From NCBI GenBank assembly GCA_002793435.1, contig PFQF01000027.1, positions 1 through 38,326 of the forward strand: DNA of 38,326 nt, given 5' to 3'. Shown one piece after another: positions 1 to 38,326 of this stretch. Both the position numbers and the translations under genes were made by a program. The DNA comes from Candidatus Berkelbacteria bacterium CG_4_10_14_0_2_um_filter_35_9_33_12 (lineage in GTDB: Bacteria; Patescibacteriota; UBA1384; GWA2-35-9). Positions within the stretch are counted from its first letter, which is position 1; each line of letters begins with the position of its first letter. The notes beneath the pieces were generated by a model, which had not been told where the DNA came from, searched no databases, and worked only from the letters and a program-made list of their open reading frames with translations.

Positions 1-3000
1 TATAACCTGCCAATAACTGCTTCAATAAATACAGCGACTAAAGTAGCAACCGGCAGTTATTCTGTAATTCCAAATACAATAACTTCTCTTTTACTGAATA
101 CTGACTACGATTTAATTTTTTCTGCTTCAAGAAATTCTGTTAGCTGTCCGAGTGTTTCAATAACACAGGTGTTTAGAGTAACGGTTCAATCTCCAACCAT
201 TAGTTCATTTACCGCCAATCCGACATCGGTACAGATTGGCGACGATTCAACCAAATATCAAAGTTCGGCATTGAATTGGTCGGCGACAAATGCCGAAACG
301 ATGAAAATCGAAGCTTACAATGTTACAACCAGTAGCTGGGGATTAGTGTACACGATTCCATCTAATCAGTTTGCAGGTGGATCACATTCTTTGCAACCAA
401 CTGATTCAGTGATTAACCGGACGACCAAGAAAATTCAATTAAGAGTCGTGGCTACACGAATGAATGCGTTGGATGCGATAAAAACATTAGATATTCCAAT
501 TACGCTTGTTTCCTGTCCGACCCAAGCAGGGACGACAATTATTGCCGATGATGCGATTATTCGTAAACCGGGAGGAACGACGATTCGTTGGAGTTCAATT
601 AATGATCCGGATAGTATTGTTATTTCGTATTTAACTCCTCAAAATACTTTTCCTCGTGGAAATGCAAAAAATCCAAGTGGTAGTCAGTGGGTAGAACCAA
701 CGAGTGATGTAACTTACACAAATACGACTAAAAAAGCTTATTGTTCTGATAAAACGGCTAGCGTTTTCATTAAGGTTTTAGAGCCCTGCCCAAAAGTTGA
801 CTACTTCAGATTTAAAAATTATGCTTCGACAACAAAAGAGATTACTCCCGGAGAGCCAGTAACGATTGAATGGAATATTACCAATAATCCATCTCAAATT
901 CAACACACTATCAATAATGGAACAAGCTGGTCAGATGTGACTGCAACTGGCAGTTATTCTTGGAACGCTTATTCGGGAGGAATAGTAAAAATGCGTTACA
1001 AGAGGTCTGATTGTAATTCAGGCAATTGGCAAGAAAGTGGTCTGCTAACACTTAATATTGTAGCTCCACCACAGGCGCCAACAATTAATGGACCAAACGA
1101 TGGTACCGAATTTAACGCTAAACCAGCCAATGGAATTTTTAACTGGTCAAATGTTTCAAGCGAGGGATATATTATTGATATATATCAAACAAGTAACAAT
1201 AGCATTAATCCGATCGATGATAGATCAGTTAGTTCGACAAGTTTTAGTTGGTCAGATACCGATTGGGGGAGCTTAAGCGACACAGCTTACTCGTGGCGAG
1301 TTCGAGCGAATAGCTCAAAATTTACAGTTGCTAATGACGGTCATTGGGTTAATTTAACAACGAATGAGAAAATGGTTAACTATCCCAAAGCTTGGAGTAC
1401 TCCTCGTAATTTTGTAAAATTGACTTCCTTAGGGAGTTTTGGCATTACAAGTCCGGCTTCTGGCACAGTCAAAGCTATGCCTCCAGAAATAATTTGGACA
1501 AGTTCTGATTTTGCCACTAGCTATACAATTAAATTTACCGATACGACAAATAGTAGTGTTGTCCTAAGCCAAGACATTGACAGCGCTGGATTTCTAGCTC
1601 GTCGTTGGACGATCCCGCTAGGCGATTGGAAAGATAAATTTGTCATTGACAGAAATTATAATATCCAAGTAATTGCTAAACGGAATACATTGACCCGAAA
1701 TAATGGAAGCGGACAACAGACATTAATTAAAAAAGAATTATTATTAGAGTGTAAAAAATACATTGATCTTCCTACATTATTAAATAACGAAAAATCGGGA
1801 AGTTGCGAAACTGATTTAAGTTACAACCACAAACCGTTATTTAATTGGTATTCTCAATCTTCGCCGACTTCAATATTAGGGCAAATGCCTCCCGAAATTA
1901 CGCCAATTGAAGTCAAGTGGGTTAAAGGCGCAACAACTTATACGCACATTTTATCAAGCGACGATATCGCCAACGGAAAATATACTCCTCCAACTGATAT
2001 GTGGCGAAGCCTTGAAGCTGGGCTGGATTGGACAGTAACTATGTACGCTAAATGGAACGGTCAGGTAGTAATACAGAGCAATCCATATACAATTCGAGTG
2101 CCGATCGAAAACCCGGATTTAGTCAGTCCAATAAGTAAAATCTATTATTCAAAACCAGCCGATACCGAATTTATGTGGACAGACAGTCGGACTGACCAAA
2201 CTTATCAAATCTATTTTTATAAAGATGGATCGACGACCCAAAGTTTTATTCTCTCAACAACAGTCAACGGTCAAACTTATCTTCCATGGACAACCAGTGC
2301 TTGGGATGCAGTACCGAACGGAAATTACAAAATTAAAGTTAAACGAACTAACGATCCAGTGATTTATATGAGCGATGAAGGTTCTTTTACCAAAGCGCAA
2401 CTTACGGCTCCCGTTTTTTCCAGCACAGTGCCAAACGGTTCAATGTTTTTCCAAACTGCACCGGCAAACAATACATACAAATGGAATAGCGTAACCAATG
2501 CGTCCGATTATATCGTTCAATTAAAAAAAGGCGATAGCAGTTTTAGTTCAAATAATGTTTCTGAACCGTTGAAAAATACAACTGGAGAAAAAGAGATTGT
2601 TGTTTCTGGCACAACAATTGATTTCAACGCCAAATATAACGGACGAGCCACAACTCTTTGGTCGGAATTGGATAATGGGTTGTGGTATATGCGGGTTGCC
2701 GGCAGGGTCTATTCCGGACAGAAAAATAATTATGTTTGGTCAAATGTGCTTTATCTTGAAAAACAGACGCCAAATTTAACTTTACTCAATTCAGCTCCAT
2801 TCGACCGAGAACTTAAACCGCAATTTAAATTCGATCCGCAAGCGTTACCAGACGATTTGGAAGTTAACTTATACACAACCGCTGGTCCCCACACACTTAC
2901 CTCAATTAATATTGGTAGAAAAGTTGTACTTTTAGGAAAAAATAAGATTCAATTAGATAATTTTTCTTATACAGAAGAACAATGGCGCAATATATTTTAT

Positions 3001-6000
3001 GGCAGTTGGCAGGTTTATTATATTGTTGCAACCAAAGCCGATCATATTGAGCGAGCCAGAAGTAATACAATTACATTTAGTAAAGATTTGCCAAGTCAAA
3101 CTAACCCGACTTTGACAGTAAATAAAACAACAGCAATGGAGCAGGAAAGAGTTAAATTTACTCTTAATTATCCACGGTCTGAAGTGGCGTTCGATCATGC
3201 TCTACCTAGCACTACTCTAAGTCCATTTATTACAACCAATTCTCTTGAATTATTATTTTCTAATAACAATTTTGATCTGAATAGTATCTCTAGCACAGAT
3301 CTTGACGGTGGAGCGGTTGATATAGTCCAGAATAAAATTACTTGGAGCATTGACTCTAATGCTAAAGATGGAAAAGTTATTTGGATTCCGATGGGCAATT
3401 CAGACAATTGTAATGGCGAAACTACAGTTACATTGAACAAAACAATTACGCCTCAATTTGGCAGTGAAATTATAAACAATTCGAATAATGTTTCAGTTAT
3501 CTACGATTGTCCGACTGGAACATTTGTTTTTGATCCAACTAAGACAAAGAAAACTAGAAGTGGTGGTCCAAACACAGACAATATAAAAAAGGGTGATATT
3601 TTAACTTATAAAATTGAGTATGAAGGTACTTTTACAAAAGGTTCGGGGAGCGGTGGTGGGGGAGAGGCTACTCTGTTCGAAAAAATTAAAAATATTCCCG
3701 ATAGTATTATTCAAAAAATAGCCCAAACATACAAAAATGCCGGTCAAAAAATTGCACGCATAAAAACCAATCGAATAAAACTAGCCAAAGCTCAAGAATT
3801 GACAACAATTTATGCCAATATTGATGGGTCTAGCCATGACATAACTTACCTGACTGAAAGTGCCAGGGGAAAAAGTTTAATATTAGATGGCAGGTATGGT
3901 TTAGGTGGCGACTTTATTTTTTCAGGGAATTTAACTTTTGATATCCAGTCTTTGACTTTGCTTAGTGGTGCTAAAATTTCAGGCACTGGAAATTTAACTG
4001 TCAATGCTAACAATTTTATCAAAATTTGTCGATCATGCAGTCTCAAAGTTAAGGGTTATAGTGGAGGAAGAATGACGCAGTGTCAGGCAACAGGAGGTCG
4101 AGGAAGTAAACCTGGCGGTAGTTCGATTGCTTCTTCCCCATACCCTGCGCTATGTGGAATCGCTGGTAACGGTGGAGATTGGGATCAGGGTGGCGCCGGC
4201 GGTGGCGCCGGCGGTGGAGATCTCGGGGTTGGCGGTGGTGGGGGAAATATTGGTGGAGGGGGAGGAGCTTTTACATCTAATTTGGGGGGGTCTTGGAATT
4301 TAGGCGGTGGCGCCGCCGGTGTTGGTGGAAAGGGAGCGATCGGTGTTAATAAGGCTATCAATGGTCAATCTGGAAATGGAACTAGTGCTAACGATCAATT
4401 GCAAACATGGTTGGCTTTAGGTAAAAAACTAACTCAAGGTGGTGGTGGTGGCGCTGGAGGCGGAAACTATTCAGGAGATCATTCAATTAATGAAGGACGA
4501 TTTGGTGGAGGAATAATAAGTCTTAAAACAAATCAAAATGGGACCATTTTCACTAAGGGTTTAATTAGCAGTAAGGGCGATGACGGAGAATACAAATTGA
4601 TGGGAGGTACAACAAATAAAATAGGCGCCGGTGGCGCTGGCGCTGGCGGGAGTATTAATTTGGACGCTGGGAATATCTATATTTGTCCGACAGATAATAA
4701 TCTGAAGCCATTATCGATGTTTGATGCACGGGGTGGTGATTCAGGCAGAAAGGATTATTCGGGTCATTCTAATTATGCGCTTCGATCGGGCGCTGGCGGC
4801 GGTGGCTTAGTCTCATTAAAGGCGACTAAAGTAATTGAAGTTGGCGATAACAATGTCGGAGTTGGGGTTAAGAATGATCTTCAAACTCAATTAAATTCTG
4901 TAGTAGCTGGTGGCGGTAATTACTCTTCGGTCACCAGTAATAAAAGTGAAAACGGGATTGCTAATCTTGAAATTGATGGCACGACTGGTAATAATGATGC
5001 TTCTTGCTCGGACGGTTTTGATGAAACTAATTTACCTGACGAGCCATCAGTTTCATTATGGGTTAACGGGGAGGATGTGGATGTAACTAGTCTGCCAAGC
5101 GGAACTGAAATTAATTTGACTTGGACACAAGACGGGGCAAATGATTTGAAGCTAGTAACCAAGGTTGGCGAATCGGCTGAAACAACTCCTCAAGATGTCA
5201 CTGCTAGTACATCAATTGCTTCGTTTCCTTTAGAGGATGATATTTACTTTAAAATTACTGCCTCAAATGCCAGTGGTTCGACAAGTGATACGGTTAAGAT
5301 ATTTCAATACGGAAGCACCAATTTGGCGAAAGGTATTCACATTATTGACACGCCAACCAATCTTGTGTCTGCTACAGGAGAAAGCGGAGAATGGGATTCT
5401 TCCACACAACCGCTGATATTTGATTTTGATGAAAGTACAAATATTTTTAAAGGAGAAGTCAATATCGAATATATTGTTCCCAGTGATATTTGTAATAAAC
5501 CAGTTAATGAAAGATCTATAAAAAATGAGGCAACTTTAATTCCGTACTTGGGAACGTATGCGAGTAATAACAGCACGGACTCGCCGTCGACTATCGAAAC
5601 CCTGCCCGAAGATGTTCAGTGCGGAGTTTCGGTTGGCGGGAATGTCCGAGCTCACAACATCGATGACAGAAAAATAACCTTTAAGGATGAAATTCCGAGT
5701 TTGTTGATTGTTGGTGAAGATAGTTCGTTAAGCGATCCAGGAAAAGGTAATATTCAATTTCTTAAGTATAATGGTTTAATTGATGTTGATATGATTAAAA
5801 AGCGAATCAATCGACTTTTTAAAGAATCAGCCAAAGGAAGTCCAGCATTATCTGGTTCATCCACTCAAACAGGAATTTGGAGGGTTGAAGCTGGCAAAAC
5901 TATTGCTGGAAATTATAGTAAAAAAAATACTTTTATTGTTAAAAATGCTGATGATTCAATAACCATTGACAATTTAAATGCATTACAATCCGTTGGTATT

Positions 6001-6297
6001 ATTGCTAAAGATACAAATATTAACATTGAGGGAATTAATAAGAATATTGCGATTTTTGCTTATGATACGGATACATTAGATGATATTTGTGATGTTGATG
6101 GTAATTGTAAAAAAAATAAAGGTAATGTAACATTTATCGGGGGTGATGATATTAATTTTACCGGCGCCATCGTAGCTGAAAGTATTTCATTGGGAGATAA
6201 AACGGGTAATATTGATTGGTCATCGCAATTACAAACCTATGTTCCGGAAGGATTTTCAGAGATATTGAGTCCATTAATTTCAGAGAAAGCGCCATAA
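1..6297 (+). CDS. Giant secreted/surface repeat protein, 5'-partial (at least 2098 codons visible): Cys-bounded Ig-like modules, six FN3-like modules, Gly-rich beta-solenoid-like core, C-terminal Ig-like plus unknown domain
   Basis: The ORF track starts at GTG 169, but frame 1 has no stop from nt 1 to 168. The upstream peptide (..SVSCPSVSITQ) repeats the module-boundary motif seen later (LVSCPTQ, LEPCPKV), so the true start is upstream of the window. Stop is TAA at 6295-6297. No LPXTG motif or C-terminal TM is visible. Function is unknown. Confidence 0.85.
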   Translation, partial: YNLPITASINTATKVATGSYSVIPNTITSLLLNTDYDLIFSASRNSVSCPSVSITQVFRVTVQSPTISSFTANPTSVQIGDDSTKYQSSALNWSATNAETMKIEAYNVTTSSWGLVYTIPSNQFAGGSHSLQPTDSVINRTTKKIQLRVVATRMNALDAIKTLDIPITLVSCPTQAGTTIIADDAIIRKPGGTTIRWSSINDPDSIVISYLTPQNTFPRGNAKNPSGSQWVEPTSDVTYTNTTKKAYCSDKTASVFIKVLEPCPKVDYFRFKNYASTTKEITPGEPVTIEWNITNNPSQIQHTINNGTSWSDVTATGSYSWNAYSGGIVKMRYKRSDCNSGNWQESGLLTLNIVAPPQAPTINGPNDGTEFNAKPANGIFNWSNVSSEGYIIDIYQTSNNSINPIDDRSVSSTSFSWSDTDWGSLSDTAYSWRVRANSSKFTVANDGHWVNLTTNEKMVNYPKAWSTPRNFVKLTSLGSFGITSPASGTVKAMPPEIIWTSSDFATSYTIKFTDTTNSSVVLSQDIDSAGFLARRWTIPLGDWKDKFVIDRNYNIQVIAKRNTLTRNNGSGQQTLIKKELLLECKKYIDLPTLLNNEKSGSCETDLSYNHKPLFNWYSQSSPTSILGQMPPEITPIEVKWVKGATTYTHILSSDDIANGKYTPPTDMWRSLEAGLDWTVTMYAKWNGQVVIQSNPYTIRVPIENPDLVSPISKIYYSKPADTEFMWTDSRTDQTYQIYFYKDGSTTQSFILSTTVNGQTYLPWTTSAWDAVPNGNYKIKVKRTNDPVIYMSDEGSFTKAQLTAPVFSSTVPNGSMFFQTAPANNTYKWNSVTNASDYIVQLKKGDSSFSSNNVSEPLKNTTGEKEIVVSGTTIDFNAKYNGRATTLWSELDNGLWYMRVAGRVYSGQKNNYVWSNVLYLEKQTPNLTLLNSAPFDRELKPQFKFDPQALPDDLEVNLYTTAGPHTLTSINIGRKVVLLGKNKIQLDNFSYTEEQWRNIFYGSWQVYYIVATKADHIERARSNTITFSKDLPSQTNPTLTVNKTTAMEQERVKFTLNYPRSEVAFDHALPSTTLSPFITTNSLELLFSNNNFDLNSISSTDLDGGAVDIVQNKITWSIDSNAKDGKVIWIPMGNSDNCNGETTVTLNKTITPQFGSEIINNSNNVSVIYDCPTGTFVFDPTKTKKTRSGGPNTDNIKKGDILTYKIEYEGTFTKGSGSGGGGEATLFEKIKNIPDSIIQKIAQTYKNAGQKIARIKTNRIKLAKAQELTTIYANIDGSSHDITYLTESARGKSLILDGRYGLGGDFIFSGNLTFDIQSLTLLSGAKISGTGNLTVNANNFIKICRSCSLKVKGYSGGRMTQCQATGGRGSKPGGSSIASSPYPALCGIAGNGGDWDQGGAGGGAGGGDLGVGGGGGNIGGGGGAFTSNLGGSWNLGGGAAGVGGKGAIGVNKAINGQSGNGTSANDQLQTWLALGKKLTQGGGGGAGGGNYSGDHSINEGRFGGGIISLKTNQNGTIFTKGLISSKGDDGEYKLMGGTTNKIGAGGAGAGGSINLDAGNIYICPTDNNLKPLSMFDARGGDSGRKDYSGHSNYALRSGAGGGGLVSLKATKVIEVGDNNVGVGVKNDLQTQLNSVVAGGGNYSSVTSNKSENGIANLEIDGTTGNNDASCSDGFDETNLPDEPSVSLWVNGEDVDVTSLPSGTEINLTWTQDGANDLKLVTKVGESAETTPQDVTASTSIASFPLEDDIYFKITASNASGSTSDTVKIFQYGSTNLAKGIHIIDTPTNLVSATGESGEWDSSTQPLIFDFDESTNIFKGEVNIEYIVPSDICNKPVNERSIKNEATLIPYLGTYASNNSTDSPSTIETLPEDVQCGVSVGGNVRAHNIDDRKITFKDEIPSLLIVGEDSSLSDPGKGNIQFLKYNGLIDVDMIKKRINRLFKESAKGSPALSGSSTQTGIWRVEAGKTIAGNYSKKNTFIVKNADDSITIDNLNALQSVGIIAKDTNINIEGINKNIAIFAYDTDTLDDICDVDGNCKKNKGNVTFIGGDDINFTGAIVAESISLGDKTGNIDWSSQLQTYVPEGFSEILSPLISEKAP
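4189..4218. repeat. In-frame 12-bp tandem repeat (ggtggcgccggc x2 plus partial ggtgga) inside the Gly-rich segment of the giant gene
   Basis: Direct reading: 4189-4200 and 4201-4212 are identical, followed by ggtgga. The stretch encodes GGAGGGAGGG. Confidence 0.9.
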
Positions 6298-6325
6298 GAA
6301 TAAATTGTGGCTTGATTTTAGTTTT

Positions 6326-6352
6326 TATGTTATACATATGATATGTTATACT
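6326..6352 (+). promoter_or_regulatory. Possible tandem extended -10 elements (TGtTATACA / TGtTATACT) in a 16-bp direct repeat upstream of the pilus operon
   Basis: tatgttatac occurs at 6326-6335 and 6342-6351. Each copy reads TGnTATAC[A/T]. No convincing -35 is present. The site lies in the 89-bp gap between the giant gene stop and the pilN-like TTG start. Confidence 0.25.
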
Positions 6353-6386
6353 ATGATAGTAAATAATGTTTTAGGAGGGGAAAGGT

Positions 6387-6977
6387 TTGATTGACGAAAA
6401 TAATAATAACGAGCAAAAGGGATTTGTTAAATCTCTTGAGGTGCCGTTAATAGAAGAAAAAATCGGTCTTTTTCAGGTTGCAATGGAAATTTTGTTGTTG
6501 ATAACGATTGTTCAGTTTTTAGTAATTTTATTTACCACCACCCGATTGCATAGTGGTCTAGAACTATCAAAGTTAGAAATCGCTCAACTCGAGGAAAAAC
6601 TAAAAAATCCTCAATTAGTTCAGATTAAAGATCAGGTTGAAAATATTGGATCCCGAATTAAGCTTTTAGAATCAATTTTGGCAAAAAGTGAAGATTATAG
6701 CGATTTTTGGGAAGAAATTGAGCAAACTTTAGTTTCAGGGAGTGGTTATACTAGCATTACAATCGATAAAGATAAGACTGTAGTTTTAAGTGGTAAAACA
6801 ATCAATTATGAAGTTTTAGCTAAACTAATATCGAGTTTAAAATCTTCAAAAAAATTTACCGATATTAATTTAATCCAGTCGAGTAGTGATGAAAAAATAA
6901 AATCTTTTTCTTTAACGATGAAATATATTAAAGAAGAGGTTAAAAAAAGTCAAAATGAGCCAAGCAAAAAAGAGTAA
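6387..6977 (+). CDS. PilN-like type IV pilus alignment protein (bitopic: short cytoplasmic N-terminus, one TM, coiled coil, small alpha/beta domain)
   Basis: TTG start at 6387 is preceded by aggagggg (6373-6380). The architecture and position directly before a PilO-like gene and pilB fit PilN. The canonical PilM-binding INLLP-type N-terminal motif is not evident. Confidence 0.55.
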   Translation: MIDENNNNEQKGFVKSLEVPLIEEKIGLFQVAMEILLLITIVQFLVILFTTTRLHSGLELSKLEIAQLEEKLKNPQLVQIKDQVENIGSRIKLLESILAKSEDYSDFWEEIEQTLVSGSGYTSITIDKDKTVVLSGKTINYEVLAKLISSLKSSKKFTDINLIQSSSDEKIKSFSLTMKYIKEEVKKSQNEPSKKE

Positions 6978-7635
6978 TTTATCTTCGATAATCAGTTTTT
7001 TAATGTTTATTGCCTCGGTAGCAATCTGGTATTTTTTAATTCTACCTCAATTTGGCAAGTTTAAAGAGGCAAGTAATCAAGGTGCAATTTTAGGCGCAAA
7101 AGTTGAAGCGTTGACTAAAAATAATACGACCTTAGAATTATTAAAAAATCAGTTGACATCGACGCTTAACGATCAAAATAAACTTGACATTGCAATACCT
7201 AAAGAAACGCAAATTCCGGAAATTTTTATTACGGTTGAATCCTTAGCTCAAAAAACCGAAGTTGATGTAATTTCTATCAAGCCCGAGAATGAAGCAGTTG
7301 ATAATTTAATAAAAACAGTTATTGTCGTCGAAGCAGAATATCCAAATCTCAAGAATTTTATGCTTGGACTGACAAAAAATATTCGCCCAACTGTGACAGA
7401 AAGTTTTAAAGTGATTAAAAAAGAGGCAGAAGTATCAACCTCAACTAGTACTAGTGATGCTACCATTTCAGCTGAAACAAATAAAATCGAGACTTCTGGG
7501 CGTTCATTACAATCTGAAATTGTTGTCTATTTTGCGACTGCTCAAAAAAATACTGAGAAAAAATCTTCATCTGTCGAGACATCAAATAGTAATAAAGTAA
7601 CAACAAATAACGAGGAATTACACAATGCAGAATAA
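6955..7635 (+). CDS. PilO-like type IV pilus alignment protein (TM plus coiled coil plus C-terminal domain, Ser/Thr-rich tail)
   Basis: It overlaps the previous gene by 23 nt. It has an N-terminal TM (IISFLMFIASVAIWYFLILP), a coiled-coil segment, then a PilO-like pattern (IPEIFITVESLAQK..VVEAEYPNLKNFMLGL). Confidence 0.5.
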   Translation: MSQAKKSNLSSIISFLMFIASVAIWYFLILPQFGKFKEASNQGAILGAKVEALTKNNTTLELLKNQLTSTLNDQNKLDIAIPKETQIPEIFITVESLAQKTEVDVISIKPENEAVDNLIKTVIVVEAEYPNLKNFMLGLTKNIRPTVTESFKVIKKEAEVSTSTSTSDATISAETNKIETSGRSLQSEIVVYFATAQKNTEKKSSSVETSNSNKVTTNNEELHNAE

Positions 7636-7885
7636 AAATAATTTAACTTTTGGATTAATATTAATTCTTATCTCACTTGGTTTTTATCTTTATCTATTCA
7701 TTAGTTATAAACCTAAAGTAATTGAAGCTTTTGGCAGCGATACTGGTATTGTGCAAGTTGATGATAAAATATTTTCAAAAAATGTTTTGGAGGGTCTGAG
7801 AGAAAGGGAAGTTAATGGTCAATTACCAGTCGTGTTAAATCAGGATGATCACAGTGGAGAAAGTCCTTTTACCAAAGTAGAATAG
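7625..7885 (+). CDS. Small single-pass membrane protein of unknown function within the pilus operon
   Basis: ATG at 7625 with GAGGA 8 nt upstream. It overlaps the previous gene by 11 nt. One N-terminal TM (LTFGLILILISLGFYLYLFI). Confidence 0.5.
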   Translation: MQNKNNLTFGLILILISLGFYLYLFISYKPKVIEAFGSDTGIVQVDDKIFSKNVLEGLREREVNGQLPVVLNQDDHSGESPFTKVE

Positions 7886-7893
7886 TTAGTTTT

Positions 7894-10128
7894 ATGATTT
7901 TAAATACCAATTCGTTTTTAGATTATCTTTTTAAGCATCAAGTAATTAACAAAGCTGAAGCTTCTTTTTTAGAACAAAAATTTGGAGATATTTCTAAGAT
8001 CGTCGAGCTCATTGTTAACAAAAAAATTACTAACTATGAGCAAATATCTAAAATTTCAGCCGAAATATTAAATATTCCGTTTGCGAAACTTGAAGGAAGG
8101 GAAGTTGATTTAGGTATTTTATCGATTATTCCAGTTGATCTTTCAATAAAATATGGTTTGGTTGCCTTTGAAAAAGCTGGTAATGAAATAAAAGTAGCGG
8201 TGGCAAGACCTTATTTATTGCAAAGTTCTGATATTGGAGTCGCTGGATGGCTAAAAAATATTGATAAAGGGATTTACAGATTTTCAATTGTTGCCAGTAC
8301 AATCAATGATGTTGCTAACTTGATAAAAAATTATCAACAAAAAATTGATGCAGTCGTTCTAAGTAGCCAAAAAAAAGATAATCAAAATCAAATCATTACT
8401 TCTAATCTACCGACAATGGATTTATCCAATAGAGAGATTGATTTTGAAACAATATCAATATTTCCTGAAGAAATTGTTCGAAAGTATCAAGTAGTAGTGA
8501 TTGAAAAAGTATCAGATTCTTCACTTCGAGTTGGATTGATTGACCCAAACGATGAAAATACGCAAAAAACATTAAAATTTATTGAAAATAAAAATAATAT
8601 TTTTATTGAACAATATAAGATTACTCAAACTGATTTTGATCGTTTAGTTAGAAATTATCATCCTAAAATACAACCAACAGTTGAGGAAAAAGAAATAATA
8701 GGAAAAACTAACACGCAAATTCGAGGGGATGAAGTAAAATACCCAATAAAACCAATCTCAAAAAAGAACGATATAGGTCCAGTTAATATCAGTTTGGACG
8801 AAATTAAAACGATTCCGTCTACTAGTCCAGATGTACTTGCTGGGAAAACGACAATCAATGAAGAAGATAAGGGCTTAGAAGAAACTAACTTGGATAAATT
8901 TTTAGGCAAACCAGTAACAACGGTTGAAGAACTTTCGGAAAATATGAAGTCCGGTCAAATTCCTAAAATAGTCGCATCGTTAATTAGTTTTAGTATCATT
9001 ATTAAAGCCTCTGATATTCACATTGAGCCACAAAAAGATTTGTTAAGGATTAGATTTAGAGTCGAAGGTGAGTTGCGTGAATACTTAAAATTACCTATTT
9101 CTTTGCACCCGCTAATTTCATCTAGGATAAAAATATTATCCGGCTTAAAAATTGACGAACAAAGAATTCCTCAAGATGGTCGCTATGATGGAATTGCCAA
9201 TGGGCACGAAATTGATATTCGTGTTTCATCTCTACCGACAATTCATGGTGAAAAAATAGTTATGCGTGTTCTAGACAAAGATGCACAAAATTATCAGCTT
9301 GATAATCTCGGTTTAAATAATATTGATCAAAAGAGATTAACAAATGAAATTAATAAACCGTGGGGGATGGTTCTTGCGACTGGTCCAACAGGGTCGGGGA
9401 AAACAACCACTTTATATGCAGTTTTAAATAAAATATTAACTCCAAAAATAAATGTTATCACTCTGGAAGACCCGGTTGAATATCAAATTGAGGGAATTAA
9501 TCAAGTTCAAGTCAAACCTAAAATTGGTTTTTCTTTTGCGGAAGGATTGAGAAGTATTTTGAGGCAGGATCCAAACATAATTATGGTGGGTGAAATTCGG
9601 GATAGCGAAACTGCCAGTTTAGCGACTCAATCGGCTTTGACTGGTCATTTGGTACTATCAACTTTACACACCAATTCATCTTCGGGTGCTTTGCCAAGAT
9701 TAGTTAATATGGGGGTTGAGCCGTATTTAATTACTTCAGCTGTCAATGCCATTGTTGCTCAGAGATTAATCAGAAAATTGTGCCAAGATTGCCGAGTTGA
9801 AAAGGTAATGCCTGACGCCGAGTTAGAAAAGATTAATGAGATGATCAAAGATAAAGTAAAAGTTGATTTAAAAACTACTAAATTCTATGATAAAGGGGAA
9901 GGTTGTGATAAATGTCATGATGGATTTTTCGGCAGAGTTGGCTTGTATGAAATATTAGTTATGAGTGATAAAATTGAGCAAGCGATAATTACTAATAAAC
10001 CGGCGACCGAAATTGAAACTATTGCTAGAAACGAAGGTATGATTACACTTCTACAAGATGGTATAATAAAAGTATTGAAGGGTTTAACTTCGTACGAAGA
10101 GGTTTTAAAAGTAGCTATGGATAAATAA
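7894..10128 (+). CDS. pilB: Type IV pilus assembly ATPase PilB (GspE family) with an extended N-terminal region
   Basis: Intact Walker A GPTGSGKTT, Asp box ITLEDPVEY, Walker B DPNIIMVGEIRD, His box TGHLVLSTLHTN, and a tetracysteine motif CQDC...CDKC. At 744 aa it is longer than the usual roughly 560 aa. Confidence 0.93.
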   Translation: MILNTNSFLDYLFKHQVINKAEASFLEQKFGDISKIVELIVNKKITNYEQISKISAEILNIPFAKLEGREVDLGILSIIPVDLSIKYGLVAFEKAGNEIKVAVARPYLLQSSDIGVAGWLKNIDKGIYRFSIVASTINDVANLIKNYQQKIDAVVLSSQKKDNQNQIITSNLPTMDLSNREIDFETISIFPEEIVRKYQVVVIEKVSDSSLRVGLIDPNDENTQKTLKFIENKNNIFIEQYKITQTDFDRLVRNYHPKIQPTVEEKEIIGKTNTQIRGDEVKYPIKPISKKNDIGPVNISLDEIKTIPSTSPDVLAGKTTINEEDKGLEETNLDKFLGKPVTTVEELSENMKSGQIPKIVASLISFSIIIKASDIHIEPQKDLLRIRFRVEGELREYLKLPISLHPLISSRIKILSGLKIDEQRIPQDGRYDGIANGHEIDIRVSSLPTIHGEKIVMRVLDKDAQNYQLDNLGLNNIDQKRLTNEINKPWGMVLATGPTGSGKTTTLYAVLNKILTPKINVITLEDPVEYQIEGINQVQVKPKIGFSFAEGLRSILRQDPNIIMVGEIRDSETASLATQSALTGHLVLSTLHTNSSSGALPRLVNMGVEPYLITSAVNAIVAQRLIRKLCQDCRVEKVMPDAELEKINEMIKDKVKVDLKTTKFYDKGEGCDKCHDGFFGRVGLYEILVMSDKIEQAIITNKPATEIETIARNEGMITLLQDGIIKVLKGLTSYEEVLKVAMDK

Positions 10129-10130
10129 TT

Positions 10131-11192
10131 ATGCAATCAACCAATATTTCAATCAGGATTTTAGATAGTGCCATTGAGCAAAATGCTTCAGATGTTCTTT
10201 TATTAGTTGGGGCTCCGCCGTTGCTTAGGATTGATGGACGAATTTATGCGATTTCAGGATTAAATCCGCTTGATAATTCAACCAACGAATTAATTTTAAA
10301 AAATTTGGTCGGAGAAAATAAAATTAGAGATTTAGAATCAAAAAAAGAAGTTGATTTCTCTTTGTCGTATAAAAATTTTCGAATTCGTGGTTATGCTTAT
10401 TATCAAAAACAAACAGTTGCGATTAATTTGAGAATTATTTCTCAAGAAATTAAAAGTTTTAGCGAATTAGGTCTCCCTCCAATTATTGAAAAATTAGCTA
10501 GTAGTAACCAGGGTTTATTAATTATTTCCGGTCCAACCGGACACGGAGTTTCAACCACTTTGGCTTCAATTATCAATCATATTAATTCTAATTTTAATCG
10601 TCATATAATTACACTCGAAAATCCAATTGAATATTTATTTCCATACAAAAAGTCAATTATTTCTCAACGAGAAATTGGGCGAGATGTAATTTCTTATTGT
10701 GAAGGGTTAAAAAATATTACCAAAGAAGATCCAGATGTGATTATGCTTAGCGAATTGAGAGATAATGATGCGCTAGAAATGGCTATAGAGTTAGCTGAAA
10801 TTGGGCATCTAGTAATTATTTCGAGCAATGCAATGTCAATTAGCCAAGCAATTGATAAAATAATTGATAATTTTGAACCAAATAAACAAGACGCAATGTG
10901 GCAAACGGTAGCGAATAGCTTGTTGGGGATTATTTCACAACGTTTAATCCCTAAAGCTAATAAAGGTAGAGTTTTAATTGCTGAAGTAATGATGAATAAT
11001 CCAGCTATAAAATCGTTGATTAAAGAAGGCAAAACTAATCAAATTGAAAATATTATTGCTACTTCGGCTGACGAAGGCATGATGTCGATTGATCGAGTTT
11101 TAGCTTCATTGGTATCAAAAGGAGAAGTTAAAATTGATACAGCGCTATCGTGGGCAAGAAATCCAAAAACCTTAAAAGAACTGATTTATTAG
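10131..11192 (+). CDS. pilT: PilT-family retraction ATPase homologue with degenerate catalytic motifs
   Basis: Full-length colinearity with PilT (ASDVLLLVGAPPLLRIDG, DPDVIMLSELRD, NPAIKSLIKEGK). However, Walker A reads GPTGHGVSTT (Val140 at 10548-10550 replaces the Lys). The His box reads GHLVIISSNA (Asn233 at 10827-10829 replaces the His). Confidence 0.85.
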   Translation: MQSTNISIRILDSAIEQNASDVLLLVGAPPLLRIDGRIYAISGLNPLDNSTNELILKNLVGENKIRDLESKKEVDFSLSYKNFRIRGYAYYQKQTVAINLRIISQEIKSFSELGLPPIIEKLASSNQGLLIISGPTGHGVSTTLASIINHINSNFNRHIITLENPIEYLFPYKKSIISQREIGRDVISYCEGLKNITKEDPDVIMLSELRDNDALEMAIELAEIGHLVIISSNAMSISQAIDKIIDNFEPNKQDAMWQTVANSLLGIISQRLIPKANKGRVLIAEVMMNNPAIKSLIKEGKTNQIENIIATSADEGMMSIDRVLASLVSKGEVKIDTALSWARNPKTLKELIY

Positions 11193-12257
11193 TTGATTAT
11201 GAATTTAAATATTAATATATCATGGTTTGATAGAGTTACGATAAAAGATAAAGCTTTTTTTGCTGAACAAGTTGGAACAATGATTCAGTCTGGGCTACCA
11301 TTAGTCCAAGCGATTGATGTAATTAGTCAACAAACTAAAAAAGAAAAATTTAAAAAAGTTTTAGAAGATATTCATAAGGATATTGAAACTGGCAAAACTT
11401 TTTCTGAATCAATTAAAAAACATCCAGAAATTTTTGACAGAATATTTTCTAATATGGTTATGGCTGGAGAAGCATCGGGAAAACTGGATGAAGCGTTAGT
11501 TGAATTGGCTCGCCAAATAAACCGTAATAATAATTTTATCTCTAAAATTAAAGGGTCGCTTTCGTATCCAATTTTTGTGATTGTGGTAATGTTGGGAGTA
11601 GGTATTTACGCTACGGTCAAAATAATTCCGTCTTTAACTGGGGTTTTTAAAGAAGCCAATGTGACCCTTCCTTGGTCAACCAAACTAGTTATGGCGCTTT
11701 CCGATTTTATGATTCATTATTGGTATTTATTAATTTTGATAATAGTTGTAGCCGGTGTTGTTGTATACTATTATTTAAAAACCGACAATGGAAGATGGAA
11801 TCGGGATCTATTATTAACTAAAGAACCAACCAAATTAGCTACTAAAATCTATATGGCAAGATTTTCTCGGACATTGGGATCGTTGTTAAAAAATGGCATT
11901 CCGATCATTGAAGCAGTTGATATTGTTTCAGAAACTATCAATAATTTAGTGATTGAAAAATCATTAAAAAATGTAATTCAGGAATTAGAAAAAGGTATCC
12001 CGATGAGTCAACCGATTAAAGAAGATAAAAATTTTCCGATCTTTATTTCGCAGATGATGGCAGTTGGGGAACAAACCGGTCGAGTCGATCAAATTTTGTT
12101 ATCATTGGCTGATTATTTTGAACAAGATGTCGAAAATAATATTAAAAATATATCCACATTGTTTGAACCAATAATAATTGTTATAATTGGTATAGGAGTC
12201 GCTTTTCTGATATTTTCGATTATTCTGCCAATCTACTCAATTTCACAAGGAGTCTAG
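11193..12257 (+). CDS. pilC: Type IV pilus platform protein PilC (GspF family)
   Basis: Two GspF-type repeats with three TM segments, and typical motifs (FSxMVxAGEASGxLD, ISQMMAVGEQTGRVD). TTG at 11193 directly follows the pilT stop. An alternative ATG lies at 11199. Confidence 0.9.
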   Translation: MIMNLNINISWFDRVTIKDKAFFAEQVGTMIQSGLPLVQAIDVISQQTKKEKFKKVLEDIHKDIETGKTFSESIKKHPEIFDRIFSNMVMAGEASGKLDEALVELARQINRNNNFISKIKGSLSYPIFVIVVMLGVGIYATVKIIPSLTGVFKEANVTLPWSTKLVMALSDFMIHYWYLLILIIVVAGVVVYYYLKTDNGRWNRDLLLTKEPTKLATKIYMARFSRTLGSLLKNGIPIIEAVDIVSETINNLVIEKSLKNVIQELEKGIPMSQPIKEDKNFPIFISQMMAVGEQTGRVDQILLSLADYFEQDVENNIKNISTLFEPIIIVIIGIGVAFLIFSIILPIYSISQGV

Positions 12258-12321
12258 GATAAATTACCAATTACTACATCTCTCTGGTCGAAGAGATGAT
12301 AAGAAAAAATATGGAGGAAAT

Positions 12322-12723
12322 ATGTTTAACAAAAAAAACAAGGGATTTACATTAATTGAATTGTTAGTGGTTATTGCTATTATTGGTATTTTGGCGGGAA
12401 TTGTGGTGGTTGCAGTGGGTAATTCAAGAAATAAAGCGACTAATGCAAAAGTAATTGCAAGCTTAGAAAATATTTGTAAAACGATTGCAATTGATGCCGT
12501 ATCTTCATCAACAGGTTTAAACACTTTGACAAATGGAGCGTCGGGAACAAGTGGTTCATTACTGAAAGCTTTGGGAATTACTACTCTTCCTACTGGAATC
12601 ACAACAACACCAGCAACTCCTGCTACCAGAGCTGCGGCAATAACTAGTGTGAAGGGAACGTATACTGATGGATCCGGTATCACCAAAACATGCAATTCTA
12701 GTAGTAATTGGTCAGTAATTTAA
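12322..12723 (+). CDS. pilA: Major type IV pilin (class III signal peptide)
   Basis: GGAGG at 12313-12317. The leader is MFNKKNKG followed by FTLIELLVVIAIIGILA with Glu5. It sits immediately before the prepilin peptidase gene. Confidence 0.9.
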   Translation: MFNKKNKGFTLIELLVVIAIIGILAGIVVVAVGNSRNKATNAKVIASLENICKTIAIDAVSSSTGLNTLTNGASGTSGSLLKALGITTLPTGITTTPATPATRAAAITSVKGTYTDGSGITKTCNSSSNWSVI

Positions 12724-12745
12724 ATCAATATTATAATTAGAATTT

Positions 12746-13456
12746 GTGATCGAATTGTTTGGTTTTGTGTTCGGAGCGGTTATCTCATCTTATCTTTATA
12801 CAACAGTCGAAAGAAATGTAGATAGCAAAAACAAGACGCTTTTTTCTCGGTGTAATAAATGTAAAAAGCGTCTTGTTTGGTATGAATTGGTGCCATTATT
12901 AAGTTATTTAATTCAACTCGGAAAATGTCGGAAGTGTAAAAATATTATTCCAATTCGCTATTTTTTGCTTGAGCTTATTTTTGGGCTGATATTTTTATTC
13001 TTTTATTTATTTTTTAATAATTTGATTGAAGCAATTGGTTTGTGTTTAATCTTTTCAATACTATTTTATATTTCTTATTATGACTTTTTAACTCAAGAAA
13101 TTTCTGAAATCGCACTAGCGTTATTATTTGTAGTAATATTAATTTCTTTATTTGTACTTAATAATATTACTATATTAAATCTTTATGGTGCTTTGGTATC
13201 AGGAGGAATAATTTTCCTTTTTTATTATCTATCTAAAGAAAAAGCAATGGGCTTTGGTGATGTCGAGTTAGTGCTAGCTCTTGGTTTTTGGATTGGTTCA
13301 GAATGGTCATTATATTTTATTTTTTTAGCTTTTATTTTGGGTGGAATTTATGGCGCAATCGTACTGTTATTTAAAATCTCTAAACTAAAAGACCGAGTTG
13401 CCTTCGGTCCGTTTTTAGCCCTCTCATCATTAATAATTTACATTTTCTCCATATAA
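12746..13456 (+). CDS. pilD: Prepilin peptidase / N-methyltransferase PilD (peptidase A24)
   Basis: GTG start. It has the CNKC...CRKC cysteine pairs, polytopic TMs, the GFGDVEL (GxGD) motif and a C-terminal FGPFLA motif. Confidence 0.9.
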   Translation: MIELFGFVFGAVISSYLYTTVERNVDSKNKTLFSRCNKCKKRLVWYELVPLLSYLIQLGKCRKCKNIIPIRYFLLELIFGLIFLFFYLFFNNLIEAIGLCLIFSILFYISYYDFLTQEISEIALALLFVVILISLFVLNNITILNLYGALVSGGIIFLFYYLSKEKAMGFGDVELVLALGFWIGSEWSLYFIFLAFILGGIYGAIVLLFKISKLKDRVAFGPFLALSSLIIYIFSI

Positions 13457-13457
13457 A

Positions 13458-13492
13458 CTGTTACATTTCTTCGATGTATGTAACGGTTTATA
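13458..13492 (+). terminator. Hairpin plus T-rich tail after pilD (possible intrinsic terminator or attenuator)
   Basis: ctgttacat (13458-13466) pairs with atgtaacgg (13478-13486), giving a 9-bp stem with one G-U. It is followed by tttataattt. Confidence 0.4.
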
Positions 13493-13523
13493 ATTTATTA
13501 AATCAATGATAAAATATATGTAG

Positions 13524-14006
13524 ATGAAAAAAACACCATTAAAAATGGGCTTTTCTTTGATAGAGCTATTAGTAACTATTTCAATTCTTGTTTTATTAAC
13601 CGGTTTGACAATTCCATCTTATCGAAGTTACCAACGCAAAACCGGACTTGATTATTATAGTAAATTGATAAAAAACGAAATCCAATTTGCTCGATCGTAT
13701 TCATTATCTCCACCTACGGAACATATTGGCTTTGATATGTTTGGAGTCACGATCAACACAACCAACAATACTTTTCAAAAGATAAAAAAATCAAGTGACA
13801 CTGGTGATGTTATTACAATTGAATCACCATTAATTATTGATGGTGATTATACATTGGCAACTACTAGTAGTCCTCCCGAAATATATTTTGAAGTTGGAAG
13901 AAATGGAGAAATAAGCAGTGAGGTTGTTGTTGAATTAACAGAAAAAAACCTTAGTCAAACAAAAACAATAACCGTCAATCAATCAGGATTAATAACTATA
14001 AATTAA
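13524..14006 (+). CDS. Minor pilin / pseudopilin (GspH/FimU-like)
   Basis: Prepilin N-terminus MKKTPLKMG followed by FSLIELLVTISILVLL. Confidence 0.8.
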   Translation: MKKTPLKMGFSLIELLVTISILVLLTGLTIPSYRSYQRKTGLDYYSKLIKNEIQFARSYSLSPPTEHIGFDMFGVTINTTNNTFQKIKKSSDTGDVITIESPLIIDGDYTLATTSSPPEIYFEVGRNGEISSEVVVELTEKNLSQTKTITVNQSGLITIN

Positions 14007-14476
14007 TGTTCATTATTAATAAAAAAAAATCAGCCTTTGGGCTAATTGAAACGATAATTGCATCCGGGATTTTAATTGTTGTGGTTGGAGCATTAGCTTT
14101 AGTTTCAAGTGTAGTTCTAAAATCGTCTCGCCAAACAAGCGAAGATTTAATGGCAAATTATTTAATCTATGAAGTTTTTGAATCAGCACGGCAAATTAGA
14201 GGTACAAATTATATTGATGAAAATTCTGACACTAGTTGGGATAATGGATTGACGATCGGGGATGTAAAATTAAATTTTGCTGATCCATTAATACCAAGTT
14301 TTGGTGTTTCGACGGAGGAAAAAATCAATGATGTGCGAGGAATTGACTACACAAGAAAAATTAATCTTAAAAAAATATCGACTGACAAAATAAAAATTAC
14401 AGTTACAATCACATGGGGTGATAGTAAAGAAAGAAAATCAGCCATTATATTAACTAATTATGAACAAGGTTTTTAG
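14006..14476 (+). CDS. Minor pilin (PilV/GspI-like)
   Basis: TAATG overlap with the previous gene. The N-terminus is KKKSA followed by FGLIETIIASGILIVV (Ala at -1, Glu5 present). Confidence 0.7.
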   Translation: MFIINKKKSAFGLIETIIASGILIVVVGALALVSSVVLKSSRQTSEDLMANYLIYEVFESARQIRGTNYIDENSDTSWDNGLTIGDVKLNFADPLIPSFGVSTEEKINDVRGIDYTRKINLKKISTDKIKITVTITWGDSKERKSAIILTNYEQGF

Positions 14477-15053
14477 GAATAAAAAAAGAAACGGTTTTAC
14501 TTTAGTCGAAGTTCTAGTTGCTATGACAATATTTTCGATGGTAGTGGTTATGTCTGCGACAACTTTTACTTCTTCGTCAAATGTGAATAGAAAAATTAGT
14601 GGTTCAAGCTTAATCCAAGAAAAAATTTCAGTTTTTCTTGATCAAATGTTGAGTGAAATACGACAGGCAAAATACGCATATTTTGAAACAGATTCATCTA
14701 AAAATAGACTAACAATTATTATGCCCGACCCGAACTTACCAAATAATGAAATAACCAAAATTTATCAAGTCAATAAGACCAGCGGGAAGATCACGGGAAT
14801 TACAGTTAAAAAAAATAGTGAAACGACTCAAGATATTGATATGAATGGAGTTGAGATTAAAGAGTTTGTATTTTCTGGCAATCCTGTCAGTAACGGAATA
14901 GATGGTAGTGTAAATAATGAAAAAACTATAATAAATTATCCATTTATTCGAGTTAATGCGATTTTTGCTTCGAGTATTGATAAAACTGTGCCGGACTATG
15001 AGATTAATACAATTATGACATTACGCAATTTCAAAAAAGATTATAGTGATTAA
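14460..15053 (+). CDS. Minor pilin (PilW/GspJ-like)
   Basis: 17-nt overlap with the previous gene. The N-terminus is NKKRNG followed by FTLVEVLVAMTIFSMVV. Confidence 0.75.
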   Translation: MNKVFRNKKRNGFTLVEVLVAMTIFSMVVVMSATTFTSSSNVNRKISGSSLIQEKISVFLDQMLSEIRQAKYAYFETDSSKNRLTIIMPDPNLPNNEITKIYQVNKTSGKITGITVKKNSETTQDIDMNGVEIKEFVFSGNPVSNGIDGSVNNEKTIINYPFIRVNAIFASSIDKTVPDYEINTIMTLRNFKKDYSD

Positions 15054-15834
15054 AAAATTTAACCATAAAAAAGGTTCATCATTGATTATTGCAGTTCTTT
15101 TAATTGGTGTTGTTTCAGTTGTTTCTTTCGGGGTGAGTAGTTTGACGATGAATGATATGAAATTACACCGTCTATTTGTTGGTTCGGGTGAAAGTTATTA
15201 CGGAGCTGAAAGCACTATGGAGGAAGCGTTGCTTGAAGTAAAAAATGATCGTAATTATTCAACGACTGGACCAGTTAATTCAGCGATAAACGGGGGGGAT
15301 TTAACCGCAAATCACATTGCTACATATTATGGCGATTATTTTTATATTGAAAAAATTAAAAAAGACGATTTTGTTGATGTGCTATTGGGGGTGGATTATG
15401 CAACCGGAGATGAATTATGTATTGCACGATTTGATACAAATGATCCAATTATTCAAATAACCGAAAACGGAGGAGGTGGGGTACTTAATCGTACTAATAT
15501 ATACCCAGTATCTAATCCCGCCCAGTACGCAATAATCAATAATGATCCAGTTTCAATAAGAATAAATTTTATTGGACCAGAAGTTAATAATCTTTATATC
15601 AAATCAACAGACGATAACTGTTCAAACATAGACATAAGTACTCTAGAAAAACTTAAGAATAGCATTATTGGATTAAACAAAAAATACGATATTGATACTG
15701 GCAGTTTAACAATCAAGGCGACTGGGACTTACAAAAATTTAAACCGCCAATTGCAAGCGACGATTGATAGAAAAAGTGGCACCTTGCTTAATATCTTTGA
15801 CTTTACTCTTTACTCAATTGGTGATATAGACTAA
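15046..15834 (+). CDS. Large minor pilin lacking Glu5 (PilX/GspK-like)
   Basis: GTG start and 8-nt overlap with the previous gene. The N-terminus is HKKG followed by SSLIIAVLLIGVVSV, with no Glu at +5, as in GspK-type tip pseudopilins. It is the largest of the four. Confidence 0.55.
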   Translation: MIKKFNHKKGSSLIIAVLLIGVVSVVSFGVSSLTMNDMKLHRLFVGSGESYYGAESTMEEALLEVKNDRNYSTTGPVNSAINGGDLTANHIATYYGDYFYIEKIKKDDFVDVLLGVDYATGDELCIARFDTNDPIIQITENGGGGVLNRTNIYPVSNPAQYAIINNDPVSIRINFIGPEVNNLYIKSTDDNCSNIDISTLEKLKNSIIGLNKKYDIDTGSLTIKATGTYKNLNRQLQATIDRKSGTLLNIFDFTLYSIGDID

Positions 15835-15844
15835 ATTATATTTT

Positions 15845-16276
15845 ATGAAAATAATTACAATTAACACTGATGGTGGAGCTAGGGGCAACCCCGGTCCAGC
15901 CGGAATCGGGATAGTAGTTTCAGATGGGAAAAATAAACTAGCTGAAATTAAAGAAAAAATTGGGGAGACAACTAATAATGTTGCCGAATATAGAGCCGTT
16001 ATTAAAGCGCTCGATTGGTTGCAAGAAAATATTGACCAAATAAAGCCGGATCGGATTAATTTTAATCTTGATTCAATGTTGATTGTCAATCAAATTATTG
16101 GGAAATATAGGATTAAGCAGGAACATTTAAAACTATTAAATCAAAATATTCAAGAAAAGATTAAACTATTTAATATTCCGATTAATTTTAATTATATTCC
16201 ACGAACTCAAAACAAAATTTCTGACAAACTTGTCAATCAAGTTCTCGATGAAAAAACAAGCTTATCAAATAAATAG
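15845..16276 (+). CDS. rnhA: Ribonuclease HI (RNase H type 1 fold)
   Basis: Motif run TDGGARGNPGPAGIG ... NNVAEYRAVIKAL ... LDSMLIV ... SDKLVN fits the DEDD catalytic pattern. Confidence 0.8.
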   Translation: MKIITINTDGGARGNPGPAGIGIVVSDGKNKLAEIKEKIGETTNNVAEYRAVIKALDWLQENIDQIKPDRINFNLDSMLIVNQIIGKYRIKQEHLKLLNQNIQEKIKLFNIPINFNYIPRTQNKISDKLVNQVLDEKTSLSNK

Positions 16277-16291
16277 AGACATATTGATCAA

Positions 16292-16316
16292 TGCTGATAA
16301 ACCTTGCTTATCAGCA
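16292..16316 (+). terminator. Stem-loop after rnhA (9-bp stem, 7-nt loop), no U-tract
   Basis: tgctgataa (16292-16300), loop accttgc, then ttatcagca (16308-16316). Confidence 0.3.
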
Positions 16317-16338
16317 GACAGGTTCCAAGATAAACTGG

Positions 16339-16446
16339 ATGTTTGGCGCTATAATGATACTGGATATTATTTGTTAGGTACTGTGTTACGCTAGGTGTTC
16401 TATGTTTGGTGCTATAATAATACTGGATATTATTTGTTAGGCACTA
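16339..16446. repeat. Two copies of a 45-bp direct repeat with a 63-bp period (4 mismatches)
   Basis: 16339-16383 reads atgtttggcgctataatgatactggatattatttgttaggtactg. 16402-16446 reads atgtttggtgctataataatactggatattatttgttaggcacta. Confidence 0.9.
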
Positions 16447-16512
16447 TAATAATTTGGTAATTTTTGGCATAATGTCAAATTTGGTAAAATTAGTTGATTT
16501 TATCAAAGATAA

Positions 16513-16552
16513 AGTTGTAATAAATGTTCCGTACGGAACATTTATTACAACT
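16513..16552. repeat. 40-bp perfect palindrome
   Basis: agttgtaataaatgttccgtacggaacatttattacaact equals its own reverse complement (checked base by base). Confidence 0.95.
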
Positions 16553-16717
16553 AATATTGGGTGTAAAATCTATGTAAAATCTAATTATTTGATTTATTTA
16601 TTTTACAAACAATTATAAAAATATTTTGTTCTAATAAATAATATGTACATTTTATTTTTATTATATTGTTATTAATATTATCGTAGTTAACAAGACATAC
16701 GTTTATATTAGTTGGGC

Positions 16718-16750
16718 TTGACAAATTGTAAAGGTTACTTTACAATTTGT
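16718..16750 (+). promoter_or_regulatory. Sigma-70-type groESL promoter (TTGACA-17-TACAAT) embedded in a 13-4-13 inverted repeat (operator-like)
   Basis: -35 TTGACA at 16718-16723, a 17-nt spacer, and -10 TACAAT at 16741-16746. The inverted repeat is acaaattgtaaag (16721-16733) and ctttacaatttgt (16738-16750). The groES RBS ggaggaagg is at 16779-16787. Confidence 0.55.
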
Positions 16751-16787
16751 TATTGTAGTATAAACTAATAATATATATGGAGGAAGG

Positions 16788-17072
16788 ATGAATATTCACC
16801 CATTGGGCGATCGAGTATTAGTCAAACCGATCAAGCAAGATGAAGTAACAAAATCAGGCATTGTGCTACCAGATAATGCACAAGAAAAATCACAAGAAGG
16901 AGAAATTTTGGCAGTCGGTATTGGAAAAATAGTTGATGGAAAATTGAGACCACTTGAAATAAAAAAAGGCGAACGAGTGCTTTATTCAAAATATAGCGGA
17001 GATGAAATACATATTGATAACGAGGAATTAAAAATAATTTCTGAATCTGATATTTTAGCAATCATTAAATAG
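16788..17072 (+). CDS. groES: Co-chaperonin GroES
   Basis: 94 aa. Typical sequence (IHPLGDRVLVKP..., KSGIVLPD, EGEILAVG). Directly precedes groEL. Confidence 0.97.
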   Translation: MNIHPLGDRVLVKPIKQDEVTKSGIVLPDNAQEKSQEGEILAVGIGKIVDGKLRPLEIKKGERVLYSKYSGDEIHIDNEELKIISESDILAIIK

Positions 17073-17077
17073 AATAG

Positions 17078-18718
<1,641 letters not shown>

Positions 18719-18720
18719 AC

Positions 18721-19209
18721 TCAAACTACACTTGCTTCAGCAAAATTATCACCTTTCAAGATTAGAGTATGACTTTTTTTGTCGTACTTATCAATTCGGC
18801 TAATTGGGACAATCCGTTCTTTAAACACACTCCGAACATAAATATTTACGGCTGACATAGTTTCAAGAGACAGCGAAACATCGATTACTTTGCCAATATA
18901 ATTTTTATTTATTCTAACTTTACAGCCTAAAAGAGGGTTTTTTAGAGTTTCTTTAGTACCGGCAATTTCATCAATATCAACGATATCTTTTTGGCTATTA
19001 GTTACCACCCCTTCTTTGTCAATACTCAAAATATCTCGGCTAGAAATAATTTTATTTTTTTTGCTTAAAAATTTTATTATTGTTAGACCAATAAATTTGC
19101 CATTTTCCGGGTCAATTAAAACTTTATCGACATCTGCGATTTTTATGCCATCTTCAAGACTAGCAATTTTTAAATTCTCTATCGAACTCGCAAGAATTAA
19201 ATTCAACAC
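18721..19209 (-). CDS. PRC-barrel domain protein (two PRC-like halves)
   Basis: The track ORF runs to 19230 (GTG). A GGAGG (complement of 19213-19217) is followed by in-frame GTG at 19209 and TTG at 19206, so the shorter start is preferred. The pattern G.KIADVDKVLIDPENGKFIGLTI and YIGKVIDVSLSLETMSAVNIYV resembles PRC barrels. Confidence 0.5.
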   Translation of the reverse strand: MLNLILASSIENLKIASLEDGIKIADVDKVLIDPENGKFIGLTIIKFLSKKNKIISSRDILSIDKEGVVTNSQKDIVDIDEIAGTKETLKNPLLGCKVRINKNYIGKVIDVSLSLETMSAVNIYVRSVFKERIVPISRIDKYDKKSHTLILKGDNFAEASVV

Positions 19210-19266
19210 TTTCCTCCTTTTTACTATCACTTGAAATTATATAACAATTCTTCAATTAGCACAAAA

Positions 19267-19827
19267 TTATTTTTTTCTTTCTGAATAGGCGCCGTTTTGA
19301 GTGTTGATGACAATTAGATCGTCTTTTTTAATAAACAGCGGGACTTGTATCACCGTACCGGTTTCAATTGTTACCGGTTTAGTGCCGGCTGATTGGCGAT
19401 CGCCCTTAAGACCAGGTTCAGCACTTATAACTTTTAAGGTAACTTTATCCGGCAAATTGATTGAAATCAATTTGCCTTCATAAAAAACACCGGTAATATT
19501 TTGTTCGGGTTTAATAAATTTTATTTTATTTTCAATTAGATCAGTTTGAATCGCAAATTGTTCAAAATCAGAATTATCCATAAAAAACGATTCATCATTA
19601 CTCGAGTACAAAAATTGAATATTTTTAGTTTGAATATCTGCTTCTTCAAATTTTTCGTTGCCTTTGATGTTTTGGTTGACGATTTTTCCGTTTAAAAGAT
19701 TTTTAATTTTTAGTTGTTGAATTCCACCTCCTCGTCCAAGCTTTAGATGATTTGATTCTAAAACTATCCAAGGTTCATCTTTATATTCAAACTTAGTCCC
19801 AACTTTAAGTTGTGCAATGCTTAACAT
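19267..19827 (-). CDS. efp: Elongation factor P
   Basis: 186 aa with three-domain EF-P colinearity (KVGTKFEYKDEPWIVLE..., EPGLKGDRQSAGTKPVTIETG). The loop tip reads KLGRGGG, with Arg at position 32. Confidence 0.95.
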   Translation of the reverse strand: MLSIAQLKVGTKFEYKDEPWIVLESNHLKLGRGGGIQQLKIKNLLNGKIVNQNIKGNEKFEEADIQTKNIQFLYSSNDESFFMDNSDFEQFAIQTDLIENKIKFIKPEQNITGVFYEGKLISINLPDKVTLKVISAEPGLKGDRQSAGTKPVTIETGTVIQVPLFIKKDDLIVINTQNGAYSERKK

Positions 19828-19831
19828 AAAA

Positions 19832-20041
19832 TTATCTTGAGATAAACGGCATTAGAGCTAAAAAACGAGCTCTTTTGATTGTTTTTGCTAGTTCTTTCTG
19901 ATGCTTAGAACAGACGCCAGAATATTTTTTGGCTTTTATTTTTGCCCAGTTAGTAGTGAATTTTTTTAAAAACAAACTATCAAAAATATCAATATTTTCA
20001 ATATTATGGCGACAAAAATAACATTTTTTTTGTATTTTCAT
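19832..20041 (-). CDS. rpsR: 30S ribosomal protein S18
   Basis: CYFC...IDIFD...LKKF....KI......G.C.KHQKELAKTIKRARFLALMP. It is part of the conserved rpsF-ssb-rpsR arrangement. Confidence 0.9.
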   Translation of the reverse strand: MKIQKKCYFCRHNIENIDIFDSLFLKKFTTNWAKIKAKKYSGVCSKHQKELAKTIKRARFLALMPFISR

Positions 20042-20054
20042 AATTTATTCAAAC

Positions 20055-20528
20055 TTAAAATGGAATATCGTCCAGATTTATTTCTTCGTTATTATCTTTC
20101 TCGTTAATTTTATCAGTAATTACATCGGGAGTAGTCGCATGAGTAGGAGAGGTACCTTGAGTTTTGTCGGCTGAGTAACTAAAACTGCTGGGCTCTCCTT
20201 TAGGCGTTAACGGAACAAAATTTTCGGTAATAATTTCAGTTTTATATCTTTTGCTTCCATCAGGTGCATCCCAACTTCTTGTTTTGAGTCGTCCCTCAAT
20301 ATAAATTTTTTGTCCCTTTTTGACAAATTGTGAAATTATTTCGGCTAATTTATTCCAAACCACCACATCATGAAATTCGGTATCTTCCTGTAGATCACCT
20401 TGTGCGTTTTTGTATTTTCGATTGGTGGCAACTGAAAAATTTGCGACTGGTTGACCGTTTGAAGTATAACGAACTTCCGGATCTTTAGTTAAGTTACCAA
20501 TAATTGTCGCTCTATTTAATGAAATCAT
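20055..20528 (-). CDS. ssb: Single-stranded DNA-binding protein
   Basis: OB-fold N-terminus (LNRATIIGNLTKDPEVRYTSNGQPVANFSVATN), a disordered linker, and an acidic tip ending DDIPF. Confidence 0.95.
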   Translation of the reverse strand: MISLNRATIIGNLTKDPEVRYTSNGQPVANFSVATNRKYKNAQGDLQEDTEFHDVVVWNKLAEIISQFVKKGQKIYIEGRLKTRSWDAPDGSKRYKTEIITENFVPLTPKGEPSSFSYSADKTQGTSPTHATTPDVITDKINEKDNNEEINLDDIPF

Positions 20529-20540
20529 GTTTATTCCTCT

Positions 20541-21035
20541 TTATTCCTCAAGTAATTTTTTTAATTTTTCGTCTAATTCGCTGATTTTTACCTTTTTTGT
20601 ATTTTTATTAACTTTTTTAGGTTTAGGTATCTTAGTTGCTTTTTTAACTTTTTTGATTTCTTTTTTAGGTTCTTCTTCTATTTTGTCAGTTTTTTCAATT
20701 TTTTTACTTATTTTTTTAATCGGCACTGGTCTTTGGGTTCTCTCCCTATCCTTATCTTTTTTCAAGTTACTTCTTTTACTTGAAAAGGTCAGGTATCTTA
20801 AACAAACATCTGTATCGTCAAGTTCTTTTTTTATCAAATTATAATTATCTATCTCAGTTGAAATTAACAAGTTAGTATAAAATCCAGATTCATTTTTCTT
20901 TATGGGATACGCAAAAACTCTTTGACCGACAAATATTTGGTCAATAATTTTAGCTTTTTTTTCAATTAGAGTAGCTAAATTTTTACTCTCTTCTTCATTA
21001 ATTGCAACCATAACAATTTCGTATTTCTTTTTCAT
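20541..21035 (-). CDS. rpsF: 30S ribosomal protein S6 with a Lys-rich C-terminal extension
   Basis: S6-like N-terminal roughly 90 aa (YEIVMVA...FAYPIKK...GFY), in the position upstream of ssb-rpsR. The C-terminal roughly 75 aa is K/E-rich low complexity. Confidence 0.8.
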   Translation of the reverse strand: MKKKYEIVMVAINEEESKNLATLIEKKAKIIDQIFVGQRVFAYPIKKNESGFYTNLLISTEIDNYNLIKKELDDTDVCLRYLTFSSKRSNLKKDKDRERTQRPVPIKKISKKIEKTDKIEEEPKKEIKKVKKATKIPKPKKVNKNTKKVKISELDEKLKKLLEE

Positions 21036-21079
21036 ACTAGAATAATATACTATAAAAATCTCTCGTGTGCAAGGGGCTT

Positions 21080-21277
21080 TTACTTTTCAGAAGTGTTAAA
21101 TATTGAAACTAAAGCTGCCAATCCAACTAAGGTATAAACGATACGAGGAATTACAGCTAACATATCACCACCACCGAGTAAATTAGCGACTAAATCCCAC
21201 TTAAAAATTCCAATCAATCCCCAGTTTAATGCACCAACAATAATCAACCAATACGCAACTGTATTTAAATTTTTCAC
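21080..21277 (-). CDS. DUF378-family small membrane protein (2 TM)
   Basis: The track ORF extends to 21406 (TTG). A strong GGAGGTGG (complement of 21283-21290) lies 5 nt before in-frame GTG at 21277. That gives a 65-aa product (MKNLNTVAYWLIIVGALNWGLIGIF...) of typical DUF378 size. Confidence 0.7.
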   Translation of the reverse strand: MKNLNTVAYWLIIVGALNWGLIGIFKWDLVANLLGGGDMLAVIPRIVYTLVGLAALVSIFNTSEK

Positions 21278-21520
21278 AAAAACCACCTCCTTCCAATTGA
21301 TTAAAAATATATTATCTAAACATATTATACAATATATCGGCGCTACCAGTATAAAGATGCTGGTTAAAATAGATAAAAATCGCCAACACAATGACGAAGG
21401 CAACAATTAACCAGATTTTTTGTTTTGCTTTCTTGGTCAGTTTCATATCAAATGACATTAATTTGACTTAGTGTGTTTTAATGATATAGTACTATTATAG
21501 ATTAAAATTATTTATTAAAG

Positions 21521-23515
21521 TTGGGGATAACTCTTTTTAAAACTGAAAAACAAAAAAAGCAGATTTTAATATCTCTGTTTGTTTTAATAATAGCACTAGC
21601 TGGTTTATTGGCTATTGTTAATCAATTTATTCTAAAAGCGGATACAGTCAACCAAAATTACTTCACTCAAGACCAGATAGGTGTGTATGGGTTAATGAAT
21701 AAAAAACAAGCTGATGAGTTGGGAGTTGAATGGACAAGACATCCATTGAAATGGGAAGATTATGAAACCAATAAAGTATTATTTGATCAATATTTTGAGC
21801 AAACTAAAGGAATGAAAATGAAAGTAATATTGACCGTTAGATCTGTTCATAGTCTTAAAACTAATTGTCCCTCGTGGGCGCCCAAAAGAGAGCTTAGCTG
21901 TCCGCCGAAAGACATAAAGGAGTACAAAGCATTTATTAGGGAGATTGTTCAGAAATATAAGAGTGTAGTAGCTGCGTGGCAGTTTGAAAACGAACCATTC
22001 TCTGGAGCTAGTCATTTTTGGGCAGAAGCAAAATTGGGACAAATAGATAGTTTAATCGAGTTAACAAAAACTGCTAGCGAGATTGTGAGAGAAGAGGATC
22101 CAGGGAAAATAATACTCTCTCCGAGCTTGGCTTTTGGTGGCAAGATTACTTTTGACGACCAGCTTAATCCTGATTTTAGTAATACATCAGCTTTGATAAC
22201 GAGAGCCTGGAAAGAAGCGATAGATCCAAATTTTCGTAGATTTACCAAAGAAAATTGTGGCTATTTTGATGCGGTGGATGTTCATCTCTACCATACCGTT
22301 GATTCAATCAAAAATAGAGTTAAATGGGTAAACAATGCTTTAAGCGCAAGCAATTGTAATGGTAAAGAGTTATGGACAACCGAAACCGCTGGTCCGCAGT
22401 TGGACAATATATCTCAAGCAGACAATACTTTTTATCAAGAACAGGCAGACGAAATACCCTTAAGGTTTAAGGCTCTATATGATGCTGGAATTAAAAGAGC
22501 AATTTATTTTCATTATAGGGATAATATTAAGGAGGGTGGAGATGTAATTTTTGCGACACTAGGATTAAAAGATGTTAATAATACTAATAAACCAGCTTTC
22601 TTAGCATTTAAGAATTATGTAGCAGGTTTATCTACTGTCACAACAACTGCAATTTTACCGCCCTCAACTCCATCAATACCACCTACTCATCCTGTTACAA
22701 CTATAACTACCAGATCGGTTACTACTACCACGACTCGACCTATTATCACTACTACCACAACTAAACCTGTAACTACTACCACAACTCGTCCTGTAACTAC
22801 TACCACAATTGTGCCAGCTACCACCACTCAAGCTCCAACCGTTCTGACTGCTCCCAATGTTGGTAATCACAAATCATACTATTATCTACCAGCTAACACT
22901 AACTTTACATTATCTACTACCATAGATTTCAAAGCTGGTTGGAATATGTTATCTTTCGGTTATATTCCAACCAGAGAAGCACTGCCAACTCTCTCTCCAT
23001 ACTCTGGTATCTTTACTTCCATTCCTTTAAACTTCAGAGTTGCCTATAAATATATATCTGCACTCAACAACTATCAAGACATCCTTTCAGAAAATTCAAT
23101 CCTACCTTTTGGTAATGCCGTTTGGGTCTATTCTCAAACTAACAGAACCGCTAAAGCCACTGATAATGTCTCTAAAATTCAATCTCTAAACACAATTCAA
23201 GCTGATGCAATTGAAATTCCCCTTAACTCAAATCCATATCCTTGGACAATGGTAGGTAATCCATATATCAAGGATATACCATTTGACGATTCTCATATAT
23301 TTATTAAACTTTCAAACGGTCAAATGACAAAAATATCAGATGCTCTAAACTCTGGCATTGTGGCTAAGTCTTGGGCGTTTGATTCGACAACCAACAACTA
23401 TCAAGAATTAGTTCCCAACACATCAATTTTACTTATTCATCAAGGTTTTTGGATAAAAACTAATCAAACTGGCGCTAAACTTTTGATTAGTCCGGTCGTG
23501 GTAAATCCAAGTTAG
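21521..23515 (+). CDS. Membrane-anchored/secreted clan GH-A (TIM-barrel) glycoside hydrolase-like protein with a Thr/Pro-rich linker and an unknown C-terminal domain
   Basis: TTG start and an N-terminal signal anchor. WQFENEPF is an NEP-type acid/base motif, and ELWTTETAG is a nucleophile-type TE motif. Then comes a TTTTTRP repeat linker and a roughly 230-aa C-terminal domain. Confidence 0.6.
   Translation: MGITLFKTEKQKKQILISLFVLIIALAGLLAIVNQFILKADTVNQNYFTQDQIGVYGLMNKKQADELGVEWTRHPLKWEDYETNKVLFDQYFEQTKGMKMKVILTVRSVHSLKTNCPSWAPKRELSCPPKDIKEYKAFIREIVQKYKSVVAAWQFENEPFSGASHFWAEAKLGQIDSLIELTKTASEIVREEDPGKIILSPSLAFGGKITFDDQLNPDFSNTSALITRAWKEAIDPNFRRFTKENCGYFDAVDVHLYHTVDSIKNRVKWVNNALSASNCNGKELWTTETAGPQLDNISQADNTFYQEQADEIPLRFKALYDAGIKRAIYFHYRDNIKEGGDVIFATLGLKDVNNTNKPAFLAFKNYVAGLSTVTTTAILPPSTPSIPPTHPVTTITTRSVTTTTTRPIITTTTTKPVTTTTTRPVTTTTIVPATTTQAPTVLTAPNVGNHKSYYYLPANTNFTLSTTIDFKAGWNMLSFGYIPTREALPTLSPYSGIFTSIPLNFRVAYKYISALNNYQDILSENSILPFGNAVWVYSQTNRTAKATDNVSKIQSLNTIQADAIEIPLNSNPYPWTMVGNPYIKDIPFDDSHIFIKLSNGQMTKISDALNSGIVAKSWAFDSTTNNYQELVPNTSILLIHQGFWIKTNQTGAKLLISPVVVNPS
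22694..22816. repeat. Five tandem 24/27-bp coding repeats (VTTTTTRP-type octapeptides)
   Basis: The units are gttacaactataactaccagatcg, gttactactaccacgactcgacct, attatcactactaccacaactaaacct, gtaactactaccacaactcgtcct and gtaactactaccacaattgtgcca. Confidence 0.9.
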
Positions 23516-23517
23516 AT

Positions 23518-24510
23518 CTAACTACTGACTCGAAAGTAGCAAATGTCATCTTCTTTGATGATGTAGTCTTTTCCTTCAAGACGCATTTTGCCGGCTTTTT
23601 TTGAACCCGATTCACCATTATATTTAATATAATCATTAAATGAAATAATTTCTGCTCGAATAAAATTCTTTTCAAAATCGGTGTGAATTACCCCCGCTGC
23701 TTGAGGCGCACTTGATCCGACTTTAGTTGTCCAAGCTCGAATTTCTTTTGGTCCTGCTGTATAAAATGTCATTAATCCAAGTTTTTGATATGCAATATTA
23801 ATTAATTGATTTAGTCCACTTTCTTTAATTCCAACACTATTTAATAAATCTTTTTTTTCATTTTCATCAACACCAATTAAATCTGTTTCGAGTTGAGCGT
23901 TGATGAGTAGTGTATCCTTAGGTAAACCGAAATCAGATGGACTATTATTAAGTTGGTTTTCGTCACAATTAGCCACAACAATTAGTGGTTTTTTCGATAA
24001 ATAGTCTTTGATTGACAAAGCGACTTCAGTGATTTTTTTATTTTTGGTTTTACCTTTTTCTTCTAATTGTAAATCAGCTAATTCTAATTCAGTCAAAATC
24101 GTTTCCATGTCTCTCTTAGGATCAATGTCATTTTCAACTAAAGTAATATTGCTGGATTCGAAAACTCGAAGAACCAAAACAATCACATTAACTGAGCGAA
24201 TATGACCTAAAAATTGGTTCCCCAAACCTTCACCCTTGTGAGCGTTTTTTACTAATCCGGCAATATCAACAAATTCAACTGTGGCAGGAACCACTTGTGG
24301 TGGTGAATTTAAATTATAGGATTTCGACTTTAGAATAACATCGAGTAAATCATATAATTTATTATCCGGCACTTGAACAATACCGGTGTTTGGTTCAATT
24401 GTACAAAAAAGATAATTGGCTGACTCTGCTTGTGCTTTCTGCACGAGCGCATTAAATAAAGTCGATTTACCGACGTTAGGCAGTCCAATAATTCCAACTT
24501 TAAGATTCAC
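23518..24510 (-). CDS. ychF: Ribosome-binding ATPase YchF (Obg-like)
   Basis: GTG start. G1 motif GLPNVGKSTLFNAL, DIAGLV, and a TGS-like C-terminus (TFYTAGPKEIRAWT...GVIHTDFEKNFIRAE). Confidence 0.93.
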   Translation of the reverse strand: MNLKVGIIGLPNVGKSTLFNALVQKAQAESANYLFCTIEPNTGIVQVPDNKLYDLLDVILKSKSYNLNSPPQVVPATVEFVDIAGLVKNAHKGEGLGNQFLGHIRSVNVIVLVLRVFESSNITLVENDIDPKRDMETILTELELADLQLEEKGKTKNKKITEVALSIKDYLSKKPLIVVANCDENQLNNSPSDFGLPKDTLLINAQLETDLIGVDENEKKDLLNSVGIKESGLNQLINIAYQKLGLMTFYTAGPKEIRAWTTKVGSSAPQAAGVIHTDFEKNFIRAEIISFNDYIKYNGESGSKKAGKMRLEGKDYIIKEDDICYFRVSS

Positions 24511-24553
24511 AATAGAGTAATTATAATCTATTTTATATAGAAATTCTAGAGAA

Positions 24554-24584
24554 CCGTACTACCACCCCCGGGGTAGTAGTACGG
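24554..24584. other. GC-rich stem-loop between ychF and the upstream small gene
   Basis: ccgtactaccacc (24554-24566) pairs with ggtagtagtacgg (24572-24584) with one mismatch. No clear U-tract on either strand. Confidence 0.4.
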
Positions 24585-24585
24585 G

Positions 24586-24897
24586 TTAAATCTCCATGTC
24601 GTCAATATTGGGTTGGACCGGTTGAGTTTGTGTGGTCGGATTATTTGAATTTAAATCTGTTTGAGTAGGCTGTGCAGAATGTTCCCCGGGCGAGAGAGGA
24701 GTGGAAGGAATAGCACGAGGTATATCATCTTGAGTTGGTATTTGACTAATTTTTTCTCTAATCTTATTAACCTCATGTAAATTATCTGGCTTTGAGCTTT
24801 CTACTGGTTTTTCAGAAACGGAATTAGTTTTTCCTAATTCATCTTTAACAATCTCCCTTATTAGATTTTTCAACTCGTCAATATTTTCAATTTCCAT
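24586..24897 (-). CDS. Hypothetical protein, Pro/Thr/Gln-rich C-terminal half
   Basis: ATG preceded by AAGGAG with a 5-nt spacer. No recognisable family. Confidence 0.5.
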   Translation of the reverse strand: MEIENIDELKNLIREIVKDELGKTNSVSEKPVESSKPDNLHEVNKIREKISQIPTQDDIPRAIPSTPLSPGEHSAQPTQTDLNSNNPTTQTQPVQPNIDDMEI

Positions 24898-24925
24898 AAT
24901 TTCTCCTTACTTAATTTACTATTTT

Positions 24926-25822
24926 TTATTTTTTGATTTTACCATGAAATGCATGAAAAACATCTTTCAAATGCTGATTAGTTATATGAGTATATTTTTG
25001 AGTAGTAACTATTGAGCTATGTCCTAACAACTCTTGAACACTTCTTAGATCGGCTCCTGCCATTAATAAATCGGTTGCAAAACTGTGACGTAATACATGT
25101 GGTGTTATATGTTTTGATATTCCGGCTAAACTTGAGTATTTTTGCAAATTTCTTTGGACTGATCGGGGGGTTATACGAGTAAACGGAGAGCGTTTGGAAT
25201 AATTAATAAAAAGTGCTGGTTCTGTATCAGTTCTAGAACTTAAATATTTATCTAACCATTCTCGTGCACGATCGGAAACAAATACTACTCGTATTTTTCC
25301 TCCTTTTCCTTGAACTGAAATTTCATCGTTAGCCACATCATTTTTATCTAAACCAATTACTTCACTAATTCTCAAGCCAGTTGAAAATAATAATTCTAGT
25401 AATGTTCTATCTCTTAGCCCGGTTCGGCTGTCAATATCAATTTTTGAAAAAATGGTTTCAATCTCTTCCATCGTTAAATGTTCAATCTCTTTTGGACTAG
25501 TTTTTACTAAAGTAATATTTTCAGCTGAATATGAAGTTAAATCGTTTTTTTGTAAATATTTTAAATAACTTCTTAAAGCAATCAGGTGATAATTCTGAGT
25601 AATTTTTTTCAGTTCTTTTTTATTGATTGGATTATTCAAATAGAGACGATAATCTTTAATTAAATTTTTATCTATTTGAGAAATTGTATTGTAATTGCGT
25701 TCTTTGGCGAAATCCATAAAACGGTTCAAATAATGAAGATAGTTATCGATTGTTTTTTTGCTTAAACCTTTTTCAATCTCGCAATTTTCTAAGAAATCAC
25801 GAATACTTATTTCTAATTCCAT
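24926..25822 (-). CDS. Tyrosine recombinase XerC/XerD family
   Basis: SAM-like N-domain. The catalytic residues have conserved spacing (GLRISE, HVLRHSFAT, LGHSSIVTTQKYTH). Confidence 0.9.
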   Translation of the reverse strand: MELEISIRDFLENCEIEKGLSKKTIDNYLHYLNRFMDFAKERNYNTISQIDKNLIKDYRLYLNNPINKKELKKITQNYHLIALRSYLKYLQKNDLTSYSAENITLVKTSPKEIEHLTMEEIETIFSKIDIDSRTGLRDRTLLELLFSTGLRISEVIGLDKNDVANDEISVQGKGGKIRVVFVSDRAREWLDKYLSSRTDTEPALFINYSKRSPFTRITPRSVQRNLQKYSSLAGISKHITPHVLRHSFATDLLMAGADLRSVQELLGHSSIVTTQKYTHITNQHLKDVFHAFHGKIKK

Positions 25823-25865
25823 CTTGCTTTTATTATATCAAATAAAAGTGTGATATCATATCTTT

Positions 25866-26453
25866 ATGGTTAATTTTTTATTATCGATCGACCATTTTTT
25901 GGCTGAATATTTTTATAATTATTTTTCAGTCAATTTAGGACAGAGTGATTTTCTAGTTTTACTGGCTAAATGGTTAATCTTTTTAATCCCATTACTTTTG
26001 TTGCTTTTGTGGTTTTACAAAAAAAATTATCAAAATTTATTGCGGGCAACTTTTTCAGGACTATTTGGCTGGATGATTATCAATCGTTTTATTAGTTATT
26101 TCTTTTATCGACCTCGACCATTTTCTGAAAGTTTGCTGGGTAAAAAAGAATTTTTATTTCATCGCCCGGACTATTCGTTCCCCAGTGACCACGCCACTTT
26201 TTTATCTGGTATTACATTTTCATTTTTGCTGTTCAAAGAAAAAAAACTGTTTATTATTTTTCTGGCGGTTACAATTTTAATTTCGTTGAGTCGTTTTTTA
26301 GTTGGCGTTCATTATTTAAGTGATATTTTAGCTGGCTGGCTGGTAGGATTAATCAGTGCTTTTATCGTTAAAAGTATTGATGATTTATTTGAAAAATATT
26401 TATACTCACATATCATTTGGGTATATAAAATGATATTTAGATTTATAGAATGA
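25866..26453 (+). CDS. PAP2-family phosphatase (BcrC/PgpB-like; candidate undecaprenyl-diphosphate phosphatase)
   Basis: PAP2 signature pieces: FYRPRP, PSDHAT, SRFLVGVHYLSD. Polytopic membrane protein. Confidence 0.8.
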   Translation: MVNFLLSIDHFLAEYFYNYFSVNLGQSDFLVLLAKWLIFLIPLLLLLLWFYKKNYQNLLRATFSGLFGWMIINRFISYFFYRPRPFSESLLGKKEFLFHRPDYSFPSDHATFLSGITFSFLLFKEKKLFIIFLAVTILISLSRFLVGVHYLSDILAGWLVGLISAFIVKSIDDLFEKYLYSHIIWVYKMIFRFIE

Positions 26454-27250
26454 TAATACTTTTAGGCATAATTCAAGGTATTGCTGAATTTTTACCTATT
26501 TCGTCAACAGCGCATCTTATTTTATTTCCATATTTTTTTAATTATTCCGACCCCGGCTTGTCCTTTGATATTATGCTTCACCTTGGGACTTTATTAGCTA
26601 TTTTAGTCTGCTTTTGGCAAGAATGGTGGGGAGTAATTTATGGTTTTTTGAGGATAATAAAAAATCGTCGTGTTAAAGATATCAAAGACAAACAAATTTT
26701 TTATATAGCGATCGGTTCAGTTCCAGCCGCAGTTTTGGGATTTATTTTTAATGATTATGCTTCAACATATTTGCGTCAACCAATATTGATTGCTTTAATG
26801 CTGGTTATTTTTGGTATTATTCTCTATTTAACTGATACTTATTCTAAGCATACGAAAACTCGCCTTAATCTCCATTGGCAACAAGCATTAATTATTGGCT
26901 TTGGTCAAGCTCTAGCCATTATTCCTGGCGTTTCCCGAAGTGGTGCCACAATTAGCGCTGGTCGTTTACTTGGATTAGAGAGAGAAGAGGCGACCAAGTT
27001 TTCATTTATGTTGTCAGCACCAATAATTTTTGGGGCAGTTATGTCATACATTGCCAATCAAAGATTTGGAATTTTTGATGCTAATTCAATCGTTGGGTTA
27101 ACAGTTTCGTTTGTGACTGCTATGGTCGCTATTAAGTGGATTCTTGGTTATCTGAAAACCGCTGATTTTACTCTTTTTATTTGGTATCGATTTATTTTAG
27201 CCGGCATTATAGTGATAATTTATATATTAAAAAATAATTATCTTGTATGA
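26450..27250 (+). CDS. uppP: Undecaprenyl-diphosphate phosphatase UppP (BacA)
   Basis: ATGA overlap with the PAP2 gene. BacA motifs GIIQGIAEFLPISSTAHL and PGVSRSGATI. Confidence 0.93.
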   Translation: MIILLGIIQGIAEFLPISSTAHLILFPYFFNYSDPGLSFDIMLHLGTLLAILVCFWQEWWGVIYGFLRIIKNRRVKDIKDKQIFYIAIGSVPAAVLGFIFNDYASTYLRQPILIALMLVIFGIILYLTDTYSKHTKTRLNLHWQQALIIGFGQALAIIPGVSRSGATISAGRLLGLEREEATKFSFMLSAPIIFGAVMSYIANQRFGIFDANSIVGLTVSFVTAMVAIKWILGYLKTADFTLFIWYRFILAGIIVIIYILKNNYLV

Positions 27251-27843
27251 ATATAATTGAAACGATTTCAAATTTAGTAATTGAATTAATTTCAAAATTT
27301 GGCTATATAGCAGAATTTATTTTAATGCTTCTTGAATCAATGGGTATCCCAATCCCATCTGAGGTGGTAATGCCATTCAGTGGATTTTTAGTCAATCGAG
27401 GAGAATTAGCATTTTGGTCAGTGGTTTTTGTGGGTGCATTGGCTAATTTAACAGGTAGTTTAATTGCCTATGGAATTGGTTATTGGGGAGGAAGACCGCT
27501 AGTTGAAAATTATGGTAAATATATATTTCTCAAAAAACATGATCTTGATTTAGCTCATAATTGGTTTGAAAAATATGGCAAGGCAATGGTATTCTTTTCA
27601 AGAATGTTGCCGATCGTTAGAACCTATATTTCATTTCCAGCTGGTTTTGCAAAAATGCCACTCGGTGAATTTAGCGTTTATACTTTTTTGGGTGGTCTGC
27701 CGTGGTGTTATCTGACAACTATCATTGGCGTTAAAATGAGTGACAAATGGGAAAGAATTAAAGATTATTTCCATATTATTGATATATTCATTGCACTTGC
27801 AATAATTTATATTATAGTCCGTTGGTTATATAAAAAAAAATAA
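27247..27843 (+). CDS. DedA-family membrane protein
   Basis: ATGA overlap with uppP. DedA motifs LLESMGIPIPSEVV and FFSRMLPIVRTYISFPAG. Confidence 0.9.
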   Translation: MNIIETISNLVIELISKFGYIAEFILMLLESMGIPIPSEVVMPFSGFLVNRGELAFWSVVFVGALANLTGSLIAYGIGYWGGRPLVENYGKYIFLKKHDLDLAHNWFEKYGKAMVFFSRMLPIVRTYISFPAGFAKMPLGEFSVYTFLGGLPWCYLTTIIGVKMSDKWERIKDYFHIIDIFIALAIIYIIVRWLYKKK

Positions 27844-27847
27844 AAAA

Positions 27848-29083
27848 ATGACAATATCACAAGTAAAATTACCTAACAATTTACCAATTTATTTTTTCGA
27901 TAAAAAAGACACTCAAGCCATTACGGTGATTATGTTAGCTAAAGTTGGCTCTCGCTATGAAAATGATAAACAAGCGGGTATTTCTCATTTACTTGAACAT
28001 ATGTTTTTTAAAGGAACAAAAAAATATCCTCATTATTTAGATTTAACCAAATATTTAGATGAAATAAGTGCTGAGCATAATGCTTTTACAAACGAAGAAA
28101 CAACTGCCTATTATATAAAAACTTCTTACTTAAATACCATTCCAGCGGTTGAAATTTTGTGCCAAATGTTGTTAGAAAACACTCTCAACGAAAGAGAATT
28201 GAAAAAAGAAAAAGAGGTTATTGTTCAGGAAATGAAAATGTATCTTGATCAGCCAGCTCGATATATTTATGATCTTTATAAAAAAAATCAGTATGGGAAT
28301 TGTCCATTGGGAAGAAATATTATTGGGACCGTAAAATCAGTTAAAACAATTACGACTCAAGATTTAAGAAACTATATAAAAAAATATTATACGCCGTCAA
28401 ATTTAATTTTTATGTTAGCTGGGAAAATTGATGAGAAAGAAAAAATTGTTAAATTGATTAGCCAATATTTTGCAAAAATTATGGACAAACCGATTTTAAA
28501 AGCAGTAAAATTTATTCAATCTGATTATAAAAAAAATATTTATTATTATTACAAAAAAACCGATCAAACCAATATTATTATTTCTTACCCAGGCTATAAA
28601 GTTAATTATGAAAAAAGATATGAATTATCAATTTTACAAGTTTTGATGGGAGGGATGATGTCCTCACGATTATTTTCGGAAGTGCGGGAAAAAAGGGGAC
28701 TAGCTTATCGAGTCGGAGCCGAAATTGATAATTATTCTGATACGGGCGCATTTTTAGTTTCGGTTGGACTGGACCCAAATAAAGCCGGTTCAACTATCAA
28801 ATTAATTAAAAAATTAATGCCGAAAGCAGTCAAAATTTCAGATAAAGAATTTCAGCGTGCTAAACAAAAAATAATTAGTAATTTAGCTTTGCAAACTGAA
28901 GATGCAAGCTCACTTGCTTTTATGTTTTTAGAACAAATAATTTATCATGGAAAAATTATTACTCCAGAAGAAAAAATAGATATTTATACTAAAATTAAAA
29001 AAAGTGATGTCGAAAAAGAGGCTGGAAAATTGTTTGTCCATCAACCAAAAATAACCATTATTGGTCCGAAGAATATAGTATAA
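27848..29083 (+). CDS. M16-family (pitrilysin/insulinase-like) zinc peptidase
   Basis: Inverted zinc motif HLLEH (GISHLLEHMFFKGT) with a downstream Glu region (NAFTNEETTAYY). 411 aa, two-domain size. Confidence 0.85.
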   Translation: MTISQVKLPNNLPIYFFDKKDTQAITVIMLAKVGSRYENDKQAGISHLLEHMFFKGTKKYPHYLDLTKYLDEISAEHNAFTNEETTAYYIKTSYLNTIPAVEILCQMLLENTLNERELKKEKEVIVQEMKMYLDQPARYIYDLYKKNQYGNCPLGRNIIGTVKSVKTITTQDLRNYIKKYYTPSNLIFMLAGKIDEKEKIVKLISQYFAKIMDKPILKAVKFIQSDYKKNIYYYYKKTDQTNIIISYPGYKVNYEKRYELSILQVLMGGMMSSRLFSEVREKRGLAYRVGAEIDNYSDTGAFLVSVGLDPNKAGSTIKLIKKLMPKAVKISDKEFQRAKQKIISNLALQTEDASSLAFMFLEQIIYHGKIITPEEKIDIYTKIKKSDVEKEAGKLFVHQPKITIIGPKNIV

Positions 29084-29097
29084 AAAATAATATATTT

Positions 29098-29337
29098 ATG
29101 AAAAAATTGCATCAACAAACGCTAGTTTTTTTCAAACCCGACACAATTAGTCGAGGAATTTTAGGAGAAATAATTACTCGTTTTATTCAAAAAACACCGG
29201 TTATCTTAATGGTTCTAGGGGGATTGGAAGCAATCAAAGTCGTTAGAAATTTGGCTGGACCAACTTTTGGAGTAGATGCGCTAGCCGGAACGATTAGGGG
29301 AGATTATTCAATTTTCAATAACCAAATTTTAAAATAA
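29098..29337 (+). pseudogene. ndk: Nucleoside diphosphate kinase remnant (internally deleted and C-terminally truncated)
   Basis: The N-terminus (QTLVFFKPDTISRGILGEIITRF) and the TPVILMVL..AIKVVRNLAGPT...AGTIRGDY block match NDK. About 45 aa between them is missing. The ORF stops before the catalytic NxxHGSD histidine. 79 aa, against the usual roughly 140-150. Confidence 0.6.
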
Positions 29338-29343
29338 TATATA

Positions 29344-30393
29344 ATGATATACGGTATTTATTTTATAATTTCTTTAGTAATTTCGCTTTTATTAGTGCCA
29401 AAGATCAGATCTTTTGCACTTGCAAATGGTATTATTGATAAACCAAATAAACGGAAAATTCATCGAGGTAAAATTGCCCGTTTAGGTGGGGTAGCAGTCT
29501 TTTTAGCTTTTTGGTTAGTAATTATTTTAGTTTCAATTTTTAACCAAGATCTATTAAATTTTTCCGGCAATAAATTTTTGCTGATAGATTCTAACTTGTG
29601 GGCAATTTTAATTGGATCATTAATAATGTTAATACTCGGAATTATAGATGATATTCGTGGGGTTAAGTCAACCACAAAATTGTTTTGGCATTTTATAGTC
29701 GGTTTTATTGTAGTTTGTCTGGGCATAAAAATTTGGTGGGTACATAACCCGTTTGGTGGTTTTTTGACGATCGATGATTGGTCTTATTTATTAGTTCCGT
29801 TATGGGTGGTTTTAATGATCAATGTTATGAATTGGTGGGATGGTGTTGACGGTCAAGCGTCGGGAATTGGAATTATTGCTTCGATCATAATTTTCATTTT
29901 ATCGATTTCAAAATATGTCGATCAACCATCATCAGCAATCATAATGATTATTTTAGCTGGTAGTTTACTAGGTTTTTTGCGTTACAATTTTAATCCAGCT
30001 TCAATTTTTCTTGGCGATTCTGGTTCGCAATTTATTGGGTTTATGCTAGCCATTGGAGCGATTGTATCGGGCGCAAAAATTGCTACCGCTTCTCTCGTTT
30101 TAGGTTTTCCAATTTTAGATGCAATGTGGGTAATAATTAGGCGGATTTTGTCAAAAAAATCGATATTTGAAGCAGATCGAATGCACTTTCATCATCGTTT
30201 ATTAGATCTTGGTTATTCGCAAAAAAAAACGGTCTTAATTATGTATTTAATCTCAGCGTTTTTTGGGACCATTGCCTTGATGACTCTGGGACGGTCTGAA
30301 TTAAAACTATTGTCGCTAATTTGGTTATTTTTTGTTATGATAGTAACGGGCATAATTTTGTCGTTAAAAGCAAAACAATATGGACGAAAATAA
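29344..30393 (+). CDS. Polyprenyl-phosphate sugar-1-phosphate transferase, GT4 family (WecA/TagO-like rather than MraY)
   Basis: The N-terminal pattern A..NGIIDKPNKRKIHRGKIARLGG is typical of WecA/TagO. Also has NVMNWWDGVDGQASG, a DSGSQ motif and about 10 TM segments. Confidence 0.85.
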   Translation: MIYGIYFIISLVISLLLVPKIRSFALANGIIDKPNKRKIHRGKIARLGGVAVFLAFWLVIILVSIFNQDLLNFSGNKFLLIDSNLWAILIGSLIMLILGIIDDIRGVKSTTKLFWHFIVGFIVVCLGIKIWWVHNPFGGFLTIDDWSYLLVPLWVVLMINVMNWWDGVDGQASGIGIIASIIIFILSISKYVDQPSSAIIMIILAGSLLGFLRYNFNPASIFLGDSGSQFIGFMLAIGAIVSGAKIATASLVLGFPILDAMWVIIRRILSKKSIFEADRMHFHHRLLDLGYSQKKTVLIMYLISAFFGTIALMTLGRSELKLLSLIWLFFVMIVTGIILSLKAKQYGRK

Positions 30394-30949
30394 AGTTGAG
30401 GATTTTACATTTGAGGGGCAAGAGGAGGATGAAATAGTCTTATTGTTGATCCACCAGCATCCTTTGACCTTTACTAAAGAATCAGCAATTTTAATTGCTT
30501 CGATTTTAATTTTGGTGATAATATTTTATTTACAAAGTGGTTTAGGGGGAATATTTTCTTATGTATTTATTTTATTATTGTTAATCAATGGTTATTTGAT
30601 GTTAAGGCGATATATCATATGGCGAAATTCAGTTTATGTAATTACTGACAAGCGTTTAATAGCGGTTGAACAAAATAGTTTTTTTCGTCGTATTACGATT
30701 GAAGCAAATCTAGATAAAGTTCAAAATGTCGCTCACGAAATTAATGGTTTTTGGCAAACAATATTTAATTTTGGTAATGTGATAATTCAAACTGGTGGTT
30801 ATAGCAAAAAAAACATGCTTTTGGAACAGGTTCATCATCCATTAGCAATTCAGCAGAAAATAATGAAAATTGCTAGTCAATACGGCGGGGCACCGTTAAA
30901 GATTGATTTAAATAGAGATGTTAAAGAAAATGAATCGGTGGTAAAATAA
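30380..30949 (+). CDS. Membrane protein with a bacterial PH domain (bPH_2 / YdbS-YdbT-like)
   Basis: 14-nt overlap with the upstream gene. Two TM helices are followed by YVITDKRLIAVEQ...GNVIIQTGG, as in bPH_2 domains. Confidence 0.65.
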   Translation: MDENKVEDFTFEGQEEDEIVLLLIHQHPLTFTKESAILIASILILVIIFYLQSGLGGIFSYVFILLLLINGYLMLRRYIIWRNSVYVITDKRLIAVEQNSFFRRITIEANLDKVQNVAHEINGFWQTIFNFGNVIIQTGGYSKKNMLLEQVHHPLAIQQKIMKIASQYGGAPLKIDLNRDVKENESVVK

Positions 30950-30990
30950 ATAAAAGCAAGAAATAATTAATCAAGAAAGCGAGGGGGAAT

Positions 30991-31542
30991 ATGGATAATA
31001 ATGTTCAAAATCAAACAGGTCAAAATTTAGATGGGGTTGGGGTTCAACCAATTGGTCCAACACCAGTAAACCAATCTAACACGATTCAAGATATGCCGAT
31101 TGATGGCTCGGCGGTATATAATGATTTGCCACCTAATCCGGTACCCAATCAACCATTTCCTAATGGAACTAACCTAACTCCACCTTCTGTGAATAATGCT
31201 CAAACGTCCCCTCCAGTACCGCCCAAAAAATCAAATCTGTCATTATGGATTATATTGATTGTAATTTTATTGGCAATTTTAGGGCTTGGTTATATGTATA
31301 TATATGATATTGGAATTTTTAGTCAGACCAATACTCCAATTTCATCTACAACGCCATTGGTCGAAGAAGATTTACCGACTACACGACCGAGAAGCTTAAC
31401 CACGACTTCAATCAGAACCACAATTTTCAGTGTTCCAACAACATCATCACTCAATTTTGGTATATCTACTACCCCCCGAATTACAACAACTACTACCAGA
31501 ACTACTACCAGAAAAATTACCACAACAACAAGTGGGTTGTAG
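30991..31542 (+). CDS. Hypothetical single-pass membrane protein: Pro/Asn/Gln-rich N-terminus, one TM, Thr/Arg-rich C-terminal tail
   Basis: gagggggaat precedes the ATG. KK precedes the TM (LSLWIILIVILLAILGLGYMYIY), so the C-terminal TTTTTRTTTRKITTTT tail is predicted to be outside. Confidence 0.5.
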   Translation: MDNNVQNQTGQNLDGVGVQPIGPTPVNQSNTIQDMPIDGSAVYNDLPPNPVPNQPFPNGTNLTPPSVNNAQTSPPVPPKKSNLSLWIILIVILLAILGLGYMYIYDIGIFSQTNTPISSTTPLVEEDLPTTRPRSLTTTSIRTTIFSVPTTSSLNFGISTTPRITTTTTRTTTRKITTTTSGL

Positions 31543-31604
31543 GTGTATTTATTATGATGTCTGGGCTATAAAAATTAATTTTACTAAATTGGTAGACTCA
31601 AACT

Positions 31605-32525
31605 ATGAAAAAAAATAATTTTGATTTAATCATTATTGGTGGGTCGGCAGTGGCAACTGCAAGCGGGATTTACGCCTCTCGAAGAAAAATTAATTTTTGC
31701 GTTTTGACTGATTCTTGGGGTGGGGAAGTGGTAAATTCGGGTGAGATTGATAATTATCCGGGTTTTATTCAGACCAATGGGCTGAAATTATCTCAAACAT
31801 TCAAAGACCAATTAAAATTTAATCATGTGGATTTAAGAGAGGGAGTAAAGGTTGAGAGCATTAAAAAAAGAGAAGATATATTTTATATAAAAACTAATCA
31901 AGGTGGATATACTTCTAGGACTATACTATTAGGGACTGGAGTTCACCCAAAATTATTAAATGCTGAAAATGAAAAAGAGTTTCGAAATAAAGGTGTGTCG
32001 TATTGTTCTACTTGCGATGGACCGCTTTTTAGAAACAAAGTCGTAGCTATAATTGGTGGTGGTAATTCGGCGTTAGAATCAGCACTTATGCTTTCTGATA
32101 TTGCTGAAAAAATTTATTTATTAACCATTCACAAAAAACTAAAAGGCGAAACGATTTACATTGAAAAAATCAATCAAGATCCAAAAGTAACAATAATCTA
32201 TCAGGCTGATACAAAGGGATTTTTGGGCGATAAAGTACTGGCAGGTTTGGAATATGTTGATAAAAAAACAATAATAACAAAAAAATTATTCGTACAAGGC
32301 GTATTTGTTCACATTGGAGTTGTTCCCAACTCAAGCTTAGCTCCAAAAGAAGTTGAGAGAAATAATTTTGGAGAAATTATTACAAACAAATTAGGCGAGA
32401 CATCTCTCAAAGGCTTTTTTTCAGCTGGGGATGTTACTGATATTCCGTTTAAACAAATTGCCATCGCAACTGGTCAAGCAACCATTGCCGTGCTCAAAGC
32501 AATCCAATACTTAGACAAAATTTAA
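31605..32525 (+). CDS. trxB: Thioredoxin-disulfide reductase
   Basis: Redox-active CSTCDG, NADPH-site GGGNSALE, and C-terminal FSAGDV...KQIAIATGQA. The N-terminal FAD motif is atypical (GGSAVA instead of GSGPAG). Confidence 0.88.
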   Translation: MKKNNFDLIIIGGSAVATASGIYASRRKINFCVLTDSWGGEVVNSGEIDNYPGFIQTNGLKLSQTFKDQLKFNHVDLREGVKVESIKKREDIFYIKTNQGGYTSRTILLGTGVHPKLLNAENEKEFRNKGVSYCSTCDGPLFRNKVVAIIGGGNSALESALMLSDIAEKIYLLTIHKKLKGETIYIEKINQDPKVTIIYQADTKGFLGDKVLAGLEYVDKKTIITKKLFVQGVFVHIGVVPNSSLAPKEVERNNFGEIITNKLGETSLKGFFSAGDVTDIPFKQIAIATGQATIAVLKAIQYLDKI

Positions 32526-32544
32526 AGATAATATTTTAAAAAAA

Positions 32545-32585
32545 CTAACCGTTGCACACATCGTGGGTATGCAACGGTTAGTTTT
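32545..32585 (+). terminator. Intrinsic terminator after trxB (12-bp stem, T4 tail, A-tract upstream)
   Basis: ctaaccgttgca (32545-32556) pairs perfectly with tgcaacggttag (32570-32581). It is followed by tttt and preceded by aaaaaaa. Confidence 0.75.
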
Positions 32586-32612
32586 GACATGTTGTTCCAT
32601 ATATAATATGAT
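32584..32612 (+). promoter_or_regulatory. Putative ileS promoter TTGACA-17-TATGAT; the predicted start site falls at or near the ATG (leaderless)
   Basis: TTGACA at 32584-32589 overlaps the terminator T-tail. TATGAT at 32607-32612 ends 6 nt before ATG 32619. No SD-like sequence lies between them. Confidence 0.35.
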
Positions 32613-32618
32613 TTATTT

Positions 32619-35483
32619 ATGAAATTCAAACCATTTGACCTTAACACTCCACCAGCTGAATTGGAAAAAAAGATTGTCGATTATTGGAAAAAAAATAAAA
32701 TTTTTGAAAAATCAGTCGAGCAAAGAAAATCAGCCCCATTATTTAGTTTTTATGATGGACCGCCGTTTGCGACCGGTACTCCTCATTATGGTCATATTGT
32801 GGCGAGTGCTATCAAAGATGTAATCCCCCGCTACAAGACAATGAAAGGTTTTCGGGTTGATCGAAAATGGGGTTGGGATTGTCACGGACTGCCAATTGAA
32901 AATATTGTCGAAAAAAAACTCGCAATAAAAAAGAAAAAAGAAATCTACTTGTTAACAGTTGAAAAGTTTAATGCAACGGCAAAAAAACAAGTTTTAAAAT
33001 ATGTTGATGCATGGGAAAAAGTGATTGAACGACTTGGTCGCTGGGTAGATATGAAAAATAGTTACAAGACAATGGATCTAAATTATATGGAATCTGTTTG
33101 GTGGGTTTTTAAACAACTTTGGGATAAAAATTTAATTTACGAGAATTATCGTAGTCTCTATATTTGCCCACGTTGCGAAACAACTTTAGCCCAAAGCGAA
33201 GTGGCAGAAGGCTATCGAGAAACTCAAGATATTTCTGTAATTGCTAAATTCAAGATTTTGAATGAACAAAATAGCTATTTTTTAGCTTGGACAACAACTC
33301 CATGGACGCTTTTAGGTAACAGTGCACTTGCAGTTGGAAAAGAAATCCAATATGTTGAAATAAAAATTGACAACGAGAATTATATTTTAGCCAAAGATAG
33401 ATTATCGGAAATAGAAGAAAAATACCAATTGGTAAAATCATTTAAAAGCAATAAAATTATTGGTAAAAGATATTTACCATTAATTGAATATTATCTAGAT
33501 AAAAAGAATATCAAAAATATTGAAAATGCCTACCAAGTTGTAGAGGCTGACTTTGTGACGACTGACGAAGGAACAGGAATTGTTCATATTGCTCCGGCTT
33601 TTGGGGAGGAAGATTTAATGCTCTCGAAAGCAAAAAAATTACCCCTTTTCCAACACATCGGAATGGATGGGATAATTGATAAAAACATTCCAGTGTTTGG
33701 CAATCTAAATGTTAAGGATCCAGAAGATTTTCACAAGACTGATATTGAAATAATCAAATATTTGGCTGAAAAAAATCTGCTTTTCAAAAAAGAAAAATAT
33801 ACTCATAGTTACCCTCACTGTTGGCGTTGCGAAACACCGCTTTTAAATTATGCAACCAATTCGTTTTTTGTTTCGGTTGAAAAAATAAAAGAAAAAGCGC
33901 TAAAAAATCAATCTGAAATTCAATGGATTCCAAAACATATTAAAGCTGGACGGTTTGGCAAGTGGTTAGAAGGGGCACGAGATTGGTCTATTTCGAGACA
34001 ACGATTTTGGGCATCGACAATTCCAGTCTGGCAATGCAAGAATTTACATCAAAAAGTTTTTGGCAGTATTGCTGATTTGGAAAAAATTTCACAATCAAAA
34101 ATAATTGACTTGCATAAAGAATTTATGGACAAAATTGAATTTCCGTGTCCCGAATGTCAGGAAAAGATGAAGCGAGTTGAAGATGTTTTAGATTGTTGGT
34201 TCGAGTCCGGGTCAATGCCATTTGCGCAACTTCACTATCCTTTTGAAAATAGACAAGAATTTAATGATAGATTTCCTGCCGATTTTATCGCCGAAGGAAT
34301 TGACCAAACCCGAACTTGGTTTTATTACTTACATATTATTGCTAGTGCGATTGAAAATAAGTATGCCTTTAAAAATGTAATTGTTAACGGAATAGTTTTA
34401 GCCGAAAATGGTAAAAAGATGTCTAAGCGATTAAATAATTACCCAGATCCAATGGTAATGATTGATAAATATAGTGCTGATGTTTTGAGATATTACTTAT
34501 TAAGTTCATCGGTTGTAACTGCAGAAAATATTAATTTTTCTGAAGGAGAATTGGCGGATAATTTCCGACATTTTTATCGGATGCTAAAAAATAGCTATGG
34601 ATTTTTCTTACTTTATAGCTATTTAAATAGAATTGATGTTAATCGGTTGTCTAAATTTCAGTCAGAAAATATTTTAGATAAATGGATTATTTCAAAACTA
34701 AATTTATTAATCAAGAAAATTACATTCGATTTAGACAAGTATCGATTAAACAAAGCTTGTCGTTTAATTCCTGAATTTATTGACGATCTTTCAAATTGGT
34801 ATATCCGAAGAAGCCGAAAAAGATTTTGGAAAAATAACGATCAAAATGATTTAAATTGTGCTATCTCAACTTTGTACGATACATTGGTTGCACTTGCAAA
34901 AATTATTGCACCAATAATGCCATTTATTGCGGAAGAAATTTTTTGTAATTTGACTGCTCAAGAATCAGTTCATTTAGAAAACTATCCTGAATATAATGAA
35001 GAAAAAATTAATAATAATTTAATTGATGAAATGGAAAGAGTCAGAAATTTAGTGAGCGTTGGATTAGCTTGGAGATTAGAAAATAAGATAAAAATTAAGC
35101 AGCCTTTGTTGACAGCAAAATATTCAGGGAATAAATTAAATAGCGATTTAGAAAAAATTATGGCTGACGAACTGAATGTTAAAAAGGTTGAGCTAGATAA
35201 AAATGTTGAATTGATAGAAATTGATGGTACGATTACTGATGAATTAAAAAAAGAAGGTCAGTCACGAGAGATTGTCCGTATAATCCAAGAAATGAGGAAA
35301 AAAGCTGGCTACAATTACGACGATCAAATTAGAGTTTATATTGAAAATAGTCAAGAAATATTTGGTCAATTTGTAGTTGATATAGAAGGAGAGACAATCT
35401 CAAAAATAGTGGAATCAAAAATTGATCAACCGGACAAAGAAGAAAACTATCAAGGAACTCTGGTTCAAATTAAGAAATGTTAA
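32619..35483 (+). CDS. ileS: Isoleucyl-tRNA synthetase, type 2 (eukaryote-like) form
   Basis: FYDGPPFATGTPHYGH (HIGH region typical of type-2 IleRS), KMSKR, and CxxC pairs (CPRC, CWRC, CPEC). 954 aa. Confidence 0.97.
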   Translation: MKFKPFDLNTPPAELEKKIVDYWKKNKIFEKSVEQRKSAPLFSFYDGPPFATGTPHYGHIVASAIKDVIPRYKTMKGFRVDRKWGWDCHGLPIENIVEKKLAIKKKKEIYLLTVEKFNATAKKQVLKYVDAWEKVIERLGRWVDMKNSYKTMDLNYMESVWWVFKQLWDKNLIYENYRSLYICPRCETTLAQSEVAEGYRETQDISVIAKFKILNEQNSYFLAWTTTPWTLLGNSALAVGKEIQYVEIKIDNENYILAKDRLSEIEEKYQLVKSFKSNKIIGKRYLPLIEYYLDKKNIKNIENAYQVVEADFVTTDEGTGIVHIAPAFGEEDLMLSKAKKLPLFQHIGMDGIIDKNIPVFGNLNVKDPEDFHKTDIEIIKYLAEKNLLFKKEKYTHSYPHCWRCETPLLNYATNSFFVSVEKIKEKALKNQSEIQWIPKHIKAGRFGKWLEGARDWSISRQRFWASTIPVWQCKNLHQKVFGSIADLEKISQSKIIDLHKEFMDKIEFPCPECQEKMKRVEDVLDCWFESGSMPFAQLHYPFENRQEFNDRFPADFIAEGIDQTRTWFYYLHIIASAIENKYAFKNVIVNGIVLAENGKKMSKRLNNYPDPMVMIDKYSADVLRYYLLSSSVVTAENINFSEGELADNFRHFYRMLKNSYGFFLLYSYLNRIDVNRLSKFQSENILDKWIISKLNLLIKKITFDLDKYRLNKACRLIPEFIDDLSNWYIRRSRKRFWKNNDQNDLNCAISTLYDTLVALAKIIAPIMPFIAEEIFCNLTAQESVHLENYPEYNEEKINNNLIDEMERVRNLVSVGLAWRLENKIKIKQPLLTAKYSGNKLNSDLEKIMADELNVKKVELDKNVELIEIDGTITDELKKEGQSREIVRIIQEMRKKAGYNYDDQIRVYIENSQEIFGQFVVDIEGETISKIVESKIDQPDKEENYQGTLVQIKKC

Positions 35484-36541
35484 AAAAAATATCTCAAAAA
35501 CCTAATCTAGATTGGTTGCTTTTTTCTTCAGTGCTCGCAATTTCATTGATTGGAACAATGGTAATATATTCATTATCAAAAGACAACCCAACTCTTTTTA
35601 TTGTTCATGTAACTAATTTAATGGTTGGATTAATTGTTATGATTATTTTATCGATAATTAATTACCAAAGTTGGAGTAGCGGTTCAATCTATCTTTATTT
35701 TATTTTTTTATTTAGTTTAACTATGGTCTTAATTTTTGGAAAAGAAACTTTTGGAGCTAAAAGATGGATCGATCTTGGAATTTGGCAATTTCAACCCTCA
35801 GAATTTAGTAAGTTTTTTTTAATTGCAACCATTGCTTTAATTGCTCAAAAAGGAAGGGAATTTAATTATGAAAAACTGTTCAAGATAATTGGTTATGGTT
35901 TTGTGCCGGCGGTTTTAGTTTTAGCTCAACCAGATTTGGGAACTTTTTCAGTTTTTTTTATTATTGTAATAATGGCAATTATATTTTTGAAACCAAATTA
36001 TAAAATTTTATTCTCAATATTTTTAATTGGTATTTTATTGTCTAGCTTGGTATTTATAAATTTAAAAGATTATCAGAAAGAGAGATTGACGTCGTTTCTA
36101 CAAAGTGATAATTACAATTTAGAGCAGTCAAAAATTGCTATTGGCTCGGGTGGTGTAATTGGCAAGGGTTTGGGGAAGGGGTCGCAATCGCAACTCAATT
36201 TTTTGCCAGTCGCTCATGCTGATTTTGTTTTTGCTGGTATAGCGGAGAGTTTTGGTTTTATAGGAGATTTGCTCTATATTATTATTTTTTCAATTATGCT
36301 TTTTCGAATTATTCGAATTTCATATTATGCTCGAGATTCATTTGGCAGATTTTTCTCTCTCTCAGTTTTTGTTATATTTTTGTATCAAGCGACAATCAAT
36401 ATCGGTGGTAATGTTGGGCTTTTACCAATCACGGGCATCTCCCTTCCCTTCACATCGTACGGAGGAAGTTCAATGTTAGTTATGTTTGCAATGGTCGGAG
36501 TTGTCCAATCAATTTATTCAAATAGTACGAGAACTAGTTAA
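35477..36541 (+). CDS. SEDS-family peptidoglycan glycosyltransferase (RodA/FtsW)
   Basis: 7-nt overlap with ileS. About 10 TM segments and family motifs (QPSEFSKF, PDLGT, LPVAHADFVFA, LPFTSYGGSS). Confidence 0.9.
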   Translation: MLKKISQKPNLDWLLFSSVLAISLIGTMVIYSLSKDNPTLFIVHVTNLMVGLIVMIILSIINYQSWSSGSIYLYFIFLFSLTMVLIFGKETFGAKRWIDLGIWQFQPSEFSKFFLIATIALIAQKGREFNYEKLFKIIGYGFVPAVLVLAQPDLGTFSVFFIIVIMAIIFLKPNYKILFSIFLIGILLSSLVFINLKDYQKERLTSFLQSDNYNLEQSKIAIGSGGVIGKGLGKGSQSQLNFLPVAHADFVFAGIAESFGFIGDLLYIIIFSIMLFRIIRISYYARDSFGRFFSLSVFVIFLYQATINIGGNVGLLPITGISLPFTSYGGSSMLVMFAMVGVVQSIYSNSTRTS

Positions 36542-36544
36542 ATG

Positions 36545-36573
36545 TTGACTCAATGAAGAAAATAAGCTATCAT
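36545..36573 (+). promoter_or_regulatory. Putative promoter TTGACT-17-TATCAT for rplU-secE-nusG-rplK
   Basis: TTGACT at 36545-36550, a 17-nt spacer, and TATCAT at 36568-36573, about 43 nt upstream of ATG 36616. Confidence 0.45.
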
Positions 36574-36615
36574 TATTAGGTAAATAGGTTAAACTGTTTA
36601 ATCAAGAATTTTTGT

Positions 36616-36942
36616 ATGGCAAAAAAAGAAGCAATCAAAGAAAAGAAGGTTGAACCACCTGTGGTGAGTAACATCGAACCAGACAAGATCGCTGTCATTA
36701 AAACGGGTGGCAAACAGTATTTAGTTAAAGAAGGGATGGAACTTAAAGTCGAACTACTTAAAGATCAAAAAATTCTTAATTTTAACGATATTTTAAATGG
36801 ACATAAAGTCAGTGCTGAAATTATTGAAACAAAAAAAACTGATAAAGTAATTGTCTTTAAATACAAAAACAAAACTGGACGAAGAAAAAATAAAGGTCAT
36901 CGTCAAACATTGACAAAGATAAAAATTAGCAAAATTGTTTAA
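36616..36942 (+). CDS. rplU: 50S ribosomal protein L21 with a roughly 22-aa N-terminal extension
   Basis: IAVIKTGGKQYLVKEG...KVIVFKYKNKTGRRKNKGHRQ matches the L21 core. Confidence 0.88.
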   Translation: MAKKEAIKEKKVEPPVVSNIEPDKIAVIKTGGKQYLVKEGMELKVELLKDQKILNFNDILNGHKVSAEIIETKKTDKVIVFKYKNKTGRRKNKGHRQTLTKIKISKIV

Positions 36943-37144
36943 AATGAAAAAAATATTTGAACCAATTGTAGGATATTTTCGAAGTGTAATTTCAGAAGTG
37001 AAAAAAATTTCATTTCCGACCCAAAAACAGATTATCACTGATTCAACAGTTGTTTTGGGTGTTATTATTGTTTCAATAGTTCTGATTGGTTTGTTTGATG
37101 GCACTGTCTCTCAACTAATTAAAGATTTAGTTTTGAAGGGGTAA
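36935..37144 (+). CDS. secE: Preprotein translocase subunit SecE
   Basis: 69 aa. FRSVISEVKKISFPT.KQ... followed by one TM. Located directly upstream of nusG. Confidence 0.85.
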   Translation: MFKMKKIFEPIVGYFRSVISEVKKISFPTQKQIITDSTVVLGVIIVSIVLIGLFDGTVSQLIKDLVLKG

Positions 37145-37147
37145 AAA

Positions 37148-37774
37148 ATGGATAAAAATAAAAATAAATTGGACAAAACTGTTGTACAACCCGAAGAAAA
37201 AGAAATTAGAACCAGTTTTTCTCTTAGCAAATCGTCTGGTAAGCAGTTAGGAGAAAGACATTGGTATGTGATTCATACATATTCTGGTTTCGAAGAACAG
37301 GTTAGAGATTCATTAAAACAACGGGTAGAGTCATTGAATTTAGACAATAAAATATTTGATATTATTGTTCCTAAGGAAAAACAAATTGAGATTAAAAATG
37401 GTAAACGAAAAGTGGTTGAGCGGAGAATTTTTCCTGGTTATGTAATGATAGATATGATTGTTGACGACGAAAGTTGGTTTGTGGTCAGAAACACTCCAAA
37501 TGTGACGGGATTTATTGGTATGGGGATTCGTCCAACGCCAATGAGCGATGAAGAATTGAAAAAAGTTATGAAGCGGGTTTCAGCGGAAGAACCACAATTT
37601 GAGGTTGATCTGCGAGTTGATGATTTAGTCAAAGTTACCGACGGACCACTTAAAAACTTTGAAGCGAAAGTAATTGAAATTGATGAAAGTCGAGGTCGAG
37701 TCAAAGTGTTAATCTCGATGTTTGGTCGAGAAACTCCCGCTACTTTGGACTTTTTACAGGTAAAAAAGGTTTAA
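37148..37774 (+). CDS. nusG: Transcription termination/antitermination factor NusG
   Basis: NGN domain (HWYVIHTYSGFEEQV...FPGYVMI) and KOW domain (VDDLVKVTDGPLKNFEAKVIEID). It has a roughly 35-aa N-terminal extension. Confidence 0.95.
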   Translation: MDKNKNKLDKTVVQPEEKEIRTSFSLSKSSGKQLGERHWYVIHTYSGFEEQVRDSLKQRVESLNLDNKIFDIIVPKEKQIEIKNGKRKVVERRIFPGYVMIDMIVDDESWFVVRNTPNVTGFIGMGIRPTPMSDEELKKVMKRVSAEEPQFEVDLRVDDLVKVTDGPLKNFEAKVIEIDESRGRVKVLISMFGRETPATLDFLQVKKV

Positions 37775-37787
37775 TTAAAAATTAAAA

Positions 37788-38213
37788 ATGGCAAAAAAAA
37801 TAAAAACAATTTTGAAACTTCAAGTGCCAGGCGGTCAAGCCACGCCAGCGCCTCCAATAGGTCAAGTTTTGGGTCAACATGGACTCAATATTGTTGAATT
37901 TACTCAAGCTTTTAATAAAAAAACACAAGACCAACAAGGCGTGATTCTGCCAGTAGTGATGACTGTTTATGAAGACAGGAGTTTTAATTTTATCATTAAA
38001 AGTCCCACAGCTACCTATTTAATTAAGAAAGCGGTTGGAGTTGAAAAGGGTTCAGGGGAAACACCAAAGAAAAAAATTGGCAAGGTGAGTAGAAAGCAAC
38101 TTGAAGAATTAGCCAAAGAAAAGCTGGAAGATTTAAATGCTTATGATGTCGATCAAGCGGTTAAGATTTTAGCTGGTACTGCCAGAAGTATGGGAGTTGA
38201 TGTAACAGAATAA
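37788..38213 (+). CDS. rplK: 50S ribosomal protein L11
   Basis: LQVPGGQATPAPPIGQVLGQHGLNI..F...FN is canonical for L11. Confidence 0.97.
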   Translation: MAKKIKTILKLQVPGGQATPAPPIGQVLGQHGLNIVEFTQAFNKKTQDQQGVILPVVMTVYEDRSFNFIIKSPTATYLIKKAVGVEKGSGETPKKKIGKVSRKQLEELAKEKLEDLNAYDVDQAVKILAGTARSMGVDVTE

Positions 38214-38326
38214 GATAAAAAATCAAATATAAAATATAAAAGATTACGGAAAATAAAATTTGAGGCGTAATGTCAAATTTGGGATGCTATTTAGCTAATA
38301 TCTCGTCGATCATCTTTTGTTTTGTT

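Follow-up and report, generated by a model that had tools for sequence, protein, structure and literature searches.

The 38,326-nucleotide contig analysed here (the window) begins inside a giant gene which, judging from sequence comparisons, belongs to a very small uncharacterised Patescibacteria family inherited with one particular type IV pilus (T4P) cluster, and whose product is probably a surface or adhesion protein dedicated to the pilus. When 1.84 billion representative proteins were searched exhaustively, seven matched. Six of these are true relatives (several of them partial), all from Patescibacteria and one from a named Berkelbacteria. In all six relatives with recoverable context (L011-L016), the family gene is the immediate upstream neighbour of pilN and co-directional with it; pilN is followed there by pilO, an ORF of ~85 aa, pilB and pilT. 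None of 80 other T4P loci contains a family member. The first-pass annotation had proposed that a Gly-rich protein beside pilN/O-pilB-pilT-pilC might be conserved in related genomes, which is what we observe; however, the pilus-linked part is the C-terminal core of ~850 residues, whereas gigantism is not conserved, the complete relatives having only 779-985 aa. Features of the region are collected in Table 1.

Table 1. Features of the giant gene and the adjacent pilus cluster (residues are counted from the first base of the window)
Feature	Position	Strand	Basis
3' part of giant gene (2,098 codons + stop)	1..6297	+	open frame; upstream extension in L001; intact in strain variants
Cys-Pro-delimited ~100-aa modules	1..1068	+	self-BLASTP; no Pfam domain
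Six ~95-120-aa Trp-motif modules M1-M6, residues 357-1030	1069..3090	+	leave-one-out HMM
Mosaic recombination patch 1, residues ~863-990	2590..3000	+	strain-variant alignment; dS/dN
Start of region shared with relatives: DUF11-like β module, then basic helical linker, residues 1130-1268	3388..3804	+	phmmer
Mosaic recombination patch 2, residues ~1253-1340	3741..4260	+	variant L009 only
Gly-rich, β-rich solenoid-like core, residues 1269-1640	3805..4920	+	composition; family alignment; AlphaFold2 (AF2)
Two β-sandwich modules, residues 1683-1768 and 1777-1873	5047..5619	+	AF2 strands, pLDDT 60-78; Foldseek
Conserved C-terminal module, residues 1874-2098 (~225 aa)	5620..6294	+	alignments A1/A2, 22 invariant columns; pLDDT 70-86
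Weak terminator-like hairpin overlapping stop codon, then T-rich tract	6291..6311	+	7-bp stem, 3 GC pairs
16-nt tandem duplication with two extended -10-like elements (TGTTATACA / TGTTATACT), candidate pilN promoter	6326..6358	+	TRF
pilN (6387-6977), pilO (6955-7635), 86-aa single-TM ORF (7625-7885)	6387..7885	+	Pfam PilN, PilO; same trio in relatives
pilB, pilT, pilC, major prepilin, prepilin peptidase pilD	7894..13456	+	Pfam T2SSE/MshEN, T2SSF, N_methyl, Peptidase_A24
Four minor pilins	13524..15834	+	Pfam and N-terminus inspection

Integrity of the giant gene

Frame 1 of the plus strand is uninterrupted from base 1 to the stop codon at 6295-6297, so the earlier claim of a frame open at the first base and a protein longer than 2042 aa is correct. 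Scaffold L001 (GCA_002772415.1, PCSP01000006.1), which overlaps the window at 99-100% identity, extends the gene by 1,360 nt in the 5' direction, and the frame stays open, through an N-gap, to the first base of that scaffold. The two sequences together give a protein of at least ~2,552 aa, the N-terminus of which lies beyond both. The giant ORF contains no DNA repeats, is intact in five out of five translated strain-variant contigs and shows dN/dS of ~0.2 in the diverged patches described below, which argues against a repeat or assembly artefact. It is a real gene, with its 3' two-thirds or more present in the window.

Neither an LPXTG-like motif nor a hydrophobic segment of transmembrane (TM) strength was found across the 2,552 available residues, as the first-pass annotation had noted for a sortase motif and a C-terminal anchor. 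A sortase-anchored (LPXTG) adhesin was rejected on the former and on the hydrophilic C-terminus (…ISEKAP, stop).

Type IV pilus cluster and the gap before pilN

The pilus genes follow in the order pilN-pilO-ORF86-pilB-pilT-pilC-pilA-pilD, with four minor pilins behind them. In three of the minor pilins the prepilin N-terminus, which includes Glu5, is canonical or nearly so (two G|F, one A|F); the remaining one is a PilX/GspK-like protein of 262 aa without Glu5 (KKG|SSLIIAVLL). Pfam matches from PilN to PilD corroborate the earlier description of a co-directional T4P locus 89 bp downstream of the giant gene (gap 6298-6386). The locus was also said to lack a PilY1/PilC1-type adhesin, and our profile scan agrees, with no PilY1/PilC-family match among the ORFs of the T4P cluster (6387-15834) or the larger ORFs scanned in the 38-kb window.

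The family has co-diverged with the pilus machinery, core identities of 27-61% being found where PilN identities are 31-87%. Between close relatives the protein has changed more quickly than PilN (61% vs 87%, 45% vs 75%), as expected of an exposed protein, and at long range its divergence rate is the same as that of PilN/PilO.

Whether the giant gene and pilN form one operon is doubtful, since in each relative the gap preceding pilN matches the σ70 promoter consensus at 10-12 of 12 positions, and in the window this gap carries the weak terminator-like hairpin, although one that folds no better than shuffled sequences (z = -0.65). These promoter-like elements suggest that the pilus genes probably have their own promoter.

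Domain organization

The N-terminal array comprises at least 1,700 aa, is lineage-specific and is absent from the complete relatives, so that the length of the N-terminal part varies from 0 to >1,700 aa across the family. Its Cys-Pro-delimited portion contains a ~260-aa super-repeat of three modules, copy 1 of which lies upstream in L001 and copy 2 within the window, with 28% identity over 259 columns (self-BLASTP, E=1e-20). Among the Trp-motif modules, M1-M5 are mutually homologous, with leave-one-out HMM scores of 8.5-33.8 bits against a shuffle maximum of at most 10.7, whereas homology of M6 to them was not demonstrable (2.2 bits). As these repeats show, tandem duplication has enlarged the array of diverged ~100-aa modules.

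The first-pass annotation had described six FN3-like modules. Five of the six segments are indeed mutually homologous repeats, but the FN3 label has no profile match at E<=10. The Ig-like labels were likewise not confirmed: no Ig profile matched any part, and the single-sequence AF2 model of residues 1-1135 was unusable (mean pLDDT 30.9). No Ig, FN3 or other Pfam/NCBIfam domain was detected in any part, including the N-terminal array searched alone at E<=10. The full protein had no Pfam match at E<=1 and its segments none at E<=10, leaving the giant protein without a Pfam, NCBIfam or PDB match.

Strain comparisons show that recombination tracts exchanged between strains patch the array. In patch 1, the variants L003, L007, L008 and L009 differ by ~120 nt and a 4-aa indel with near-identical flanks (dS ~1.0-1.2 and dN ~0.23, against a flank dS of <=0.006), and patch 2 comprises 74 differences in L009 (dS 0.47, dN 0.08). 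Contig ends cluster in patch 1.

The conserved family core corresponds to the C-terminal ~850-970 residues of the giant protein. At its start, the counterpart of residues 1130-1268 in the relative P0006 has a sub-threshold match to the DUF11 repeat (E 0.025); phmmer alignments to P0006 begin at query residue 156. The following region, annotated earlier as Gly-rich and solenoid-like, is Gly-rich (40% Gly in residues 1401-1500), and the solenoid is plausible as judged from the AF2 model: residues 1269-1355 are modelled as β structure (pLDDT 75-85) and residues 1498-1618 as short strands at regular spacing, but residues 1356-1497, which include the Gly-richest stretch, have pLDDT <50. The model of the C-terminal half has a mean pLDDT of 60.7. 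In place of the single further Ig-like module claimed for this half it contains two β-sandwich modules, for which the top-ranking Foldseek matches, to FN3/PKD/Ig, reach only E ~0.08. Nowhere in the core is conservation lower than in these two modules, with 13-26% identity to distant relatives.

Conservation forms a gradient across the protein that peaks at the C-terminal end, where the last ~140 residues keep 31-42% identity to distant relatives, more than any other non-Gly segment. The C-terminal module ends in an invariant P-x-G-F-S...E-x-A, and the family alignment contains an invariant Cys pair, C1831/C1874. The module may be distantly related to the uncharacterised domain DUF7305 (PF23981), for which we found no publication. 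The module of P0005 scores 28.5 bits against a gathering threshold of 27 and that of P0007 15.9 bits, both matches spanning only the last ~70 profile positions (~113-183 of 185). The module of the giant protein itself has no DUF7305 match at E<=10, and it aligns with those of P0005 and P0007 over the 22 invariant columns.

The complete relatives have at their N-terminus a basic tail, which is short, and a single hydrophobic helix (KD19 2.4-2.5, ~19-21 hydrophobic residues), and continue with the Gly-rich β-rich core, the two β-sandwich modules and the C-terminal module; they have no second TM segment. Their basic tail and single helix, together with the invariant Cys pair and the lack of any other TM segment, point to an extracytoplasmic location of the family. 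The N-termini of P0006, P0007 and P0008 show neither Gly-1/Glu+5 nor an N_methyl (PF07963) match, whereas the pilins of the cluster have both. The pilin-like N-terminus raised earlier as a possibility is therefore not seen in complete relatives, and a type IV (modular) pilin was rejected on these non-prepilin N-termini. The upstream extension that was to recover the N-terminus of the giant protein itself yielded only further coding sequence.

Proposed role and alternative explanations

Our preferred reading, held tentatively, is that of an exported accessory protein dedicated to the T4P, a functional analogue of PilY1-like adhesins that is unrelated to PilY1/PilC. It is suggested by the exceptionless linkage to pilN and the co-divergence with the machinery, by the predicted extracytoplasmic location, by the presence of four minor pilins (one PilX/GspK-like) without PilY1, by the conserved C-terminal end and by the variable N-terminal part with its recombination tracts. 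We infer that the protein would be Sec-exported and physically associated with the pilus as an adhesin. The conserved C-terminal module would dock on a minor-pilin tip complex, formed by the four minor pilins of the same cluster, or on the PilN/PilO ectodomains, while the variable N-terminal region would be the exposed, target-contacting part, expanded in this species to >1,700 aa of duplicated modules with allelic patches swapped between strains. T4P mediate host binding in Patescibacteria (PMC12206443; PMC10633639). Profile and Foldseek searches identified no adhesive, lectin or vWA domain and no known fold. Against a PilY1-like role, the gene lies at the pilN end and not among the minor pilins, and the conserved strong promoter between it and pilN means that co-expression is not guaranteed; six relatives, not all of them complete, are also a small sample.

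Somewhat unlikely, in our estimate, is a fibrillar adhesin anchored in the membrane, inherited along with the pilus without being part of it. The N-terminal helix would then be a signal-anchor, the array a variable stalk and the Gly-rich/C-terminal region a distal binding head, the pilus pulling the cell in and the giant protein making close contact. RTX-type giant adhesins that are retained by their N-terminus are built in a similar way. For a signal peptide that is cleaved off, the helix of the relatives is rather long; with its TM strength and length (~20 residues, comparable with the bitopic PilN/PilO), it could instead hold the protein in the membrane permanently, in keeping with such a fibril. 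The separate promoters and the expansion between anchor and conserved core, as in stalk-plus-head adhesins, point the same way, and a two-step model of pilus tethering followed by close-range adhesins has been proposed for Saccharibacteria (PMC12206443). However, a host-binding head should be the most variable part, but it is the distal C-terminal module that is best conserved; the short relatives lack a stalk altogether, and an adjacency to pilN that holds without exception hints at more than common regulation.

A structural component of the pilus machine, such as an extracytoplasmic ring, a conduit or an element crossing the cell wall or S-layer with PilN/PilO, is unlikely. PilM is a cytoplasmic protein with an actin-like ATPase fold, and the family gene, always immediately before pilN, pilO and the small bitopic ORF, occupies the usual operon position of pilM. 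No pilM was found in the 38-kb window, nor in the 10 kb around the relatives in L015/L016, whereas the gene order in Roizmanbacteria loci is pilM-pilN-pilO (one Roizmanbacteria PilM, the positive control, matches PF11104) and PilM is a usual member of the T4P clusters of CPR bacteria (PMC6744442). The long-range divergence equal to that of PilN/PilO would also fit a machine part. Yet a predicted extracytoplasmic protein would be no like-for-like replacement of a cytoplasmic one, a variable insertion of >1,700 aa and inter-strain mosaic patches are not what one expects of a machine part, and pilM may sit elsewhere in the genome. That the protein is PilM itself was rejected, as it has no PilM match and its predicted topology is incompatible.

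We consider it very unlikely that the protein is cargo or an envelope protein, either an exoprotein released via a T4P/T2SS-like machine, a route suggested for giant proteins of Omnitrophota, or a structural protein of the cell-wall/S-layer type. Giant genes of Omnitrophota are reported to adjoin T2SS/T4P-like loci (bioRxiv 10.1101/2023.11.21.568195), and P0005 bears the automatic NCBI name 'glycine-rich cell wall structural protein 1.8-like'. This name reflects Gly composition only, however; no enzymatic, SLH or cell-wall-binding domain was found with Pfam/NCBIfam, and the family is far too rare for a general envelope component. That the adjacency reflects descent in one small clade without functional meaning is hardly credible: six relatives from a single Patescibacteria clade and an independent promoter before pilN would allow for phylogenetic inertia, but adjacency is kept down to 27-33% identity and while the upstream neighbours change (a 172-aa ORF in L015; inserted methyltransferase/Band_7/AbiEii genes in L016).

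Comparison with known systems

PilY1 and PilC1/PilC2 are non-pilin, tip-associated T4aP adhesins of Pseudomonas, Neisseria and Myxococcus; pilY1 usually lies among the minor pilins, and PilY1 normally partners four of them. The proposed PilY1-like accessory protein shares with them its large size, its encoding in a T4P cluster with four minor pilins, and a conserved C-terminal with a variable N-terminal part; judging from the complete relatives, it is probably also a non-pilin with a Sec-type, non-prepilin N-terminus. It differs in gene position, upstream of pilN, and in the absence of sequence or detectable fold similarity: its core is Gly-rich and β-rich, whereas the C-terminal part of PilY1 is a β-propeller, and neither a match to that propeller (PF05567) in the giant protein nor a propeller among the Foldseek matches was found.

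Modular minor pilins include Streptococcus sanguinis PilB/PilC and Thermus ComZ with its β-solenoid. The PilX1/PilX2 pilins of Saccharibacteria are likewise pilus-borne with large extra binding domains, as the giant protein may be; the conserved element of our family is, however, C-terminal and not an N-terminal pilin module. PilX2, a minor pilin whose signal is non-canonical and which carries a large additional domain, is the proposed host adhesin of a Patescibacterium (PMC12206443). Together with the Omnitrophota giant genes ('Archaeovorin'-type), it provides precedents for what the first-pass annotation had called an undescribed adhesin/T4P module, although the family itself is uncharacterised. 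The Omnitrophota case is similar in gene context: there too, an ultra-small bacterium that probably depends on a host encodes a very large extracellular protein with many domains in genomic linkage with a pilus/T2SS-like system. It differs in phylum, in the much larger proteins and in a secretion locus with a secretin (gspD), and the conserved linked unit here has only ~850 aa.

An RTX/T1SS giant adhesin was rejected: despite the Gly richness there is no HemolysinCabind match (PF00353, GGxGxDxUx), and the window has no T1SS genes. The giant protein has no BIg or FN3 Pfam match either. It nevertheless resembles giant repetitive adhesins (RTX LapA/SiiE; LPXTG fibrillar) in combining a long array of ~100-aa modules, here putatively β-rich, with a distinct terminal region, and in a length variation driven by duplication.

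Size and integrity of the giant gene

Frame 1 of the plus strand is uninterrupted from the first base of the window to a stop codon at 6295–6297, giving 2,098 codons. The first-pass annotation had held that this frame is open at the window start and that the protein exceeds the annotated ORF, as was borne out by a public scaffold, L001 (GCA_002772415.1, PCSP01000006.1), which is 99–100% identical to the window in the overlap and adds 1,360 nt (454 residues) on the 5' side. Since the frame remains open to the first base of L001, across an N-gap, the giant protein comprises at least ~2,552 residues. The upstream extension proposed in the annotation thus yielded additional sequence but did not reach the N-terminus, and metagenome scans with codon-degenerate probes gave no extension in this direction. 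More than ten public contigs with the giant gene locus were retrieved via the adjacent PilN, each of which terminates inside the giant gene. Because no DNA repeats were found in the gene, an assembly artefact or repeat collapse as its source was rejected. The reading frame is unbroken in each of the five strain-variant contigs that were translated, and allelic differences in the gene show a dN/dS of about 0.2. The GC content of window positions 1–6000 is 38–42% vs. 30–33% in the remaining window; glycine codons partially explain this at 3000–6000, and GC is also raised at 1–3000.

After a gap of 89 bp, the giant gene is followed by a co-directional type IV pilus (T4P) cluster (see table), confirming the arrangement initially described. 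Also in line with the earlier description, no match to PilY1/PilC was found among the T4P cluster ORFs or among those larger ORFs of the 38-kb window that the scan covered; it revealed no PilM either.

Features of the giant gene, its protein and the pilus locus (nt, window positions; aa, residues numbered in the window frame)
Feature	Position	Strand	Remarks
Giant gene	nt 1–6297	+	5' end off-window
N-terminal array	aa 1–1030		continues into 454 residues of L001
DUF11-like module, then basic helical linker	from about aa 1130		core start; common to relatives
β-rich region	aa 1269–1355		pLDDT 75–85
Extremely Gly-rich stretch	after β-rich region		40% Gly in residues 1401–1500; unmodelled (pLDDT <50)
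Regularly spaced short strands	aa 1498–1618		AF2 model
Two β-sandwich modules	aa 1683–1768, 1777–1873		top Foldseek matches FN3/PKD/Ig, E only about 0.08
C-terminal module, ~225 aa	aa 1874–2098		pLDDT 70–86 centrally; terminal invariant P-x-G-F-S…E-x-A
Variable patch 1	nt 2590–3000		
Variable patch 2	nt 3741–4260		
Weak terminator-like hairpin	nt 6291–6311		over stop codon
16-nt tandem duplication	nt 6326–6358		TATGTTATACATATGA x2.1
pilN	nt 6387–6977	+	
pilO	nt 6955–7635	+	
86-aa ORF	nt 7625–7885	+	single TM
pilB, pilT, pilC	after 86-aa ORF	+	PilB 744 aa, MshEN+T2SSE
Canonical prepilin, pilD	after pilC	+	prepilin MFNKKNKG|FTLIELLVV
Three minor pilins		+	Glu5; position -1 Gly in two, Ala in one
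Fourth minor pilin, 262 aa	nt 15046–15834	+	PilX/GspK-like; without Glu5 (KKG|SSLIIAVLL); no Pfam or NCBIfam match
RNase HI, groES/groEL	beyond minor pilins	+	RVT_3/RNase_H match at 15845
664-aa ORF	nt 21521–23515		uncharacterised; no Pfam or NCBIfam match

Protein architecture

Searches of Pfam, NCBIfam, PDB sequences and a word-index protein collection with the full-length giant protein produced no match, the word-index search probably having been swamped by Gly-rich words. Segment-wise Pfam, NCBIfam and PDB-sequence searches at E<=10 also revealed no match for any part. The N-terminal array covers at least 1,480 residues and contains a ~260-aa three-module super-repeat in tandem duplicate (28% identity, E=1e-20), as well as six ~100-aa Trp-motif segments. 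Five of these segments are mutually homologous in a leave-one-out profile test (8.5–33.8 bits, with a shuffle maximum of <=10.7), and the sixth is not. The Ig-like and FN3-like labels of the first-pass annotation have no Pfam match, and they stay plausible descriptions, not findings, because single-sequence AF2 modelling of the array, run with no alignment, was uninformative (pLDDT 30.9).

The core (residues ~1130–2098) does contain the Gly-rich part described in the annotation. A PilS_N (type IVb pilin family) match on the basic linker (residues ~1206–1273, nt 3616–3819) was rejected as sub-threshold (E 0.054, 14 bits vs. a gathering threshold of 22) and is probably due to chance. The C-terminal AF2 model had no Foldseek match at E<=0.001 against PDB and viral models. 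The reported lack of a sortase motif and C-terminal anchor was upheld by a scan of the available giant-protein sequence, which contains no LPXTG motif, C-terminal anchor or internal TM segment.

A rare family linked to pilN

An exhaustive phmmer search of 1.84 billion representative proteins with residues 1130–2098 returned only seven matches, one self fragment and six relatives; more remote members may be missed because the query was a single sequence. A profile search with an alignment of the C-terminal module recovered the self fragment only, and family-pattern scans of the genome-representative collection found no relative. P0002 and P0003 are C-terminal fragments (matching at 66% and 48%, respectively), P0005 is partial (32%), and P0006 (33%, 985 aa), P0007 (779 aa) and P0008 (815 aa, from 'Candidatus Berkelbacteria bacterium Licking1014_7') are complete, the last two matching at E about 1e-5. 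The lengths of the complete relatives set the conserved unit at ~800–1,000 aa, so that the gigantism claimed for the pilus-linked protein applies to the window version but not to this unit; the window version has acquired a further 1,700 aa or more, located between the core and a presumed N-terminal helix.

In each complete relative, the initial Met and a short basic tail are followed by a single helix of ~20 residues that is hydrophobic enough for a TM segment (KD19 2.4–2.5). These proteins lack the Gly-1/Glu+5 prepilin motif, which suggests that they are Sec-exported or signal-anchored proteins rather than prepilins; the pilin-like N-terminus considered in the annotation is thus absent from them. 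The C-terminal module of P0005 matches DUF7305 (28.5 bits vs. a gathering threshold of 27) and P0007 matches it weakly; that of the window protein has no match to this domain, of which we found no mention in the literature searched.

All six relatives have pilN directly downstream on the same strand, followed, where contigs reach, by pilO, an ~85-aa ORF, pilB, pilT, pilC, pilin, pilD and minor pilin genes, a linkage that the first-pass annotation had suggested checking in related genomes. The upstream neighbours vary, including a 172-aa ORF in L015 vs. inserted methyltransferase, Band_7 and AbiEii genes in L016, a Berkelbacteria locus; in both, the family gene lies 3' of the same tRNA cluster. 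Under strict and relaxed thresholds alike, no family member was found in 80 other T4P loci collected via PilB, including the nearest ones from Microgenomates, Roizmanbacteria and Shapirobacteria (50–53% PilB identity). The loci from Roizmanbacteria instead carry the conventional pilM-pilN-pilO arrangement (PilM of locus L019 matches PF11104), which is typical for CPR (PMC6744442). There is no pilM beside pilN/pilO in window positions 6387–15834, nor within 10 kb on each side in L015 and L016.

At long range, identity is 27–33% for the core, 31–39% for PilN/PilO and 45–54% for PilB, whereas at short range the core diverges faster than PilN (61% vs. 87% and 45% vs. 75%). Judged by these sequence comparisons, the family has co-diverged with the pilus machinery. 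The best-conserved non-Gly segment of the core is its last ~140 residues (31–42% in distant relatives); conservation is lowest in the sandwich modules (13–26%).

Transcription signals upstream of pilN

In every relative, the gap before pilN contains a near-consensus σ70 promoter (12 of 12 consensus matches in L015 and L016, 11 in L012 and L013, 10 in L011 and L014), followed by a GGAGG ribosome-binding site. The window gap matches at only 9/12 positions; at the place of the single promoter of the relatives, its 16-nt duplication creates two extended -10-like elements. The fold of the hairpin at the giant gene stop codon is no better than that of shuffled sequence, and the gap has no Rfam match to a riboswitch or other known RNA. 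The promoter conserved among the relatives suggests that the pilus genes probably begin their own transcript there, with the giant gene as a conserved neighbour and no more than a putative member of the operon. In L015, a 140-nt GC-rich, strongly structured leader (12378–12517; MFE -78.7 kcal/mol over a 208-nt stretch; no Rfam match) separates a perfect TTGACA-N17-TATAAT promoter from pilN and could be a regulatory RNA.

Strain variation

In four variant contigs whose PilN is identical, divergence from the window is almost confined to patch 1, which has about 120 changes and an indel of 4 aa; one of the four also differs in patch 2. Outside the patches there are near-zero differences, including in 2–9 kb of pilus genes. 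The high dS of the patches (0.5–1.2), with dN/dS of about 0.2, vs. a flank dS of <=0.006 shows them to be recombination tracts from diverged alleles and rules out local hypermutation. A diversity-generating retroelement is ruled out by the indels, saturated dS, dN/dS and the absence of a reverse transcriptase nearby, the RVT_3/RNase_H match being RNase HI. Contig ends cluster at these patches, which accounts for the assembly breaks. The gene systematically breaks metagenome assemblies and is therefore under-represented and mis-annotated in databases.

Possible function

The available sequences establish a real, very large and predicted exported protein with a conserved C-terminal core, which places it in a rare family apparently dedicated to one type of T4P cluster. 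The protein lacks the defining features, each tested (for pilins, on the N-termini of the complete relatives), of the PilY1, pilin, LPXTG-adhesin, RTX-adhesin and PilM families and thus falls outside all five. The most likely reading, which we put forward tentatively, is a functional analogue of PilY1/PilC. It would be a non-pilin, Sec-exported partner of the pilus, whose conserved C-terminal module would dock on a conserved pilus component while the variable N-terminal region would be exposed and contact the target. This is favoured by the conservation gradient, by a cluster that encodes four minor pilins but no PilY1, and by the variable, recombining N-terminal part. A precedent is provided by the T4P role and PilX2 adhesin of Saccharibacteria (PMC12206443).

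An N-terminally membrane-anchored fibrillar adhesin, with the conserved head distal, is possible at a lower probability. With a low probability, the protein represents an undescribed class of T4P partners unrelated to PilY1 and pilins, borne at the tip via the conserved DUF7305-like module, whose N-terminal region can expand into a giant recombining array that sets the host-cell choice of a Berkelbacteria-like episymbiont; the pilus locus of this CPR lineage would then have a built-in determinant of host range that is modular and quickly re-assorted. An extracytoplasmic machine component working with PilN/PilO, in a clade without local pilM, seems unlikely, and secreted cargo or an envelope protein improbable; an S-layer or cell-wall structural protein has a composition-driven automatic name as its sole support. 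Synteny without function is the least probable explanation.

What is known of how ultra-small Patescibacteria recognize and hold their hosts comes largely from a few cultivated Saccharibacteria, in which type IV pili are essential. The locus is a concrete host-attachment candidate in an uncultivated lineage, with a family without a characterised relative tied to one pilus cluster. One end of the family is constant and the other variable; in one species, the latter exceeds 1,700 residues and differs by patches exchanged between co-occurring strains. If the protein is an adhesive pilus partner, the PilY1-type split between a conserved docking domain and a variable binding region would have arisen independently, the gene would allow host-range variation to be followed in metagenomes, and DUF7305 would obtain its first functional context. 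Large pilus-associated adhesins are already known as a concept, so that the giant-adhesin/T4P module proposed as undescribed in the first-pass annotation is new in its uncharacterised family and in a strict T4P linkage that appears unreported in the literature searched, but not in its principle. A further precedent is provided by giant genes reported beside T2SS/T4P-like loci in Omnitrophota (bioRxiv 10.1101/2023.11.21.568195). In L016, the position after the major pilin is occupied by an 841-aa protein (19402–21927) with a faint T2SSG match, a TM helix at its N-terminus and duplicated pseudopilin-like modules in its interior, which may be a giant modular pilin.

What the first reader, a model, noticed from the sequence alone, without database searches (positions are those of the whole stretch)
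10131..11192. PilT homologue with Walker A lysine and His-box histidine both replaced: likely a catalytically dead retraction ATPase
By colinear comparison with PilT motifs recalled from memory, GPTGSGKST becomes GPTGHGVSTT (Lys to Val140) and GHLVFxTLHT becomes GHLVIISSNA (His to Asn233). The Asp box also reads ENPIE instead of EDPIE. The Walker B Glu (SELRD) and the AIRNLIRE-like helix (AIKSLIKEGK) are retained, and the ORF is intact and translationally coupled. This looks like a maintained pseudo-ATPase rather than a decaying gene. In characterised PilT proteins the Walker A lysine is essential for ATPase activity and retraction. Possible roles are a non-retractile pilus, a brake or regulator on PilB/PilC, or a partner in mixed hexamers with another PilT.
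Basis: partly seen in the sequence, partly recalled or inferred. Interest (0 to 1): 0.65.

Follow-up and report, generated by a model that had tools for sequence, protein, structure and literature searches.

The report
Conserved catalytically dead PilT in Berkelbacteria
In a small group of uncultivated groundwater bacteria (Candidatus Berkelbacteria), the motor protein that normally pulls type IV pili back in has lost the residues it needs to burn ATP, yet selection has kept the gene intact, so it probably now works as a non-enzymatic part of the pilus machine.

Summary
ORF 10131-11192 is a full-length PilT-family protein (TIGR01420 362 bits; AF2 model TM 0.94 to PilT4 6OJX). Profile alignment puts Val140 at the Walker A lysine (P. 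aeruginosa K136) and Asn233 at the catalytic His-box histidine (H229). Ile224 replaces the Thr that pairs with that histidine across the closed subunit interface.

This is not a strain lesion. Six protein clusters, down to 53-55% identity, share the losses. They form a monophyletic Berkelbacteria subclade. About 197 other CPR PilTs are canonical, with one exception.

The gene sits in the pilB-pilT-pilC slot that canonical CPR relatives fill with an intact pilT, so it is the positional orthologue.

dN/dS is 0.04-0.10. The former catalytic block is the most relaxed region (0.27) and the C-terminal helices the most constrained (0.03). PilT* now evolves faster than PilB and PilC, the reverse of canonical lineages.

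Best reading: a maintained pseudo-ATPase that docks on the PilC platform without hydrolysing ATP, as a brake, lock or adaptor. Whether the genome holds a second, active PilT/PilU could not be determined. ENPIE and the His in GPTGHG are not diagnostic. I found no published description. It is a new variant of a known kind.

The parts
6387..6977 (+). pilN-like alignment-complex gene
   Evidence: Pfam PF05137 PilN, 31.5 bits. The same gene is at the same place in relatives.
6955..7635 (+). pilO-like gene
   Evidence: Pfam PF04350 PilO, 27 bits. Syntenic in relatives.
7625..7885 (+). Conserved 86-aa ORF between pilO and pilB, function unknown
   Evidence: No Pfam hit. An 85-89 aa ORF is present at this slot in both degenerate and canonical loci.
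7894..10128 (+). pilB, extension ATPase with intact catalytic motifs
   Evidence: PF00437 at 420 bits plus MshEN domains. The translation shows GPTGSGKTTT, EDPVEY, GEIRD and GHLVLSTLHTN.
10131..11192 (+). pilT*, a PilT orthologue with a degenerate active site (the finding)
   Evidence: TIGR01420 at 362 bits against a cutoff of 319. PDB PilT hits at E=3e-74. AF2 pLDDT 90.8. TM 0.94 to 6OJX. dN/dS 0.04-0.10.
10530..10559 (+). Walker A remnant GPTGHGVSTT. Val140 (10548-10550, GTT) replaces the invariant Lys (P. aeruginosa K136). The P-loop glycines and Ser/Thr are retained.
   Evidence: Position 140 is V/V/V/V/I/I in the six clade members and K in 100% of 115 canonical homologues.
10617..10631 (+). 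Asp box ENPIE. Both Glu residues are kept. The Asp to Asn change at 164 (PilT-Gm D161) is not diagnostic.
   Evidence: ENPIE also occurs in canonical P0041, P0078 and P0116. P0003 and P0004 keep EDPIE.
10734..10763 (+). Walker B remnant DVIMLSELRD. Glu208 is retained here. The preceding invariant Gly is now Ser207 and the invariant Met is now Leu209.
   Evidence: Glu208 is Asp in P0002 and P0275.
10800..10832 (+). His box remnant IGHLVIISSNA. Ile224 replaces the invariant Thr (PilT-Gm T221). Asn233 (10827-10829) replaces the invariant gamma-phosphate His (PilT-Gm H230, Pa H229).
   Evidence: Residue roles come from McCallum 2019, PMC6858323.
11004..11027 (+). AIKSLIKE, the conservative counterpart of the PilT AIRNLIRE helix
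   Evidence: PAIKSLIKEG is identical in P0001-P0004. P0005 reads PPIKSLIREN.
11061..11189 (+). C-terminal helices (residues 311-353), the most constrained part of PilT*
   Evidence: Mean pairwise identity is 0.88 in the clade against 0.74 in canonical PilTs. Regional dN/dS is 0.03. The clade-specific tail is NPKTLKELIY.
11193..12257 (+). pilC platform protein
   Evidence: PF00482 T2SSF at 197 bits in two repeats. The start is TTG 11193 or ATG 11199.
12322..12723 (+). Candidate major pilin
   Evidence: PF07963 N_methyl at 43 bits.
12746..13456 (+). pilD prepilin peptidase
   Evidence: PF06750 plus PF01478.
13524..15834 (+). Four overlapping or abutting minor-pilin-like genes (160, 156, 197 and 262 aa)
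   Evidence: N_methyl motif is clear in the 197-aa protein and weak in the 160- and 156-aa proteins. Syntenic in relatives.

Best explanation
pilT* is the positional orthologue of the operon-encoded PilT retraction ATPase of CPR bacteria. In one subclade of Candidatus Berkelbacteria it lost its catalytic machinery once, at the base of the clade. It has since been kept by purifying selection as a non-hydrolysing protein.

Shown:
- The PilT fold and full length are kept.
- The Walker A Lys, the catalytic His-box His and its closed-interface partner Thr are lost in all six members.
- Each sublineage has eroded further active-site residues of its own.
- Overall selection is strongly purifying. Constraint has moved away from the Walker B/His-box block and onto the C-terminal helices.

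Inferred: the protein still assembles as a PilT-like ring and docks on the PilC platform, in competition with PilB, but cannot cycle through ATP-driven closed interfaces. It would then end or gate PilB-driven extension. It would either hold the pilus statically, as a lock or brake suited to an attached episymbiont, or allow only slow unpowered disassembly. The conserved P-loop glycines, Ser/Thr, Asp-box glutamates and N-domain arginines suggest that it may still bind nucleotide as a ligand rather than a fuel.
For: Family and fold:
- TIGR01420 at 362 bits against a cutoff of 319.
- E=3e-74 to solved PilTs.
- AF2 pLDDT 90.8 and pTM 0.86. TM 0.94 and rmsd 1.6 A to ATP-bound PilT4 6OJX.

Catalytic losses:
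- V140, I224 and N233 lie at positions that are 100% K, T and H in 115 canonical homologues.
- K136A and H229A abolish PilT function.
- T221-H230 is the closed-interface-specific contact and the proposed proton relay.

Clade-wide and single origin:
- P0001-P0005 and P0275 share K140V/I, T224I/V and H233N/K/Q. H23L is also seen in all six; F78L and L232S/C were tabulated for P0001-P0005 only.
- P0001-P0005 are monophyletic in a neighbour-joining tree; P0275 was not in that tree.

Mosaic secondary erosion:
- E208D in P0002 and P0275.
- H226C in P0005.
- R86C/G in P0003 and P0004.
- T136G/A in P0005 and P0275.

Orthology:
- The order pilN-pilO-orf-pilB-pilT-pilC-pilin-pilD is identical in degenerate loci (L001, L004, L005, L030) and canonical loci (L008, L026, L027).

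Selection:
- dN/dS is 0.095 by NG86 and 0.044 by ML, against 0.055/0.037 for pilB and 0.045/0.029 for pilC.
- By region, dN/dS is 0.27 in the Walker B/His-box block and 0.03 in the C-terminal helices.
- Only 7 of 25 canonical-invariant columns survive in residues 199-240. In 286-353, 16 of 21 survive.

Rate inversion:
- Canonical pairs show PilT at 73-75% identity, PilB at 48-53% and PilC at 45-54%.
- In the clade, PilT* is at 84/75/55%, PilB at 89/89/61% and PilC at 95/77/64%.

Precedent for docking:
- Walker A mutants of V. cholerae PilT form stable PilC-dependent foci at the pilus machine.
Against: - No biochemical data exist. Loss of ATPase activity is inferred.
- The retained Glu208, His226, P-loop and arginines leave room for residual or unconventional activity.
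- Hexamer formation and PilC binding were not modelled or tested.
- dS is near saturation (about 0.9-1.8) even for the closest pair, so the omega values are approximate.
- The clade is known from only six sequence clusters. Four of them lie on contigs under 7 kb.
- A second PilT/PilU in these genomes was neither found nor excluded. That leaves the choice between brake/lock and adaptor open.
- In V. cholerae, an ATPase-dead PilT without PilU gives loss of retraction and, for MSHA pili, loss of piliation. A dead PilT alone is therefore not obviously beneficial.
Confidence: 0.55

Rival explanations
1. Adaptor model. PilT* is a catalytically silent bridge that recruits a second, active PilT/PilU-type ATPase, encoded elsewhere in the genome, to the PilC platform. 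Retraction would then be powered by the partner, as in V. cholerae pilT(K136A) strains where PilU supplies the ATPase activity.
For: - PilU cannot act without PilT but can drive retraction with an ATPase-defective PilT (PMC6821130 and PMC6762196, listed; restated).
- PilT bridges PilU to the machine.
- The surfaces of PilT* under strongest constraint are non-catalytic.
- Tandem PilT-PilT fusion proteins with a degenerate domain, in some of them paired with a domain whose Walker A, Walker B and His-box residues are canonical, exist in the representative library.
Against: - There is no second PF00437 gene in the 38-kb window, nor in the fetched flanks of relatives.
- The one abundant co-occurring canonical PilT examined (P0080) sits in its own complete pilus operon on 42% GC contigs, so it belongs to another organism.
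- CPR genomes are small, and Saccharibacteria TM7x has a single PilT.
- The whole genome could not be searched.
Confidence: 0.2
2. PilT* is still an active, perhaps slow, retraction ATPase that uses non-canonical residues for catalysis. Candidates are His138 in the P-loop, or Lys/Arg supplied in trans.
For: - The P-loop backbone (G134, G137, G139), Ser141/Thr142, Glu163/Glu167, Glu208, His226 and Arg84/Arg101 are retained in the window protein.
- The gene is under strong purifying selection.
Against: - The former catalytic block is the fastest-evolving part of the protein.
- The supposedly retained catalytic residues are themselves lost in sister lineages: E208D, H226C, R86C/G.
- Position 233 is N, K or Q and position 140 is V or I, so there is no convergent replacement chemistry.
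- His138 is also present in canonical CPR PilTs that keep the Lys.
- K136A and H229A abolish function in model PilTs.
Confidence: 0.1
3. The gene is a recently inactivated relic drifting towards loss (a non-functional pseudogene in waiting), or an assembly or sequencing artefact.
For: PilT* evolves faster relative to its neighbours than canonical PilT does.
Against: - Intact full-length ORFs occur in six clusters, diverged to 53-55% identity, in genomes of 33-45% GC.
- dN/dS is about 0.04-0.10.
- The C-terminal region is more conserved than in canonical PilTs.
- The DNA is identical in 10 independent assemblies.
Confidence: 0.03

Closest known systems
Canonical PilT retraction ATPase (TIGR01420; P. 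aeruginosa PilT 3JVV, G. metallireducens PilT4 6OJX, Aquifex PilT 2EWV)
   Same: - Same family by profile score.
- Same two-domain fold (TM 0.94).
- Same length.
- Same operon slot between pilB and pilC as in canonical CPR relatives.
- AIRNLIRE-type helix retained as AIKSLIKE.
   Different: - Lacks the Walker A Lys, the catalytic His-box His and its interface partner Thr.
- The Walker B context (GEMRD) is degraded.
- 47 of 113 columns that are invariant in canonical CPR PilTs are not kept by all five members P0001-P0005. Most of these lie in residues 199-240.
Engineered ATPase-dead PilT (V. cholerae pilT K136A; P. aeruginosa E204A and H229A)
   Same: The same residue classes are removed. These mutants still fold, dock stably on the PilC platform and can bridge PilU. 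That gives direct precedent for ATP-independent roles of the PilT ring.
   Different: Those are laboratory point mutants. Here the state is natural and multi-site, shared by a clade and maintained by selection, with a shifted pattern of constraint.
[quoted passage not shown]
   Same: It belongs to the same TIGR01420 family. P. aeruginosa PilU 9N32 is hit at E=2.6e-65 with TM about 0.86.
   Different: PilU is catalytically active and needs PilT to reach the machine. PilT* is orthologous by synteny to CPR PilT, not to PilU, and has no C-terminal extension relative to canonical CPR PilT.
FlaH of the archaellum motor (from my own knowledge, not tested here)
   Same: It is a nucleotide-binding but essentially non-hydrolysing RecA/KaiC-like partner that regulates a PilT/VirB11-superfamily ATPase (FlaI). 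It is a functional analogy for a pseudo-ATPase inside a type IV filament machine.
   Different: It is a different protein family. It is not a degenerate copy of the motor ATPase itself.
Sporadic degenerate PilT-like proteins elsewhere (P0250 GPAGAGTTTT, P0230 GPHGSGLSTT, P0221, P0245, P0190, P0335; degenerate halves of tandem PilT-PilT fusions)
   Same: They are PilT-family proteins lacking one or more of the Walker A Lys, the Walker B Glu and the His-box His.
   Different: They are unrelated lineages with different substitutions. Their genomic context and conservation were not examined, and some may be errors or single-strain lesions.

Membership tests
PilT/PilU family type IVa pilus ATPase (TIGR01420) | Full-length match to the family profile above the curated cutoff | tested here: met
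   362.1 bits against a cutoff of 319.1, covering residues 10-346 of 353.
PilT/PilU family type IVa pilus ATPase (TIGR01420) | Two-domain N2D + CTD fold of PilT/VirB11-like ATPases | tested here: met
   AF2 pLDDT 90.8. Foldseek TM 0.94 and rmsd 1.6 A to 6OJX.
PilT/PilU family type IVa pilus ATPase (TIGR01420) | Walker A GxxGxGK[ST] with the nucleotide-binding Lys | tested here: not met
   The motif reads GPTGHGVSTT, with Val140 at the Lys column.
PilT/PilU family type IVa pilus ATPase (TIGR01420) | Walker B with the catalytic Glu (Pa E204) | tested here: met
   Glu208 is present in the window protein. The flanking invariant Gly and Met are replaced, and the Glu is Asp in P0002 and P0275.
PilT/PilU family type IVa pilus ATPase (TIGR01420) | Asp box E-D-P-I-E | tested here: inconclusive
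   The motif reads ENPIE. Both Glu residues are kept. The D to N change also occurs in a few canonical PilTs.
PilT/PilU family type IVa pilus ATPase (TIGR01420) | His box T-G-H-x(6)-H with the gamma-phosphate His (Pa H229, Gm H230) and the interface Thr (Gm T221) | tested here: not met
   The motif reads IGHLVIISSNA, with Ile224 and Asn233. Only the first His (226) remains.
PilT/PilU family type IVa pilus ATPase (TIGR01420) | AIRNLIRE-type C-terminal helix | tested here: met
   AIKSLIKE, with conservative R to K changes. It is identical in P0001-P0004; P0005 reads PIKSLIRE.
PilT/PilU family type IVa pilus ATPase (TIGR01420) | Encoded with type IV pilus machinery (pilB, pilC, pilins, pilD) | tested here: met
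   It lies in a pilN-pilO-orf-pilB-pilT*-pilC-pilin-pilD-minor pilin operon.
PilT/PilU family type IVa pilus ATPase (TIGR01420) | Hexameric ATPase activity that powers pilus retraction | not testable with these tools
   This needs purified protein or genetics. The sequence predicts no hydrolysis.
Pseudoenzyme (maintained catalytically inactive homologue) | Catalytic residues lost while the fold is kept | tested here: met
Pseudoenzyme (maintained catalytically inactive homologue) | Loss shared by orthologues and retained under purifying selection | tested here: met
   Six clusters share the losses. dN/dS is 0.04-0.10. Regional constraint has shifted.
Pseudoenzyme (maintained catalytically inactive homologue) | Demonstrated absence of catalysis together with a demonstrated non-catalytic function | not testable with these tools
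   No biochemical or genetic system is available here.

The most novel reading that the evidence does not exclude
In this Berkelbacteria subclade the only PilT-family partner of PilB is a natural pseudo-ATPase. The PilT ring would then have an essential, ATP-independent job at the pilus base: gating or locking the PilC platform, or sensing nucleotide. Pilus retraction in these episymbionts would be absent, passive, or driven by PilB alone. That would make the clade a natural separation-of-function experiment for PilT.
Probability: 0.3. Interest if true: 0.75.

Novelty: new variant of a known kind. Interest (0 to 1): 0.58.

Why it matters
PilT is usually the most conserved protein of the type IV pilus machine. 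In canonical CPR loci here it is 73-75% identical where PilB and PilC are about 50%. Its ATPase activity is regarded as its function.

A lineage that has removed the catalytic residues yet keeps the protein under strong selection argues that the PilT ring has a selectable role independent of ATP hydrolysis. Recent work with engineered mutants points the same way: ATPase-dead PilT docks on PilC and bridges PilU.

For CPR/Patescibacteria, pili are thought to mediate host attachment and DNA uptake. A locked or non-retractile pilus would change how attachment in this group is pictured.

The protein also offers a ready-made, naturally stabilised "dead" PilT for structural work on motor-platform complexes.

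Tried and rejected
- Second pilT in the genome. The window holds only pilB and pilT* as PF00437 genes. The genome-contig scan returned only distant PilTs from unrelated phyla and not the source genome. Paralogue counts could therefore not be made.
- P0080, a canonical PilT seen on many contigs like P0001, was checked as a possible same-genome paralogue. It sits in its own complete pilus operon on 42-43% GC contigs, against 33% for the window. It was rejected as belonging to another organism.
- The metagenome scan seeded with P0005 found nothing closer than 47% identity and no new clade members.
- The exhaustive representative search with a clade profile did not surface the clade. Clustering at 50% merges it with canonical PilTs, and the top hits were tandem fusions. 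It did show that degenerate PilT-like proteins occur sporadically elsewhere.
- No RNA runs hold the gene, so there is no expression evidence.
- Single-sequence AF2 gave an unusable model (pLDDT 39.7). It was repeated with a 72-sequence alignment.
- The Ser to His change in the P-loop and the ENPIE motif were considered as lesions. Both also occur in canonical relatives, so both were rejected as diagnostic.
- Literature searches for a naturally degenerate PilT, or for a CPR PilT lacking Walker motifs, found none. The Saccharibacteria PilT is reported with intact Walker boxes.
- dN/dS for deeper pairs is unusable because dS is saturated.
Full report
**What is there**

The window is a low-GC (about 33%) stretch of a CPR/Patescibacteria genome. 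Its GroEL is 94% identical to that of "Berkelbacteria bacterium GW2011_GWA2_35_9". The other named near hits are Candidatus Berkelbacteria. The DNA occurs in many groundwater and aquifer metagenomes.

Positions 6387-15834 form one compact type IV pilus operon:
- pilN-like
- pilO-like
- an 86-aa ORF
- pilB (744 aa, with all catalytic motifs intact)
- the ORF of the finding
- pilC
- a pilin
- pilD
- four minor-pilin-like genes

The ORF of the finding is 10131-11192, 353 aa. It starts 2 nt after the pilB stop, and its own stop abuts the pilC start.

**Observation check**

The ORF is a bona fide PilT-family protein:
- TIGR01420 scores 362 bits against a cutoff of 319, end to end.
- The best solved relatives are PilTs, at E about 1e-73.
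- An AF2 model built on a 72-sequence alignment has pLDDT 90.8. It superposes on ATP-bound PilT4 of G. metallireducens with TM 0.94.

Val140 aligns with the Walker A Lys. Asn164 aligns with the Asp of EDPIE. Glu208 aligns with the Walker B Glu. Asn233 aligns with the second His-box His.

Numbering here equals P. aeruginosa PilT +4 and G. metallireducens PilT4 +3:

| Residue here | Equivalent |
|---|---|
| V140 | Pa K136 |
| E208 | Pa E204 |
| N233 | Pa H229 / Gm H230 |
| I224 | Gm T221 |
| K198 | Gm R195 |
| N164 | Gm D161 |

McCallum et al. 2019 (PMC6858323) report three relevant points. H230 is conserved across the whole PilT/VirB11 family and contacts ATP. T221-H230 is the contact specific to the closed, hydrolysis-competent interface and is a proposed proton relay. 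H229A abolishes twitching. PilT* has therefore lost both partners of that pair, as well as the P-loop lysine.

**Not a lesion of one strain**

Among the top 120 homologues of the protein, only five clusters lack Lys140 and His233. These are P0001-P0005, at 100, 84, 75, 73 and 55% identity. The other 115 are canonical: GPTG[HS]GKSTT ... GEMRD ... TGHLVxTTLHT.

A search seeded with P0005 added a sixth member, P0275. It comes from "Candidatus Berkelbacteria bacterium Licking1014_85" and carries K to I, E208 to D and H233 to Q. The other 82 of 83 new proteins were canonical. The exception, P0335, is an otherwise canonical PilT with K to T.

P0001-P0005 are monophyletic in a neighbour-joining tree; P0275 was found later and was not in that tree. 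The six share K140V/I, T224I/V, H233N/K/Q and H23L. F78L, M209L/F and L232S/C were tabulated for P0001-P0005.

On top of these shared changes, each sublineage has lost further active-site residues of its own:
- E208D in P0002 and P0275
- H226C in P0005
- R86C/G in P0003 and P0004 (Gm R83, next to the nucleotide site)
- T136G/A in P0005 and P0275

This mosaic is what one expects if catalysis stopped being selected after a single ancestral inactivation.

GPTGHG is the normal CPR form. ENPIE occurs in canonical PilTs, and two clade members keep EDPIE.

**Orthologue, not paralogue**

Every clade member with flanking DNA has the same gene order (L001-L007, L030). Canonical CPR loci have an intact pilT at exactly the same slot between pilB and pilC (L008, L026, L027).

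**Selection**

Between the window and the 84%-identical lineage (L001), dN/dS of pilT* is 0.095 by NG86 and 0.044 by ML. This is similar to pilB (0.055/0.037) and pilC (0.045/0.029). dS is about 0.9-1.8, so the values are approximate.

| Region | dN/dS |
|---|---|
| C-terminal helices | 0.03 |
| Walker A to Asp box | 0.07 |
| N-domain | 0.10 |
| CTD middle | 0.17 |
| Walker B/His-box block | 0.27 |

Of 113 columns that are at least 95% invariant in canonical homologues, 66 are kept by all five members. Only 7 of 25 are kept in residues 199-240, against 16 of 21 in 286-353.

At equal overall diversity (mean identity 0.67 against 0.65), the clade is less conserved than canonical PilTs in the Walker B/His block (0.60 against 0.84). 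It is more conserved in the C-terminal helices (0.88 against 0.74) and in the AIRNLIRE-type helix (0.80 against 0.63).

Relative rates are inverted. In canonical pairs PilT is far more conserved (73-75%) than PilB (48-53%) or PilC (45-54%). In the clade, PilT* (84/75/55%) is less conserved than PilB (89/89/61%) and PilC (95/77/64%).

The pilT* DNA is identical in ten independent assemblies. The clade spans genomes of 33-45% GC.

**Mechanism**

The data show a folded, full-length, selected PilT orthologue without a credible hydrolytic site.

The most likely mode of action is inferred, not shown. PilT* would form a PilT-like ring that docks on PilC in competition with PilB but cannot undergo ATP-driven closure. 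It would act as a gate, brake or lock on the pilus base.

Published work gives precedent. V. cholerae PilT Walker A mutants accumulate as stable, PilC-dependent foci at pilus machines and bridge PilU (bioRxiv 10.1101/2025.10.30.685630). PilU can power retraction through an ATPase-dead PilT (PMC6821130 and PMC6762196; PMC9815625).

The main rival is therefore the adaptor model. It requires a second active PilT/PilU elsewhere in the genome. I could not test this. There is none in the 38-kb window or in the fetched flanks. The genome scan did not retrieve the source genome. The one candidate examined belongs to another organism.

Residual non-canonical ATPase activity is unlikely. The residues it would need are themselves variable in the clade.

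A decaying pseudogene is excluded by the conservation data.

**Comparison and novelty**

PilT* belongs to the PilT family by descent, fold and context. It fails the catalytic membership features: the Walker A Lys and the His-box His/Thr.

I found no description of a naturally degenerate PilT, in CPR or elsewhere, in the searchable literature. The Saccharibacteria PilT is explicitly reported to have intact Walker boxes. Absence from this library is not proof that none has been published.

Sporadic degenerate PilT-like proteins and tandem PilT fusions with degenerate halves exist in the representative library. Loss of catalysis in this family is therefore probably recurrent. This clade is a conserved, operon-embedded, orthologous case with comparative evidence for maintenance.

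I rate it a new variant of a known kind, of moderate to good interest. The main limits are the lack of a cultivated host and the unresolved paralogue question.

Noticed in passing
window 169-6297 (+): A giant ORF (up to 2042 aa) with no Pfam hit and a long Gly-rich central region lies directly upstream of pilN. Relatives also carry a large ORF at this position (446 aa in L001; 726 aa with a weak DUF7305 hit in L030). It may be a pilus-associated surface or adhesin protein.
   Followed up: partly
window 6387-7885 and upstream: No recognisable pilM (actin-like ATPase partner of PilN) is present in the operon, here or in the relatives' loci. PilM is normally the cytoplasmic ring that contacts PilB/PilT, so its absence or relocation bears on how the motors dock.
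   Followed up: no
proteins P0129, P0133, P0180, P0191, P0233: Tandem PilT-PilT fusion proteins of about 660-735 aa occur in public data. In these, one or both halves have degenerate Walker A, Walker B or His-box motifs. They may be covalent versions of an active/inactive PilT pair.
   Followed up: partly
proteins P0250, P0230, P0221, P0245, P0190 and P0335: Single-domain PilT-family proteins from unrelated lineages have independent losses of the Walker A Lys (to T, L or R) and/or the His-box His. P0335 is otherwise fully canonical (GPTGHGTSTT), so it may be a strain lesion or an error.
   Followed up: no
window 15845-16276 (+): An RNase H / RVT_3-type gene lies immediately after the minor pilin genes. 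It is conserved at that position in L001 and in the population contigs.
   Followed up: no
window 21521-23515 (+): A 664-aa ORF with no Pfam match lies among housekeeping genes (ychF, xerC/D-like recombinase, M16 peptidase, IleRS, ftsW).
   Followed up: no
window 7894-10128 (+): PilB carries MshEN-type N-terminal domains (two stretches, PF05157). This is the domain that binds c-di-GMP in MshE. It was not checked whether these small genomes make c-di-GMP.
   Followed up: no
L026 9627-9914: In one canonical relative, a 95-aa PF00437 fragment lies between pilB (712 aa) and pilT. It looks like a split or frameshifted C-terminus of pilB.
   Followed up: no
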